Origin: Raillietiella orientalis
Lineage: Eukaryota
DNA: 64,000 nt
Direction: 5' to 3'
Assembly (NCBI GenBank): GCA_036172245.1
Contig: JAYWIR010000009.1
Coordinates: 2,480,001 to 2,544,000, forward strand
Positions 1-64,000 of this stretch are shown here, piece after piece. Each line of letters opens with the position of its first letter. Position 1 is the stretch's first letter. A model generated the notes under the pieces. It searched no databases. It had not been told where the DNA came from and saw nothing but the letters and a program-made list of their open reading frames with translations. Made by a program: the position numbers and the translations under genes.

Positions 1-561
1 CTTCCAGATTCTCTTGAGGCGAAGCACCACGATGTGCTTTCGCCAGAAACGCTCAATCTCGCAAGATTTTATCTGTCTAAGAAGTCGATCTCGAATCAAA
101 GTCCACACGCTTTGCGGACAGTGACCAAAACATGCAAGAGGCGGTGGGCGTTACTAGGGTGTTCCGAGAACGCCTTGGTTACTATGAAGAAGAGCACCAT
201 CTCCAGGTAAATCAACCGAGAGCTACCCAAGCAGTTCAGGAGATGTTGCTCCTCCCTGAAGATCCCTTAGTCCTCCCCAGATTCCCTCCCTGAAGTATCC
301 CATTACCAATCATGCCATTTTGCACTTTGCAGCTCGATATGAGCCGACTAAGAATTATCCCTCTCTCCCCACGTCGGATGGATTGCTGATGACTACGAAG
401 TCGAATTCGCCACGGGAAATTCGACTTTATAGCCACAAGCTGCTTCCTGACGAATGTGACCGTCGTAAAACCTCTAATTAATCGCTTTAATCAATCAGGA
501 CTTGGACGGCCGATCCCTGTGCGTCTCACACGTCAGCGAACAAATCCTTACAAAACCGTAC

Positions 562-689
562 CTTGTCTGCGTCATCTTTGGTCCACAGTATAACGGGGGG
601 TGGATTTCCTACCGCATCGCACTTCAGATTCACTTCGGAAGCTACATCTGCTGCGACGTTCTTCGAAAACGACCGAAAGTAAGGGGCGT
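562..689 (-). CDS. kirre: Kirre/Rst-like, coding exon 4 (start of Ig4); gene continues beyond the left edge
   Basis: Follows a 57-nt GT-AG intron (690-746). Translates (Y)APYFRSFSKNVAADVASEVNLKCDAVGNPPPVILWTKDDADK. Donor AAG|GTACGG at 561. The four exons total 1068 nt = 356 codons in one frame. Confidence 0.88.
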
Positions 690-746
690 CTGCATCAGAT
701 ACAAAGATTGGATGATGAGAGTTCTGAGAGGCGGAGGCAGGCTCAC

Positions 747-1209
747 AAGTTATGTTGAGCTTGTAGGAAGCAGCTCCGCTGCCGATTATGTTGGTGACCT
801 CGCAGGTTACGTTCAGGCCGTTGCTTTCCTTCGTGACAACCGGAAGAACGAGTTCGTCCTGGTAGTTGTCACCGACGATGATGTCCCCGTCCCTGAACCA
901 CTTGAAGAATACTTCGCTGGGGTTGGCTTCGGCAAGGCACTTCAGACGGACAGAGTCGAACTCGAGCAAACGGCTGTTCCTGAGCTCCAGTCGGACCACC
1001 GGCGCGAACTTGACCTCCAGTCGAATTTCCGCCTTGTGCGGCTCGCGGAGCGCCGCGTTCTCGGCCTCGCACTTTATCGTGGTGTTGTGGTGGAAGCGAG
1101 TGGCAGAGAAGTACAACAGCGACTTCGAGTCCCCTCTCTTTCCGTCCGACAGCATCTGGCTGATCTGCTGCGAGGGGAAGGCGTTGCCCTCTCCGTCGAA
1201 CCATGTGAT
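747..1209 (-). CDS. kirre: Kirre/Rst-like, coding exon 3 (Ig2 end and Ig3)
   Basis: Follows a 50-nt GT-AG intron (1210-1259). Translates ITWFDGEG...HHNTTIKCEAENAALREP...EVKFAPVV...VRLKCLAEANPSEVFFKWFRDG...NVTCEVTNIIGSG...LNIT. Phase-1 donor T|GTGAGC. Confidence 0.92.
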
Positions 1210-1259
1210 CTGAAACGGGACCGTGTCACGGGAGGCGGAAAGCGACGGGCAGGGCTCAC

Positions 1260-1489
1260 GGTTGCTGGAGGCTTGCCTCCCTTGGAGACGCACTCGAGGT
1301 GCATCTGCCTGCCGGCGACGGCCTCCAAGAGAGCTCCTTGGACGATGCGAGGTTTCTCCGGCACCACGAGAACGGTGAGTTTCGCGTTTCTGGAACGTAT
1401 CGCCTCTTGGCCGTCCGTCGGACCTACTTGGCATTGAAATATGCCGTCGTCTTCAAGCAGTAGAGGGCTTATTTTCAAAGAAAAGTCAT
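1260..1489 (-). CDS. kirre: Kirre/Rst-like, coding exon 2 (end of Ig1, start of Ig2)
   Basis: Acceptor ttcag| at 1490, in phase with the previous exon (G+AT=D). Translates DDFSLKISPLLLEDDGIFQCQVGPTDGQEAIRSRNAKLTVLVVPEKPRIVQGALLEAVAGRQMHLECVSKGGKPPAT. Donor GTGAGC at 1259. Confidence 0.92.
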
Positions 1490-1821
1490 CTGAATATCGA
1501 GAAACATCATACCTTTAGGTTACTTCGTGTTAATCTGATTCAGAATTCTCAAATAAAATCATGAATTTTTGTATGCATCATGCGCAAGACACTCAAGAAA
1601 ACACATCAGGCACGAGGAGGAGGAGTTTTCCGTTGCACCGAGAAGCGCGCGAAAGAGAGGGCATCGAAGAATCCTCTGTGTCAAGACTGATGGAAACGTA
1701 AGATAAACTTGCTCGCGCAATCATGCTCGACGCAGATTCCTCCGGAGAACACGCAGGAGGAGGAGTTTTTTTCTTTCATCTGCACAAAGATCCCCCCTTC
1801 CAAGAGCAAATCACGTGCGCA

Positions 1822-1824
<3 letters not shown>

Positions 1825-1860
<36 letters not shown>
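1825..1860. repeat. (AC)18 microsatellite
   Basis: Perfect AC run seen directly. Confidence 0.97.
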
Positions 1861-1862
<2 letters not shown>

Positions 1863-2029
1863 GAAAGTGACCAATCAGTTGCCCCGAACCAATTCCAGGA
1901 ATTTGACGTCGCAGTAACTGTGACGAAATGGTCCCAGGGATAAAAATTCTGGAGGACATAAAAATTCTGGGGATTTTCACGACATTCGAGAGGATCCGCT
2001 TTTCCATCACGAACGCAAGTCATGAGCGC

Positions 2030-4100
2030 TTAACCCTCGCGGTCCTTCTCCTGGAACACCTTGCTGTGATACGGATGACCGTTTCTGCTCCTTCGGTAGG
2101 TCACGTTCAACGAGTGAGCTCGCCCGAACGTAAGCCAGGATCTGCAGCGTGGACCAGCAGTGGTTTCGGGGAGCGGAAAGTTCGGTCCAAGTGATACTTT
2201 TCGAATCGAGATCCCGGAATGTGCTTCTGATTTCAAATGCATCCCGTCGCGCCGGCAGCCCACTTGAGGTTAGGGAAACGAGGAGAAATGGAATCCTTAA
2301 CTTGAATGTCCTTGCAGTCGGCCAAGAGCGGGCATTGGCGTAGAAACCGACACCGTTTGTAAGCAGAGAGGCGGCAGATGGTTTGCCGCGTAGGTGCTCC
2401 CCGGTTCCTGCGCCGTCTCGCATCCTGGAAGGTTCCTTTCTGTTCTCCCCCCAGCGAGGAATTCCCCATATTCCCGGTTGGGAACCGGTGGCTTCGAGCA
2501 AACCGGTACGGCACCGTGGTTTGGCTCGCCTCGACCGACCACCTCTCTTCGATCGGGTTACTCCCACTGGACTGACGTTTTCCACTTCGGTCAGTACGTT
2601 CCCAAATGTCCTCAGCTGCCACACATAAGTGTTCAGCGTCCTTCCGCACTGTTTCTTCCAGGCCATGGCTGTGTTTTTTTTTCTTCGTATTTGCTCCTTT
2701 GGTACAACAAGCCAGTTTCTTTCCGGTGTTGCTGCTGCTGCTTCGGATAATTTCGAAAACATCTCACGGAAGGACGGCGGCATTTCATGAGAAAAAATGG
2801 GATAAAATGAAAACTCTCGTCAGATTCAGATAATACTTCGATTCGATCTAATCTTGCTCTTTCTTTCTCGTTGCATTCAATCCGAGGTTTTGCCAGACAA
2901 CTAGTTCGTGAGGCATTTTACGGAGAACCCGTTGAACAGTATCGGAGGCGCTGATCAGCTTCTAAAAGTCAGTATCTCTGATGAAATCACTAATTCACAT
3001 GATTTCTTCCCATTTTCGCGCCCTTCGTGCGCTTCAGTTTACTGTTATCTGATACCATGTCTACGACGTCGGGAAACTGTTACCTTATCTAAACCTCTCT
3101 GACCCGAGAAATCCTGTGGATTACAGCGATGCCTACTCGGGAAAAAGTTTCGCCTTCCGAACCTCCCATCTTTGTTCAAAGTTCTTGGACTGAATGCCGT
3201 GGTGCCGCGCCCACTTTCCGAAGGAGCACCGAACCCGTTGAGTACTATGCGGGACTGATTTTGTCCCTCGTGTGGCAATCTTCATCTTCACAAGTCCCTT
3301 TCCAGCGGGAAGGACAGCCGACTGAGGTCCTCCCTGCTTCGGAGTCGCACTCCGTCCTCGTCGACAGATATGGAGCCTCTTTTCTGTCTTTGGCATTCTT
3401 TTCCAGTGCGACTTGGGGACTTGGTTAGGTAGCCATCGAGGGCATCAGCGGACGACCTTCCGTGCAATGCACTCGGCATGCGTGCTCCAGCCAAGGTGGC
3501 GGCAAGGAAGATCCTTGACTCGGACGCTTAGTTTCCCGCTGATGCGTACGCAGCGCGTTCCACAAGACGCTTCCTCCGCTTATTCGAGGCCTCTGGAAAT
3601 CCTTCACGGGAGCACATTCCCCCCGAAGGGTATTTGGAAGATGAGATGACTTTCCATTTGTTGCCGTGTGAGTGGAACGAACAAGCTTCGAAGACTGAAA
3701 AATCAATATCGGTAATCGGAAAGGAAGGAATTTTGATTTCACTTCCGGGTACAACCCGGGATCAGAATGACCCCGCACGCAGGAAGGAAATCCAAAACAC
3801 GACCTCAGCAAGTCGGGAGATCGGATACAAGGGGTGTTCCAAGTGAGTTTGTGGGTGGTGGGGCTCGCCCGAAATTGAGCCTACTAAGTGGGCACACTGT
3901 AGCCACCAGGAGCAGCAACCAGGTTCCGGGATGGCGAAAACTCCGAAAGACTTGCCAGCGGGCTGCTAGCTATGACGTGACAGGAGGAAACCCGTGCTTA
4001 CCGGGAGCAACAGAAATGAAACCAGAAATCAGCCTCCCGACCTTCGCGCACTTTACGAAATTTGCAAAGGGAAACCAAGAGAGAGCCATGAGGGACGCAG
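2030..4100 (-). mobile_element. Decayed HERO-like RLE non-LTR retrotransposon (RT to zinc-knuckle region) in the long kirre intron
   Basis: Frame-broken motifs in the expected order: FGFPSCVRGH (~GFSGCLEH), HLPNTFGG (~DLANAYGSVPH), KWARHHGIQSK (~WARMSFKPAKS), GVTRSKRGG (~RAGLG), SQPGIW (~QG.W), RNHCWSTLQILA (~WRHDQVL..LA). Confidence 0.55.
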
Positions 4101-6157
4101 CTTCATCGCAGGGTCGTAGGGTCTGAGCTCGCACGTCGGAAGGATGCTATTTTTCTTAAGTACTCCATCTCGTAATGAGCCATGAATTCTTGGACCGAGG
4201 AACAAGGATGTGAAACTAATGAAGACGAATTCGCCGAAGGGAAAATACATCAATTAGGAACAGGGGGTCTTCAAATACCTGCCTCAACTAAGCAGTGCCC
4301 GTGGACATGAAGTGGGATCTACCGAATGCAATCAAGGAGTGCTGCATCAATCAGTGTGTGGGCTGAACGAAAGTTTCCCCCCCGCGTATCTCATCTTCCG
4401 AGAAGCTTCGGCAGAGACTCCCCTGACGCCAAGTGACCACGCTCGACCAGTTCGCCTACACCAGTGCCCTACCACTCGAGTAGGATTTCAGCCTCACCAT
4501 CACCGCCCGCCGAATCCCCTCTTCCGCGCGTTCACACGATCCATGTACGGTGTAACTTTACAGATGTGAGAGACCCCATTCCCCCCTCCCATCTCCCTTC
4601 CCCCCCCGAAATCTCAAGACAGAGAACGAATGCAAGAAGCATTTCACGAAATGCTTTCGGGCGCGTGTCCCCATGGCAACGGACGCGGAAACTCCGAGAG
4701 CAAACTTCCGCTGCGTTTCGAGAGGACCCTATCGAAGCAATGATTAATGACGGGTCGAGATCACTGTGCAAACGGAATCTTCCGAAGAGAACTGCTGCTG
4801 CTGCTGCAGAGGCGATTTCGGATGCAGACGCATAAGAACTTCCTAATCACGTCGCACACGGGTCCTTTGTTCTGCCCCGAGGAGCGAAGAGAGGCGAAAG
4901 TGAAAATCGGCGTCCACTCCGCGTGCGGTATCTGCGGGTGCCCCCGTGCTGAATCGGTAACAGCAAGAGGGCGATTATCCGAAGAGCTGCTTCGTCCCGC
5001 TGATCCGCGCTCAAGAGTGGCCAAGTGCTCCCCATTGCAATCCAGCCGAGCACGACGAATTAATTAAACTGCTTTTTCGAGCAGCTTACTCTTCATTAGG
5101 GACTCGCTGGCAATCAGAATGCATTCACGGTTTGCTTCTTCTGGATCGATTGCTCTCCCTGCCACCGACGGAAGAAAAAAAAAAGAAAAGAAAAAGAAGG
5201 AAGAATTTCAAAAATCCCTTAGTGCCTCTCCCGAGCTGATCTTCGAAATGGCCGGGAGAGAGAGCTGCGAGCTTTCGTTTCGCGCATGAAACCGGGAACG
5301 CCGCTCCTCGAAAACCCATCAAAGGGAAAAGAATGGAGCTCGTGAAATGCCCGGCATCCCGCCATGTTTACGAACGGGTGGGAAGGCAGTTGGGCACGTT
5401 TTATGCCCACGTAGGGCTCCTACGGAAGCGGAGCGGCCGCCTGCAGGTGTGCTGATCGAAGTGCGGGGTGCCGGCATCTCATCTTTTCCACCTTCTCCTT
5501 CTTCTTCTTCTTCTCCTCCTCCCCTCGCTCCCCTCCCCCCTCATCTTCCTTTACAACCCTCTGATTCCTCGCCGTTCTCCAAGGCGAGGAAGCAGCGATG
5601 ACCGCGCTGCGGGTGCTCGCGCTGCCGCGAACAGCCCGGAAGAGGTACAAGGGAGGGGTGCCCTTCGGCCGCGCGAGGGACCCTTCCGACCTGAGGCCCG
5701 GCTCGCCTGTCGCAGAGAGGGAGGGACGCCAGCAGTAAGCGTCGCGGAGGGAGGGAGCGGCTGCCGGGAGACATCCGCGCGCGCGCGCCATCCGTTTTCT
5801 CTCCCGAAGACGCCCACGGGTCTGCCGGACGGGATCGTGACTCCCGGTGGCCAAACATCGCGATCCCCGTCCGGCGAACCTGCGCGTGCGCGCTCGCTCC
5901 GAATCCCGATATAAATATTCATTGGGGTTAGCTCTCGAGAACGTCGACCGGAAGGCACGGGAACGGCCGAAGAGCCACCGTCCCCTCGCCTTCGTTGCCC
6001 TGGGTAGCCCGCCATTACAAGAAGATGTGTTCCTTCTCGCGCTGTTGGCAGCTGCAGGAGAGCGAGAATGGGAGGTCGGGAAACCGGAAGGCGGGAGAGA
6101 TGCGGCCGCGGCAAAGGGAGGGTTGGGGTCTGGACGCTTGGAAAAGAATGACAACAT

Positions 6158-6612
6158 CCTCCCGAGAGTACGTGGACAGTGTCTGAGTTAGGGGAGCACC
6201 CCCTATGGATCCAAGAAGGCTCCGGAGGAAGGAGTCCTTTCCTCTTACGCTCGGGAGGGGAACTCCGAAGGGAACCCCTTCCTTGTTTCCTTCGAAGGGA
6301 CCCCACGGAGGGGGCCGCTCCTCGTTTCTGCTCCAGGGGGAATCTGGAAAGGATCCGCTCCTCGTTTCCTCCCCTTCTGAAGAGGAACCTCGAAGGGACG
6401 CTTCCCATTTCTCAGAAGGGTCGGCTCCCCGAAGGGAGCAGCACGCTGCTTGGCACTTTGGAGAGGCATCCATCCATCAGCTCCATGGTACGAGATGGAG
6501 GGCCTTCCATTGAGGGAAGGAGGTGGAAGAAGGGGGAACGGCCTCATTTTCGCAGCCGAAAGGGACAGACCAGCGAGCGCCATCCTAGGCTCGCAAGATG
6601 CACCCTCTGATT
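6158..6612. mobile_element. MITE-like repeat, copy A (inverted relative to copies B and C)
   Basis: Aligns by eye to the reverse complement of 63025-63513 (ccctatggatccaagaag / ccctatgaatccaggaag; aaggatccgctcctcgtttc / agggatccgctcctgtttt; ctccatggtacgagatggagggcc / ctccatcagtacgacgcggagggtcc). Degenerate terminal inverted motifs. Confidence 0.6.
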
Positions 6613-6621
6613 TGTAGGAGT

Positions 6622-6705
6622 CGGCCCTTCCCCGGGCGGGATTCGAACCAGCGGCTCTCGTGGTGGACTCCGCGTACGCTCGCGGTGAGACCGCGACGTC
6701 CACCG
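6622..6705 (-). other. tRNA-like (possible SINE head) remnant
   Basis: Minus strand contains GCTGGTTCGAATCCCGCCCGGGG (T-arm/B-box). No clean cloverleaf. A related sequence lies at ~15937-15975. Confidence 0.35.
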
Positions 6706-7193
6706 GCGCGCAGGGTGAGGGAGGAGTCCTCGTGGTGCTTCGTTGCCGGCGCTGGCCCGGAGGTGAGGGAGCGGCTGCGCCCCTCCCTCCGCGTTGTCCG
6801 GGTGGATGGACGCTTCAGCGCGGACGGCCATGGAGCGAGGAGTGGAAGCGCCGCACCTCGAGCCGGGCGACCTTGGATGCTTCCCGAGGGAGACGTCGAC
6901 CGGCAGGCGCGCGCGCGCGCGCGCACTCCTACGTAGCTGACCACCCGCGTGACAACCGTGCTGTCGACAGATGTTTCGTCCTCTTTATTGCCCTCCCCGT
7001 CGGTCCCGCGCGTCTTCTATCAATTTCAACCGCACCTTCCATCCGCGAGAGAGGAGAGCGCGCGTGAGGGGGGGGGAGAGGAACGGAGGGGGCACGAAGA
7101 ACGCCAAGAAATGTTATCTGATGCGGAGCGCGGAGCTTCTAATCACGTTGGAATTCGGGATTTTTTTTTTTTTTTTTCAGGAGCGAGGGTTAC

Positions 7194-7440
7194 CTTCATC
7201 GTCGCTTCCGGCCATCGTGTATCTGTCAAAACTGTCGAGGGACCTGGAGGTGCCCAGCCCGAAGCCATCCTTGGTCCACTGGAGCGTGCCTCGCCGGTTC
7301 TTCACGCGGCAAGGGAGGGTGACCTCCGACCCGAGCACGGCAGTCTGGTCGTATGGCTCCATCGCGAAGCGCTGGTGGGCGCCGCTGCAGTCATGTTGTT
7401 GCGCCATGAGGAAGAGGAGCAGCACGGCTATCGGTTCCAT
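7194..7440 (-). CDS. kirre: Kirre/Roughest (Neph1/IrreC-rst family) Ig-superfamily adhesion protein, first coding exon (signal peptide + first half of Ig1)
   Basis: Translates MEPIAVLLLFLMAQQHDCSGAHQRFAMEPYDQTAVLGSEVTLPCRVKNRRGTLQWTKDGFGLGTSRSLDSFDRYTMAGSDDE. The QRFAMEP.DQTAV.GS.VTLPCRV....G.LQWTKD.FGLG signature is typical of Kirre/Rst Ig1. ATG at 7440, phase-1 donor G|GTAAC at 7194/7193, and a pyrimidine-rich acceptor (ccttccag) ending at 7454. Kirre versus rst orthology cannot be resolved. Confidence 0.92.
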
Positions 7441-9449
7441 CCATTCGAGACGCCTGGAAGGCGAAGAGAGGGGAGTGGCGGCAGAAGACCCAGCCCCGCC
7501 TCGGAGCGGAAACTTCGCCCGTGACGTATGCCGAGAACGCTCCACGCTACTTCTGGGCTTGCGGCTTTCCTGCCGCCCGAGGCAGTCCCGGGCGAGAGAG
7601 AAGCGCTCCCTCTAGGGTCGCCCCTCGCGACTTAAAGGGTCATACGTTTGGGTTTTCGGGTGGCACGGGCAGCGCGAAGGCGCATCGTGTGGCCCTGAAA
7701 GACGTGTCTTCCGTCGATCCCCCGGGACGATCGAAAGGCGTCCCGAGGATCACTCACGCGGGGGAGGAGGGGACTTCGCTCCAGTCCATCCGCCGGTAGC
7801 GGTCTGCGGAGAGGAAGAGCCCTGACGGAGCAGACGAACGCGAGGAGGACGAATTGATCTGCGCTCCGGATTCATCCCGCAGACGGGGGGGAGTACTCTC
7901 TCCCTCTCCCTCCCGGCTTTCCTTCCGGCTAAACCGCGCGGTCGTAAATTCCGCCCGGAAGGCACTCCCTCACGCACGACCCCGCACGGCAGCGGACGCT
8001 GCTGCCTTCCGCCTCGGTCGCTGCACGCGCGCTCCAAGCGGCGGCGCCGCGCACCCGAGCGGCCGGCCGCATCCACCGCACAAGGGAACTTCGGAGGGAT
8101 CCATCCCTACCCCCGTTCCCCATTCTCGCTACTCCCGGATGAAGCTGCCCTATATCTATATACGCAAGCGTGTGCGTGTGTTGGTCTCTTGTGCGGTCGG
8201 AAATTCTCTCGAGGGGGGGGAGATGCCCGCGCGCAGCCCTCGCCGGAGCGCACGATGGGGACCGCAGGGCCTCTCCGCCACCGCCTTCAGAAAAGCCGAT
8301 AGACGAAAAGAGGGAGAAACCTGAGGAAGGGCGGCAATCCATCCGAGGGGAGTCCTTGTGACCCCTCCACCTCGCCTCCTGAAAGAGGTCGATCGACGAA
8401 TCTCCGCGGGGGTGGACGGCGGGGGTCAAGACGGCTCCGTCCGAGGACTCTGCGAAAGGACCGCTCGCCGCCCTGCCCGCCGGCTTGGAGGACGCCTGTC
8501 GCCCCTCCCCCCGAGGGGGGAGGCTCCCCTGCATCGATCGCGCGCGGCCCCAAGGGATGATTCCCTCGACTCTTGCGGAGCCTCCCGGACCCGCGGCAGC
8601 GACCGGGGAGTCTCGGAAGGAAGGCGCGCAGGCCCGCCCGGTGACCGAAGGTGGGCGGAAGTCGGGAATGGGACAGGGAGAGACGCGCGCATGCGCCGTA
8701 TCCCCCATTCATGACGCGGATCGAGACCTCCTGACTTCGGGCCATCCGCACCACGGGGGACCCCTCCCTCCTCGTCTCGTCTTCACGCACGCGTCCTCAA
8801 ACAGCTGAGGGGAAGCCGCGTCCTCCATCACTGACAGCGGAATTTCATGTGGCGAGTGAAATTTGATTGATCGCGCATCACAGGGAGGCTGCACTCATCA
8901 TGCGGATGTTGCGTCGGTAACAATGCCGCTTCGACAGGGAACGCTCTTAGGAGATCTCCGGGTTCACCCAGCAGAAAACATTTGCCCGAGAAGGCAAAAG
9001 AAAGGACGGGGAGGGGGTTGAGGAGAAGGAGGAGGAAGGGGGGAAGGAAGGAGAAAGATGCGAGGATGAGGAAAGGATCAGGAAGGGGACAAGCAAACCA
9101 GAAATGCCCACGAGAACGTTAAGCGCAGGAGGAGGAAAGTCCGTCCTGCGTGCACCTTCGTCGGGCGCAGGGGATGAAGAACGGAAGGGACGTCCGCATG
9201 TTTGCCGTGGCGCCCTGCGAAAATGAAGTTGCGGAGTTTCCCGCACCTCGCGGAGCGCCGCGCGTCCCGTCGTGTCCCGTCCGGCACCCCCTTTCCGTCC
9301 CTTCGTTTTGTTGTCGTTGACACAGGGTCGGTTTTCGCTTTCCTCGGGCGCTCCCGTTCCCAAAGGAACGCTTCCCTGCTCCTCCCGCCGAGCCGCCGGG
9401 AGGATCGTATGCGGAAGAGGAAGGGCTCGGGAAACGGAGCCAGCCGGCG

Positions 9450-9675
9450 AGGACTCCCTTTCATCTCTGGATGAACGTGACCCCGCGCACAGGAGGCCAT
9501 CCGAGCAGGCCTGCGCGCTTGCAGCCCGATAAGCCTTTGGGAAACGAAGCACTGACCTGCTGCAACAAGAGAGAACAACAAGAACAAAAAAGCAGAGTCA
9601 CGAGTCGCTGCCAGGGTTGACAACGACCCTGGCAGCCTGTGCTCCAACAGCCGCCATGACTGATTCCAGCCATGC
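9450..9675 (-). mobile_element. Short HERO-like RT fragment
   Basis: AGISHGG/RLLEH (~KAGIPGFSGCLEH) followed by AGQCFVSQRLI (~NAFGSVPHKLI). Confidence 0.4.
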
Positions 9676-9709
9676 ACCGCCTCTCGACCTTTTGGCTAAG
9701 ATCAAAATG
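9676..9709 (+). pseudogene. U2: U2 snRNA 5' fragment (nt 1 to ~34)
   Basis: accgcctctcgaccttttggctaagatcaaaatg versus U2 ATCGCTTCTCGGCCTTTTGGCTAAGATCAAAGTG (reference recalled from memory): 4 mismatches in 34 nt. Begins at U2 nt 1 and stops just before the branch-point-pairing region. Confidence 0.88.
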
Positions 9710-10450
9710 ACGGGGCTGATAAAATACGTAAGTACGAAATCACCCGCCGGATGACGCTGACGAACCGACGGAGTGCTCCATTGCGGGAAGGTACGGACGA
9801 GCTACGAACAGAAGACGACCGTGATGCACAAGGGGACAACGGGGAGCGTTTTCACGGATCAGCCCCACTGATCTCAGGATCCAAACTGTTATTCTTATTA
9901 TCGCCGATGCTTGCGAGTTCTTCTTAATGAAACTCTGGGATGATTCAAGGAGGAGCAGAGAGCAAAACTGAAGTCAGCAGCATGAAATAAGGAAGATGAG
10001 GGAGGGTGCACAAGACTCTGCCCAGTATTTGAAACACACGTCGCCCCGCCTACCATCCCTCCCAAATTATTCCAGCGGGGTCAGTCTCCCTGACCTGCTA
10101 CGAGATGTACTCTCCACAATCTCACGTCAACGTTTCCAGACCTCTCTGGGTTACAGTGGCGTTCGAATGAGCTATTTCTGCTCGATTTCCAGTCTCTAAG
10201 AGCTTTCTAAGAGTCTCAGAGTTTTCTATTCTTGGTTGCTGCAGCACCCTATTAAAGTTCGCATTACCCTGGAGGTAAAAGGACCGAACTGCTTGCCTTT
10301 CAGTGGGCCTGCGACCTTCTTGGGGTGCTAAATCCGTCTAAATTTAAATGCACTTTCTGCATCCATAAAGCTAATTGCAAAAGTGACTGCATGGGAAAAA
10401 CGGCGAAGTATGCACCGAATTTCGGCAGCCGCCCCGAACAAAGTCTCGGA
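9710..10450 (+). mobile_element. Probable 5' end (UTR + degenerate N-terminal zinc finger) of a Utopia-like element
   Basis: Directly follows the U2 5' fragment. About 10262-10400 reads HYPGGKRTELLAFQWACDLLGVLNPSKFKCTFC, resembling the H...W.C..C....P..H.C zinc finger also seen at 13660-13850 (-). Confidence 0.4.
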
Positions 10451-10619
10451 AAGGACAGGGCTGTACACGCAGAGGTCCATTCTTGGTGTCATCGCAACCA
10501 CAAATGAAAGGGACGACAGATTCCAGACTTGGCAGGCAACGCTGTTTCAAGAAATTTACGATATGCAAAGCGGCGGTCGTGTTTTTACAGCTGCTCATTC
10601 ATTTGCTCAATGTGGAATT

Positions 10620-13600
10620 TAAATTATTGCCCCGAGTCCACTTAAAAGTCTTCTCTTTTCCATCTCTGACGTTAATTATATACATAGAGCATTTCTTTTT
10701 CATCACGTTTTTTTCACATGTATCCTTAAGGAGTTCAAAAGTTTAGGAAAGAATATCGTTTCCAACGCGCGCGGCACCTGGTTGCCATGTTCCCACCTTC
10801 AACAATGCCCTGCTTGATTTCGTTGCGTGGAAACCACCGTTTCCCACCACGACGCCGTGACAGCAAATGGCTCCTCGTTTCCACCTCTGACGCTGATTAT
10901 GTACGTGGAGCATCTTCTCTTTCCTAGCACTTTTTTTCAACACGTATCCTTTCAGGAGCTCGAAAGTTTAGGAAAGAAGCAGCCTGTCGTTTCCAACGCC
11001 CGCGGCACCTGGTTGCCATGCCTCGACCACCAACAATGCCCTGCTGCTTGATTTCGTTGCATGGAAACCACCGCTTGCCACCACGGCGCCGTAACAGCTC
11101 CACGCCCCGTCCAGGAAGCACAAACAGAGGGAGCCCGGTGAACTTTCACGCCTCGAATGCATCGGAAGAGGAGCCGCGGCTGCACCGTACCCATCGAGAT
11201 CCCGGCACACGCAAATCCCGACGAATATGGCACATTATCTCGGGAGAATGGAAAAGAGGTCAGTCGCGAATGGTCGAGGATCTCGCGAAGGAGCTTCAGT
11301 GGGCATCATTCATCTAGCTGACCCTCGAAATTGCTTATCTGTGTTCTTCCAGATTTTAAACACAGCAGCAAAACTCTTAAAAGAGGGCTACGTGGGTGCG
11401 CCGTGAGGGGAGTAGCGTGGGCTGTCCGCAACCCGGTCCTGCTCTGCTTGGAAGCAGATGGGGATTCCGCAGCCGGTGATGAAGCATCGCAAATGGCAGC
11501 GTCATTTATTCGGACGGAGGCCGAATTTTTAGGAAGAACCGAAAGTGGACGGATTCGCGAACACACGAACTCTGCCTATACTTCTTGAGCGCGGTTGTGA
11601 ACGCTCGGATATGGCGCTAATCGGAAATCTGCGGCACGAGGAGACTGCTGTCGCCCTACTTGCAGGCAAAGCATGGAATGTCCATGGGGACGTGCTTCGC
11701 TACTTGCGCACGTAAACAAAACAGGGGCAGGAAGGCAGGGCTCCATTTTCGAAGCGTCCCAGGAACGAGATTTGCAATTTCGAGCTGGAGCACTTCGTCG
11801 GCTTCGGGGATTCGGTGCGATCGAATTCGGGAGGCATGTTCCTCCACGTTTCCCCAAACAGCACGCTCAGCTTTTCTTTTTTTTTTTTTACCCGGAATCC
11901 TGGTGAAACGCACGACCCACCGTGCGCTCGACCTGCAACTGGAGCAGCCTCCTTTACGAGGTGAAGATCTTGGAATGAATTAAGCAGGCAGAGGCTTACT
12001 CTGAAAAGCGCATCAGAGAGTGAGCGTTGCCAAAGTACATGTCCGGTAACCGTGAGCGCTGGATTTGGACGGAGTAATAACGTCATAAAATGGCCTCCCA
12101 AGCATCCGAAATGCTCAGGCAAAGAGGGGGGGGGGGGGAGAGTAAAAAAAAAAAAAAAAAGAAAAAAAAATTTAGCGAGGAAAGATTTACTTTCCTCAAT
12201 AACTTTTCCTGAAGCATGGTGAGTCGCCGCTTTCATCGCCGAAGAAAGCACCCTGGTAGTTTTATGCGCGGAGGGCATACTGCGTTCCCCACAAACGCTT
12301 TCCTCATGAAGCATACCCATGAGACAAAGAAATTGGACATGGAACGTATAGCAGTCGCATTTGTTTTCCTGATTTACGGAGAACCCAACCGAACGGCGAC
12401 CTTTTCTTCTTCTTCTTCTTCTTTTAAATCAATTATCGGAACTCATTATTCATAGAGCGCTGCCGTCGATCTCTCCAAACACGAACCACCGGTCCACCGT
12501 GCGCTGTTACCTGAAGAAGCAACACGGCGAGATGGTGAAAATGGCTGCGCATCGGTTGTTCGGAAGCTGCAAGCACCAGACGGAAGTACTGACGGATCGG
12601 AACTTCGGAAGGTCCAAAGGAGCTTTCAAGCATCGGAAGTGTGCGACTTACTTTTTTTTTTTTTTTTGTTTGTGAGAGCTCGCAAGACGGAACTCTTCTT
12701 GGAATGGATGGTTAGTGGAGGAGAGGCACCCGCCTGAGCACGGGCGGAGGTGAGGTGTCACTTGAATTGGAAACGACTTGTGGCTCCGGAGGCTGATTCC
12801 CCGCTAACAAGGGAATCCACACAGCTCAGGAAAAACCGTGTTTACACCGACTGACAGTTCGGAAGCCCGAAAGCTTCTCCGGCTTTGTCTCAAGAGGCAC
12901 TTCGAACGTCTGTTTTAAAATTCGTCTGCCTCGAAGATGGATTCGTTTCGGTTTCTACCTGAAGCGCTGCACGTGAACTGACTGCACGAAATGGCTGCAC
13001 GTGAATTCTGGTTCCCTTTTCAGGAAGGATAAAAGCTTCTTCGAGGATCTCGAAAGAGATCGCTACCATCCGATAACCCAGGTTTTCATGCAGTGATGGG
13101 TTTCGAAAGGAACTGGGGCAACGCTAGGTCTTATCTAAATGGCAGTACGAAAAAGTGCCGTGGCCATGCTGAGGAGGCAAGTCGAAATACTTTCGAGATG
13201 AAGGTCTTCTTTTTTTTGTTGTTGCTTGGTTTCTTCCCAATGGCTGCTTTCGCCGCCGTCAACGGGGAGACGCTTCCAGGCTCGTCTTCGGCACCGATTC
13301 TCGGAGTGGTTGCAATCAAAACGCATTTACGGAAATCCGTGAATCCCAAGCGTGAGATGGGTAGAAAAAGACGCACTGGAAGAGGGATGACAGTGCAGCA
13401 GGAACACGTGACTCTTTCCGTTCAAATTACGGGCAATCCAGAATGCGCCTGCAGGCGATCGAAAAACGTGTCGTATGAGGCAGCTCTGACATGGTCGGAG
13501 GGAACGCCCTGGACCACGCAGATCCCAAGAGCCGAACGCGTGAGACCTGACACGGAAACGAAAGCGCTGCGAGAGACCGTCATTCCATTTGATGGGCCCA

Positions 13601-13920
13601 CTCGAATCGGCAGGCGCTTCGCCTCCTGCATCCGCGGACGCGGAATTCGGCTGAAGAGATTACGACCGGCACAAGAGGGGAGGAGGGACGACTTTGCGGA
13701 ACTGCTGGAAGAATTTGCAAACACCATTCGTTCGATTCATACCCATTTCATGTAGTTCATGTACACGGTTGATAAGGTACGCAATGGGAGCTGTGCGGAA
13801 GACACCGAAAAGGAGCACTGCGCGACAGCTCTCCCGGAAAACACCAAGGTGGACGTTAGTAAAAGAGAAGGCACGGAATCGGTAGTGCTTCGATACAACA
13901 GCAAACGAATGCGGCAAACG
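10620..13920 (-). mobile_element. Near full-length, heavily decayed Utopia/NeSL-like RLE non-LTR retrotransposon
   Basis: Colinear motifs: zinc finger HELHEMGMNRTNGVCKFFQQFRKVVPPPLLC; HPFQEEF (~QKGF); SFGPSEVP (~AFGSVP); AAESPSASKQSRTG (~ASSHFLRTG); REILDHSRL...RDNV (~HVLNHC...RHN); FLD...GGFHATK (~IDV..PF..AF.AAR); GTWQP (~GSWDP); RWKREDF (~RWSRDIY). Confidence 0.55.
10657..11102. repeat. Diverged tandem duplication, two units of ~221 bp
   Basis: tttccatctctgacg at 10657 and tttccacctctgacg at 10878. Shared blocks aagtttaggaaagaa, cgtttccaacgc.cgcggcacctggttgccatg, caacaatgccctgct and tgatttcgttgc.tggaaaccaccg. Confidence 0.93.
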
Positions 13921-14959
13921 TGAGCGCGCTTACTTAGAGCGGTCGTGCATCCCGAGTCGCTAGGCAACAAGCATGAAATTCCGATGGCATGCCTTCCAAA
14001 CTCTGCGTTTGTTAGGACAGCGTAATTGGCCATGCGTCGGGGCTAAGGAGACGGGCGAAACCTCGGTGGCGGATCGGTGAAAGGACCACGGGCAGCGTGC
14101 GGATTGGGGGTGGCGGCGGGATGCCACTCCCAGCGCCACATGTACGATTCCGGAGCACGTCCGTCGGTGCGAAGCGCTCCCGAGCATCTCGCAGGGCGTT
14201 CGACCCGAGGGCCGCAAACTTCCTGATGATTGCCGCGGGAGGACCCCGCCTAAGCCTTCCACGAGCCGGGAGGAAAACCCACGGAGAAGAGGGAAGCCCC
14301 ACGACGGGGGATCCGCGCATCGGGGACCGTTGTCACGGCTCAAAAAGTTGCTGCTTCTTCGTCCTCCCTCGGTGGGCATCTGCACAAGTCGCTCAGACAG
14401 CGACGATTGCCTGATTGATTTTAATAGCGCTGCAAGAAAACTTACGCACGGAGCGCATTGCCCATTAAAAGGCACGAAACACGAACTTCGTGCTCCGAGG
14501 GAAAACATCACGTCGCGCGATGCAATTTCCAACGTTCCTCTTAATTTCGTATTTGCTGCTCACTGGCGCTCTCATGGGGATCCAGCGACGGTTGCGTTGG
14601 AAATTTCGTTTGGGCTTTTTTTCCTTTTGAGGTGGGGAGGGGGAGAACCTTTCTTCGCCACTTGGGTTAGCACTCCGAAAATCAATTAAAACCAAAAAAA
14701 AAAAAAAAGGCGCGGAATTTTCCGAGTCCCTACTTTCGGTAACGAGCACGGGAATTTTCCGGATTTCACTGCCCCCCCCCCCCTTCCTCTTCCGCTCTTA
14801 CTTGAGAAGAATTCAAAAGCTCGCTAAACGGTCCATGTGATGACCATTAGGAGATTTACGGCTGCGTTGTCAAGCTCTACTTACTTCCTCCCGACCATTC
14901 CGCGTGTCCTCACGAAACCGGCAAGGAGGGGGGGGGGGTTCGGGACGAGCGGTCCTTCG

Positions 14960-15300
14960 TCGGCGCATCATCGCAAGTGGGCGCAAGCGCAGGTGAAATC
15001 GCTTCCCGGAAACTCCTGCCTATCCGAGGCTTCCCGCTTTTGCCTTCGAGAAACGTGGTTTTCGGAAACACTTGCTGTCAAGGCTGTCCACCGTGCAGGA
15101 AGGGGGGGAGAGGGATGCAACCCTCCTCTCGCCTTAGGGACAAGAATCGTTCGACTTTCGGCAAAGCAATCCCTCAACGGGTTTTTTTTTTCCGGGGGCT
15201 GGGGAGGGGTGGCTGAAGAACGAATAGAGTGGCGAACCGTTTCCTCATTCGGAGTCAACTCTTCCTCTTTGCTTGCCTCCTGCCTGTGGCGTGCTGCCGA
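14960..15300 (-). mobile_element. R2-superfamily RT fragment (subdomains 0-2)
   Basis: ELTPNEETVRHSIRSSATPPQP (~T..EV...L...TAPGP), FAESRTILVPKARG (~WK.SRT.LIPK.G), ENHVSRRQK (~S..QKGF). Confidence 0.5.
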
Positions 15301-17349
15301 GCTCCGGAACGCCCACGGAACACATCGCGCTTCCCCTTGGATTCGCGAACACGCCCGCCGAGACCGAGAGCCGCAGAACCTTTGCAAAAGAACGTTTCCT
15401 GCTGGTCGACCTCGACAAGGGAGAGGCTGACACGGTCCTCGAACACGGCCGAACGCTCGCGGCGTGCAAGAAAAACACAGATAGGGGCGTGGGCCGGAAG
15501 CTCCTTGGTTTACCGTGTTCCGAGATTTCCAGAAGAAAAAAAAACAAAGGTGGTGCACCAGGCGTCCGTGTTAGCCGAAGCACGCACTCTTCGAGCCCAG
15601 CATCCCATCCCTCTTCGAGGTTCAAAGGGCGCGGACCGTCTTCCTGGGTTGCTCTGTTGGTCGTGCGTGAGACCATCGCTCACCCCCTGCGGGAGAACCC
15701 GCCGAGGTGCTCCCACGCTGCGTCTAAAGGCGACCGCACTTCGACCCTCCTGCCGACGCGCTCTGGCACCGACTCGGCACACCGCCGGAAGCGATCTTCC
15801 CCATCGGGCTGCAGAGTGGCGTCGCCAACCCGGCCTCAACCGGTGCCTCGTCCGCAGCCTGTAGGGCCAACCAGCGTCACTCCTGCTGGGGAAAGAGGGA
15901 GGAAGAGGGGGCACTCGATTTCTCGGTGCGTCCATCCTTCGCCCGGGCAAGATTGGAACCCGCGACGTTCGATACCACACGAGGAGGAGGCGGCCGCCAG
16001 AGCGGACACGCGAACGGAAAACTGGTCAGGTGTGCCACTCGTGGTCGCCAGCAGCCACAGACCGCCCGAACCCCAGACGGAAAAAGGGGGCCGCGGCACG
16101 CACATCGAGTGTTGGGGGACCCTTGGTTCTTTGCACCTGACACGGTAGAGGGGGGGCAGCCGCGTGCGCCCGATCCGCTATCGCGGAAGACATGGCTCAC
16201 CCGTCGCCATCCGTCGCCGCGCCGACTCGGATGCTCCGAACGTCTTCCCGAGGGAGCGGGAAACGAAGCGGAGCAGGAGCGGTCGCGGAGGGGGTGCGCT
16301 CTGACGCGCCCCCCTTACTTCCTCCGAAGTCCAGTGGCCGACTAGGCGGGAGCGGAAGGCGCGTGCTTGAAATCCGGGGAGAACGCCGTCAGAATCCCGG
16401 AACCTTCCCCCCTTCTTTTCGAGTCCAAGAAGGGGGGTTGCCGCCGCTCTCGACTCAATTAAATCAGCGAGACGGACAGGCCGTCCTTCCAGATTACTCG
16501 CCCTGTTAATTGCAAGAGCAATAAAAAAACGCCCGAGTAAACCGAATTCCGCGCTTTGGCGTGGCACGGAGCGCGCGCGCGCGCCAGGAGGGTTCCAGCG
16601 GCCCCCCGGGTGACGAGATAGAAAAAAACAAAACGCGACGGGGAGGAATTCCGCCATCCCCCTTCGGGAGGAGGTGCGCTGGGTCATCCGACGGGGAAAA
16701 GGGGAGGTTAGGGGGGGGGAGGGCAAACGCGCGTTCTCCTTCCACCCCCGCCCACCCACGTGCCTTCCGAATACGCACCTAACCAAAGCGAGCGGCGTCG
16801 AGCACCACACCCGCATCCTCCTCTCCGGGAGAGCGGGAGAGCCACCACTTGCCGAACGGGGGAAACACACCACACGGTTCGGGGAGGAGAGGGAGCCACC
16901 ACGGGAGGGAAGGGGGAGAGGGCAACAACAACAACCAAAAAAAAAGGAGGAACCGTTACCGAATCACTCCTTTCCGGGCGTCTCCCATATGCTCCTAGAA
17001 ATCCATCAGAAGACACGAGCACTGAGGGGTCACGTTCGCGCCTCGGGGAGATGCTGCCGCGCGGCTGTCCCGCCGCGCATCGCCTCTTTCCACCAGGCAA
17101 AAGAGCACGCAGCGCCCACTCGGAATGCGGACGAGCGACTGGCGCTCGCTGTCCGACGCAGCGCCGTGGCAACCCGCCGCGCGTCGCCAAGACAACCCGC
17201 CGCGCGTCGACGATGGGACGCACTGAGCGGGCGATAGGAGGAACGACTTCCTTTATCTCCTCCTCCTCCCTTCGGAGCTTCCCGACTCGCATGCCGGGAA
17301 ACGGGAAGGGGAGGAAGGCGAAAAAAAAAAAAAAAAAAATGATTCACAC

Positions 17350-17900
17350 AAAATGCTTTATTGCAACACGTCGTAAACAAATCATTACAGAGTTCTTATC
17401 CCTGATCCCGATTATAAATCTCTCCTCGGGCTGCCGGGGAATCCGATTTCAGCAACCGCAGGAACGGCAGTGCGCGATCCGACGTTCCCTGTGGAAGACG
17501 GGGTGAGCCTCGCTGGGAGAGCAGGCGAAAGAAAGGAGGCCTGAGGGCGCGCTCGAGCGCGTCCCCGGGGGCTGAGGCAGGGGAGCGGCCGGGTTTTATT
17601 TTTTGTGACTCACAGCGAACAGGACTCCAGGAGGAGCCACCCGGTTCCACTAGCCAGGCGGCAGAGTCCGCAAGCGATGAGCGTGGTGGCGCCCGGCGTG
17701 GACCGAGGTTTTCGCCGGGACCTCATGCCGATCGGGAGCCGCTGCTGCGTCCTGGACGGAGAGGCGCGTCGCCCTCGGCACGATCCCCCACCCTCCGCGA
17801 AGGATGGATGCCGCCTCGCCGTTTCCAAGGTGCTCGAGCCAAGTCGCCGCATTCGATTGCGGAAGATCGAAAGACAAGGGAAACAGCGAGCCTTGTGAAG
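17350..17900 (-). mobile_element. Utopia-like 3' end (zinc knuckle/RLE C-terminus)
   Basis: FLRLLKSDSPAARGEIYNRDQG* resembles the ..KL..SD.IRWSRDIY.EH..G terminus. Upstream ARRHPS (~RRHN). AATAAA shortly downstream on the minus strand. Confidence 0.45.
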
Positions 17901-18069
17901 ACCAGGAACATCAACTGGACCATCCCTCGTTCCTCCTCACATGCAAAAGTGGATGAAAACTCCGCTTCCGATCTCCCAGGTTCATTGGAAGCATGCCGGG
18001 AGGCGTCTGGGGATTTTTTTGCGACTCGCCGCGGACGGGGCAGAGCTCCCCATCGGCCTTTTCCCTTAG

Positions 18070-18285
18070 ATCTTCCTTCGTTCCCTGATGGGGGGGGGGG
18101 ACCCTTGTTGCTAAGGGAGCAGTTTCTCTCGGTTTGCCTGTTTCATTTCGTTGGGCAGACGCTCCGGCGTCACCGGACGGCAACTTTTTCCCTCCAGGCG
18201 GGCACGAGCTTCGACGCGATGACCACCGTGCGCCGTGACGCCATGCGGTTCACAGCGACAGTCGAGGGGCCGCGAGCTCTGGTCG
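18070..18285 (+). repeat. Direct repeat copy 1 (CR1/L2-like RT fragment)
   Basis: Matches 19567-19765 (gggagcagtttctc, ggcaactttt(t)ccctccaggcg, ttcgacgcgatga, cagcgacagtcgagg). FPDGGGGPLLL resembles GVPQGSVLGPLLF. Confidence 0.75.
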
Positions 18286-18529
18286 AGGCTGGAAATGGCA
18301 TCCAGGTTCAGATGCGGAAGAACTTCTTGGAGCACGAAATTAAGAGATTCGTGATTCCATCCCTGTGTGCTTTCCACTGGATGAATGTTCCAGCCTGAAA
18401 ACAAAACAAAAAAAACAGTAAGGACAGATGGGACCGGAAGATGGGAAGCACAGTTTCCATCCACTTTTGCACGTGAGGAGGAACGAGGGATGGTTCAGTT
18501 GATCTGCTGCCTTCCCGCAAAACAGGGAC

Positions 18530-19215
18530 GACAGGCAGCAGGAAGCACCGGAGTCCTAAGCTGCCACTCTGGAAGTGCCACCAGAGGAATGCCTCAGCTG
18601 CGAATATTCATGTGCGAACCTCTGGGAGATCTTCTGCAGGACTGGACGCGGAGGTCCTCGATAACCACCACACCCCTTGCAGCGTCAGTCTGCCCTCAGG
18701 GCAAACGACGACAGCTACCAGCCGGCGGCGTGGGAGTTGTCACGCAACATCGCAGGAATCAGGAAACTCCCCGACAGCTGCAGACGAGCGCGTTGGTGGA
18801 CGGCGCCTCTACTCGTTTCCAGGCAACGAGATTCCTCCGCTGGAGCGACCTCTTTCTCGGTGTTCCCCCCCGAAGAACTCGCAGAACAGTGGAAACCACA
18901 GGATGTCCTGCTGCCTCTGCACTGAGGATAATCCGGTGCAACCAGCTCAGGCACCTGGTTTCCGGAAGCGTTGACTCCTCTCTGAACTATTGGAGGCGCG
19001 ATAGTTCCCGCACCTGCTGTTGGGCTGCTGCGGCGCCCTCCGGGACTTTGACATGGGTCAGCCTCGGCACTCTTCACCCTGAGGGCACTGCCAAAGACCT
19101 GCCGCGGCGGTTCTTCGCGCATGGCGGACTCTCGGCTGGTGCAGTGACGGCGACGGCGTGTGGCGTCCGCACCATCATCATGGACCATCGTGTCTTGCAG
19201 AAGCCTACATGAGGG
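18530..19215 (+). mobile_element. Utopia/R2-like RT fragment (subdomains 4-7 and thumb)
   Basis: SGSATRGMPQLRIFMCEPL (~GVKQGCPLS..FNL.MEPL), FPGNEIPPL, FLGVP (~YLGVP), APGFRK (~LAPWQK). Confidence 0.5.
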
Positions 19216-19566
19216 AGGCTGCAATGTGACTTCGCCTGGAAGAAATGAAGAAGGAAATCGTCGGCATCCAGCTCTCGTTTGAAGAGAGCTAGGAACAAAG
19301 GACAACGATGACCCTTGTCCCCATCCTCCCTTTACTTCTTTCATTTCCCCCCTCTCCCACTCGTTCCTTTCGGTAGAACTGGGCGTGGTAGGGCTACATG
19401 CCCTATCGTCATAGTTGTGAGTTGCAATAAACGCTCCGCCATGAGAGAGTGGCAACGCCCACTCGCTTCGGACTCTTCCCGGTTTTTCAAGAAGGAACGA
19501 GACCAACCAAAGACACTCGTTCCCACCGCCCACGTTTCTTCTTTGCCCCCTTCCTCCCGTTCTCGA

Positions 19567-19765
19567 CCTTCCTTCGTTCCCTGGCAAGTGGCTCTCGTTG
19601 CTTCGGGAGCAGTTTCTCCTGGTTTTCGTGTTTTCGTTGAGCAGACGCCCCTGCGTTTCCGGGCGGCAACTTTTCCCTCCAGGCGAGCGCAAGCTCCTTC
19701 GACGCGATGATCACCGCGCGCCGTCACGCCACGCGGTTTGCAGCGACAGTCGAGGAGCCACGAAC
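19567..19765 (+). repeat. Direct repeat copy 2 (CR1/L2-like RT fragment)
   Basis: Diverged copy of 18070-18285. Confidence 0.75.
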
Positions 19766-20842
19766 GGCGTCCCTCGTCCACGTTTCTCATTCGTCGTCGT
19801 AACAACTCTTGAGGCTGGGATCCGTGCGGAGCGGCTGCCCGCGTGCCTGTTTGCCTGCTTCCTCTCTAGAAGCCGCTCCCGTCAGTTTCCACCACCGCCG
19901 TGAATCGTCCGCGCCGGCGTCGCGGGGTTTCGTCACGTCGTCGCCTTCGTCGTCGTCGGCGCACCTACAGCGAAGTGTTTCTTCTTTTTCTTCCCTTGCT
20001 GCACCGGGACGCATGCCCACCTCTTGGCCGGGACGTGTCCACCCACCCGGGCCGCGATGACCCCGCGCAAATCACAGGCAGACTGGGTGCTTGCGCCATC
20101 GCATGTCATCATCGTGAGTGCGAGCTCAGCCTCCCGACTTGGCGGAGAGATGCTTTCGACAGGCCGGAGGAGAGGCACTTTTGTCGCGCGCGTTTCTCTT
20201 CCCGAGTCGTTCCTTGAAAGCATCTCCACGAGGGACGAAGCGCCGTCATCCATCACGAGGAATTGCAGCTCCCCGTCGAAGGACGAGACGTGCTGCGGAG
20301 GGAGGCTGAGAAGTTCAGGCAGCGAAAGAAAAAAAGAAGAAGAAAATCCCTCAAGATTCGTGAGCTCCACTCGTCGCCGCTGCTGCGTGTGCGCACTTCG
20401 TACGTTTTCGCGCGCGCGCGCTCACACACGTCTCTTTGGCGACTGTTGTGACAGGCGTGCGTGCGCCGGCCTCATGCACGCGGGTACAGAGCGAATTCGC
20501 AGCTTCCTGTGTTTGCACGCGGGGCATTTCGGGTGTCTCTCTGAAAAAGAACGCCTCCGTCCCGTGACGAAACCCCCGTCGCCCGCACTCGCGCGCATCA
20601 CTTCGGTGCCAAGAAGCGAGAGCGCGCGCTGCAGGTCACCCCGGGGTGCGTACGTCTCGCAGGCGTGCGGGAACGAGAGGAAGCCTACCTGTTCCAGAAA
20701 ACCCTCTGACAAATTCCTCCGCGAAGTGATCCCGTCGTGGATCGCTGCTCTCAGGAAAAGGAACGACACGGTGCAGCTCGGTACGAAAGTGCTAGGCAAC
20801 GCAAAGCATGGGGTTTCCAGGGGAAGAAAGAAGGGGATCCTG

Positions 20843-21518
20843 TTTGTCGTCATTCTCAGAGGTAACGACCCATCTCATGGAAATAAGGAACAAATGGGAG
20901 GAACAAAATTGCGTCGGTGGTTTAGAGCACACGCGTTCCCATGTCGCTTCTTTCTACGTAGTCACCATTTTATTCCAGACACTTCTGACGCTTTTCTCAG
21001 CCCTCTGCGTTGAATTCCGCCGTCCGGGAGTTCAGGCAGTTCAGCGGCACTGCAGTTTTCAGCTCCTCACTTTCCCCCCTCTAATCGTTGAGCCACTTCC
21101 TGAGGTGCAGGAAGGAAGGCGTGGTGGTCACTGGGCAGGACTGCAAGGTGGGTGATCAGAAAGTTCCCATTGGAATTCCCGAATTGTCTGGAATGTGAGG
21201 ACAGCATGTGTTGCCAAGGTACGCGTTGTCGTGCAGGAGAACGACCATTCCAAACCTCAGCATTCCACGTCGTCTGTTCTGGATGGCACGCCGCAGTTTC
21301 GAAAGCGTTTGTTTCAAGGTCCACAAAGTCAACCAAAAGCACTCCCTTTTAGTCCCACACGCTGCTGTTGTCCGCACATTTCAGACAATAAAATGGTGAC
21401 TACGTAGAAAGAAGCGACATGGGAACGCGTGTGCTCTAAACCACCGACGCAATTTTGTTCCTCCCATTTGTTCCTTCTTTCCATCCGATAGGCCCTTACT
21501 TTTCAAATGCCCCTCGTA
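20843..21518 (-). mobile_element. Internally deleted mariner (Tc1/mariner) element with long inverted termini
   Basis: Right end reads TACGAGGGGCATTTGAAAAGTAAG on the minus strand. About 98 bp near-perfect inverted repeat (20877-20974 / 21387-21484). Transposase remnant LRRAIQNRRRGML..VVLLHDNA and HLAVLPSDHHAFL (~PDLAPSDYHLF). Left boundary approximate. Confidence 0.9.
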
Positions 21519-21779
21519 TAGCGTTTGGATTTTCATGTGCGAACCGATTACTTGTGTATGTTTACGAGCGGATGATCTAATTTGATCTGACTGGAAGCAG
21601 ACTCCGTGTGCGCATTCCGTGTCACATGAGCAACACGGTAGATCGATGGCGCTCGTACCGAGGTGTGCTCGTGTCACGCTTGGCACTTCGTACCCTGAGC
21701 CTGGTGGAATCTTGTATTCTAATATTATCGTAAGGTCAACAGAAGTACATTTTGTAGCAGCAGTTGAGTTTTGGATTGA

Positions 21780-22760
21780 GTGCGGAAGCCCGTAGTTGAG
21801 ATTTACGGTTTTCAGTTCGCTCATCGGCTCATTGCCACCTTGCCGAGACGACGACCCCTTGCGGATGACTCGCGCAGGCGTCGGATGAAAGCAGCTGCAG
21901 GAAACGTCCCAAGTCCTAGCAATAGTTTCGACGAAGATGAATCCTGGCTATTCGAGTTTCATCCCGACGATAAGGCCACTGCGTCTTGGCTCCGGATGCT
22001 GTGTTACCTGCGAAAAAAAAATTTCGCGGGTCCTCTCCTCGGCCGTCTTTCCGCTCTTAACTCGGCAGAGCTCGATCCGAGCAAGATGCTGAACCGGACC
22101 GAACCTACCAGTGAAATCCAGAAAACAAAGCTCGTCAGTTCCTGATCCCTGCTTTCGTTTTCCGCCTCCCTCTTCCTCGAAGCAAGCAAAAATTCCCTGC
22201 CTCCGGCTGCCGCCCAGTGGCTTCGAGTGCAACATCCGACGAGCAGCGGAACCTTCTCATAAGCGCCTCTGCTGGCCGCGTCCCAGTTGCCGTCTCGGAG
22301 GCTTGGATGTGGGTTTTGATTCAGGATAATCCAATTTCGGGAACCGATGAGGGATGTTCTCACACGGCAGGGAGCGCTTCCGGAGTCACCTTGGCGACTC
22401 CAACACAACCGAGGGGGGATCCCAGAAGGTCAACTTGCATCAGACCACTCTTATTGCATGCTCAACCTCCTACCAAGTGCACCAACAGCTTTCTTGCATT
22501 TTTGTTTGGCGATCAGAGTCCTGGCCGGCGTGAGGCTGTCGACGGAAACCACGGTGTTAATCAGTAGCTTCACTCTTCCTTGCCAAGCTGTTGCTCAATA
22601 CGCTCCTAAACGCAGCACCTTCCGCTGAAAGCCAGGCAACCCATCAGGAGCTGATTTATGCATCCGACGCACTTTGATCCAGGATCCCAGCGGAGAACTC
22701 GTTCGAGGTTTTGCGTGAAGCCTTTCTGCGCACCTCGGTCCCTCAAGAGCGAGCAAACAG
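21780..22760 (+). mobile_element. Utopia-like 3' fragment (post-RT, RLE)
   Basis: Weak colinear motifs: PCFRF..SKQAKIPCL (~WRFIH.ARLN), CIRPLLL (~LRPDLV), VLREAFLRTSVP (~SRDIY.EH.TG). Confidence 0.35.
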
Positions 22761-22779
22761 AGGACATACAGGAGCTACG

Positions 22780-23530
22780 GCGGCGCTGAAAAATCAGGGC
22801 TGCCAGCGATCGGCTGCGACTTTTTACCCCGAGGCCACGTTCGAGAGGGTCGGGTCGGTGTCGACCGCGTCCATCCTAAACATCATCGGGGTGCGAGCTG
22901 CGCTTCGACCCGTTCGTCCGAAGTCAGGACGGAGCAATCCCCGCCTTCGCCACCGCTTCGGCTTCCACGTGGGGTCGTGGGTCACCTACCTCTGATTGGA
23001 ACCGACCTTGCGCTCCAGACGGAACGGCGGATCAGAAGAAGGCGATGCTGCGCAGCTCGCCCGGCGCCCTCGCGATCAGGAAGCTCAAGATTCGCTCCCG
23101 TTCCCTCCTTCCGAGGAAGGTGCCCCAGAAGAATTTTCGGTTGGCCTGAAACGGAACCCACAGTGGTGAAATATGTCCTCGGTGGCAGATTCTTGCACTT
23201 CTTTTGCTCTGTAGGTCTATTTTTAACCGTGGATTCGCCCGGAGAAAAATGATGATTTAAACAGAAACGGACATGTTGGCAGTAGGCACGTAGGTTTGAT
23301 TTCACTTCGAAGACTCGAGTCCTGGTGTTCTTCCAAACATCAGTTGTCTTTGCGGTGTGCTCGCGTTCGTCAATTTCTGGCACCAGAACCGCTTGCGCGT
23401 GAGGCGGCTTGCCGTTCCCTTTGAAGCAGATGTGACCGGCGCGGCTGTTCCCTTCCATCGAAACGGCCAAGAGTCCGGCAGCTTCATCCAATCCGTAGGA
23501 TCCGATTCGCTGGGTCCAGCATCTCAATTA
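22780..23530 (-). mobile_element. R2-superfamily RT fragment
   Basis: VWKNTRT (~WK..T), TTVGSVSG (~AFGSVPH), SVPIRGR (~PIPI..GVKQG), CSVLTSDERV (~SVLAYADDLV). Confidence 0.5.
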
Positions 23531-25699
23531 AGAGCAAACTGTGGTCCTCACCGCAGCCTGTTCCGCATCCAGCGCGAATCCGAGCGCACTCAAATGAGCG
23601 GAAAGTTTCGCGTTTCCGTCTCCAGGTGATGCGTTTCGGCGGCGGATGGCAGGAGCGAGGGAACATCGCTCCCGAATCCCGTGATCCGGCGACGGAATTC
23701 CCGAAAATTCTGGCTTCTTCGGGACTTGCTCCTCGGGAATCGCGAGACTTTCCAGGACTCCCTCTCCAGTCCTCGTCCAAATTGGCCGCGCGGCGGAGCG
23801 GTAGGAAGCAGCGTGCAAGAGCGCTCCTCACGTTTCCTTGGCGACGGGAATGCGCCTCTAAGGAATGTGGCATCTCCCTGCCTCTTCCCGGAACGGTGGA
23901 GCTCGCTGCCGAACGCGCGCGCTGCTCCGTCCGCATGCGCGTCCGAATGGAACCTTCGGGTGGCGAGGTGGTCGGAGCGAGGTCAAAGTCTCCACGGGGC
24001 AAACCGTGGTCGACGTGGTCTTCCAGCTAAGCGGCGAAATCAGCTGGAACTTTCCATTGCTCCACGGTATTGAATTCGCCGGAGCTCGGTTTGTATAGAT
24101 GTGGAATTGGATTCTATTAAAAAATAGCAATCAAAGTGGTAAATTACTTGATTCTCATTCGGCTGCTGCTCGTGAAGCGCCATTTAATGATATATTCATA
24201 TTGCAGCTGATATAAAATGCAATATTGATGATGATATCCTCGAGGGAGAACCAGGAATGCTGCTTCCGTTTGCGAATAGGGAGAGTAGCGATAGACATTG
24301 TACAGTACGGCGAAGGAAGATTGGACGCGAAAAGAGAAAACGCCTCGGTGTCATCCAAGATCGCGTTTGCCGTAAACATTTTCATATATGTAATATAAAT
24401 AATAATGGCAGTTTGGATTTGCATACAATGCACGCCCATTTTAATGCAGCGTGTGCTGCATAATTTAAATAATCACAAGGCGTCGTGTGTCATTACACGA
24501 AGTGATGGTATGAGGTGCAATCTTGGAGGAACTGCAAATCATTGGTATCGACTCAGCATCCGAGGAGAAATTAATGACCGCGAGCGGATTTTTCGGAGAA
24601 ATTCTTCGTGGAAGGGTGTTTGTTTTGTATTAATTTCGGTTCCGGGGTCACGAACCACGGGTTTTTTTTTCCATCAAAGGATTTTCCCGTCCTGAGAGCG
24701 TCGCTCAGATGCGAGATAAACATTCTTAGTGATCTCTTCCAGATGAAGGCTGCTCATCGCACTTTCGCTCTGCTGTCCTTTCATTTCACTGCTTGGCTGT
24801 GTGCAGCATCCGAGTCCGCCGCGAACAGCAACAGCAACATCACGCGCACTTGGATAGTGACGTAGGTGGTGGTACAAAAAAAAAAAAAAAAAAACGCGAC
24901 CGACGATGCAATGTATCTAATAAGTGGCCTTGGACGCCATCTTCCCGAAGATGCGGTCATTGGTGCTGAAGCCAAGGCACGCTCGGACGGCAGACGCGCG
25001 CTAATTGATGACATTCGTGGAAACGGCAACCGTTGCTGCCTTCCCCGCATGTCATCTATTTCTTGCTGGGTCAGTTCCGGAGCGTAGTGTGGGGGAGGCA
25101 GCGTCCTACCAACCTGAACGGGAAAGTGCCACGGGACTCGCAACCACACACGCCGCTCCCACTTTTGGCGACAGCGGATGCTCCGCGTTGCTTCGTTTTC
25201 CTTCCCGTTCCTCAGGCCGGGGGTTCAGGGAATCTGGTCAACGGGTCACCGACGGTTCGCGTCGATTCCCTTCATCGGGAGGCCATCGTCCGTCGCAGTC
25301 CGCAGACTCGAGAAAGGTTTGGCGTACCCGGAAATGCAATAAAACGCTTTGCTACACCAAGCGTACTTTACAAGCAGCTCTTAGCTGTGGAGGGAAGATT
25401 TCTGAGATGAGGCCGTGTGGACACTGAAGCACGACTTATACCTCCGTCGTCTCTTGCGTCCTCGGAAAACACGAATTAGTTACCAGTACTGGCATTCTCT
25501 TCTTCTGCTCGATCGAAGGTTTATTGCTTCCGCTTCTTCGTAAGAGTGAATTCACCAATGAATCGTGTAATATCATATCCCTGGCGTGCCTGCTCTCCTT
25601 TCAAGGGATCCCTTCAAGGAAGGAAAGCATTAAACTTCAAGAAAAGATCTGCATTGCACACAAATCAGCAGCCTCTCCGAGGTTATGTTTGTGTTTAGA

Positions 25700-27950
25700 C
25701 AGAATTTATTATCATACCATGTGACTGTGCCTGGAGGAATGAAATTGGCCAGAAAGACGACCTAATCACTTGGCTATCCATCTACACTGAATTTTCAAGG
25801 AGGCACGGCAGATGTTTGATTGAACATCCGAGGTCTTGCGAAATTCTGTAGTAACCTGGACCACGAGACTCACGAGAAGCCTTCCATAGGATACTTATAA
25901 TTTGCCCATGTGACCTTTGCTGCTAACAAAAAAAAGAAAAAAAATACTAAAACATCTCATGACGTACAGCACCATACTCACTATGAGGATCCTGAGGCAG
26001 TGCGGCAACGCATGAGTTTTCAGTGTTTGCTCCCTCTTAATTTACCAATGAAGGCGTGACCTTATGTCTTTGCACAAATGTCTGTTGTGCTTTCCCGATC
26101 TCCATTTCGATCAATGGTCCATCATTCACGATGCATCCATGGAAACCCGTGAATACAGAACGGATTGAATCCCGAAACGCATTTCTTTCTTTCCAAGTGA
26201 ACTGGGAATGCAAGGTCACAGAACACGGAACAGTTGGATGCATCGTGCGTCGGCGTGCTCGTCCGTCCCCATTTTCCAATTCCACTTTGAGCAGGTAATC
26301 CTGACGGGCAGATGGCACGAGACACCTGAAGCCCCGCTGACAGCAAATAGGATTCCCTTCACCTGACACCTGTAATCTATCTATTCCAAGGAATTGTCCA
26401 AGTGTCCTGATTAGTTTTGGCGTTCCTTCGCTTCCTGACACCTTTGTTTTCAAGCATCCGGCAGTTGGCGGCTGTCGTGCTTCCCGAAGACCTGAGTGCA
26501 ATTTCAGGTCAGCAGTCGCGTGGAATTTCCTCCAGAGATAATGCTTTGTGTGCGTGTTTGTGTGTTTTGGTAGAAACAGCAGTGTTACGAGTATCCAAAG
26601 TTCTTTCTAATAGCCAGTCCAACTTGTGGAAACTCTTCTGCAGGGTAGGCAAAAGACGCGATCTAACACTGCCCACGAGTAAAATGCAATGTGGCAGTAG
26701 GAAAGGAAAATTTCCAAAAGGCATGCACGACCTCCTGGAAGAAATGGTTGGAAGTTCGTGGCGAAAATTTCAAGAGCAACGTTGGACCCGCGCGTCCGCC
26801 CCAGCCACAGCATCAAAATCGAAGTCTGCTGGAGATTGTGGAAGACGAGTAAAATGTGCAATAGCTGCATAAAAGTCCATTGCCGTTTCGCCTATCTTAG
26901 AAATACGGAAACATGTCAAAGGACGACCCCCTCTTGTTTAGGTTGGTCCCTCCGTGCTTGCCGCAAGCCTTTAACACAAACAGATTAGTAGAGTGACTCC
27001 ATGATTTTGTTTCAGGTCGCGAAGTTCATTCATCTGTTCGTCTGCATGCACCAAGAATTCAAAGCATCCCCACAAATATGCCCGATGGCAAAGAGTACCA
27101 CTCATTACCTTCCTTCTCTGATGTCTTTACTCGCTTTGCACCCCATTCGCTCTTTACAAGTTTCGACCTATTCCCCTCATTCCTTCACGTTGATTTCCCG
27201 TTTAGTTTTCCAATCATCCCATGTCAGTCCCAGTGGATCCAGTTGCCGGCAACCAGCAAGGGGGAAGATGTCTTCGCCGTGTCATTGAGCCCCACAGCAT
27301 CGGGTGCTGCTAATGTTGGCTCGGATTAGCATTTTGCACTCGGACTATTGGTCGGGGATTCCAACACAGCATATCTCAAGAAGCACACTCTTGACCGTCC
27401 TCTTTGTCCCAATCTGTTTTCGTGCAGCAGCATCCGCGTGTGCCTGGAGGCAGCCTCTTGGAAAGCGGCAAACGTTCACCTCAGCTCCATTCAACTTGGC
27501 ATCGTCAGCGAATTAAGCGGCGGTTCCGTATTCATCGTCAGACCGATCGTGTGCGCCAACTTTCCTTGAATTCCTTTTCCCTCTCTGGAGCTCATGACAC
27601 GTTTTGAACACCTGTGTGCCAGAACCTGCCTCCTGATCTGCAGGTGTCAAGGCCAAGGGTCTTCTAGCTTCGAGAGGCGATTCACAGACAGGTTTTCTTC
27701 TGGCGAAGGCGACGACGCTGAAGCAGTTGAACAGAATAACGTACCATCCGAAGCAGTCAATTTCCTCTTCGTAGATCGGAGTGCAGCGACAAATATCCTC
27801 GAAATGCCAAAAGCCAAAAAAAGAAAAAAAAGAACTCACGACGTGCTTTTGGTGGAGTGAGACGAGTCCTGCAGCATCCCTCCGCTGAAGAGGAACCAAC
27901 CCGGAATGGCGACGCCATGACTCCCTTAACCTGCGCCGAATCATAAAAAT
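25700..27950 (-). mobile_element. Decayed HERO-like non-LTR retrotransposon including 3' end
   Basis: RRRLRESWRR...SFFGF (~LRRAE..RR...NPFGF), AGSGTQVFKTCHEL (~PGPSG..YKVYKNCP.L), WGRTSTP..NCS (zinc knuckle), SRG...QDLG...IRSSFW (~EVG.RG..LG...RSSFWLW). AATAAA at ~25706. Confidence 0.6.
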
Positions 27951-29699
27951 CCAGGTAACACGTTCGGCGCGATTCCGAAGTCAATGCCAAAGCATAATTG
28001 AAGGTTCCCTCTCTTTCCGGCCGAATCTTTCAAGACCCAAGTCAGCTGCGTCTGATGGAGCTGCGCTGGAGTGCTACGTCAAGGCGAAAGAACTTAATTG
28101 GTGCACTGGATACACTAATTTGGCGGGCGCTCTCCTGAAACCATGTTTCCAGCTGAGTGCCTCACACGGGAACAAAACCCCAGCCGGGCAAACAACGTGT
28201 CAGGAAATCGTGAAGACCAGCAGTCAATCGCGGCGCGAAATCCCAGCCACTTCCCAAACCCACGGCACAAGGAAATTATTTCTAATTACTGCTACGTGGA
28301 AGATTGAGAGTTCACGAGCCAAGTCGATGCTGAAGAGCTCTCGTCAGGTACGAACGCTCCCGCGTTCTCTTAGCACAGAACCAAAAGGACAGAGCTCGTG
28401 GCACTGCGTAGGAAAAACGCATGGCTCGATCGATCGGCTGTGGGAACCAGAAAGCATCCCCTGCTCTTTCCTTTAGAACGAGTCAGCAGCAGACTGTGCA
28501 GCAAAAATCACAAAATACGATCACCATGCAGCAACCTCGAGTTTTCATTGTACGACGTACTCACCTCAATGGCTTCCATTGTGTTGAGTTTCTTCAGGAA
28601 AAGTCCAGTCGATGAAGGACCATCGTACGGGCTACATGGGACTGGGTGCATATTGAAAGTGCTCCAGATTCGGACAGAAAATTCCCTGATTGAAGGTGGA
28701 TGCCGCTTTACTCACCAACGGAAGACGGAACGACAGAGGTGAGAAACTGACGTTGCCATTAGAAACCAAGAAGCAGTGCAGAATTTGGTCTTGTGGAGAA
28801 ACTACTGCTCACGGCGTCACACTTTCTTTGAAGCTTAGCTTCTCCGAGTGTCCTCAAGCAAACTGAAGTCCACGGAGTCTTCAAAAGTGGAAGAACCCAA
28901 CTAAACTCATCTTTGGTTCTGACTTTTAGAGTCACTCTAAAGACTGGCGCTTTATTTGCTTCCCGCCCGAACTGTGATAAACCACACCGCAATGATCTGG
29001 ACCGTGCTTGTATTTGAAGAAATCTGTTGGAAAGCATCCTTGCCTTAGAAACTGAGAAGGTGAAACTAAGATGCTGAAACAAACTGGGAGATGTTTCCAG
29101 GAGGCATAAGAGACCGCACACGGTGCCCGAAACTGCGGCATCTTCTCCTGCTAGGTTTCCAGGTAGATTCTCCATCTTACTGAGCCTCATATTCCTTAGA
29201 TTTAGCCACTGTGGACAGACTAAATTGAAGACCACGAAACCATTGCAGAATTTAGAGAGCACTCGTTGCTTTATAAATATATATATATATGTATGGAAAC
29301 GCTTGCAAGTAGAAGAATTTCATGCAAGCAAATGGAACGCCCGATCCAAGTGGTGTTCTCAATGATCAAAAAGTTGGAGTGAGGAAAATTTTCCAGATTT
29401 GTGCCCGAAATCTGTGGAAATTGCAATCTCTGAACTGCACGGCCTTCTTTCGAAAGCTGGCCGTGTCCACGACAAGTTCAGCGATGGGAGGGCATGTCCG
29501 CTACCTCCGATGTACGAGATGTGAAAGGAACAAAACGCTGTGCGTCGGGATTTAATCCCAAGAGTGCAGAATAAAACATTGGCAGCCTCCTCCTCGTCTC
29601 CTTGAAACTTGCTCTGCTGTTCTCTTAGACCGAATGGATCTGCTGAGACAATTCACAAGTGGGTTTCGAAAAGTGCTAAGAGAAACGTTTTTATCAGCA

Positions 29700-30500
29700 G
29701 GTAATTGCTTAAAGGGGTGTTCTTGATAAATGTTCTTTTTAAATACTGATAATCAACACTGACTGGAAGCAGTCTACCAGTGACTTATTGTGGTTCGTTG
29801 TGCCGAGCCACCGTCTGTTGTTCGTCGGAGTCATCTGGAATAGCGACCCCATTGTCTTGATTCAAAACTGACCTGGCCAGAAAACCCATCTGAGAAAGTG
29901 CTTGGAATGGTAGATGTGCGCGAGGGATCATTTGGTGAAATCAATTGTGGTCAACTGTGGTCAGTTCCACGGAGCCGCCGAAGCATGCAAGCAAGGCGAT
30001 CCTCACAGAAGCCAAGCTATCGGCAAGTTTACGCTGGAATCAAATCAGCCAGCATTACGCAAAAGAAGCACTCTTGCCGCTATCAGGAAACCAAGGATTC
30101 CAACTCGAGGGTCAGCTGCAGGAGCCTTGAGGATGCTTCGGCGAAAGCGGGCGCCCCCAAATCTGTTGGGGCGAATTTCGGAATGTCAGAAGTCCTTCTG
30201 CCGTGGGTACTGACTGCTTTTCGGGAAAAGAAACTGCGAGTCTTTCGGAATTCGGATGCAATGTCTGCATGCTGTTTACTCGGGTCACGAAGACTCCGAC
30301 GAACATTCTGGATGCAGAAGCTCTGGGAAGCCAAGACGGTAACAGATCGGAGGATGGAGGGACATGACATCGACGCAATGCTGCATCACAGAGGCGAGGG
30401 AAAAAATTTCTTTTCGAGACGTGTATCTGAAAGAAAAGCAAGGTCAGTTTCTTTCCTCCGTCGTGAACCCCAGCCGCACGCGGTGACCTTCGAACGCCGT
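29700..30500 (+). mobile_element. Possible very decayed LINE RT fragment
   Basis: VDVREGSFGEINCGQLWS resembles LD..KAFD.INH..LW. Other motifs are weak. Confidence 0.25.
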
Positions 30501-31779
30501 GTTCACAAGCTGCAGTGTTCACAGAGAGAATAAATCATCTCTGAACTCCGTTCCAGGGTCAAATTTAAACCTCGTTTTCCTTCCGATACAGAAAGCAGTT
30601 ATGAAAAATGCATTGCATTTCGCCGTGTTAATGGGGTTTATGGCTGCTTGACAGATGAAGGAGACGCACTTCTTTGTCTGAGACAGAAGATTGGCCATTT
30701 TTTTTTTGTTTTGTTTTTTGTTTCAAGATCTACACAAAGAACAAGCTAAGCGGAATTCGAGAAAGGATATTCTTTTGGACGCTCCAGGTTCTAATTTTCG
30801 CGACAGCGAGGTTTCCAGATCATTTTCTCCCAGTCACTCGAGCGGACTTTGGTTTTCTTATTTTTTCCTGTAGTGCCTGAAAGGGGGGGGAAAAAAAGGA
30901 AGGCACGAATTTCGGGAAGCAATCGAAGCTCCCTGCCCCCTTCAGGTGTGCTTTACCAGCGCACGAAGGAAATCTTTCAAGTCCAGTTCCGCAGCTTCCG
31001 AACTGGAGCCGGGGAAATCCGCTAGCGTTCCAGCGGAGAGTTCGTCTCCCAGCATCACGCAGCTTTTCTCCTCGTTTACTAGCGGAGAAGCACGAAAAGC
31101 GAAGTTCCGGATGAGAGTCGAGTGGTGAGGAGAGACCGTGCGGGAAAAGAAGATTGACAGTCAAATCCTCAATTGTTCGGCAACGTACGTGCTGATACTG
31201 TGCACTCATTGCCTCTGAGGACTGCCAACCCGCTTCGCATCTTTCGCAGCATCCGGCAGAAAGAACCGTGAAGCTCCTGGGAGAAGCGCGCGTGAGAGAA
31301 CGCAGGGAAAAATCTGGAAACTCCGAGGCAGCGGTCCTCCGAAGTCCGCCTATGAGCAAGCGCGCTCATCTCTGCGAGTATGGCATGAGCGCTCCGAACG
31401 AGGGGAGCAAAGCGTACAAAGGAAAAGATACTTTATCCGCGCATCCACCGCGGAAGCGATCCGTCTGCGGATATCGCATGGCTTCCTTAACGTCGGGATG
31501 ACGATCTCCCTTGTATGCAAAACCCGCTCGCGCCTCGGGCTCCGTTACTGAATTGAAAGTAAGAGTCGCAAGCTATTTAATTCCCCATTTTCAGTTGAAT
31601 GATTACCTGGAGGAACATGCGTTTGCGAAATGCACTCGTGCTAACTGGCATATTTATCTTTGGTTCCGCTGCTGATGCTGGATAACGAGAGCAGCTCGTG
31701 GGAGTTCAGGTTTACGTGCTACGGAGCACCGATTTCTGCGAGGGCGACAAGAAGAAAAAAAGAGAGGGAGGGAGAGAGA

Positions 31780-32600
31780 GAGAGACGAAGTTCCAAAGCA
31801 ATTCCGTGAAGCAGACGGCGCCATCCATCCGCTCTAATTCACGTAGCATTCAAGAAGTCCCCTTCCAAACAAAACTGCGCACCTTACCAGATATGAAAAC
31901 AGCAAAAGACATTCTTCGGATATCGAAAGAATTCGCAGATGAAATCTCGGAAATGAATGAAGGCAATTTCGCCCCGAAGGCATTTCGAATAGTAAATAAG
32001 CACAAGGAATAAACGTGTTCCGGCAAGCAATGCTCGAGGATTTTACTTCCACCATGCATAAGGGGTGTCTTCGCTGAAGACTAAGTGGTTCGGCAACTTG
32101 CTAAGAACAAAAAGCCTTTCCATACTTGGCGTACTCTGTGGAGAAACTATTCAATTTGCACTCTTTGGAATTGAAATCACGGAATCCAATCTTAGTCATC
32201 CCGAGCGCTTGGGAAGCGGCTTGAAACCCTAAGCATGCATCTTCCATGCGAAGAACTCTTTGCGATCGCAGACGCAAGGAGGAGGACTTTCAAACCACTG
32301 TGACCGCCGGATTTTTGTCCATTACGAGCAGATGAACCCTGGAGTTCCCTACGCCTCATCTTGCTGCATCATTTTCACGGTATCCGGGCGACCGGGATCC
32401 TCATCCGCTAGCGGCAGTGGCGAATCTCGAATCCTCCGTGCCACTTTCATCCAAGGGGGGAAAATCGGTTGGTGTGGCTTTTTCCAGCCCGCGGGGCTCG
32501 GGGAAATCTCCCCCTCCCCCCCCCGCGATGCACCGAACCGGCCGAAACCGTCTGCCACAGGTGTGGGACCCTTTGCAGGCAGCGGCTTGGCCCGCATCTG
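31780..32600 (+). mobile_element. HERO-like RT/thumb fragment
   Basis: EISEMNEGNFAPKAFRIV (~ISWARMSFKPAKSRS), FALFGIEITES (~WPL..YEV..S), KIGWCGFFQPAGLG (~LVG.V..GRAGLG). Confidence 0.55.
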
Positions 32601-33199
32601 AAATTTTTCGCTCCTCAGCCAGTGTGGTGGAGTGCTCCGTCATGTAATGGAAGCAAAAATAAATGACTAACGTGGTGTGTGGAAAATCGGAGAATCTTCC
32701 AGAAAGATCCGTTTTTTTCTGACGAACCCGCAGCGTTCGCTCCGCCGTCCTTCGCTGGGAAAAGTGTTCTTCGTCACCTTCGTCCCTCGTATGGAATGCG
32801 CCAGCAGCCCTGTAGCAGAGTTCGTATATGGGAGAGTAAGTGAGTAATTCCGGTGGCAACCGTAACTTCAGGAACCCAAAAGGGAAAAGGAAATGATATT
32901 TTTGGAAAGAGGATTCCTTTTGCTCGTTGTCCCAATCTCTTGCTCAGATTTGCAGCGAAATTGCAGCAGCCCCTGCTCACGTAAGAGCTGAATCGAGACC
33001 GAGTTGTGGTGGAACCGGAATTTCCATAATAAGATCAAAAGCCCTTAGATTGCGTTCCAGGGTTTGCGTTAACTTTGTCGTGAAGACAACGCTTGACCAC
33101 AGGGAACCGCAAGAAGGTTCTCTGAGAACGTTTCCACGCCTTTCCTTCATGGGCTGCTTGGGCAGATGCAAGGCGACTCGCTAAAATTTGGAACTTGCA

Positions 33200-36100
33200 C
33201 GCAGCTGATTCAGATGGGCGGCTCAGCTCATGTGGGCCTTGTCTTCGAGAAGCGAAAGAACTTTCGGGCGGATTCGAGAAATCCCAATGTCCTTACGGCT
33301 TCATTACTAATGACGGAGATGTTGCAGGCAGAGGACTTTGCAGCGACCTCGCGACGCAGCTCTGAGATAGGCAGCAGCAACAGCGGCGAACAGTCACTCA
33401 TTGATCGGACAGTCTCCGAGGTACGCGCAGAAGTCGGGATGATGAAACCTGGAGGAGCAACGTGTCGCTTCGGGAGTGCCGTTGTTTCTCGCATCTGATA
33501 AGAAAACCTAAAGATCATTCCAGTTTTTCATTGATCTCTCCCATGGCACTTCATCATGTCGTTGTTTTTGCAGAGGCGAATGCGTGAACGCATGCTTTCT
33601 CGAGGCCTCAAGCATTCTTTATGGTCAGCAGAACAACGTGAGGGAGAGTGTTGGTGAAGAAGCGAGCACAACACCATTGTGGGAGTTTTAGTATTGTCTC
33701 AGTATCGTATTATCAATATTATAATGGTATATTGTTCTATTCTTCACTAGCAGCGTTAGTGGAAAAGTGTCCACTTCATTGAAGAATGTTCTCCAACTCG
33801 TTCGAGGTTATCATTGCCAGCCCTGAGTACAGGCGTTCCTCTACGAATTCCCGTGACACAAAAACCGGAAACCTTCGGATGAAGCCTCCCTTGAGCTGTC
33901 CCGACGATGGACCCCATACGGAGGTCGAAAAGAGTTCCAATTGTATGGGGACTTTGCTCAGAGTTTCTTCGACTCCTTGAGCAAGAACTGACACCTATGT
34001 AGCGAACAGCTCCTAACCTAGGCACACTCTCCTCTTCCCTTCTTTCTCCTGCCTTCTTCAGATCCGCAAGAGTCCAGTCTTCTGCCCAATGGAAAAGACG
34101 TGTTACGTGGGTAGCTGGCGTCCACAAGCTTGCAAGAAAGAATGTGAAGCTGCACACCACCAGAAAGAAGCGAAACGCGAAGTTAGAACGGGTGGCTGAG
34201 TGCATGGTGAGCCTGGAACCTGCTAAGGGATTTCCCGAAGGAATCTTGGATGCTAATAACCTATCACTCGTTCCAAAAGGGCAGCTGGAATACAGGAAGA
34301 AAGGGCCGGCAGCACTCCACGGAAAGGAAACTCGTACAGGAAGCTCTCAAGGCACTGTCGACCTTTAGAAAACCCTCGAGTGCGTCAAAAGTGGACTTTC
34401 TCCAAGTCACTGAACCAACTGCAGCTGCCGGAGCGCATTTGCATTCTCTCTGGAGCAGCGTGTCAGTGACCGTCTCTTTCAGTGGCCTCCGCGCGCACGA
34501 CATTGAAGTGAACGATGAATCCTTCACTTTGGTCCTCAAGCTGCTCAGCTTCCCTTCGAGTTGCTTCTAATTCTCCCAGCTTGCCTTCAGTCAATGCGCC
34601 TCCTGCGGTGGTCCATCTCAACAGCCAGCTTCTACCTCCCGCGTGGGCCGCAGTGGGCAGTTTTCGAAGAGTTCCTCAAGTTGATCTGGAGCCTGCCGTA
34701 GTGTGCAGATGAGCGTCAAAGTGCTGAGTGGTCGTGCTGGCTGGGGTGTGGCTCGTAACGCCGGGGTCACGAACGATCAGAATCCCGGAGGATCAAGAAA
34801 AGAGAAACACGCGTGGTCGTTCTGCGTGGATTAATGTACAAATTTATTTTAATACGCATAGTTATTCCCACTTGTGAACAGGCATATCATTAACAGTATT
34901 ATTATTGAAACATATATGTTTATTAAGATTCAGTGATATACATTTTATTAACATAATCAATCAAATACACATAAATACACAAATAAATATAATTAAGTTG
35001 TTGATTATATTGTTGATACATGTATGGAAGGTTACTGTTAAGGACATACCTGCTCACAAACACGAATTAATTATGCGTATTAAAATAGATTTGTGCATCG
35101 ATCTACCTGAAATGGCCACACGCGTTTGTTTTTTCATGGTCCTTCGGGATTTTGATCGTTCGTGACCTCGGCGTTTGGGACTTCGATCAACAACGACTGG
35201 CTGGAGAGTAGCTAGGGAAGACCGACCTTCCTCGGGTGATCTTGCTGAAAGGGTGCGTGGGTCCGGTCCACGTGCAAGGAGGTCCGGTCTTCTCGCATGC
35301 AGAGCAACCCACGTGCTCTTTTCCGGATCGCCTTTGGTCGAAGGACAGCGTGGCGATTCTTCTTCGCCGTCTCCCTTTTTCGCCTCGTCTGCCTGCTGCT
35401 TTGGTGTGTCGAGGAGTCGCCTCCTCCGATGCGGAAAGGCCGGGTTTCCACGATGCCAAGCTGCGGAGCCGGAAGCTTCCCCCCCGAAGAACGCAGGTGC
35501 CCTCGCGGGGAAGCTGCCGAACTACCGCGGAATGTCTCTCTCTGCCGGGGAATGCGTAAAAAGAGTCCCTGTACAACTTTCTCTCCTGGTCTGGTGTCCC
35601 CGCAAACGCAACCCCGAGCGTCCGAGAAAGCTTTCTGTCACTGAAAACTAAAGTGCCCTCGGAGCAGCACTGCTGTTGTTGCACTCCCAACAGCTGCTCT
35701 TGGGGACAAGAAGCAGTGGAATGACTTGGAACAAGGGGCGCCATTCGTCACCTGCAGAAGGTGCCACTGCCAGAGATTCAAGGTGCCAGACACCTGCTCT
35801 CCCTCCAGGACGCATCCTTATATCCTTGTCGACCTCTCTTCGCCCCTGGGGAGCAGCAGATGTGATTTCTCTGGAGGCACGGGAGCTTACCTGCAGGACT
35901 GGAAGCAGGTCCCGAAGGTCATTGCTCGCTGGAGGACGATGTGCGGCTGGACAAAGAAGCTTTCCTCGCGAATGATGCGTGCTCAGAGACGCAGAGATCT
36001 TGGATTCCGCTGATAACTCTTAGAAGTAGGCACTGTGGACTTGTTCCATCTTCTCTCTGCATCACCGTCACATCGCCACCTTCACGGTGCACTGACAGGG

Positions 36101-38600
36101 TCTTTCCCATAAGGGAGAGTGGCACCACGCTCTCGCGTGCGTGGGCGTCACGAAAGGCTGTGGCCGTTGGGAGGGACTGTGGTGTTTCCCGCCGAATTTG
36201 AGCGGATGTGGCGATAGAGAATTTTCGAACGCTTTGCACACGAGCGGCTGGAGCGATCAGGACAGCAGCATGGTCGACGGTGCATCGCAAATTCCGGCGG
36301 CCTTCGCAAGACTTGTTTGTCGAAGGAATGCTGAAGTCTTCGCACCTACCAGTTGCCTGCTGGTTGGCTACCTTCACACACTCCGGAGCGACGGTGACGG
36401 CGAGGGTGGAAGACGGGCTTCGCTTCCATACCAGGGACTTCTTCTTCGTCGCTTTCACCACGAGCAAATGGATTGAGCACTGATAGGAAAAAGCGCTGAA
36501 AAGAGGTGGGAAGTAGAGTGGAAGCACTAAGAGTAGTCATCTTTGTATCAGGATGGAACTGGTTAAAAATTGATGCATGTTACCAGAATGAGTTACATAA
36601 GGTTGATGCTTTGCCTAACAAAATATGGTCGTTTTATCGGTAGTGGTGGTGTGCAAGATGATGAAGAAAGATGTGAGCTTAGAGGAGGCTGCTGAAGCGT
36701 TTTAATGGCAAGTTGGTATTGATTTCTAAAGCAATAATCCTATCTCTTGTATGAAATTGGATTCATAATGGATTATGTGAAGCAAGGTTTTGATTAGTAA
36801 GAGTTGGAAAAGAAGAGAGGTGAGGCTATGATGAGGAATTTCGCAAAAATTCACTTGAATTGCTTCTTAAAGACGTTTTCTTTTGAGTCACACAACGTAA
36901 GGTCATCTCGATGTGTTAATAAGCTGCTGAGGTATTTCGACTGTCCTGAGGCAGCATAACAATTATCAACTTAGCTATGTAGAGTGGGTGGAAGAGTGTA
37001 CAGAGTAAAGCTGAGATGAAGTCACTCCAGCTGGCGGATGTTTCAGTAGGCTACTTTGCACAGCGATTGCGACATCTTGACTTCTTCCTCGGTCCTTCCT
37101 GGCTCAGCATCTGGGAGCGGAAAGTGGTCACTAGCGCCAAGTGACCTACATTTCTCTATGCTTATTTATTTCTTTGCCCTTTCTTGCCATCCTTCTCTCT
37201 TTCCCAGGGACTGGAAGCCTCGGGATTCGCATCAGAAGTAGCCAAGTAGTCGGTAGCATTATTACTTCAAATAGCCGTTCCTACGCAAGGAAGCAGCGGC
37301 ATCAGATAAGATAATCGCCGCCGAAACTGCACCTGAAGTTTTCTAGAATCGCAGACTCAATAGTTTGAGGGTTGGTTGGTCCATGCGCTTTACCAAGGCA
37401 GCATTCGACTGAGCGCCTTATATGGAGACGAGAGCTCTGGTTGACGGAGACACATCGTTGGAACTTTGGGCAATGAGCGAAAGTTGGAATTCAGTCCCTT
37501 TGAGGAGCTCCTCAGCTCGAGCAGCACTCTGAAACAAGCAATCCTGAGACTTCTTCACCAGTGATTTTTCAATGTTGAGCAGCTGCACACAACGTACACG
37601 CTTGTTTTTGGTGCATTCGTAAAATAAGTACCGTTCCCGCGTTTGTTCTTTTCCTTCTTTCTGGAAGCTCGCAGGTCGGCTTGATCTTTGTGTGAATGTC
37701 TCAGTCGGAGATGCCACGAGCACCATCCGGAGTGTCGGAACTCCGCGATTCAGCCAAACCTGAATGCATACGAATCTTCTGGATTTTCGTGCTCACAGGT
37801 TTGCTCGTGACTCTTAAAGGGGAATCGAGTTTGAGCTCCTCAGGCATTCCCACTACAGTCTGATTGTCAAGGGGTTCCATATGTGTTTAGGTGCACCATC
37901 CCTGCCCAACTGTTTGCTGGTTCTTCCACATGAGCACGTGCTTCCTCGGAAACGCGATGAAGAAAGCCTCGCTCGGAACTTTCGCAGGTTGGAAAAGATG
38001 ACGAGTCGAGATGAACCCTTCCAGATGATTCCATCAGGCAGTAGACATTTTTCAGCACTCCGCTCCACTCTGAAATATTTTTCAAGGGTTTTTTCTGCGG
38101 CTAAATTCTGGCAATCTTCCTCGGAGCTAATCATTGACATCAGCTTCCAATTCAGAAAAGCCACTGCCCTAAACTGGGAAAGTCGATTTAAGACGGAACT
38201 GAGTAAAAAAATGTCTGGAATGAGCTCTACACGATTCCTTCCTGATGGTTGTGTCACCAGTGGCAGTCCTGTGCAGACAGCGATATCCTGGGGGAAAGAG
38301 CACATCCCACCCGCCACTGCCGATCCCGAATGCATTTTGGCCGTGACTTATGAACACAGACTCGCGTTCAGAGTTTCCCGGTGCCATTTGGTTGCCCACA
38401 GCAACATCGCGTTTTTGACTTCCTTGATTAGCCTCGTCTCCTCGGCCACATCCATGCATTTGTAAGCTGGGATGCGCACCACGTTTTCACGTGTGTGTGC
38501 GCGCCCCGAATCGGGTCCATCCTCCATGCCAACCTTGGATCTTAAGTTGAATGCCTTGTTAACGGAATGAGTAGACCATCCTTCGTCCACCGCTCATTCG
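33200..38600 (-). mobile_element. Near full-length decayed Tx1/L1-clade element (ORF1 + APE-RT ORF2)
   Basis: ORF1-like RENVVRI...VELIPDI...LSQFRAV...LPDGIIWKG. Endonuclease end FSYQCSIHL...VWKRSPS (~FSDH...WKLN.S). RT motifs SDRKLS (~DYKIL), FPGR, IATLSFDQRR (~LSLDQEKAFD), PFSKITRG...SYSP (~RGVRQGCPLSP), GRLQINLRNS (~GLKIN..KS). Confidence 0.65.
34757..35175. mobile_element. AT-rich foldback/MITE with ~140 bp imperfect terminal inverted repeats, inserted in the Tx1-like RT
   Basis: aacgccggggtcacgaacgatcagaatcccggaggatca...tattttaatacgcata...ttaacagta mirrors tactgttaa...tatgcgtattaaaata...tggtccttcgggattttgatcgttcgtgacctcggcgtt. Confidence 0.85.
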
Positions 38601-38999
38601 GTCACGACCGGCAGAGGAAGTATCCAGGCTGGAGGCTTGGCTCTGCAGCCACAGTGACACGGCAGGGTATTTCTTCAAGCTCTAAAGATGCATCGGCTTG
38701 CGTCCACAGTATTACTTCTTTTCAAAATGCGGTGATGGCAGTACACAACTCGGTTAGCTGTGCATTTCCACCGTAGGACGCCCGCGACTCCGATTCTGTG
38801 AACGAAATTACTATGATTATGCTGGCTGAGACTTCTCTGTCATCCATCATGCAGCAAAAATGAAACTCTGTTAACGTGGATTAAGGAGGGTAGGGTTAAG
38901 CGGAGATTAAGCTCTCCTGGCTTTCAGAGGACTTTTTCCTCTTCCCTCTCTTCTCTACAGGAACTTTTATGGCGACGCTTCTGCATGGAAATTTTCAAA

Positions 39000-39760
39000 G
39001 TTCTCGATTAAATTATATTGAACTCTGCGAGGTTCACTTAAGAAAGGTTGGACTCCGCATCGGAGACGAGTCATCCCATTCTCGTTCTTTGCTGGGTCCT
39101 CTTCAACCGAGCTTTCGTGCAGTTCGACTGTTTTCCTTGAACTCCATGCTCAAACGGATGTGAAGCAAACACCACATACTACGGAGTTAGGGGTTTAGCT
39201 CATCTGTTTCCCCGAGTTAATCCACCACGAATTATCGAGAGCAGATTAACAGCAATCTCGGTCTTCAACTATTCTCGAGTTCTACGTATATCCCCCCCCC
39301 ACCCCCAACGGTAGAGAACTGCTGAAACTGTCCCGAAAACCCGCTTACATGCAGATGTAAAAAGAGCGATTAGACGTGATGACTGCTTGATGTTGCCTGC
39401 ATCACAAAGTAAAGTGCAGGGCATTTCTGATGCCTCAAACGGCATCGCGGCCTGATTGACTAGCATCACATGAGATAATCATCACACGAGCTTTCATTCC
39501 CTTAATGGCATCCTTCCATCATTGGGCTCACTACAAGTTCCGAGACCACAATTTTTAAATACGACGACTGCATGGAAAGTACGTATCCATGGAAACGTGA
39601 TGGTGAACGAGAAATCTGGCGAGAACACGAAACTTGCTTGATGTTTTTTTCTTCTTCACGGGTTCAGTTGAACGAGTTTGATTTTCTACTTCGATACGGT
39701 CCTATGCAAGAACTTTGCTTCTTAAGCTGGATGCCAGCCAACGATCGACAGCCTCCACCC
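39000..39760 (-). mobile_element. Utopia/R2-like RT fragment
   Basis: QAAMPFEASEMPCTLL...KRVFGTVS (~QKGFMP.DGC.EH.FLL...NAFGSVPH). Upstream *DRI (~PGPDRI). Confidence 0.5.
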
Positions 39761-40227
39761 TGCAGTGATCAACGAGAAGGATGAAAGGAAGTCCGGAAGA
39801 TGCCAGGGACTTGATGCTTGATGCTGGATCCGCAGTCAGATTTCTAGCTTTCCACGAACGGAATTCAGGCATTCCGACGAATATTAGAATTCGAATGCAA
39901 GTGGCTCTAGGTGGTGGTATAAGCCTCGGGAAAGTGTGGTGATGGTGGGGATGGATGGAACCGACCAGGAACGGATCCGCTGCCGTGCAATGCTGGACTG
40001 ACGAAAAGGCTATTCGGAATTTGGGGGAAGGGAGAAGAAAAGTGTCTTCTGAGGGCTTCCAGTAAACTTCAGCGACCCCGGAAGAAGGGAATTCTTGTCA
40101 GCGAAAAATAGTACGATAGTACGTACGCGATACACGATGATGTGTTATAATGTAATGATGTAACGTTATATAAACATGTGTCATATAGCAGCAAGACGTT
40201 GTTTAATGATAATGTGGCCATCCGAAT

Positions 40228-41133
40228 TACGAGGTGCATCTCAAAGGTTACGGGCCGATCGGATGTAAAGAAAGGAAGAATAAGAGAAACCGAAATGTGT
40301 GGGTGGTTCTAAACACGTGCATCCTCATGTCACTTCTTTCTACGTAGTCACCATTTTTTTCCAAACACTTTTGATGCTTCTTTAAACCCTCTGCATGAAA
40401 TTCCTCCTCCTGGGAGTTCGGTCAGTTTAGCAGCACTGCAGTTTACCACTCCTCACCTTCCCCCTCGAATCGTTGAGACACTTCTTGAGGTGCAGGAAGG
40501 AAGATCGTGGTAGTCACTGGGAGCGAGGTCAGGACCGGGTGATCAAAAAGTTCCCATTTGAATTTCGCCTGCAGGTGTCAACCTCTGGTTTCCGTGAGCG
40601 TCTGCGGCAGCATTTTGGGGACCCATCGTGCACGCGCTTCACGGTAGCCTAGTGTGTCTGTCACAGCTCGTCCTGGAAACTTCTGGAAATTCTATGGAAA
40701 CATCACGGATTGTAAAGCGACGATTTTCTCTCACTTTCGCATTCTCACGATTAACAAGGTGGTCAGTTCTGAACGCTCGGCCTGCCACTCCCCTCTTCGT
40801 CGTGAACATTGGAACGGCCTTCCCTAAACTCGAGACACCCCTGCCTTACTTTTCCTTCACTCATTACTGGAGACCCATGAATTCCCCACAGCCCACGGTG
40901 AATTTTAGCAGCTTTACGTCCTTCTGCGTTAGGAAATCGAGTCACTGACGAGACTTCACAATTGGCGGGACTGTTCAAGAAGTGGGTTTCGAAAAATTGG
41001 TTCCATGGTATCAAACCACGTTTGGAAGAAAAAAAAACGGTGACTGTGTAGAAAGAAGTGACATGGAGATGTGTGTGTTTAGAACGACTCATACATTTTC
41101 CTTCCTATTCGTGCTTTCGAGATGCGCCTCGTA
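40228..41133 (-). mobile_element. Internally deleted mariner element (same family as 20843-21518)
   Basis: TA-bounded termini tacgaggtgcatctcaaag ... ctttcgagatgcgcctcgta. Transposase N-terminus VTRFPNAEGRKAAKIHRGLWGIHGSPVMSEGKVRQGCLEFREGRSNVHDEEGSGRPSV and C-terminus WELFDHP.PDLAPSDYH. Confidence 0.93.
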
Positions 41134-42029
41134 CATCTACTTCCGGTTAAGGTTATGAAGAGAGACACTGCTGCTTGTTTGAACACGGCGTGAAAATACC
41201 AACCGAACGGAAGGCCGCACTGCTCAGTGAACAGTTGGCAGAAGGCCTAATAGCTGACCACCCCCGATGTGAAAAGCAGCCAAACTTCGCGGGAATTTTA
41301 AAATTCGGCGAATTCCGACACTGCGTGACCGAAGGTGACGCTAAAGAACTTCCGTTTCCTTCGAGAAGTGCTGCGCGGCGTTCGGTTGCGACCTGAGCCT
41401 GAAAACCACGGTCCACACAGAGTTTCGGAGATGACGGAAAAGGATCGGCGAACGAGGAGCTTTTCCTGGTGGATGAGGAGCAGTCCGCTTGAAGTTCACC
41501 GGAAGCCGGAAGGATTTCGGGAAGGCACGGCGGACTGCAATTCTCCACATGCACAGCGCAATGCACTCGATTTCTCTTGGAGAATCTCCAGGCCGAAAAT
41601 GTCCACTTTTTTTTTCTTCCATTTTTCCACTGACTTCCAAGACCAGGATGATGTATAGAAAAGTCTGCCGACCGAAAGCTTGATGTCGCAATCACGATTA
41701 GGAGAACTTTATGGTATGGGAACTTACATACCGACCATGGAACAGAATTCATGGGGAGAAAATCCATCGCTGATGATGATGATTCGAGAATGGCTCAAAA
41801 TTTGCATCCGGAACGACAAATAATCCTTCTGGTACCCGGCGTGATGCCACCTCCAAATTGGATACTTCAGAAGAGGAAGATCCATAAATAAGCAAGTCTA
41901 CTCTCAGCGAGTGCACATCCAGCCTGAGTCTGAGTGACGTCACCCGGAGTTTGTGAGAAGACTGGGCGATTCACACATACTGAGAGTTCCGTGGGCTGAT
42001 TATTTTCAGGTCTCTCCGACTGCAAAGTG

Positions 42030-43030
42030 CATTTGGTGGCATCCCTGAACTTGATATTCATCAGCTTTTTGATTTCCTTGCTAAGATGAAGCTGTTTTGA
42101 TGCAGTGTCAGTCATCTCGGTCGACGAAGCTGCAAGCGGCTTGATCGAGATCTCTCGAGTAAAGGGAAGGCATTCTATTCTATTCATCATTCACAGACTG
42201 CGGCCCACCTACAGTGGAACTTCCTGCTCCATCCCCTCGCTCCCGATCAGCACGGAGCCGGACCGAACCGCTGCAGGTCACCTTGTGGAAATCTAGGGGT
42301 TGCTCTCACCAAGCTGACTGCCATCCTCGGCTAGAATGCACCGAGGGTGCCGCTCTTCCTTGTTGGAAAGGGTTCCTGAAATCCCCGGAAGTCACTCAGC
42401 GAATTCACCCACCTACCTGCCTTGGTGTCGCCAGAAACAGGGAATTCCCTCCTTTTAACCTTTTTTTTCCAAAAAACAAACAAACAAACACCTTGTGCTC
42501 AATTCTGCACCTTAAAATGGTGTCCTCCTTCGAAAGTTTGGGGCAGCAGTTCAAGTTTGGTAGCCCTCATTAGTGAGTATTCCTTTGGGGGCACGTGGAG
42601 TCAACAGCGAAGTCTGTCGACTCAGCAGCCTGTTGCACCCTTTTCAGAAGACTCTATACGCTGCTCGGAAACTCTACTCTCCGTAGCATGGCCTATTTTT
42701 CGGATTCAAACTTATTCGTGCCCGAAAGCAACGGACTCGATTTTCTACACCTCGAAGTCAGTCAGATGTGCTCTGCGAGTCAGCGTGTGAACTCTTGGAA
42801 CTACACACATGACACAACGGCTGGCGTCGCACATTCTAAACGCTCGTGTTCTGGAAGCTCATTTTTCACCGGCCGCATCGCCGAATTGAAGGAGAACCCA
42901 TTTTCGGCTCTGCAGGGTAGCTGGAAGACATGCCAGCGCATACACCGGGTGATTTTGACCAACGCGCCCGAGCCGTTTCCCAGTCAGCGGAACTCCTTAT
43001 GGGTCAATCAATCTCGTATTATTGCTTTCT
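42030..43030 (+). mobile_element. Decayed CR1/L2-like RT and 3' region
   Basis: GGIPELDIHQLF (~SGVPQGSILGPLLF), DRDL (~QRDL), VW*P (~VWSP), SFFTGRI (~FFTNRV). Confidence 0.35.
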
Positions 43031-44899
43031 ATTACTTCTCTGTCTTCCTTAGGGCATTGCATTGTGTGCACATCCGAATGCTAGTGGTGTACGCCATCGC
43101 GCAAGAGTACGTTTCGTACTACTCCGTGCCATACGTTCACTACGGCCGGCTCGAATGTGCTCCACTGAGTGGACACAAGAGGATTCCACGCATTGGGTAT
43201 TTGCATTGCCTCAATTTCAACTTTTTCCGAACAAATAGATTCCATAAGCGAATGTGTTCCTTTAGAAACTGCGATGGAATTGAAGTCGAACCACGGCAGG
43301 ATTTTATTTTATTATTTTTTTTTGTTTTGAAGCACTCGTTTTTGCACCGCACTTTGACGTTCGTTTAATCGAGAATGATGCATGCCATTGAAAAAATGCG
43401 GACTTCCGTACTTTCTTGTACGACAGCGGGGTAGCGGGAATGCGTAAGACATGGGTGCAGGAATGATACATCACACGGGGAGATCAGAAATGCGCAGTTT
43501 GTGGTTCGTTCATGGTGCACGCTTGCGTGTGCTTGCCACGTGCTGCCAAGCAAGTGGGCTTGGCCATTCGAAGATCAGTTGCCATGCACGACTGCATGGA
43601 AACAGACTCTTCCGAATCCCTCCAGTATCTTTTAAGGCGAATTCAGATCATCGAAAGATATACAGGAAAACGATCAGTTCAAGAGTTAGGAACTTTCTGG
43701 CTCCAAGAAAGGACGAGAATTTGAACAAATTTCCTTCCTCCGCGGATGTCCACTTATGCCCAACAGACAGCAGAGCTCAGTCGCTTCGCCAGGCTCTAAA
43801 AACCACATCTTCATTATATATCTTTGTGTCCACTTGCTTCCTACATCGCTCCGGTCGTGCCTTCGTAACATGCAGAAAAGAGTGATTTCTTTCTTAGTCT
43901 TCGATGCTGATATCCCTGCCTGTCCGACGACCCTTCGAGGTGTACGCGGGAAGGACTTCTTCCCGTGTGGGTCCTGAGATCATTTCGGCACACTGACCTG
44001 CCCAGTTTGCCTAGGAACGCCAGAAGAACGTGTCAAGTTTCTTGTGGAGCAACGCAAATGTCCTGCGCTGATTCGAGCAGCAGCAAGACGAACATCCAAA
44101 TCTAAAATAGAGTTAGGTCCTAATTGGAGGAATCTTCAGGTGCCATCCAGGATGGCACATTCCTGTTCCGTAGAGTACGCCCGTGAGCCTTTCATTGTCA
44201 GGGAATCTCTATTTGGCTCAAGTGAGAACCAACGTCCACCTGCGCCGCTTTCAAGAACGAAGAAGAAAAAATCCGGAAGAGACGGCGACGGACGCGGTGT
44301 GAATTCCCCGGCACCGAGGTTTCCAGCTTTTCTCAACTCCCCTTCCTTTTAGCTCCTGGAGACATATATTCCAAGTGAACAAGCTCGAATTCAGCATCAA
44401 AATCTCCGTCTCCAGGCTGGCTCACGTCTCGTCTCCAATTCCTGTTTCCTCGGAAGCTCCTTTCTCTGTTGGTTGCCACGATGTTTCGCGACTGAGTGGC
44501 GATTCCCGATGGCGGAACGGAATGTCCTCGGAAGAATTCAGATGTGTTTCAAACTTGCTGAACCCTTCCAAATGGATCGCTAGCATCCTCAAGTGCGCTA
44601 CCAATTCATCCATGGATTCTTCTTGTTGGTATTCCTCAATCGGGACTCTGCTTCATAGGGCGCCTTTCCCATCTAAAGTACAATGGAACATTTGTCTGTA
44701 CGCAGAATGTAAGGTTGCTTAGAAATTGGACCAGCTCTGGAGAATTCCACGAGCTCACCTGAATTCATCCATGTCGATGTCTTTACTGCTTATTGAGGCA
44801 TTTGGAATTTTCGCTGACGACCGCTTTCAAGAGTGTTTACAGGTAAGTTCTCGTGATTTCTTCGAAGTCGCAGCAGCATCCTTTTTCTCTCTTCCCTCC

Positions 44900-47200
44900 G
44901 AAGCACTGGAGAGGACCTAAAACCAGATTGGGATGCTTCAGCGAATCCTGATGTGGTTCTTGAACCCATGCGAAAATTTGTCAGCCGGTCACGTCGGGTC
45001 GCTCAGTGATCAACGCCCTCACCAACGGGAAAGAAAAGGATGGTCCACCGACAGGAAGGTCGGCCGTCCCAGAAGTCCGGAACGGATGGGAGAGGACAGT
45101 AAACAAATGAAGGGAGCGTAGGGACGGAGGTCTCCGGTATCGTTTGCTCCTTTTTGCTCAGTACCGACGCAGCATGCCAGCGATCTCCGACTTGGCTTCT
45201 CCTTGCAGGAGAAGCCGCACCTAGGAACTGCCGTGCGGGTGACCTCCCTTCGCGCTCCCGAGACCCCAGCACATGGCAGACTGTGACGACGGCGCGGAGG
45301 AAACATCTCGATGCAGTCGGGGTGCCCGCTGTGAAGCCGCCGCGCGCGGAGCGCCGCAGCAGGTCCTTGGAGACATCCTCTGGAAGCAACAGCTCCGAAG
45401 ACAGACTCCTCTTCCACAGTTCGTGGAGGGCACGGCAGCCTATCAACAGATACGGGAACTATTCGGTCGCCCCGCACCTGGAACAGCTTTCAGCTCTCCC
45501 TGAAAAACGAGATGCCAGACGCTGATTGCACCGGAAGCCCCGGTTCTTATCCGGTTACGCCGGGACGTTCAATTGAAAAAGCAAAACAAACTACAGGTGG
45601 GGAAGAAGAGTCCTCCTCAAATACGAGAAATGCCAAAAAAAAAAAAGAAGCCCTTCAGGTTGACCACCGGCTTGCAGACCAGCTTCCAAAAAGTAGGTAA
45701 CGGAGAGAGAGAACAATAAATTAATAAAAAAAGAGGAGCAAGTGGGAACCGAGGTTTTTGGTTAAAGACGTTCCTTTTCTTCTAGAAGCGACTCTGGACG
45801 GTGGCGATCTCCCTGACAACTTCTGGCAGATGAAACCACCTTGCTGCCGCCCTTATGAGTGAGGGCTGCTGTCATGCTAATGGTCTCCCTTCGCAGTGAG
45901 CCTGACAACAACGCGTGGCGAACTGTATCATGACGCGGATGCAGCATCTTGTTGCGATCGTAGCGCTCTTCTTCAGTCCGCCTCCGGCGAAGAAGCGTCG
46001 CAACAAGTCTAGAACGGTGTCTTGAGGTTATCGGAGCGCCCAAGCGAGTCTCCAGCACAAGTTCTTCAGAATACTGCAGTCCAATAGGAGGTGCAGGAAG
46101 GAGGCGGCACATCTGCCATCACTTCTTTATGGCAGATGTCAAAGGAAAGGTCCTTTTCGCTTTTTGTTGCGCTGATAGCACTGGTGACCCCAGTGCAGAA
46201 ACAGAAGAACATCCTGTTCCCACTGGAGGAGGAACACGGAGGTGTCCACACCACAGGGGAAGGGCCGCGAGTTCTTCGGAGGGCACACCAAGCAGTTCAC
46301 TCGCGGGCGAATCAGATGACGCGTAGGAACGCCACCTGCTTCGCCCTGCGTTTCATGGCAGATGATGGCAGCAAGATGGCCCCACCTGGGGCGCACTCGA
46401 ATGCAACTTGCCAGCATCCTGGAAAGGATGCAGAAGACGCCCTCCAGCGGACAGTGATTCTTTCCCTAACCCCCCCAATCTTTTGTATTTTTTGTTTTAT
46501 TTTCTTTTTTGTCTGTCCTCCCCCCCTCTCTCCCTCCGCTGCCGAGGCGAACATTTCCGTCTTGCATGCCGGTCACTCGGCAGGTTGCGAGCATTTTCGG
46601 ACAATGTAGGGCCGCCTGTCCTACATATATATATGTTTATTTTTTATAACTAACGTCCCGTTGTGACCGGGTGATCAACCGAGCAGGTCGTTCTGCCAAA
46701 CGATTCCCTTCGGCCGAGAACAAGGAGTGGCGCCATCTACCAACCCCCCGGCTCGTCTTGAGGCCGTCGACTCTTGGAATGTTGCAGGAAACACCCACCC
46801 TGCCGGTTGGCTACTGTCAGTTCTCTCTCTGAGGTCAGACAGTGCTGCGGCAAGGGGTGTGGTGGCTATCCGGGACCACTGCGTTCACTCCTGCATAAGA
46901 ATCCCCCCGTCTCGAATAGGAGCTTCCGCCGCGGAGGCAGCTCCTCTGGGAGCACTTCCAAAGTGGCAACCCAGGACTCCAGCGCCTCATGCCTCCAAGC
47001 GTTCCGGTTCATAGGCAGCACATCCTGTTTCCGCCCCTCGGAGTGTCCAAAAGAAAAGGAGGGACCGCGAGTTCTTCGGGAGGCACGCTTGAAAGTTCGC
47101 GCCGCCGAGGTGGGGTCCACCAGCTCCACCGAGTGCTAAAACCGAGCAGCTCGCGTTCTTGAACTTGCCGATCGAGTTCAGGCCATCCTGCCGCATTTCC
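44900..47200 (-). mobile_element. Decayed HERO-like element (N-terminus to RT)
   Basis: TLLRRRRTEEERYDR...ALLSGSL, ERPGVTG*EPG (~QKGGVPG.PGC), GFTAGTPTASRCFL (~GIITGCTIS.ILF), EQTIPETS (~ETIPTV). Confidence 0.5.
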
Positions 47201-48699
47201 GCTGATCGAAGTTCGACGCGTGAAGTCAGCTGGCATGGGGAACGTTCGGCCCCAAGGCTCACGAAGGTGATCCGATGAGCTGAGTGGCTTGACCGCCGTT
47301 CAAGTAGGGCTGTTCTTTCGCTGCGGTGTTGGTCGTCCGCTCGCGTCAGAGTGTCGGGCTGATTGGTCGTAGCACCTCGGCGTCTTTGGTTTCCGAGTCT
47401 CGTCTGATTTGAGGAAGCTGGGATTGCATCGTGATCGAACGATGCTCAGAAAGTGCACCGGAAAGAGTATCTTTGGGAAGGGAACCCTCGTCGTACTTTT
47501 GGAGTTGACCATTTTTGACGGAAAACATCTGCAGCGAAGTGCCCTTTAACTCTTTCCACTACAGCATATATTTCTCAATACGTACAAAGTTTGGACGTAT
47601 TGCGAAATACGTTCAAACTGGGTGCAGTCGCAGAGACGCATGTGCATGACAAATAGCAGAAGTAGGAAGCGATTCACAGTTCGTTTCCATGACACCAGGC
47701 GGTTTGCTTGCATGATTTTTGCTGTGTGGGAAGAATAGGGGCGCGGCCAAAAATATGGATGAGGAACACAAAAGCTCTTGGAATGCACGAGAAGAATAAA
47801 TGGAGCTTCAATGCAGCCCTAATTAATTGATAAGTTCGATAAATAGATCACGGTTGGATCGGGTAAAAATCATGCAGGACAAAATCCATTTCGACCATTT
47901 CACTTCTTGATGGCAGAAGGAGCTTGAAATTCGTTGCAGGGCAACTTCTTGAAAGCCTTAGCATGGACAGAAACGTCCCCACGGCCACCATGCCGAATCA
48001 CTCTGCTTTCTTGTCCCCAGTAGAAGATACTCCCGATACCTTCAGACGGATGATTTTCTGCTTGCTTGGCTCCCTCGAAGCACAGCTCAGTGCCTGGTTC
48101 CGGATCTTCAGACGTTTGTGTCATCGGATGGCGGAAACTCCGGCGGGCGACAGCAACCCCTTGCAGCAGACAAGCAATTTGAATCGGAAGCCAAATCATC
48201 ACAACCGTGAAGTCTTTCGCCATTTCAATCTTCATTTCTCACGGGAATCGTTTCAGGATGCTCCGTTGACCGCTTATCCTTTCTGACCAAAGTGGGATGT
48301 TTAAATTACGTCAACCCTTTCTCCATGCCCTGCTCCTTGCACCGGCAAGGCCGCCTTATTGGAATGAGCCGCCTGTAGAGCTCAGCAGTCTCCTCTGTGA
48401 ACGCATCCTGGATCATCAAGGAAGATTTCCTAAGAGCCTAGCCAGTTAATAATCCGGTAAGGTAATTCAGTTACGGCATTTTCTACTGTATTTGCATAAA
48501 TAACGGTAATACGACTCATCCCTATTATACACTGAAGCATACAGTACATCCCACATGATCAGATACACTATCAGACCTAAACATACTATCATGGGGTGAG
48601 TTTATATGTGCATTGGGTAATAATAGATGTGATGATTACTATTCCAAACTACCTTGGGATCAATTAATGGATGCAGAAGCAGCCATCGCAGCTTCTTTG

Positions 48700-51600
48700 A
48701 GCCTTTGGTGGAACGGTTTCGATCCGCACTTTGGATCTTTCCCTTCCCAGAATGTGAAGAAATAAGGCGGAGGGCAGAAAAACGCCATTAGCACGTGGAC
48801 GGAGTGTTTAATAGTAGTCACCTCGAGTAATCTCAAATTCCTTGGATTCACCGTTAGATCGTTCACACTAAGATGGTACTCCCAAATCCAAGCCACAGCA
48901 ACCGTCAGCGGAGCTCGCAAAAATCCGGAGATCACATGAAGCCATAATCACCACCTGCAGTAGATCCTTTAATACTTGTTTATGAATGCGGTCATCATAT
49001 GGGATGCGACGGTTTGTCCCCGGAAACGGATTTCGTTTTCCTGCTGTCATTTCCGCATCATCGTAGAAAATTTCTGTTCTCGTCGTATCCGAACGCATCT
49101 GTGAAACGGCATCCAACGTCCGTTCGGTTCATTCCATCTTCCCCTTCTCCCCCAAGACACTTACATTTCTTAGTCCTTAATCTTCAATCAAAAAAAACAC
49201 TTTCGACGACCAGCCGTTGATTGTAAGCAACTCTTGTATTTTCTTCCCAGTTTGAAAAGCATGAGTAAAAACTGCTGATGCATTCCCTGACGTCATGGCT
49301 CCCCTCTTCAACACCTCTCGGAGAATTTCACAGCTGATTACGGATTTAATTACTCTTGAGCCCAAAGAAACTGCTTTCCCTCTTTTCATCACAAAGGCGT
49401 GCTTTTGGGACAAACAAAACTTTCAAGTGCCCATTCTTTTCTTCCGGGAAACTTTCGAGAGGCACAGCGATTGTTCGCCGAATCAAAAACATTGCATCGG
49501 ATGTGACTCTTCCTCGAGCTTCTTTTCGGGAACGTGATTCAGAAGAAAGGAAACCCGCGCTGGCGCATGCTGAAGGACCACGATAGCGGCGAGCTTCCTT
49601 AATGGCAAGTGGATGACTGGCTGGAAACCCCCTGCACAGAACGGTCACGCCTTCACAGTTCCTCGCTCCGGAAAAGAATGGAAAGCTCCACGATCTTGGA
49701 AGGAAGCTGCTGCTTCCCAGATGGTGCGAACGTTCTGGGAAGGTAGGAAGGCCTCTCTGGAGCTACGGTGCTGCTGCCCGAACCTCAAAGCAGAGTTGTT
49801 TGTCTCATTTTCCGGAAAAAGGGGAGGGCAGCTCTTGAGCCGTTCGCGAAGAGAGGTTCTCTTTGCCGACAAGAGCGCGCCTGCGGTTTCTCCGAGAGCC
49901 GTCTCGCGCCTTGCAGCCAACACAGTACGACACTCGGAAGAAGGTGTCGCGTGGGTGCACGCTGATGCCTCGGGATCGGAACTGAAAGTTGACTTCTCAG
50001 GACCGGAAGTCACGAGATTTTTAGGTGGGTGTATTTTTTTTTTTTTTTTTTTTTCTGCGGTCCAGGGTGAAATGATAACGGAAAGGCCTTCGAGCACGGC
50101 GAACAGTGGAATCGAAAGAAAATAAAATGAGGATCAAGTCGGGGCCGCGGAGGGGGGGAGAGCTCCGTGTACCAGAGATTTTCGCAAGAGTTCGAGACAC
50201 AAAGAGAAGGCGAATTCTCTTTCGACAGACACGACGAACTTGCGCAAAAAAAAACACATGGGCTAGGCGATGCTTCGAAGATTATTTGGTGTTCAGGAGT
50301 CCAGAGATGCTTCCGGATGCTGCGGTGCACAGAATGGGAGCAGCCTTTCGAATTCAAAGAGGATTCGCGTAGGACTGGGAAGGGAACGTTTTTTTATCTT
50401 TTTTTTGATTTAGTCGCTCTAGGAGTTGGTTGTAGCGTTTGGTGTGTGCGGCGATCATTTGCGGTTTTCGTGTCCTGAATTGATCCTGACTATGGGGATT
50501 GCCACAGAAACGGCGCCGCGGAGATTCCATGCCTGCCAGCGTGGATTCGCACGTCCAAAATCAACCGTGGAACCAGAGCGTGGAGTTCTGGAATCACTCA
50601 GGTGGATCCATTCGAAGCTTCCAAGGAGGGATGTGGGAGAGGTGGACTTCAACGGAATTGGCTAGTCTGGAAAATGGAAGAACGAAAACCGGAAACGGGG
50701 AAGCCAGAAGCGTGGCGTGGAAACGAACGGATCGGTATCGTGGAATGAAAAGCGCCACTTGCAAATAGGAATTCAATTTTGAATTACTGAGGGTTCTTTC
50801 ACGTGATCTCTTAGTTGCTGAAAAATGCAGGGTCCCCCAAATCATATTGCCCAGGGGATCGGTTTTGGCGAGCAGAAGTGACGCTCTGGTTAAGATCAAC
50901 CGGACTCTGGGTTGCGGTGTTCGATGCGATGCTCGCCAGGTGTCGGTCGCCATGGCCAGCAGGACGGTGGTGACCACGGGAATCGGAACCCGCTAAGGGC
51001 GTGAGCGATAACCCGCCTGCCCGAAGCAACCGGCTCTGGAGACGGATGCGTGGAGTCTGCATCCAGCCTCCGCCACCGCCGCAACGAAGCCCTTCTTGCC
51101 CTCCGGCGTTCCGTCGTAGGAAGATGGCGGATTGCTCAGGTCCAAAAAACAGCAGTCGGGCTCTATTCTCACCCAGGAAGCCAGAGCATTTATTTGAAAA
51201 ATAAACATATAACGAGAAAACTGTAGTCGGATTAGAGGCCCAACCACGTGCAATTTAACGGAGACCTGCCGGGTCACCGGTTCGCAGATCGGCGCGCTCC
51301 ATCACGGCGGCAGAGGGGAGGGGACAAACCAAAAATGAAAATAAATATACTTTGGGGGATGCGGGAAGAGATCACGTTCCGCTGGTGGCGGTCCTGTCGA
51401 TCCTCTGTAGGGTGTCGGCAACATCTCGCTGGATATTCCTTTCCAGGTGGGGCCATCGCGTTGCTATGCTGACGGCGAAGTGGATGGCATCCCTATCGCT
51501 GGGTCCTCCTGTTTCTTTGCTCCGTGCAGCGACGATCACGCGTAGGCAGGACGGGGCTGCCAGAGAGACCGCAGGCCGGAGGGCGTCGCGAAAGAAGAGG

Positions 51601-52020
51601 CTTCCAGGGTTGCGGCAAAGCGTTCCCAGGGGGGCCGGAGGGCAACACAGTCCACTAGCAGGTGGGGAGAGATTCACGCTCCCCGCAGCTGACACAGTTG
51701 GGGTCCACACACACCCGCGTGCAGTGACGACGGCGGGAGAGTTGGACTCGATGGTGAGTGCAGAAGGGTTTGGGCGTGAAGTCGACCAGAGCCGCCGACA
51801 GGTGCACTGATGCGGCGAGATCCCTGAATGCCTTGCGCCGAGGAAGGCGGCAGCGTGAGAACGGGGGGTTCTGAGGGCGGCCCAGAGTGCCCGAAGGTCT
51901 CGCAGGCGACCGCGCCTTCCTACCATCTCTCGTCTCACCAACTTGGAAATGACGCGACTCTCCCGAATACGGATGGCTGCTGCTGTCCGCATGGAAAAGA
52001 GTCAGAATTTCTCCGCAGTC
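48700..52020 (-). mobile_element. Decayed Tx1/L1-clade element (ORF1, APE, first half of RT)
   Basis: AAIRIR at the ORF1 start; MKRGKAVSLG (~GK.PG.DG); LLTINGWSSKVFFLIED (~NWRPISLLN.DYK); YDDRIHKQVL (~FDRV.H.FL); NGESKEFEITRG (~NG..S..F.ITRGVRQG). Confidence 0.55.
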
Positions 52021-55000
52021 TTTGAGCCATCTGATGGCAATATCGAGGCTGTGGAATGTTCCCGAACACGTTTCATCAAAACTCCTGTCTGCGCTGCGTA
52101 CGGCCGTCGTGCACCTTTATAACATTAATATGTAGCGACACTAAAAACCCTTCAGTTGCCATTTCTTTTATTATGGTTATAATTCATAAACTTCAAAACA
52201 ACAGTTGATCGCTAATGAGGGAAAGAGAGCCATTCCTCAAGGCAAAAATGACCCATAAAAGGATATGACTCTTTAACGTGATCTGCCGAACGAATGAAAG
52301 CAGAGAAAACTTGGAAGAAAGTCACTTTCCACAGTCGCCGCAATGGATGGAAAAGGAAAGGAAAAGGAAAAAAGCACATGGCTTTGTGAAATGGCCACCT
52401 CCAACAAGTCTTCACGGCTTCAGATTTGGACTCGGTGAAATGCGCATACGAGGGAGGCACGGGAGGTTCCTTCCTTTGCCATGGAAACACAGTTAGGAGG
52501 TACCTTCGGTCTCCGAGGGGAATTCATTCCCCCTAGCGATTTCGCCAGGTAGAGCACTTGCGGAGGGCTTCATTTGTTTCCCTTTCGTGGAGAAGGAGAC
52601 CTGCATTGGTTACTTCGATCGGCATCCTTCGTGCTGCGGATGAAATTCGTATTCTTTTTGCCAAGAGCCAGCAATGAATTCCTTTTTGAAACGGCACGGG
52701 TAGTTGAACCATCTCTTCCTCGATAGAGGACGCAAGGGTCTTTGAATTTGAGTGCAGTTTTAGTCGAGTTGCCTCTTCAAGCAGAAATCGCATGCGTATC
52801 CGTGTTCGAAACCGGATGCTGTTTGCAAGATCATACGTGCAATTCTTTGTAATGTAGCGTATGCAATGCTGAGTCATTCCGAAATAAAGTATACCTTTTT
52901 GATTTGAATTCAATGTAAATGTCCTTGCGATTCGTGCAAGTCATGGGCGTTCTAATTTATGGCGCCATTTCATTCCAAAAATGACGCGCCAAGCATATTC
53001 GGTTCCTCAGCACATAAGCTGGAAAGTTAAGCGACTTGCACGAAAAATTATCCTTGGCTTTCGCAGGTTGCACGAGGAAGGACAGATCCACTTCCTAGTT
53101 CGGGGTTATAAGTCGGACCAATCGCTGAGGATGAGTGTCCCAATGCAAGAAAAATTCCTGACGATGCATCACCACGGGTAACGTTAACACGGTAACACAA
53201 ACGAATAATCATATTAGGTGCCATTGAAACGACGGTTAGTAATAATGCCAGGCAGTACATAGTTTCTGGAAGGAAACAGCGCCAACGGATCACACCGATG
53301 GCGCACTCAGTGGAAGGCATCTTGGCGTCATGGAGGGTGCATCTTCTCACTGCAAGAGGAGAGAAAGGACAACCTCTCAGCTGCGGTAATTTTGGGTAGT
53401 AAGCAATCGGCCAAGGGAGAGGGAATTCCTTGCCTGGAGTCTGGAAATTCGTTCCCGAGCTGCAGCAGAGTCACAGCGACAAAGAAAGGGTTAGAAGTCC
53501 ATCTCCCCGGAGCTGCGACTCATCCCGACGTGCTAAACATGGAATGATGATTTTAAAATTCCTTCATTGAAAGAGGTTTTAATTGCTTCACGACAAGGAG
53601 GGGCAGCAAACTTTGGTGAAGATCCATTGCAGATGCAATTTTCTAGAAGCCACGCTCAGGCGTGCCATACCTTTCGGAGCACCTCAGCCATTTATAACAA
53701 AGTATGCGGAATTCATACGGCGGTGGACAAAGGCTCAAAAACACGTCCGGCAGCCTGGCATTGAGCACGTAATTTTTGAATGAGCAGATTTTTTTTCTAT
53801 CTATGCCGCAGCCAGCATTCCTTTTTTTTTTTTCTCTCTCCTTTTTTTAAGAGCCCCCATCGAAACCCGAGTATTACTTTTGGTGATGCCTGTGCCATTC
53901 GTCTCCGTGGATGAAAGAAGATTTGAATGACCATTAATGTGATGGTATAATAGTGGGTTAGGAAGCGAGAATCTCCTTGGTCCATTAATTTTTCTTCCGA
54001 ATATTTGTTGAACAATTTTCAGAGACGTGCTTTCTCGGCTTATCCTTCTTCGACGAGGAAGCCCCACCACATCAACCAGTGGTTTTTCCGCATCCTGTAA
54101 CAAATGAGCTTTTAATGAAAACCTTCTCATTGCTCCTGATGCTGCTGCCTATTACTGCTAATTGCACCGGGCGAGGATGGGGAATGTTGTGCGGCACGCA
54201 GATTTCAAAACTCTCACACATAATTAACACAAAAATACTTTTAAGAATAAGCCTTGCTTACCACCTTAAGAAAAGAATAACACGAATCTTTTCCAGTTTT
54301 GATTGCATGTCCGTACTATCCGTGCAGCCATCGGCATTTTGAAAATCATGGCACCACCTCATTTCAAAAATGGCGAGCCAAACACACAACAAAATGGCGG
54401 ACGCGTCCACTTCCATGGAATAAAAAGTGCTTGGTCTATTAAAAGGCGGCACACACACAGCTTAAAACGGTTGGAAATGGAAGGAAAATCCCAAGCTCGT
54501 TCGAAAATGATCAATTCATGAATTTCCCGAAGCTTTGGCAACGGTTCCCAAAGGCACGGCTTCCGTGGCTCATCACGTGGATCCAAAAAGGTGACACGCA
54601 TGCATCAGATTTCAACCACCTTAACGGCAGCTTTCCTTCCAACTTTCTAGTAATTAAGAATTCGAATTTTCTTTGATCGGTCGAAAGTACATATTACATT
54701 CTTCTTGAAATTCACGCATATAGCGTATTGCATAAACCGAAAACGGATCACGTGCAAGAATTGTTATTACCAACAGCAAAAGTAACTCCTAAATTGAGTA
54801 CATGTGTTTCCTGTTCACATCAGTGATCATTCGGGAATTCCTCAAGGATTCGTCTGCCTCGAAGCCCCGTGCTGTGTGGTGTGAATGGGGGTCACGTGCG
54901 GGAATTTCGTCTTCCATGACGAAGGAATCCAAAAGGTGTGTAATTTAGAACTCACTTTGGGGCCGATGCTGAGTATGCCGCGATTTCCAAGAGCAAGGGA

Positions 55001-55499
55001 GAGAGAGAAATTCCTCTAAATGACGAAACAGCGTGTAGAGCGGAAATGCACATGTACCGTACAATTTCATTTCATGGATTCCATCCCTGCAAGAAGATCG
55101 GAGCTCCTCAACTTGTTGCTCCAGCGTACTCGAACTTGCTCAAATGGTCACACCTTACAGGCAAATATTTTTCTCTTGAGGCAGCCTCCGTGTCCAAGAA
55201 GACTTCCTTTGAAGATTCGCGTGCATTCGCGGATGGTGCATAAATCACAGCCGTTGCATCGGCTGACTGAGTAACCCGCGGTGGAGCAGCACTCGTGTGA
55301 AGCTGTGATCTGTGATCCCAAACTCCGAATCGGGAACCGCGTCGGAAGATGACTGTGCCGAGGAATGATTCGGCTGGCAAGAGGGAAGCATCGGCACTTT
55401 TTCCCTGAGGTCAGCCGCTCCGAAATCCCGAAACCAACAAGCTGGGAATAACACGCGTCGCACTTGGTAGGTCTTCAGCGCAGGTCAATTGCTCGAGCC

Positions 55500-57791
55500 G
55501 TGCTTTCCAAATGATCACTGCTCCCATCCTCTCGAACTCTGGCGGTCACCTACGAACGCCGAAGGGCGGCTTTCTAGAACGAATCGCTTTGCTATATTTC
55601 TGCACTGCCGAGCCCTCCCCCATTGACGCACGGGTCCGAACTAAAGGAAAGCTGGTTACCAATTTCCTCAGATGTCAGGAGCTCTTAATGGTGCATTTAA
55701 TAGTGTATTTTACAGCCGGCAATTATTCACGATCTTGAAGGAGACGAGGGAAGGCTTCATCCGGAAACTGTGGTTACGAGCGCGGCAAAGCCACGTGATA
55801 TGGGGACGCTGCACCCTTTCCTACAAAAGAAGCAGGAATCGGTTCCAGAAGTATCCGAGTGACCTTCGCCAAGTACCAATTCATCCTCAGAACCGCCGGG
55901 AAACAGCGTCGATGGCGGAAGTCGGTCATCAGAGCTTGTGAAATGAAAAAAATAAACAAATAAAAGGAGATAATGAATATCCTCCAAGAAATATCTACAA
56001 TTTCGTGGAGTAATCCACGAGAAGATTCACTGTGGCATCCGGGCGAATTCTGCATAAGGACCGGAAACGGGGACGTCGGAACATCCGCCACGTTTTTAAT
56101 TTGCCTTTTCGAAGTAACGTGGTCACTTTGAACTTTTTTGCGAATTCCATAATCCCGCGTTGATTTGTCACTTTGGTAACCAAGAAACCAATTTACGGGC
56201 TTCCTATTTGGTTCTCTAAATGAAGCAAACCTTTCCATCTTTTCTTTTTTTGCTGCTTTACGAAGGACTCTCCGACGAGCAGAAACCACAAGTCGCATTG
56301 ATAATAAAGTGTGCGATTGCGTCCAGCATCCGGCATCTGGCAAATCGAGACTGGTCGCAGGTAGAGGAAAGGATGAAGAGGACCCTGCCCGGGTTCCCGA
56401 TTCGCATGGACCCTCCTTTGAAAAGCAAACTGACCAGCCGTTGAAAACGAGTTCTGGACTAACCAGAGTGCTCGAAGCATTGACGTCGCCGGGAAAACTT
56501 TTCTAAGGGCAGAAGGATGCTCTCAGGAATCTCCCGGCTTGAAGCTTCCGGCGCGGAGCTCCAGCTGCTCCCTCGGTCACTGGGAGGGCAGAACTGACGC
56601 GTGCAGGCGTCGGACTGTGCCAACGCTCCACCAAACAGCGAGGAGGAGAGAAAACCGCTGAGTGGAAGGATGAAATCCGAAATAGCACGTCTGACCGAAT
56701 TCTTCTTTGGGTTCTGTTCCCGAGAGTAGAGCGACAGCACACCTCATGTGCGCGCACATGCGCTCAAAAGCATCCTTGGCAAAGAGCTGGGAATTCTTCT
56801 CGCAATGAAGAGCGAGGGAAAGACGCGCTGGAAGCTGTCGGAGTACCTGAAGGAATCGCGACTCCCGCGGAGCGTAAAACGGAGAGGGTATTCTTTTTCT
56901 TTAAAAAGAAGAGGGAGAAGAAAGGCGAAACCGCGCTCATCAACGGTACATGTTTCTCGGTGACAAGAAGGAAGCACTCCGAGATGCAGCTGATGGAATC
57001 ATCATGGAAATCCGATGGGATCGGCAAACGAGCACATCCGTGAATGCGGAGCGATTCAAAAATTCCAAGAGCCCTCACGGATCGTTCAGCGTGCGGAGAC
57101 CGCGCGAAATGTTCGCGGACCAGTTGCCGAGGGGGGAGCTGAGAAGAGATGCCTTCGGCATGCATACCGGCAACCGATCGCGCATACCGAAGATGCGGAC
57201 TGTGGGAGGGAGAGTTTGCCTCGTATGATGAGGCGCCTGTGCCCAGAATGACCCCGCCACCACCACGTCAGGGTGGGAAATACTTTCTGGAAACCAGAGT
57301 GCACCCGGAACAGAGAGTCCAACGTGCTCCAGCACCTCGCAATGGTCCTCTGGTCGTCCTGGATGCCGCCTGTCCGTTTGAGAACGGCGAGGAAACGTTC
57401 AGTACAGCCAAACAAGAAAAACACCTGAAACATTGCCCAACACATGATCAAGCGCCAATGTCCAGGACCTAATTGTGGGTTCGCTTGCTAACCGGGACCC
57501 AATGAACGATGGCGCCCTACGAGACTTGGGAATCCCATCACCATGCGCCGAAAAAATGAGGTGTCTCATAGTTGCCTCGTGTATTCGGAATCGTCGTGAC
57601 TTTTATTCGACCCACAGGCTACGACACCCGCCAGACCACGCTGGCCAACCAGAGGGAGGATTGGCGGGAATGGCAACCGAAGGGTAGATCACCAACGAAT
57701 ACAAGAAGATGCTGACACATTACTGCTTTATGTTGTGGAATGGAGGATTGCGTAGAGCAATGCATTTCATTCTATTGAACCTAAATTGAAA
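55500..57791 (+). mobile_element. Utopia-like RLE non-LTR retrotransposon (RT, zinc knuckle, RLE, 3' UTR) ending at U2 sequence
   Basis: LKETREGFIRK...VIWGRCTLSYK...HPQ (RT subdomains 1-2); DRAYRRCG/CGRESLPRMM (CCHC knuckle); LVVLDAACPFENGEETFSTAKQEKHLKH (RLE D...PFE...K..K); IVGSLANRDPMNDGALRDLGIP...KMRCLIVASCIRNRRDFYSTH. Short 3' UTR ends aaattgaaaa, followed directly by U2 TCTGTTC. Confidence 0.8.
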
Positions 57792-57871
57792 ATCTGTTCG
57801 TATCAGCTCCATATTCGAGGCTAAGGTCAAAGTGTAGTATCGTTCCATTAAACTGTAGTATCAAAGTGTAG
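57792..57871 (+). pseudogene. U2: Cluster of four short U2 snRNA fragments spanning the retrotransposon target site
   Basis: atctgttcgtatcagct (U2 ~39-55, 1 mismatch) at 57792-57808; ggctaaggtcaaagtgtagtatc-gttc (~19-46, 1 mismatch, 1 gap) at 57819-57845; tgtagtatc (~33-41) at 57854-57862; atcaaagtgtag (~26-37) at 57860-57871. Confidence 0.85.
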
Positions 57872-60800
57872 GTGACCAATAGCTACGTATCCGTGACGTG
57901 TGTACCTTTTCTTGTTTCTTAATTATTTGATTTATGCTTGTGTTGAGTTTATTTCGGATTTCCGATCTTTTGCGGCCTCTTTGGTTTGCATGTCCTCCCC
58001 AGATCCTGATAAATTCGGATGCGTTGTCGGTTCTGTGCTGTCGTTGCATGCATTCGCTCTTTGTGTTTCCGCTGTGATTGGTTGCTTGTTTTTCAAAATT
58101 GGGCAAACTTTGCTCCTATCTGCGAGTGCTTTCGTGTCCCTTTTCGATGTGTGTTCCGTTTCCAACGTTCTTCGCTCCGTTGTTGTCTTCCTTTCCTTTT
58201 GATTTGTTCGACTCGAGTCGGTTTCCAGAGTGTGGCTGCTAGGGTCACGACGGTGCTTGCGGCCGGCGAGCAGGTGGGGTTCAAGAAGAAGAAGATAGCA
58301 GGGACCTTGGACTCCCATCTTCAAGGTGCTAAAGGCGGTTTGCAAGCCGAATCTCCCATAAGGTCTGGGGAACTCTTGTTTTCCTTACGTAGAGGTGGGT
58401 TTCGCCTGATGACACAAGTTTCACCGCAGTTTTCAAAAGCAAGGCATCGACCGCGGGCAAGGGTGAAAAGCGAGGAGGATTCCCTTCTGCATTCCTCTTC
58501 GGAGACAACCAGGGTGAAGGTGATCTCCATTTCCGGGGATTCCTCCCCAGGCGTGGGAGGAACGGACTCCGAGTCCTTCCTGGATTCATAGTGCGGTCCC
58601 CTCCTGGGGTACCCCCTATCTTGAAGGATTACCCATCCTCGGGTGGCGTGGAACCGTGCCGAAGAACTGCGAAGACAGAAAAGAAGGATATGGATGCAAA
58701 TCTATTTAATCTATTTAAGTCCCCCAGAGGCATTCAGAGAAACTAATCATAAGTGTAAAGACGTGGGCGCTCAAAAGTCTGCTCAATTTACCTTTTCCCG
58801 GATGCAAGGAGACTCCACGTGAAGAATTCTCATAAAATCAGGAAAAATATCTTCAGCCAGATCGCAGACTCCGATGAAGTATCAGAAAAACGAACAAAAG
58901 CTGCAGTTAATACGCAAAACACGTTTTTTTACGGGGAAAAAAAAAAGTTGTTGTGAGTAATTTGGGCCAGTGCTCAATCAGTGAAGTTGAGAAGAGTACG
59001 GAGATTATTGTAATTTGATGAAAGATTGCTTGGCTGAAGACATCTCAGTTAACTCATTTCGTTAGTAGCGTATGGTGATGGAATTCAAAATACATGCAGC
59101 TTTTAAAGTATAAAAATCCAATCATCGGAAGAGATTCAAGAAAAAAAAATCACATACGAGAGCAAGAAGGCACCGTGTTTGTCTTTTCTGCTTTTGTTTT
59201 TTTTTTAAAAAAAAAGTGATTTAAGAAAAGAATCAAAAGCGCAACTTGACATACGTGTGATTTATGTCTGTTCTTATGCATTCTTCCGTATTGATTAAAA
59301 GGAGTAATAATTGGGGCACTGCGATTGCAGCAAATACTCTGGAAGGTGTAGGTCAAACCAACGAAAGAAAAACCACCATAAAAGCTATAAAGACTGCTAC
59401 GAAACTGCGGCTAAAAGCCTTCACAGTTTTCAATCTGGGATGAGTCTCGAAGAGAGGGAAAGGCGCCACTCTGCTTTTCCTTCCCCAGTTCCTCTTCTTT
59501 CATGTGTTGTCGTGAGGACCACGGGGCTGCTGCTGGAGGCTGACGCAATCCGAATGATGAGGCGTTTGCATTCTTCCGACGTTGGTACGGTTGCCCCGCA
59601 TCCTCGAGAACACGCGTTCGGGAGACCGAAAACTCAGTCTGCAAACACTGCTCACTGCCGTGCCGTACTCGACCGATGAGCATTCATCTTTGCTATTAAG
59701 AATCTGGAGAAGAGGGGGGGATTAGAAGACACTTCAGTCTGATCCAGAAAAAAAATTGCGCATGATGTCTTCTCTGGAAGAAAACTCCATCGCATATTAG
59801 CAGCTCTTCTTGTACCCATTAATAACCATCCTACCGATTACCATGACAAATAAGCGGAAACCTTCTCGATGTACCAAGGCTCATCGAAGAGTAACGAGAC
59901 CAAGTTTTTACCACAGTAGGCGTACTGCCATCAGGATTGATGTATTCCTTTTCAAAAAAGGCTTACAAGGAATGCAATTCGTCTGCCGCCATCCACGGCT
60001 GAAACAAACCGTACAAGCAAATTGCCTTCGGTAAAAATAAAAATAGAAAAAGCATCCAAAGCTTTGGCAGCCGACGTTCAAATGAGCACAGCCAGCCTCG
60101 ATGAATTTTTTACGAGTTTGCAAGTGGTCCAAAGTCATTCCGGAGCTAAAGGGATGCTGGCGCTGAGGAGAGTGGGTGGGACGAGGGAATCAAAAGACTT
60201 CCTTCTGCCAAGGTTCCCAAAATTGGTAACCACGCTGCACACATGTGATCCTAGGTTCGTAAGAGTGGACGAACACCCTTCTTTCTGACTCTCCAGGTGC
60301 ACCTACCCTGCTAAAGAATCGGAACCGGCAGGAGCCACCCACCGCACAGACGTCAACACCTCGTCACTCGAATTCGAGGTCTGTGCTTGCACAGACGAGT
60401 GTATGAAGAAGAAGGCAACCACCTAGGACTGTGGCAATTGTGACCTTCATGGATCATGGCCATGTGTACTTCTTTAGCCGTCCTTCTTCGATATATGCCC
60501 GTTCAAATTCAGCATTTCAACGAACTAGCTTTTCCTCATGTCTTTTTCGTTTTTGCTGTTGTCAAGGAAACTTGAATCGCAGTAGCTGAAACCCACTGAC
60601 ACCGCTCTTCATGGCTACCCACTTTAGCAACGACTCTAAAGATCGCAGAATGACTTTGTCTTCCTGTAGAGAACATTCGAGAATAAGGAAAGCAGCTGCC
60701 AATAGCCTTCCCGGTCCTACGGGTGGTACACTACAGTACATTCTGAATGGAGCGCGTGCACGATGACGCGGACGATTGCAAATCCGCCGATGTTCCTCCT

Positions 60801-62000
60801 ACGCATCGCAAACTTTTGTGCTGATTTCATGCGAACTGAATTTTGCACAGATTCAGAGTGAGCCCTCGGAAAAGTTCCGAAAACTGCTTTGAGCAGCCTC
60901 CGAAGAGAGATCTCCGTATAGGCCGCGTGATGCTGCTATGGTTTCCTTCCAAACAGATTGCCAACTATCTCATTAAATTGCCTACGTTTCGGAAAACTGC
61001 TACTTTCCTTTGGCTCACATTCTGTACTTCTTTTCGGCTCTCGGGTTTCCTTTACAGAATAAGTAAGCGAATTCCAGAAACTCAAATCTTAAGCCTGTAG
61101 CTTATTATATCGGTGTACAGTACTACAAAGTGCTTCCAATGTGGACCGCTGAGGACGGGCGTGCTAACTGATTCTTGCCCATTGATAATACGGCAGTTGA
61201 GTTTTCTCTCATCAATCTGATCCTCGTATTACAACGCAGAGATCAAAGCAGCGTGCGCGCCTCCCCCGCCCCGCTTTGCGTCTTTCCGGAAAGAGATAAA
61301 CCGAGGATGCTTTCGAAAGCATCGCTCCGCAGCTTCCACCTGGACGTCTTCAAGCAGGATTTTCAGGTCTCCCACTCGCTCCCGGGCTTCTCAAACCTCC
61401 AATATTCGAACCATTCGGCGAATTCCCCTGAAATCTCTGGACCCCATTTTCTAATCATTCTGTAACTGGGGAACAGGTCATCGGGTAAACTCAATTGTGA
61501 TTTCCCGCGAATTTTCACAAAAGGGGGGAGAAAAAAAAAAAAAAAACGGCTGTTTTTTTGGCAAACAGTACGAGAACCTGCTTATCATGTTTTCAAGCTG
61601 TCCTTGTTCCCAGCCCGAAGGCAATATCTTCTTTTTTTCTTAAAGGTTCGGCTAGGATTTTAAATTGGTTTACCCCAAAACGACATTCATCATTATTTAT
61701 GGCAAGAAAGGCAACTGATATCGCTCTTTAGTGATGCTCCGTCTTTTCGCAAGAACGTTCGGGAAGATTAACTATGATTTTAACAAAAAATGTCGTACGG
61801 CAGATTAGAACGCTGACCACAATTCTCGGATCGGTGGCATAAATCGAAGAGCAATTAACTGTCCAAGCTTGTTCGGTCGATGGGAACTGGTTACGCTGTC
61901 CGAAGGCGGGGCTGGTTGTTCACGAAACGATGAAGCAACAGGTGGATGGAAGCCGGAAAGCAACCTCCGAATCATTCATCACTTGCGCACCTCTTCCTTT
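57872..62000 (+). mobile_element. Decayed Tx1-clade element starting at the U2 target site (Keno-like)
   Basis: T-rich 5' UTR. ORF1 remnants RRIWMQI and NHKCKDVGAQKSA (~CHKC...GH....C). APE remnants VIIG/HCDC (~IIGGDFNC) and YKDCYE...HSF. EENSIAY (~EKPS.YF). RT remnants KGMLALRRVGG...PKLVTTLHTCDPR (~G.I.L..K.G...NWRPITLLN.DYK), NPLTPLF (~CPLSPLLF), DDADD, FRVSPRKS. 3' limit uncertain. Confidence 0.55.
58471..58646. mobile_element. MITE-like repeat, copy B (truncated), interrupting the Keno-like ORF1
   Basis: High similarity to 63346-63512 (ggaggattcccttctg.attcc.cttcggaga.aaccagggtg.a.gtgatctccatttccggggat.cctccccagg...cttcctggattcatag). Confidence 0.8.
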
Positions 62001-62186
62001 TTTTTTTTTTCTCTGGTTCACTCGACCGACATCACATCGGCAAACGTGGAACTCGCTCGGCTCATCGAAGAGGTCGCAAGCAGGGTTACCACGACGCCTG
62101 CTGATGCTGCGAAGCCTCTGAATGGGGTGACTCGCGTTACTTCTTCCACCTCTCCAGAGTGATTCGTTGGGGTGGCTCACGAGTAG

Positions 62187-62261
62187 TGTGATGCTCGTGA
62201 TTTGTATAGGCAAAGGCAACTAGCTAACGAACTGCCTTTGCATGTAATCATGAGCATCACA
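62187..62261. other. ~75-nt stem-loop
   Basis: tgtgatgctcgtgatt pairs with aatcatgagcatcaca (16 bp, one G-U). gcaaaggca pairs with tgcctttgc (9 bp). 14-nt loop. Confidence 0.7.
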
Positions 62262-63024
62262 TCATTAGAGGTTTGGTACACGACACACACAGCAGCTGTT
62301 TGTTTAGGGAAGCACCGCTTTACTCTCTGCGCTATATGGGTGTTTTGATTCGAAAAATCGCCGTAGTGGATTCGTGGATTCCAACTTTACAATTCTACCG
62401 TGCTGATAATCTACTGCTTATCTCTATCCATACCTTTCATCTTTCCGAAAGCAATTGCTAACCTTCCGTGTCCCTATGGCACTATGCAGCGAGTTGCTGA
62501 GCATTCATCTAATCTTCTAATTCTTCCGATGATTCTGCTTCGCCTCCCACTTCCACTTTACGAAATAAATCCATCTCACGAGGTGCAGGAAATGTAGGTG
62601 GAATCAAATCGCGTCCACTAAATCCCGAGATAGGGTGACTTGTGATTCAGTGCGACCTTCAAATTTCCGTTTGCCCCATAAATTTTGACAATTTTCATTG
62701 TAAAGCAACCCTATTGGAAAATTTTCTTTTTCCTTTTTTTTTTTTTTTTTTTGAAAGAAAGGAAAAAAGGCAACCCGATATCTTTGTCAGCTTCCCATCA
62801 TTCTTCCTTCAAGTTCCTGTAACTCGCAGTGGCTGCGTTCTTTTCGAAATTTCGATTCAGCACCGGTGCTTGCTCGTGGGTCGGATTCCAGGTTCGCATC
62901 TTTGCACGGAACTGTGGGGGAAAAGGAAATAGGTGGGCACTTTCCACGTGCTGGCCGTCTCGTGGTCCGACGTATGAAACTGGCAATCTTGGCATTCTGC
63001 ACTGAACGCCATATCTGCAAGACT

Positions 63025-63513
63025 CGACCTCAGGGTCATTCCAGGAATCACGGAGTGGGGAGTTCTCCCTCCGGCTGTAAAGGAGAGGATCCTCCATTCC
63101 GGAGGGACCCTCCGCGTCGTACTGATGGAGTAGGCGTGTCGCCACCATCTCTCCAGAGAGTGCAGAGAAGCGAGCCGATTCCTTCGGGGAAGCTGCGTCC
63201 TTCAGAGGAGTAAAAACAGGAGCGGATCCCTTGCGGGGGATCCCTCCGGAGAAGAAATTCCAGGATCGGATCCTTTTCTGGGTTCCCTTCAGAGAAGAAA
63301 GAATGTAGAGGAACTCCCCCCGGGAGTCCTCCAGAGAGAATAAGGCAGGAGGATTCCCTTCTGGATTCCCCTTCGGAGATAACCAGGGTGGAAGTGATCT
63401 CCATTTCCGGGGATCCCTCCCCAGGAGTGAGAGGAACGGACTTCCTGGATTCATAGGGCGGACCCTTCCCGGGGTAACCCCTATTTTGAAGAAGGACCCA
63501 CCCTCTCGGTGGG
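63025..63513. mobile_element. MITE-like repeat, copy C
   Basis: Homologous to copies A and B. Internal GGATCCC/GGATTCCC-type sub-repeats. Shares the same terminus (ctcggtggg) as copy B. Confidence 0.75.
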
Positions 63514-64000
63514 TAATTTCGACGCCAAACGTCACGAAACCGCCTCCAGTAAATCCTCGCAGCACAATTCGGGTTTGCCATTCTCTTTCGGCAAAGCAAA
63601 GACGTTCGATCCCTCGTCTCCTGAGAAAGTCACACAGCCTTTTCGATTCCCCGGCCTCTAACAAGTGACTCCAGAAATCGCGGAATCACTTGAAAGCCTC
63701 ATTTACAGGTCAGCCTGTCGCTTCATAATTTTAACTTTCTAATATGACAGAAGAACCATCGAATGACACAGCCAGGGGACTCCTTATTACGAAATAAATA
63801 AAAGCAGTGACGAGGGATGGTTATTTTCACCTGCACGATGCTCCATCATGGGATGCTGACACAGACAGTGTATTCTTCATGCCCTGAATGTGTTTCAGAT
63901 GTTCCTCAGAAAAGCATGCAAATCCACTGCATTTGCATTCAGGGAACCTACAGGAATCGCTCTCAAATTGATTGATTGATGTTGCAAAAGGATATGAATA

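What the first reader, a model, noticed from the sequence alone, without database searches (positions are those of the whole stretch)
57690..57950. Two unrelated U2-targeting retrotransposon types (Utopia-like RLE and Keno-like APE) joined head-to-tail through a reiterated U2 target, outside any U2 gene
Seen: the RLE element's 3' UTR runs directly into U2 TCTGTTC.TATCAGCT. Three further U2 pieces covering nt ~19-46 follow within about 60 bp, and the last (ATCAAAGTGTAG) abuts the 5' end of a Tx1-type element. The rest of U2 (Sm site, 3' stem-loops) is absent. Established: Utopia (RLE) and Keno (Tx1 clade, APE) independently target the same region of U2, around the branch-point-pairing GTAGTA. 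Inference: U2 sequence carried by one element's read-through transcript acted as an ectopic landing pad for the other, or for repeated insertion and repair cycles. This would be a self-propagating, cross-clade array on a mobile U2 target.
Basis: partly seen in the sequence, partly recalled or inferred. Interest (0 to 1): 0.8.

Follow-up and report, generated by a model that had tools for sequence, protein, structure and literature searches.

The report
Decayed U2-targeting retrotransposon remnant, no Keno
A dead, truncated copy of a U2-snRNA-targeting jumping gene sits next to a scramble of short U2 pieces and a second non-coding insert, which is an ordinary relic of a known element type and not a junction of two unrelated element classes.

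Summary
The U2 pieces are real and not chance. TCTGTTCGTATCAGCT lies at 57793-57808, and three overlapping pieces of the U2 5' region lie at 57819-57871. No U2 gene is present (Rfam).

Upstream, on the same strand, three reading frames at 57140-57690 carry remnants that look like a restriction-like endonuclease (RLE). They are followed by about 105 nt of 3' UTR that ends exactly where published Utopia and Keno insertions end, with the flank starting at U2 nt 39. No database search confirmed the RLE reading, so it rests on motifs.

The claimed Tx1/Keno element downstream is not supported. Six-frame Pfam scans of 40000-63999 found no RT, no AP endonuclease and no other domain, while an Ig-domain control passed. 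The first 450 nt downstream are T-rich and non-coding.

One new point: a second exact U2 nt 39-49 match (TCTGTTCTTAT) starts abruptly at 59267. So 57872-59266 looks like a second, about 1.4 kb, non-coding insertion into a U2 site.

Verdict: an old Utopia-like 3' fragment plus a messy U2 junction and an unidentified second unit. The cross-clade "self-propagating array" is unsupported. Interest is low to moderate.

The parts
56300..57792 (+). Element A: decayed, 5'-truncated 3' part of an RLE-type (Utopia-like) non-LTR retrotransposon. The 5' boundary is uncertain and was set only from where the A-rich skew begins.
   Evidence: AT skew is positive from about 56300 to 57800. No RT was found upstream. 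The 3' end is defined by the U2 nt-39 junction.
57140..57687 (+). RLE-like coding remnants split over three frames by frameshifts. A zinc-knuckle/RH-like stretch lies in frame 3 at about 57148-57240. The ..LVVLDAACPFENGEETFSTAKQEKHLKH.. stretch lies in frame 2 at about 57340-57430. The ..DLIVGSLANRDPMNDGALRDLGI.. stretch lies in frame 1 from 57448, with its stop at 57685-57687.
   Evidence: Three-frame reading. The regex for the core motif hits once in all six frames of the window, here. In block shuffles, 22 of 200 give one or more core hits, and 0 of 200 give the core plus K..K[YH]. The regex was written after seeing the sequence, from a recalled consensus. No database confirmation was obtained.
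57688..57792 (+). Presumed 3' UTR of element A (about 105 nt), ending ...cctaaattgaaaa.
   Evidence: It lies between the last frame's stop and the U2 junction.
57793..57808 (+). U2 piece 1: TCTGTTCGTATCAGCT, which is U2 from nt 39 (+1..+16 of the insertion site).
   Evidence: The paper states that the flank of Utopia and Keno starts at nt 39 and quotes TCTGTTCT....
57819..57845 (+). U2 piece 2: GGCTAAGGTCAAAGTGTAGTATCGTTC, about nt 19-45. It spans the insertion site uninterrupted, with one T missing after TC.
   Evidence: TGTAGTATCTG is quoted as U2 in the paper. The 5' half of the assignment is recalled.
57853..57862 (+). U2 piece 3: CTGTAGTATC (about nt 31-40).
   Evidence: family D12.
57861..57871 (+). 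U2 piece 4: TCAAAGTGTAG (about nt 26-36). It is an exact repeat of 57827-57837, overlaps piece 3 by TC, and stops 2 nt short of the insertion site.
   Evidence: (family D15).
57872..59266 (+). Unit B: 1395 bp with no detectable coding capacity. It is T-rich at its 5' end and AT-rich at its 3' end. It is a candidate second U2-site insertion of unknown family.
   Evidence: It is flanked 5' by U2 up to nt 36 and 3' by U2 from nt 39. No Pfam hit was found. It shows no similarity to A. The Atlas gave a low recognition score of 933 and no usable hit.
58473..58646 (+). Short interspersed repeat inside B. A second copy lies at 63347-63512 (83% identity).
59267..59277 (+). U2 piece 5: TCTGTTCTTAT (nt 39-49), starting abruptly.
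   Evidence: 2 exact hits against 0.03 expected. One search shows no U2-like sequence just upstream (872 of 1000 shuffles score as high).

Best explanation
This is the relic of insertions by U2-snRNA-site-specific non-LTR retrotransposons.

Element A (about 56300-57792, + strand) is an old, 5'-truncated, frameshifted copy of an RLE-encoding, Utopia-like element. It was integrated by target-primed reverse transcription at the conserved U2 site, so its 3' end abuts U2 nt 39.

The 79-nt mosaic that follows (57793-57871) is made only of U2 5'-region pieces in the same orientation. It is most likely the heterogeneous 5' junction of a second insertion, unit B (57872-59266). B has no coding capacity, and its 3' end again abuts U2 nt 39-49.

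The duplicated pieces, the short spacers and the TC overlap are what template jumping or microhomology repair at a 5' junction, or a U2-co-transcribed leader, would leave. Nothing identifies B as Tx1/Keno.

Shown: the junction positions, the U2 pieces, and the absence of RT/APE domains. Inferred: the RLE identity of A (motifs only), B being a single insertion, and the template-jump origin of the mosaic.
For: - The 3' junction of A lies exactly at TCTGTTC. PMC4640811 states that U2 downstream of Utopia starts at nt 39 and that Keno shares this junction (sections read).
- RLE-like motifs lie on the same strand 100-650 nt upstream, in the expected order.
- The core-motif regex is unique in the window. 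In shuffles, 22 of 200 have the core motif and 0 of 200 have the core plus K..K[YH].
- The U2 motifs are confined to this cluster.
- The second nt-39 match at 59267 is significant and starts abruptly. Together with piece 4 it brackets B as an interrupted U2 site that lacks 2 nt.
- Composition flips at the A/B boundary.
- Known precedents:
  - Utopia copies followed by short U2 fragments.
  - Tandem Utopia insertions (20 of 94 N. vitripennis 3' junctions).
  - Several families in one U2 array.
  - Variable 5' boundaries.
  - 5' addition of U2 sequence by template switch, as in SINEU.
Against: - No search recognised the RLE remnants.
  - Exhaustive phmmer against 1.84 billion representatives gave 1 hit, a spurious repeat protein.
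  - PDB gave 0 relevant hits for the 3 fragments.
  - The word-index search gave 0.
  - The Atlas gave no hit.
  - Pfam gave 0.
- No RT was found anywhere in 40000-63999, so family placement by RT phylogeny is impossible.
- The RLE regex is post hoc and comes from a recalled consensus.
- B has no recognisable feature of any element family, and its 3' U2 match is only 11 nt.
- No U2 5' half was found upstream of A.
- This is a single locus, and no other copy was available.
Confidence: 0.55

Rival explanations
1. A Utopia-like RLE element and a Keno-like Tx1/APE element are joined head to tail through U2 sequence carried on a read-through transcript, forming a self-propagating cross-clade array.
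For: Both element types are documented to use the same U2 site. The U2 pieces lie between two different, unrelated sequences in the same orientation. A second nt-39 junction lies downstream, and this fits Keno as well as it fits Utopia.
Against: There is no AP endonuclease, RT or any Pfam domain in 57864-64000, although the control works. There is no [FY]ADD-type motif on the + strand downstream. The sequence is T-rich and non-coding from 57872. In the passages read, Keno is reported from vertebrates, lancelet and cnidarians. The only taxon hint here is an arthropod (mite) relative at 35% identity.
Confidence: 0.07
2. A and B inserted independently and sequentially into a pre-existing tandem cluster of short U2-derived fragments. 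That cluster was a decayed U2 array or a U2-derived satellite, like the U2_sat used by YURE elements.
For: At least three copies of the target region are present. One of them (57819-57845) spans the site uninterrupted. The paper describes insertions into U2-derived satellites and arrays holding several families.
Against: The U2 pieces are only 10-27 nt long and are spaced irregularly (10 and 7 nt, with one overlap). No repeat unit is recognisable, and no further U2 motifs occur anywhere else in 64 kb. Tandem repeats were not searched for with a dedicated tool.
Confidence: 0.2
3. The whole block from A through B is one chimeric cDNA made in a single integration event by serial template jumps. 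The order would be B RNA, then U2 snRNA or a U2 leader, then an A transcript that read through into U2.
For: All parts share one orientation. The junctions show short filler sequences and a 2-nt overlap. A is 5'-truncated, as expected for the last template copied. [quoted passage not shown]
Against: There is no direct evidence. The target-site duplication or flanks of the composite cannot be defined, because A's 5' end is unknown. The relative ages of A and B cannot be compared.
Confidence: 0.13
4. The U2-like pieces are part of the normal terminal sequence of A or B, for example a target mimic or a 3' transduction fixed in the family, and are not target DNA.
For: Only short U2 stretches follow both A (16 nt) and B (11 nt).
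Against: The published Utopia termini stop precisely before nt 39. The two flanks differ from each other (G against T at the 8th base, then they diverge).
Confidence: 0.05

Closest known systems
Utopia (U2 snRNA gene-targeting RLE non-LTR retrotransposons, NeSL clade; Kojima & Jurka 2015, PMC4640811)
   Same: The 3' end abuts U2 exactly at nt 39 in the orientation of U2. RLE-like remnants lie upstream of a short 3' UTR. Only a short U2 fragment follows the element, and a further element-like unit lies nearby. The paper reports both short U2 fragments and tandem or multi-family arrays, and lists many arthropods, including a tick and a spider, as hosts.
   Different: No RT is preserved, so clade membership cannot be shown. 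The copy lies outside any U2 gene. The paper's main text (sections read, term searches) does not describe this scrambled set of four U2 5'-region pieces. Its junction figures are PDF supplements that I could not read.
Keno (Tx1 clade, AP endonuclease, U2-specific)
   Same: It uses the same 3' junction in U2, so the junctions at 57793 and 59267 alone cannot exclude it.
   Different: No AP endonuclease or RT was found on either side. A carries RLE-like motifs, not APE-like ones. In the passages read, Keno is reported from vertebrates, lancelet and cnidarians.
SINEU and snRNA-LINE chimeras (5' addition of U2/U1 sequence by template switch; Kojima 2015, PMC4494074)
   Same: U2-derived sequence sits at the 5' side of a non-coding retroposed-looking unit, with variable truncation points and short homology at junctions.
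   Different: SINEU is crocodilian, short, starts from the U2 5' end and is mobilised by Tx1-Mar. Here the U2 pieces lack nt 1-18, are scrambled, and B is 1.4 kb.
R2 5'-junction heterogeneity and end-to-end template jumping
   Same: This is a mechanistic analogy: duplicated or deleted target sequence and filler at the 5' junctions of RLE elements. The basis is the paper's remark that 5' boundaries vary 'as is observed in the cases of R2' and its citation of Bibillo & Eickbush 2004.
   Different: R2 uses a different target (28S). The comparison is by analogy only and nothing was tested here.

Membership tests
Utopia | 3' end joined to U2 so that the flank starts at U2 nt 39 (TCTGTTC...) | tested here: met
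   The junction lies at 57792/57793. The criterion comes from PMC4640811.
Utopia | C-terminal PD..D/ExK restriction-like endonuclease preceded by a zinc finger | tested here: inconclusive
   Motifs were seen by eye in three frames and by a post hoc regex. No hit came from phmmer on 1.84 billion proteins, PDB, the word index, the Atlas or Pfam. The AF2 model was unusable (pLDDT 52).
Utopia | RT domain that clusters with Utopia/NeSL in an RT phylogeny | tested here: not met
   No RVT domain was found in 40000-63999 in any frame (control). The copy is truncated or too decayed, so no tree is possible.
Utopia | N-terminal zinc fingers | not testable with these tools
   The 5' part of A is missing. 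No C2H2 pattern was found in 52-64 kb.
Keno / Tx1 clade | AP-like endonuclease domain at the N-terminus of ORF2 | tested here: not met
   No Exo_endo_phos-type hit and no other Pfam family in 57864-64000 or upstream. No GD.N or SDH.P motif was found on the + strand there.
Keno / Tx1 clade | RT of the Tx1 clade | tested here: not met
   No RVT hit and no [FY]ADD-type motif downstream.
Keno / Tx1 clade | 3' junction at U2 nt 39 | tested here: met
   It is met at 57793 and 59267, but Utopia shares it, so it does not discriminate.
U2 snRNA gene (Rfam RF00004) | Match to the U2 covariance model (Sm site, 3' stem-loops) | tested here: not met
   No U2 hit at gathering score or at E<=10.
SINEU-like U2-headed retroposon | U2-derived head starting at the U2 5' end, a short body, many copies | tested here: inconclusive
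   The U2 pieces lack nt 1-18 and are scrambled. B is 1395 bp. Copy number is untestable because no genome is held.

The most novel reading that the evidence does not exclude
Unit B (57872-59266) is an undescribed non-autonomous element that is itself specific for the U2 nt 38/39 site and is mobilised in trans by Utopia-type machinery. The A-U2-B block would then record template jumps between transcripts of two different U2-resident families through U2 sequence. That would make it a mixed-family array built on U2 micro-fragments outside any U2 gene.
Probability: 0.15. Interest if true: 0.5.

Novelty: new member of a known kind. Interest (0 to 1): 0.25.

Why it matters
If confirmed, this adds one more host genome, possibly an arthropod, to the known range of Utopia-like U2-targeting elements. 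It also gives a small worked example of how messy 5' junctions of RLE elements reshuffle target sequence.

It does not show that two unrelated endonuclease classes chain onto each other, which was the interesting part of the original claim. The only part worth following is whether unit B is a real non-autonomous U2-site element. No such partner of Utopia is mentioned in the sections and passages I read, but I ran no search aimed at that question.

Tried and rejected
- Whole-genome search: no genome is held.
- Earlier findings, by place, by words and by sequence: nothing.
I redid it with ORF pieces and with stops read as X.
- Exhaustive phmmer of ORF 57143-57469: 1 hit, a tandem-repeat protein, judged spurious.
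- Word-index search with 'longer' lengths: 96 candidates, none at E<=10.
- PDB phmmer of the three A fragments: only noise.
- ESM Atlas for the A ORF and the B ORF: no usable hit.
- AlphaFold2 of the A ORF without an alignment: pLDDT 51.9, pTM 0.12, no secondary structure. It was not searched further.
- Metagenome scan with the A ORF: 2 loci, both bacterial operons matched through one peptide pattern. Rejected as spurious.
- Similarity between the A and B ends, or between the B end and the B start: not above shuffles.
- Terminal inverted repeats for B: none convincing.
- tRNA-derived head for the repeat in B: no tRNA found.
- Reading 59240-59277 as an uninterrupted degenerate U2 fragment: rejected.
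- Full-text search for the 15-mer of piece 2: 0 papers.
The junction figures S1 and S4 may bear on how unusual the mosaic is.
Full report
**1. What is in the sequence**

Reading 57400-58300 shows the following on the + strand:
- ...cctaaattgaaaa | TCTGTTCGTATCAGCT (57793-57808)
- a 10-nt spacer
- GGCTAAGGTCAAAGTGTAGTATCGTTC (57819-57845)
- a 7-nt spacer
- CTGTAGTATC (57853-57862), overlapping by TC with TCAAAGTGTAG (57861-57871)
- then gtgaccaatagc...

Kojima & Jurka 2015 (PMC4640811; Results sections read, term search) give the basis for calling these pieces U2:
- U2 sequence downstream of Utopia insertions starts at nucleotide 39.
- Keno has identical 3' flanks.
- The paper quotes TCTGTTCTAATCAGTGTGAAA, TGTAGTATCTG and TCTGTTCTT as U2 target-site sequence.

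So piece 1 is U2 from nt 39 on, and pieces 2-4 cover the GTAGTA region just upstream of the site. Assigning the GGCTAAGGTCAAAG part to U2 nt ~19-31 rests on my recall only.

**2. Is it more than chance?**

- The 14-mer has one match with 1 or fewer mismatches in the window, here.
- AGTGTAGTATC is exact at 57831 and has 1 mismatch at 57852.
- TCAAAGTGTAG is exact twice, 34 nt apart.
- Every 8-mer of the GTGTAGTATC region occurs only in this cluster, on either strand of the 64 kb.
- TCTGTTCKTAT has 2 exact matches against 0.03 expected, and 0 of 100 shuffles reach 2.

The cluster is real. It is not a U2 gene. Rfam reports no U2 at gathering score, at E<=10 on 401 and 91 nt around it, or at E<=1 on 48000-64000.

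**3. The upstream element (A)**

There is no long ORF. A three-frame reading shows remnants on the + strand in the order expected for the C-terminus of an RLE-type non-LTR element:
- frame 3, about 57148-57240: ..CLRHAYRQPIAHTEDADCGRESLPRMMRRL.. (zinc-knuckle/RH-like)
- frame 2: ..GGKYFLETRV..(17 aa)..GPLVVLDAACPFENGEETFSTAKQEKHLKH..
- frame 1, from 57448: ..VQDLIVGSLANRDPMNDGALRDLGI.., stopping at 57685-57687

About 105 nt of 3' UTR then run to the U2 junction. The consensus I compare with is recalled and comes from no call.

A regex for the core motif (D[AVILC][ATSC][CVI].[FY]E) hits once in all six frames of the window, at 57362. In 200 block shuffles, 22 had one or more core hits, and none had the core followed by K..K[YH]. 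The regex was written after seeing the sequence, so this is only a rough measure.

Formal searches all failed:
- Pfam on 68 ORF pieces of 45 aa or more in 53051-57860 found nothing relevant.
- Pfam on six read-through frames of 52000-63999 and of 40000-51999 found 0 families. The same method recovers the Ig domains at 529-1452(-).
- Exhaustive phmmer of ORF 57143-57469 against 1.84 billion representatives gave 1 hit, a tandem-repeat protein.
- The word-index search gave none.
- PDB gave nothing relevant for three fragments.
- The Atlas gave nothing.
- A metagenome scan returned two bacterial operons, which are spurious.
- The AF2 model was unusable.

No RT and no [FY]ADD-type motif lies upstream on this strand.

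I therefore read A as a 5'-truncated, frameshifted, old copy. Its RLE nature is probable, at about 0.8 in my own estimate, but it rests on motifs plus the junction.

**4. The downstream sequence (B)**

The claimed Tx1-type element is not there:
- 86 ORF pieces in 57864-64000 and all six read-through frames give no AP endonuclease, no RT and no other family.
- There is no APE-type or RT-type motif on the + strand.
- The first 450 nt are strongly T-rich (AT skew -0.33 to -0.59), whereas A is A-rich.
- The longest ORF scores as non-protein-like.
- B shares nothing with A.
- The only repeat in B is a 170-bp interspersed element, also present at 63347-63512.

New observation: the second exact match to TCTGTTCKTAT lies at 59267-59277 on the same strand. 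Nothing U2-like precedes it, since 872 of 1000 shuffles align as well. So U2 identity again begins abruptly at nt 39, as at a 3' junction.

With piece 4 ending at nt ~36, the stretch 57872-59266 (1395 bp) is bracketed like one insertion into a U2 site with loss of 2 nt. PMC4640811 notes that arthropod Utopia families make no target-site duplication.

**5. How it most likely arose**

Steps that are shown:
- two nt-39 junctions in the same orientation
- U2 5'-region pieces between A and B, with an exact 11-nt duplication, a 2-nt overlap and short fillers
- one piece (57819-57845) that spans the site uninterrupted

Step established by the literature: Utopia and Keno integrate at this site, 3' boundaries are precise and 5' boundaries vary "as in R2". 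The paper also reports Utopia copies followed by short U2 fragments, by other Utopia copies (20 of 94 junctions in N. vitripennis), and several families in one array. Template switching that adds U2 sequence to the 5' ends of retroposons is discussed in PMC4494074 (passages).

Inference: the mosaic is the 5' junction of B's integration, or of a chimeric cDNA, next to an older A insertion.

I cannot separate three histories from one locus:
- sequential insertion into pre-existing U2 fragments
- one multi-template cDNA
- a decayed U2 array

**6. Comparison with known families and novelty**

This works like, and probably is, a Utopia-type relic. Of the Utopia features:
- the junction criterion is met
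- the RLE criterion is inconclusive
- the RT criterion is not met, because no RT is preserved

Keno/Tx1 membership fails on both the APE and the RT criterion.

The only taxon hint is an Ig-domain exon whose best named relative is an oribatid-mite protein at 35% identity. The paper lists arthropods, including a tick and a spider, among Utopia hosts. My recollection that the U2 variant seen here is of the invertebrate type comes from no call.

The finding is thus a new member of a known kind. The cross-clade, self-propagating array is unsupported.

**7. Limits**

- No genome is held.
- No sequencing run was listed.
- No Repbase or Dfam library was available.
- Everything rests on one locus.

Noticed in passing
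window 50813-51089 (+): A diverged fragment of eukaryotic large-subunit rRNA (Rfam RF02543, 50.1 bits, model positions 967-1379) sits alone in non-rDNA context, about 7 kb upstream of the U2 cluster. It could be a retroposed or transduced rRNA piece.
   Followed up: partly
window 58473-58646 and 63347-63512 (+): A short interspersed repeat of about 170 bp in two copies at 83% identity, one of them inside unit B. ARAGORN found no tRNA genes anywhere in 50000-64000, and no Pfam hit was found.
   Followed up: partly
window 529-1452 (-): An exon-like ORF of 308 aa with Ig_3, I-set and C2-set domains. Its best named relative is an oribatid-mite protein at 35% identity. This is the only hint to the host taxon.
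   Followed up: partly
window 55237-55306 (-): A weak match to the CPEB3 (HDV-like) ribozyme model (21.2 bits, E=0.11, below the gathering score of 35). HDV-like ribozymes process some non-LTR elements, but this match is on the opposite strand to A and is probably noise.
   Followed up: no
window ~27512 (-), ~37132 (-), ~21160 (-): Isolated LINE-like peptide motifs in broken frames..FADDAKL.. at about 27512, and ..SDHFP.. and ..SDHPP.. at about 37132 and 21160. They suggest other decayed APE-type LINE fragments elsewhere in the window. No Pfam RT was found among ORFs of 110 aa or more.
   Followed up: no
window 57800-58300 (+): A sharp switch to T-rich composition (AT skew to -0.59) starts right at the end of the U2 mosaic. 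This is unusual for the sense strand of a non-LTR element, which is normally A-rich.
   Followed up: partly
window 62801-63685 (-): A 295-aa open frame without any Pfam family. It overlaps the second copy of the short repeat and is probably non-coding.
   Followed up: no
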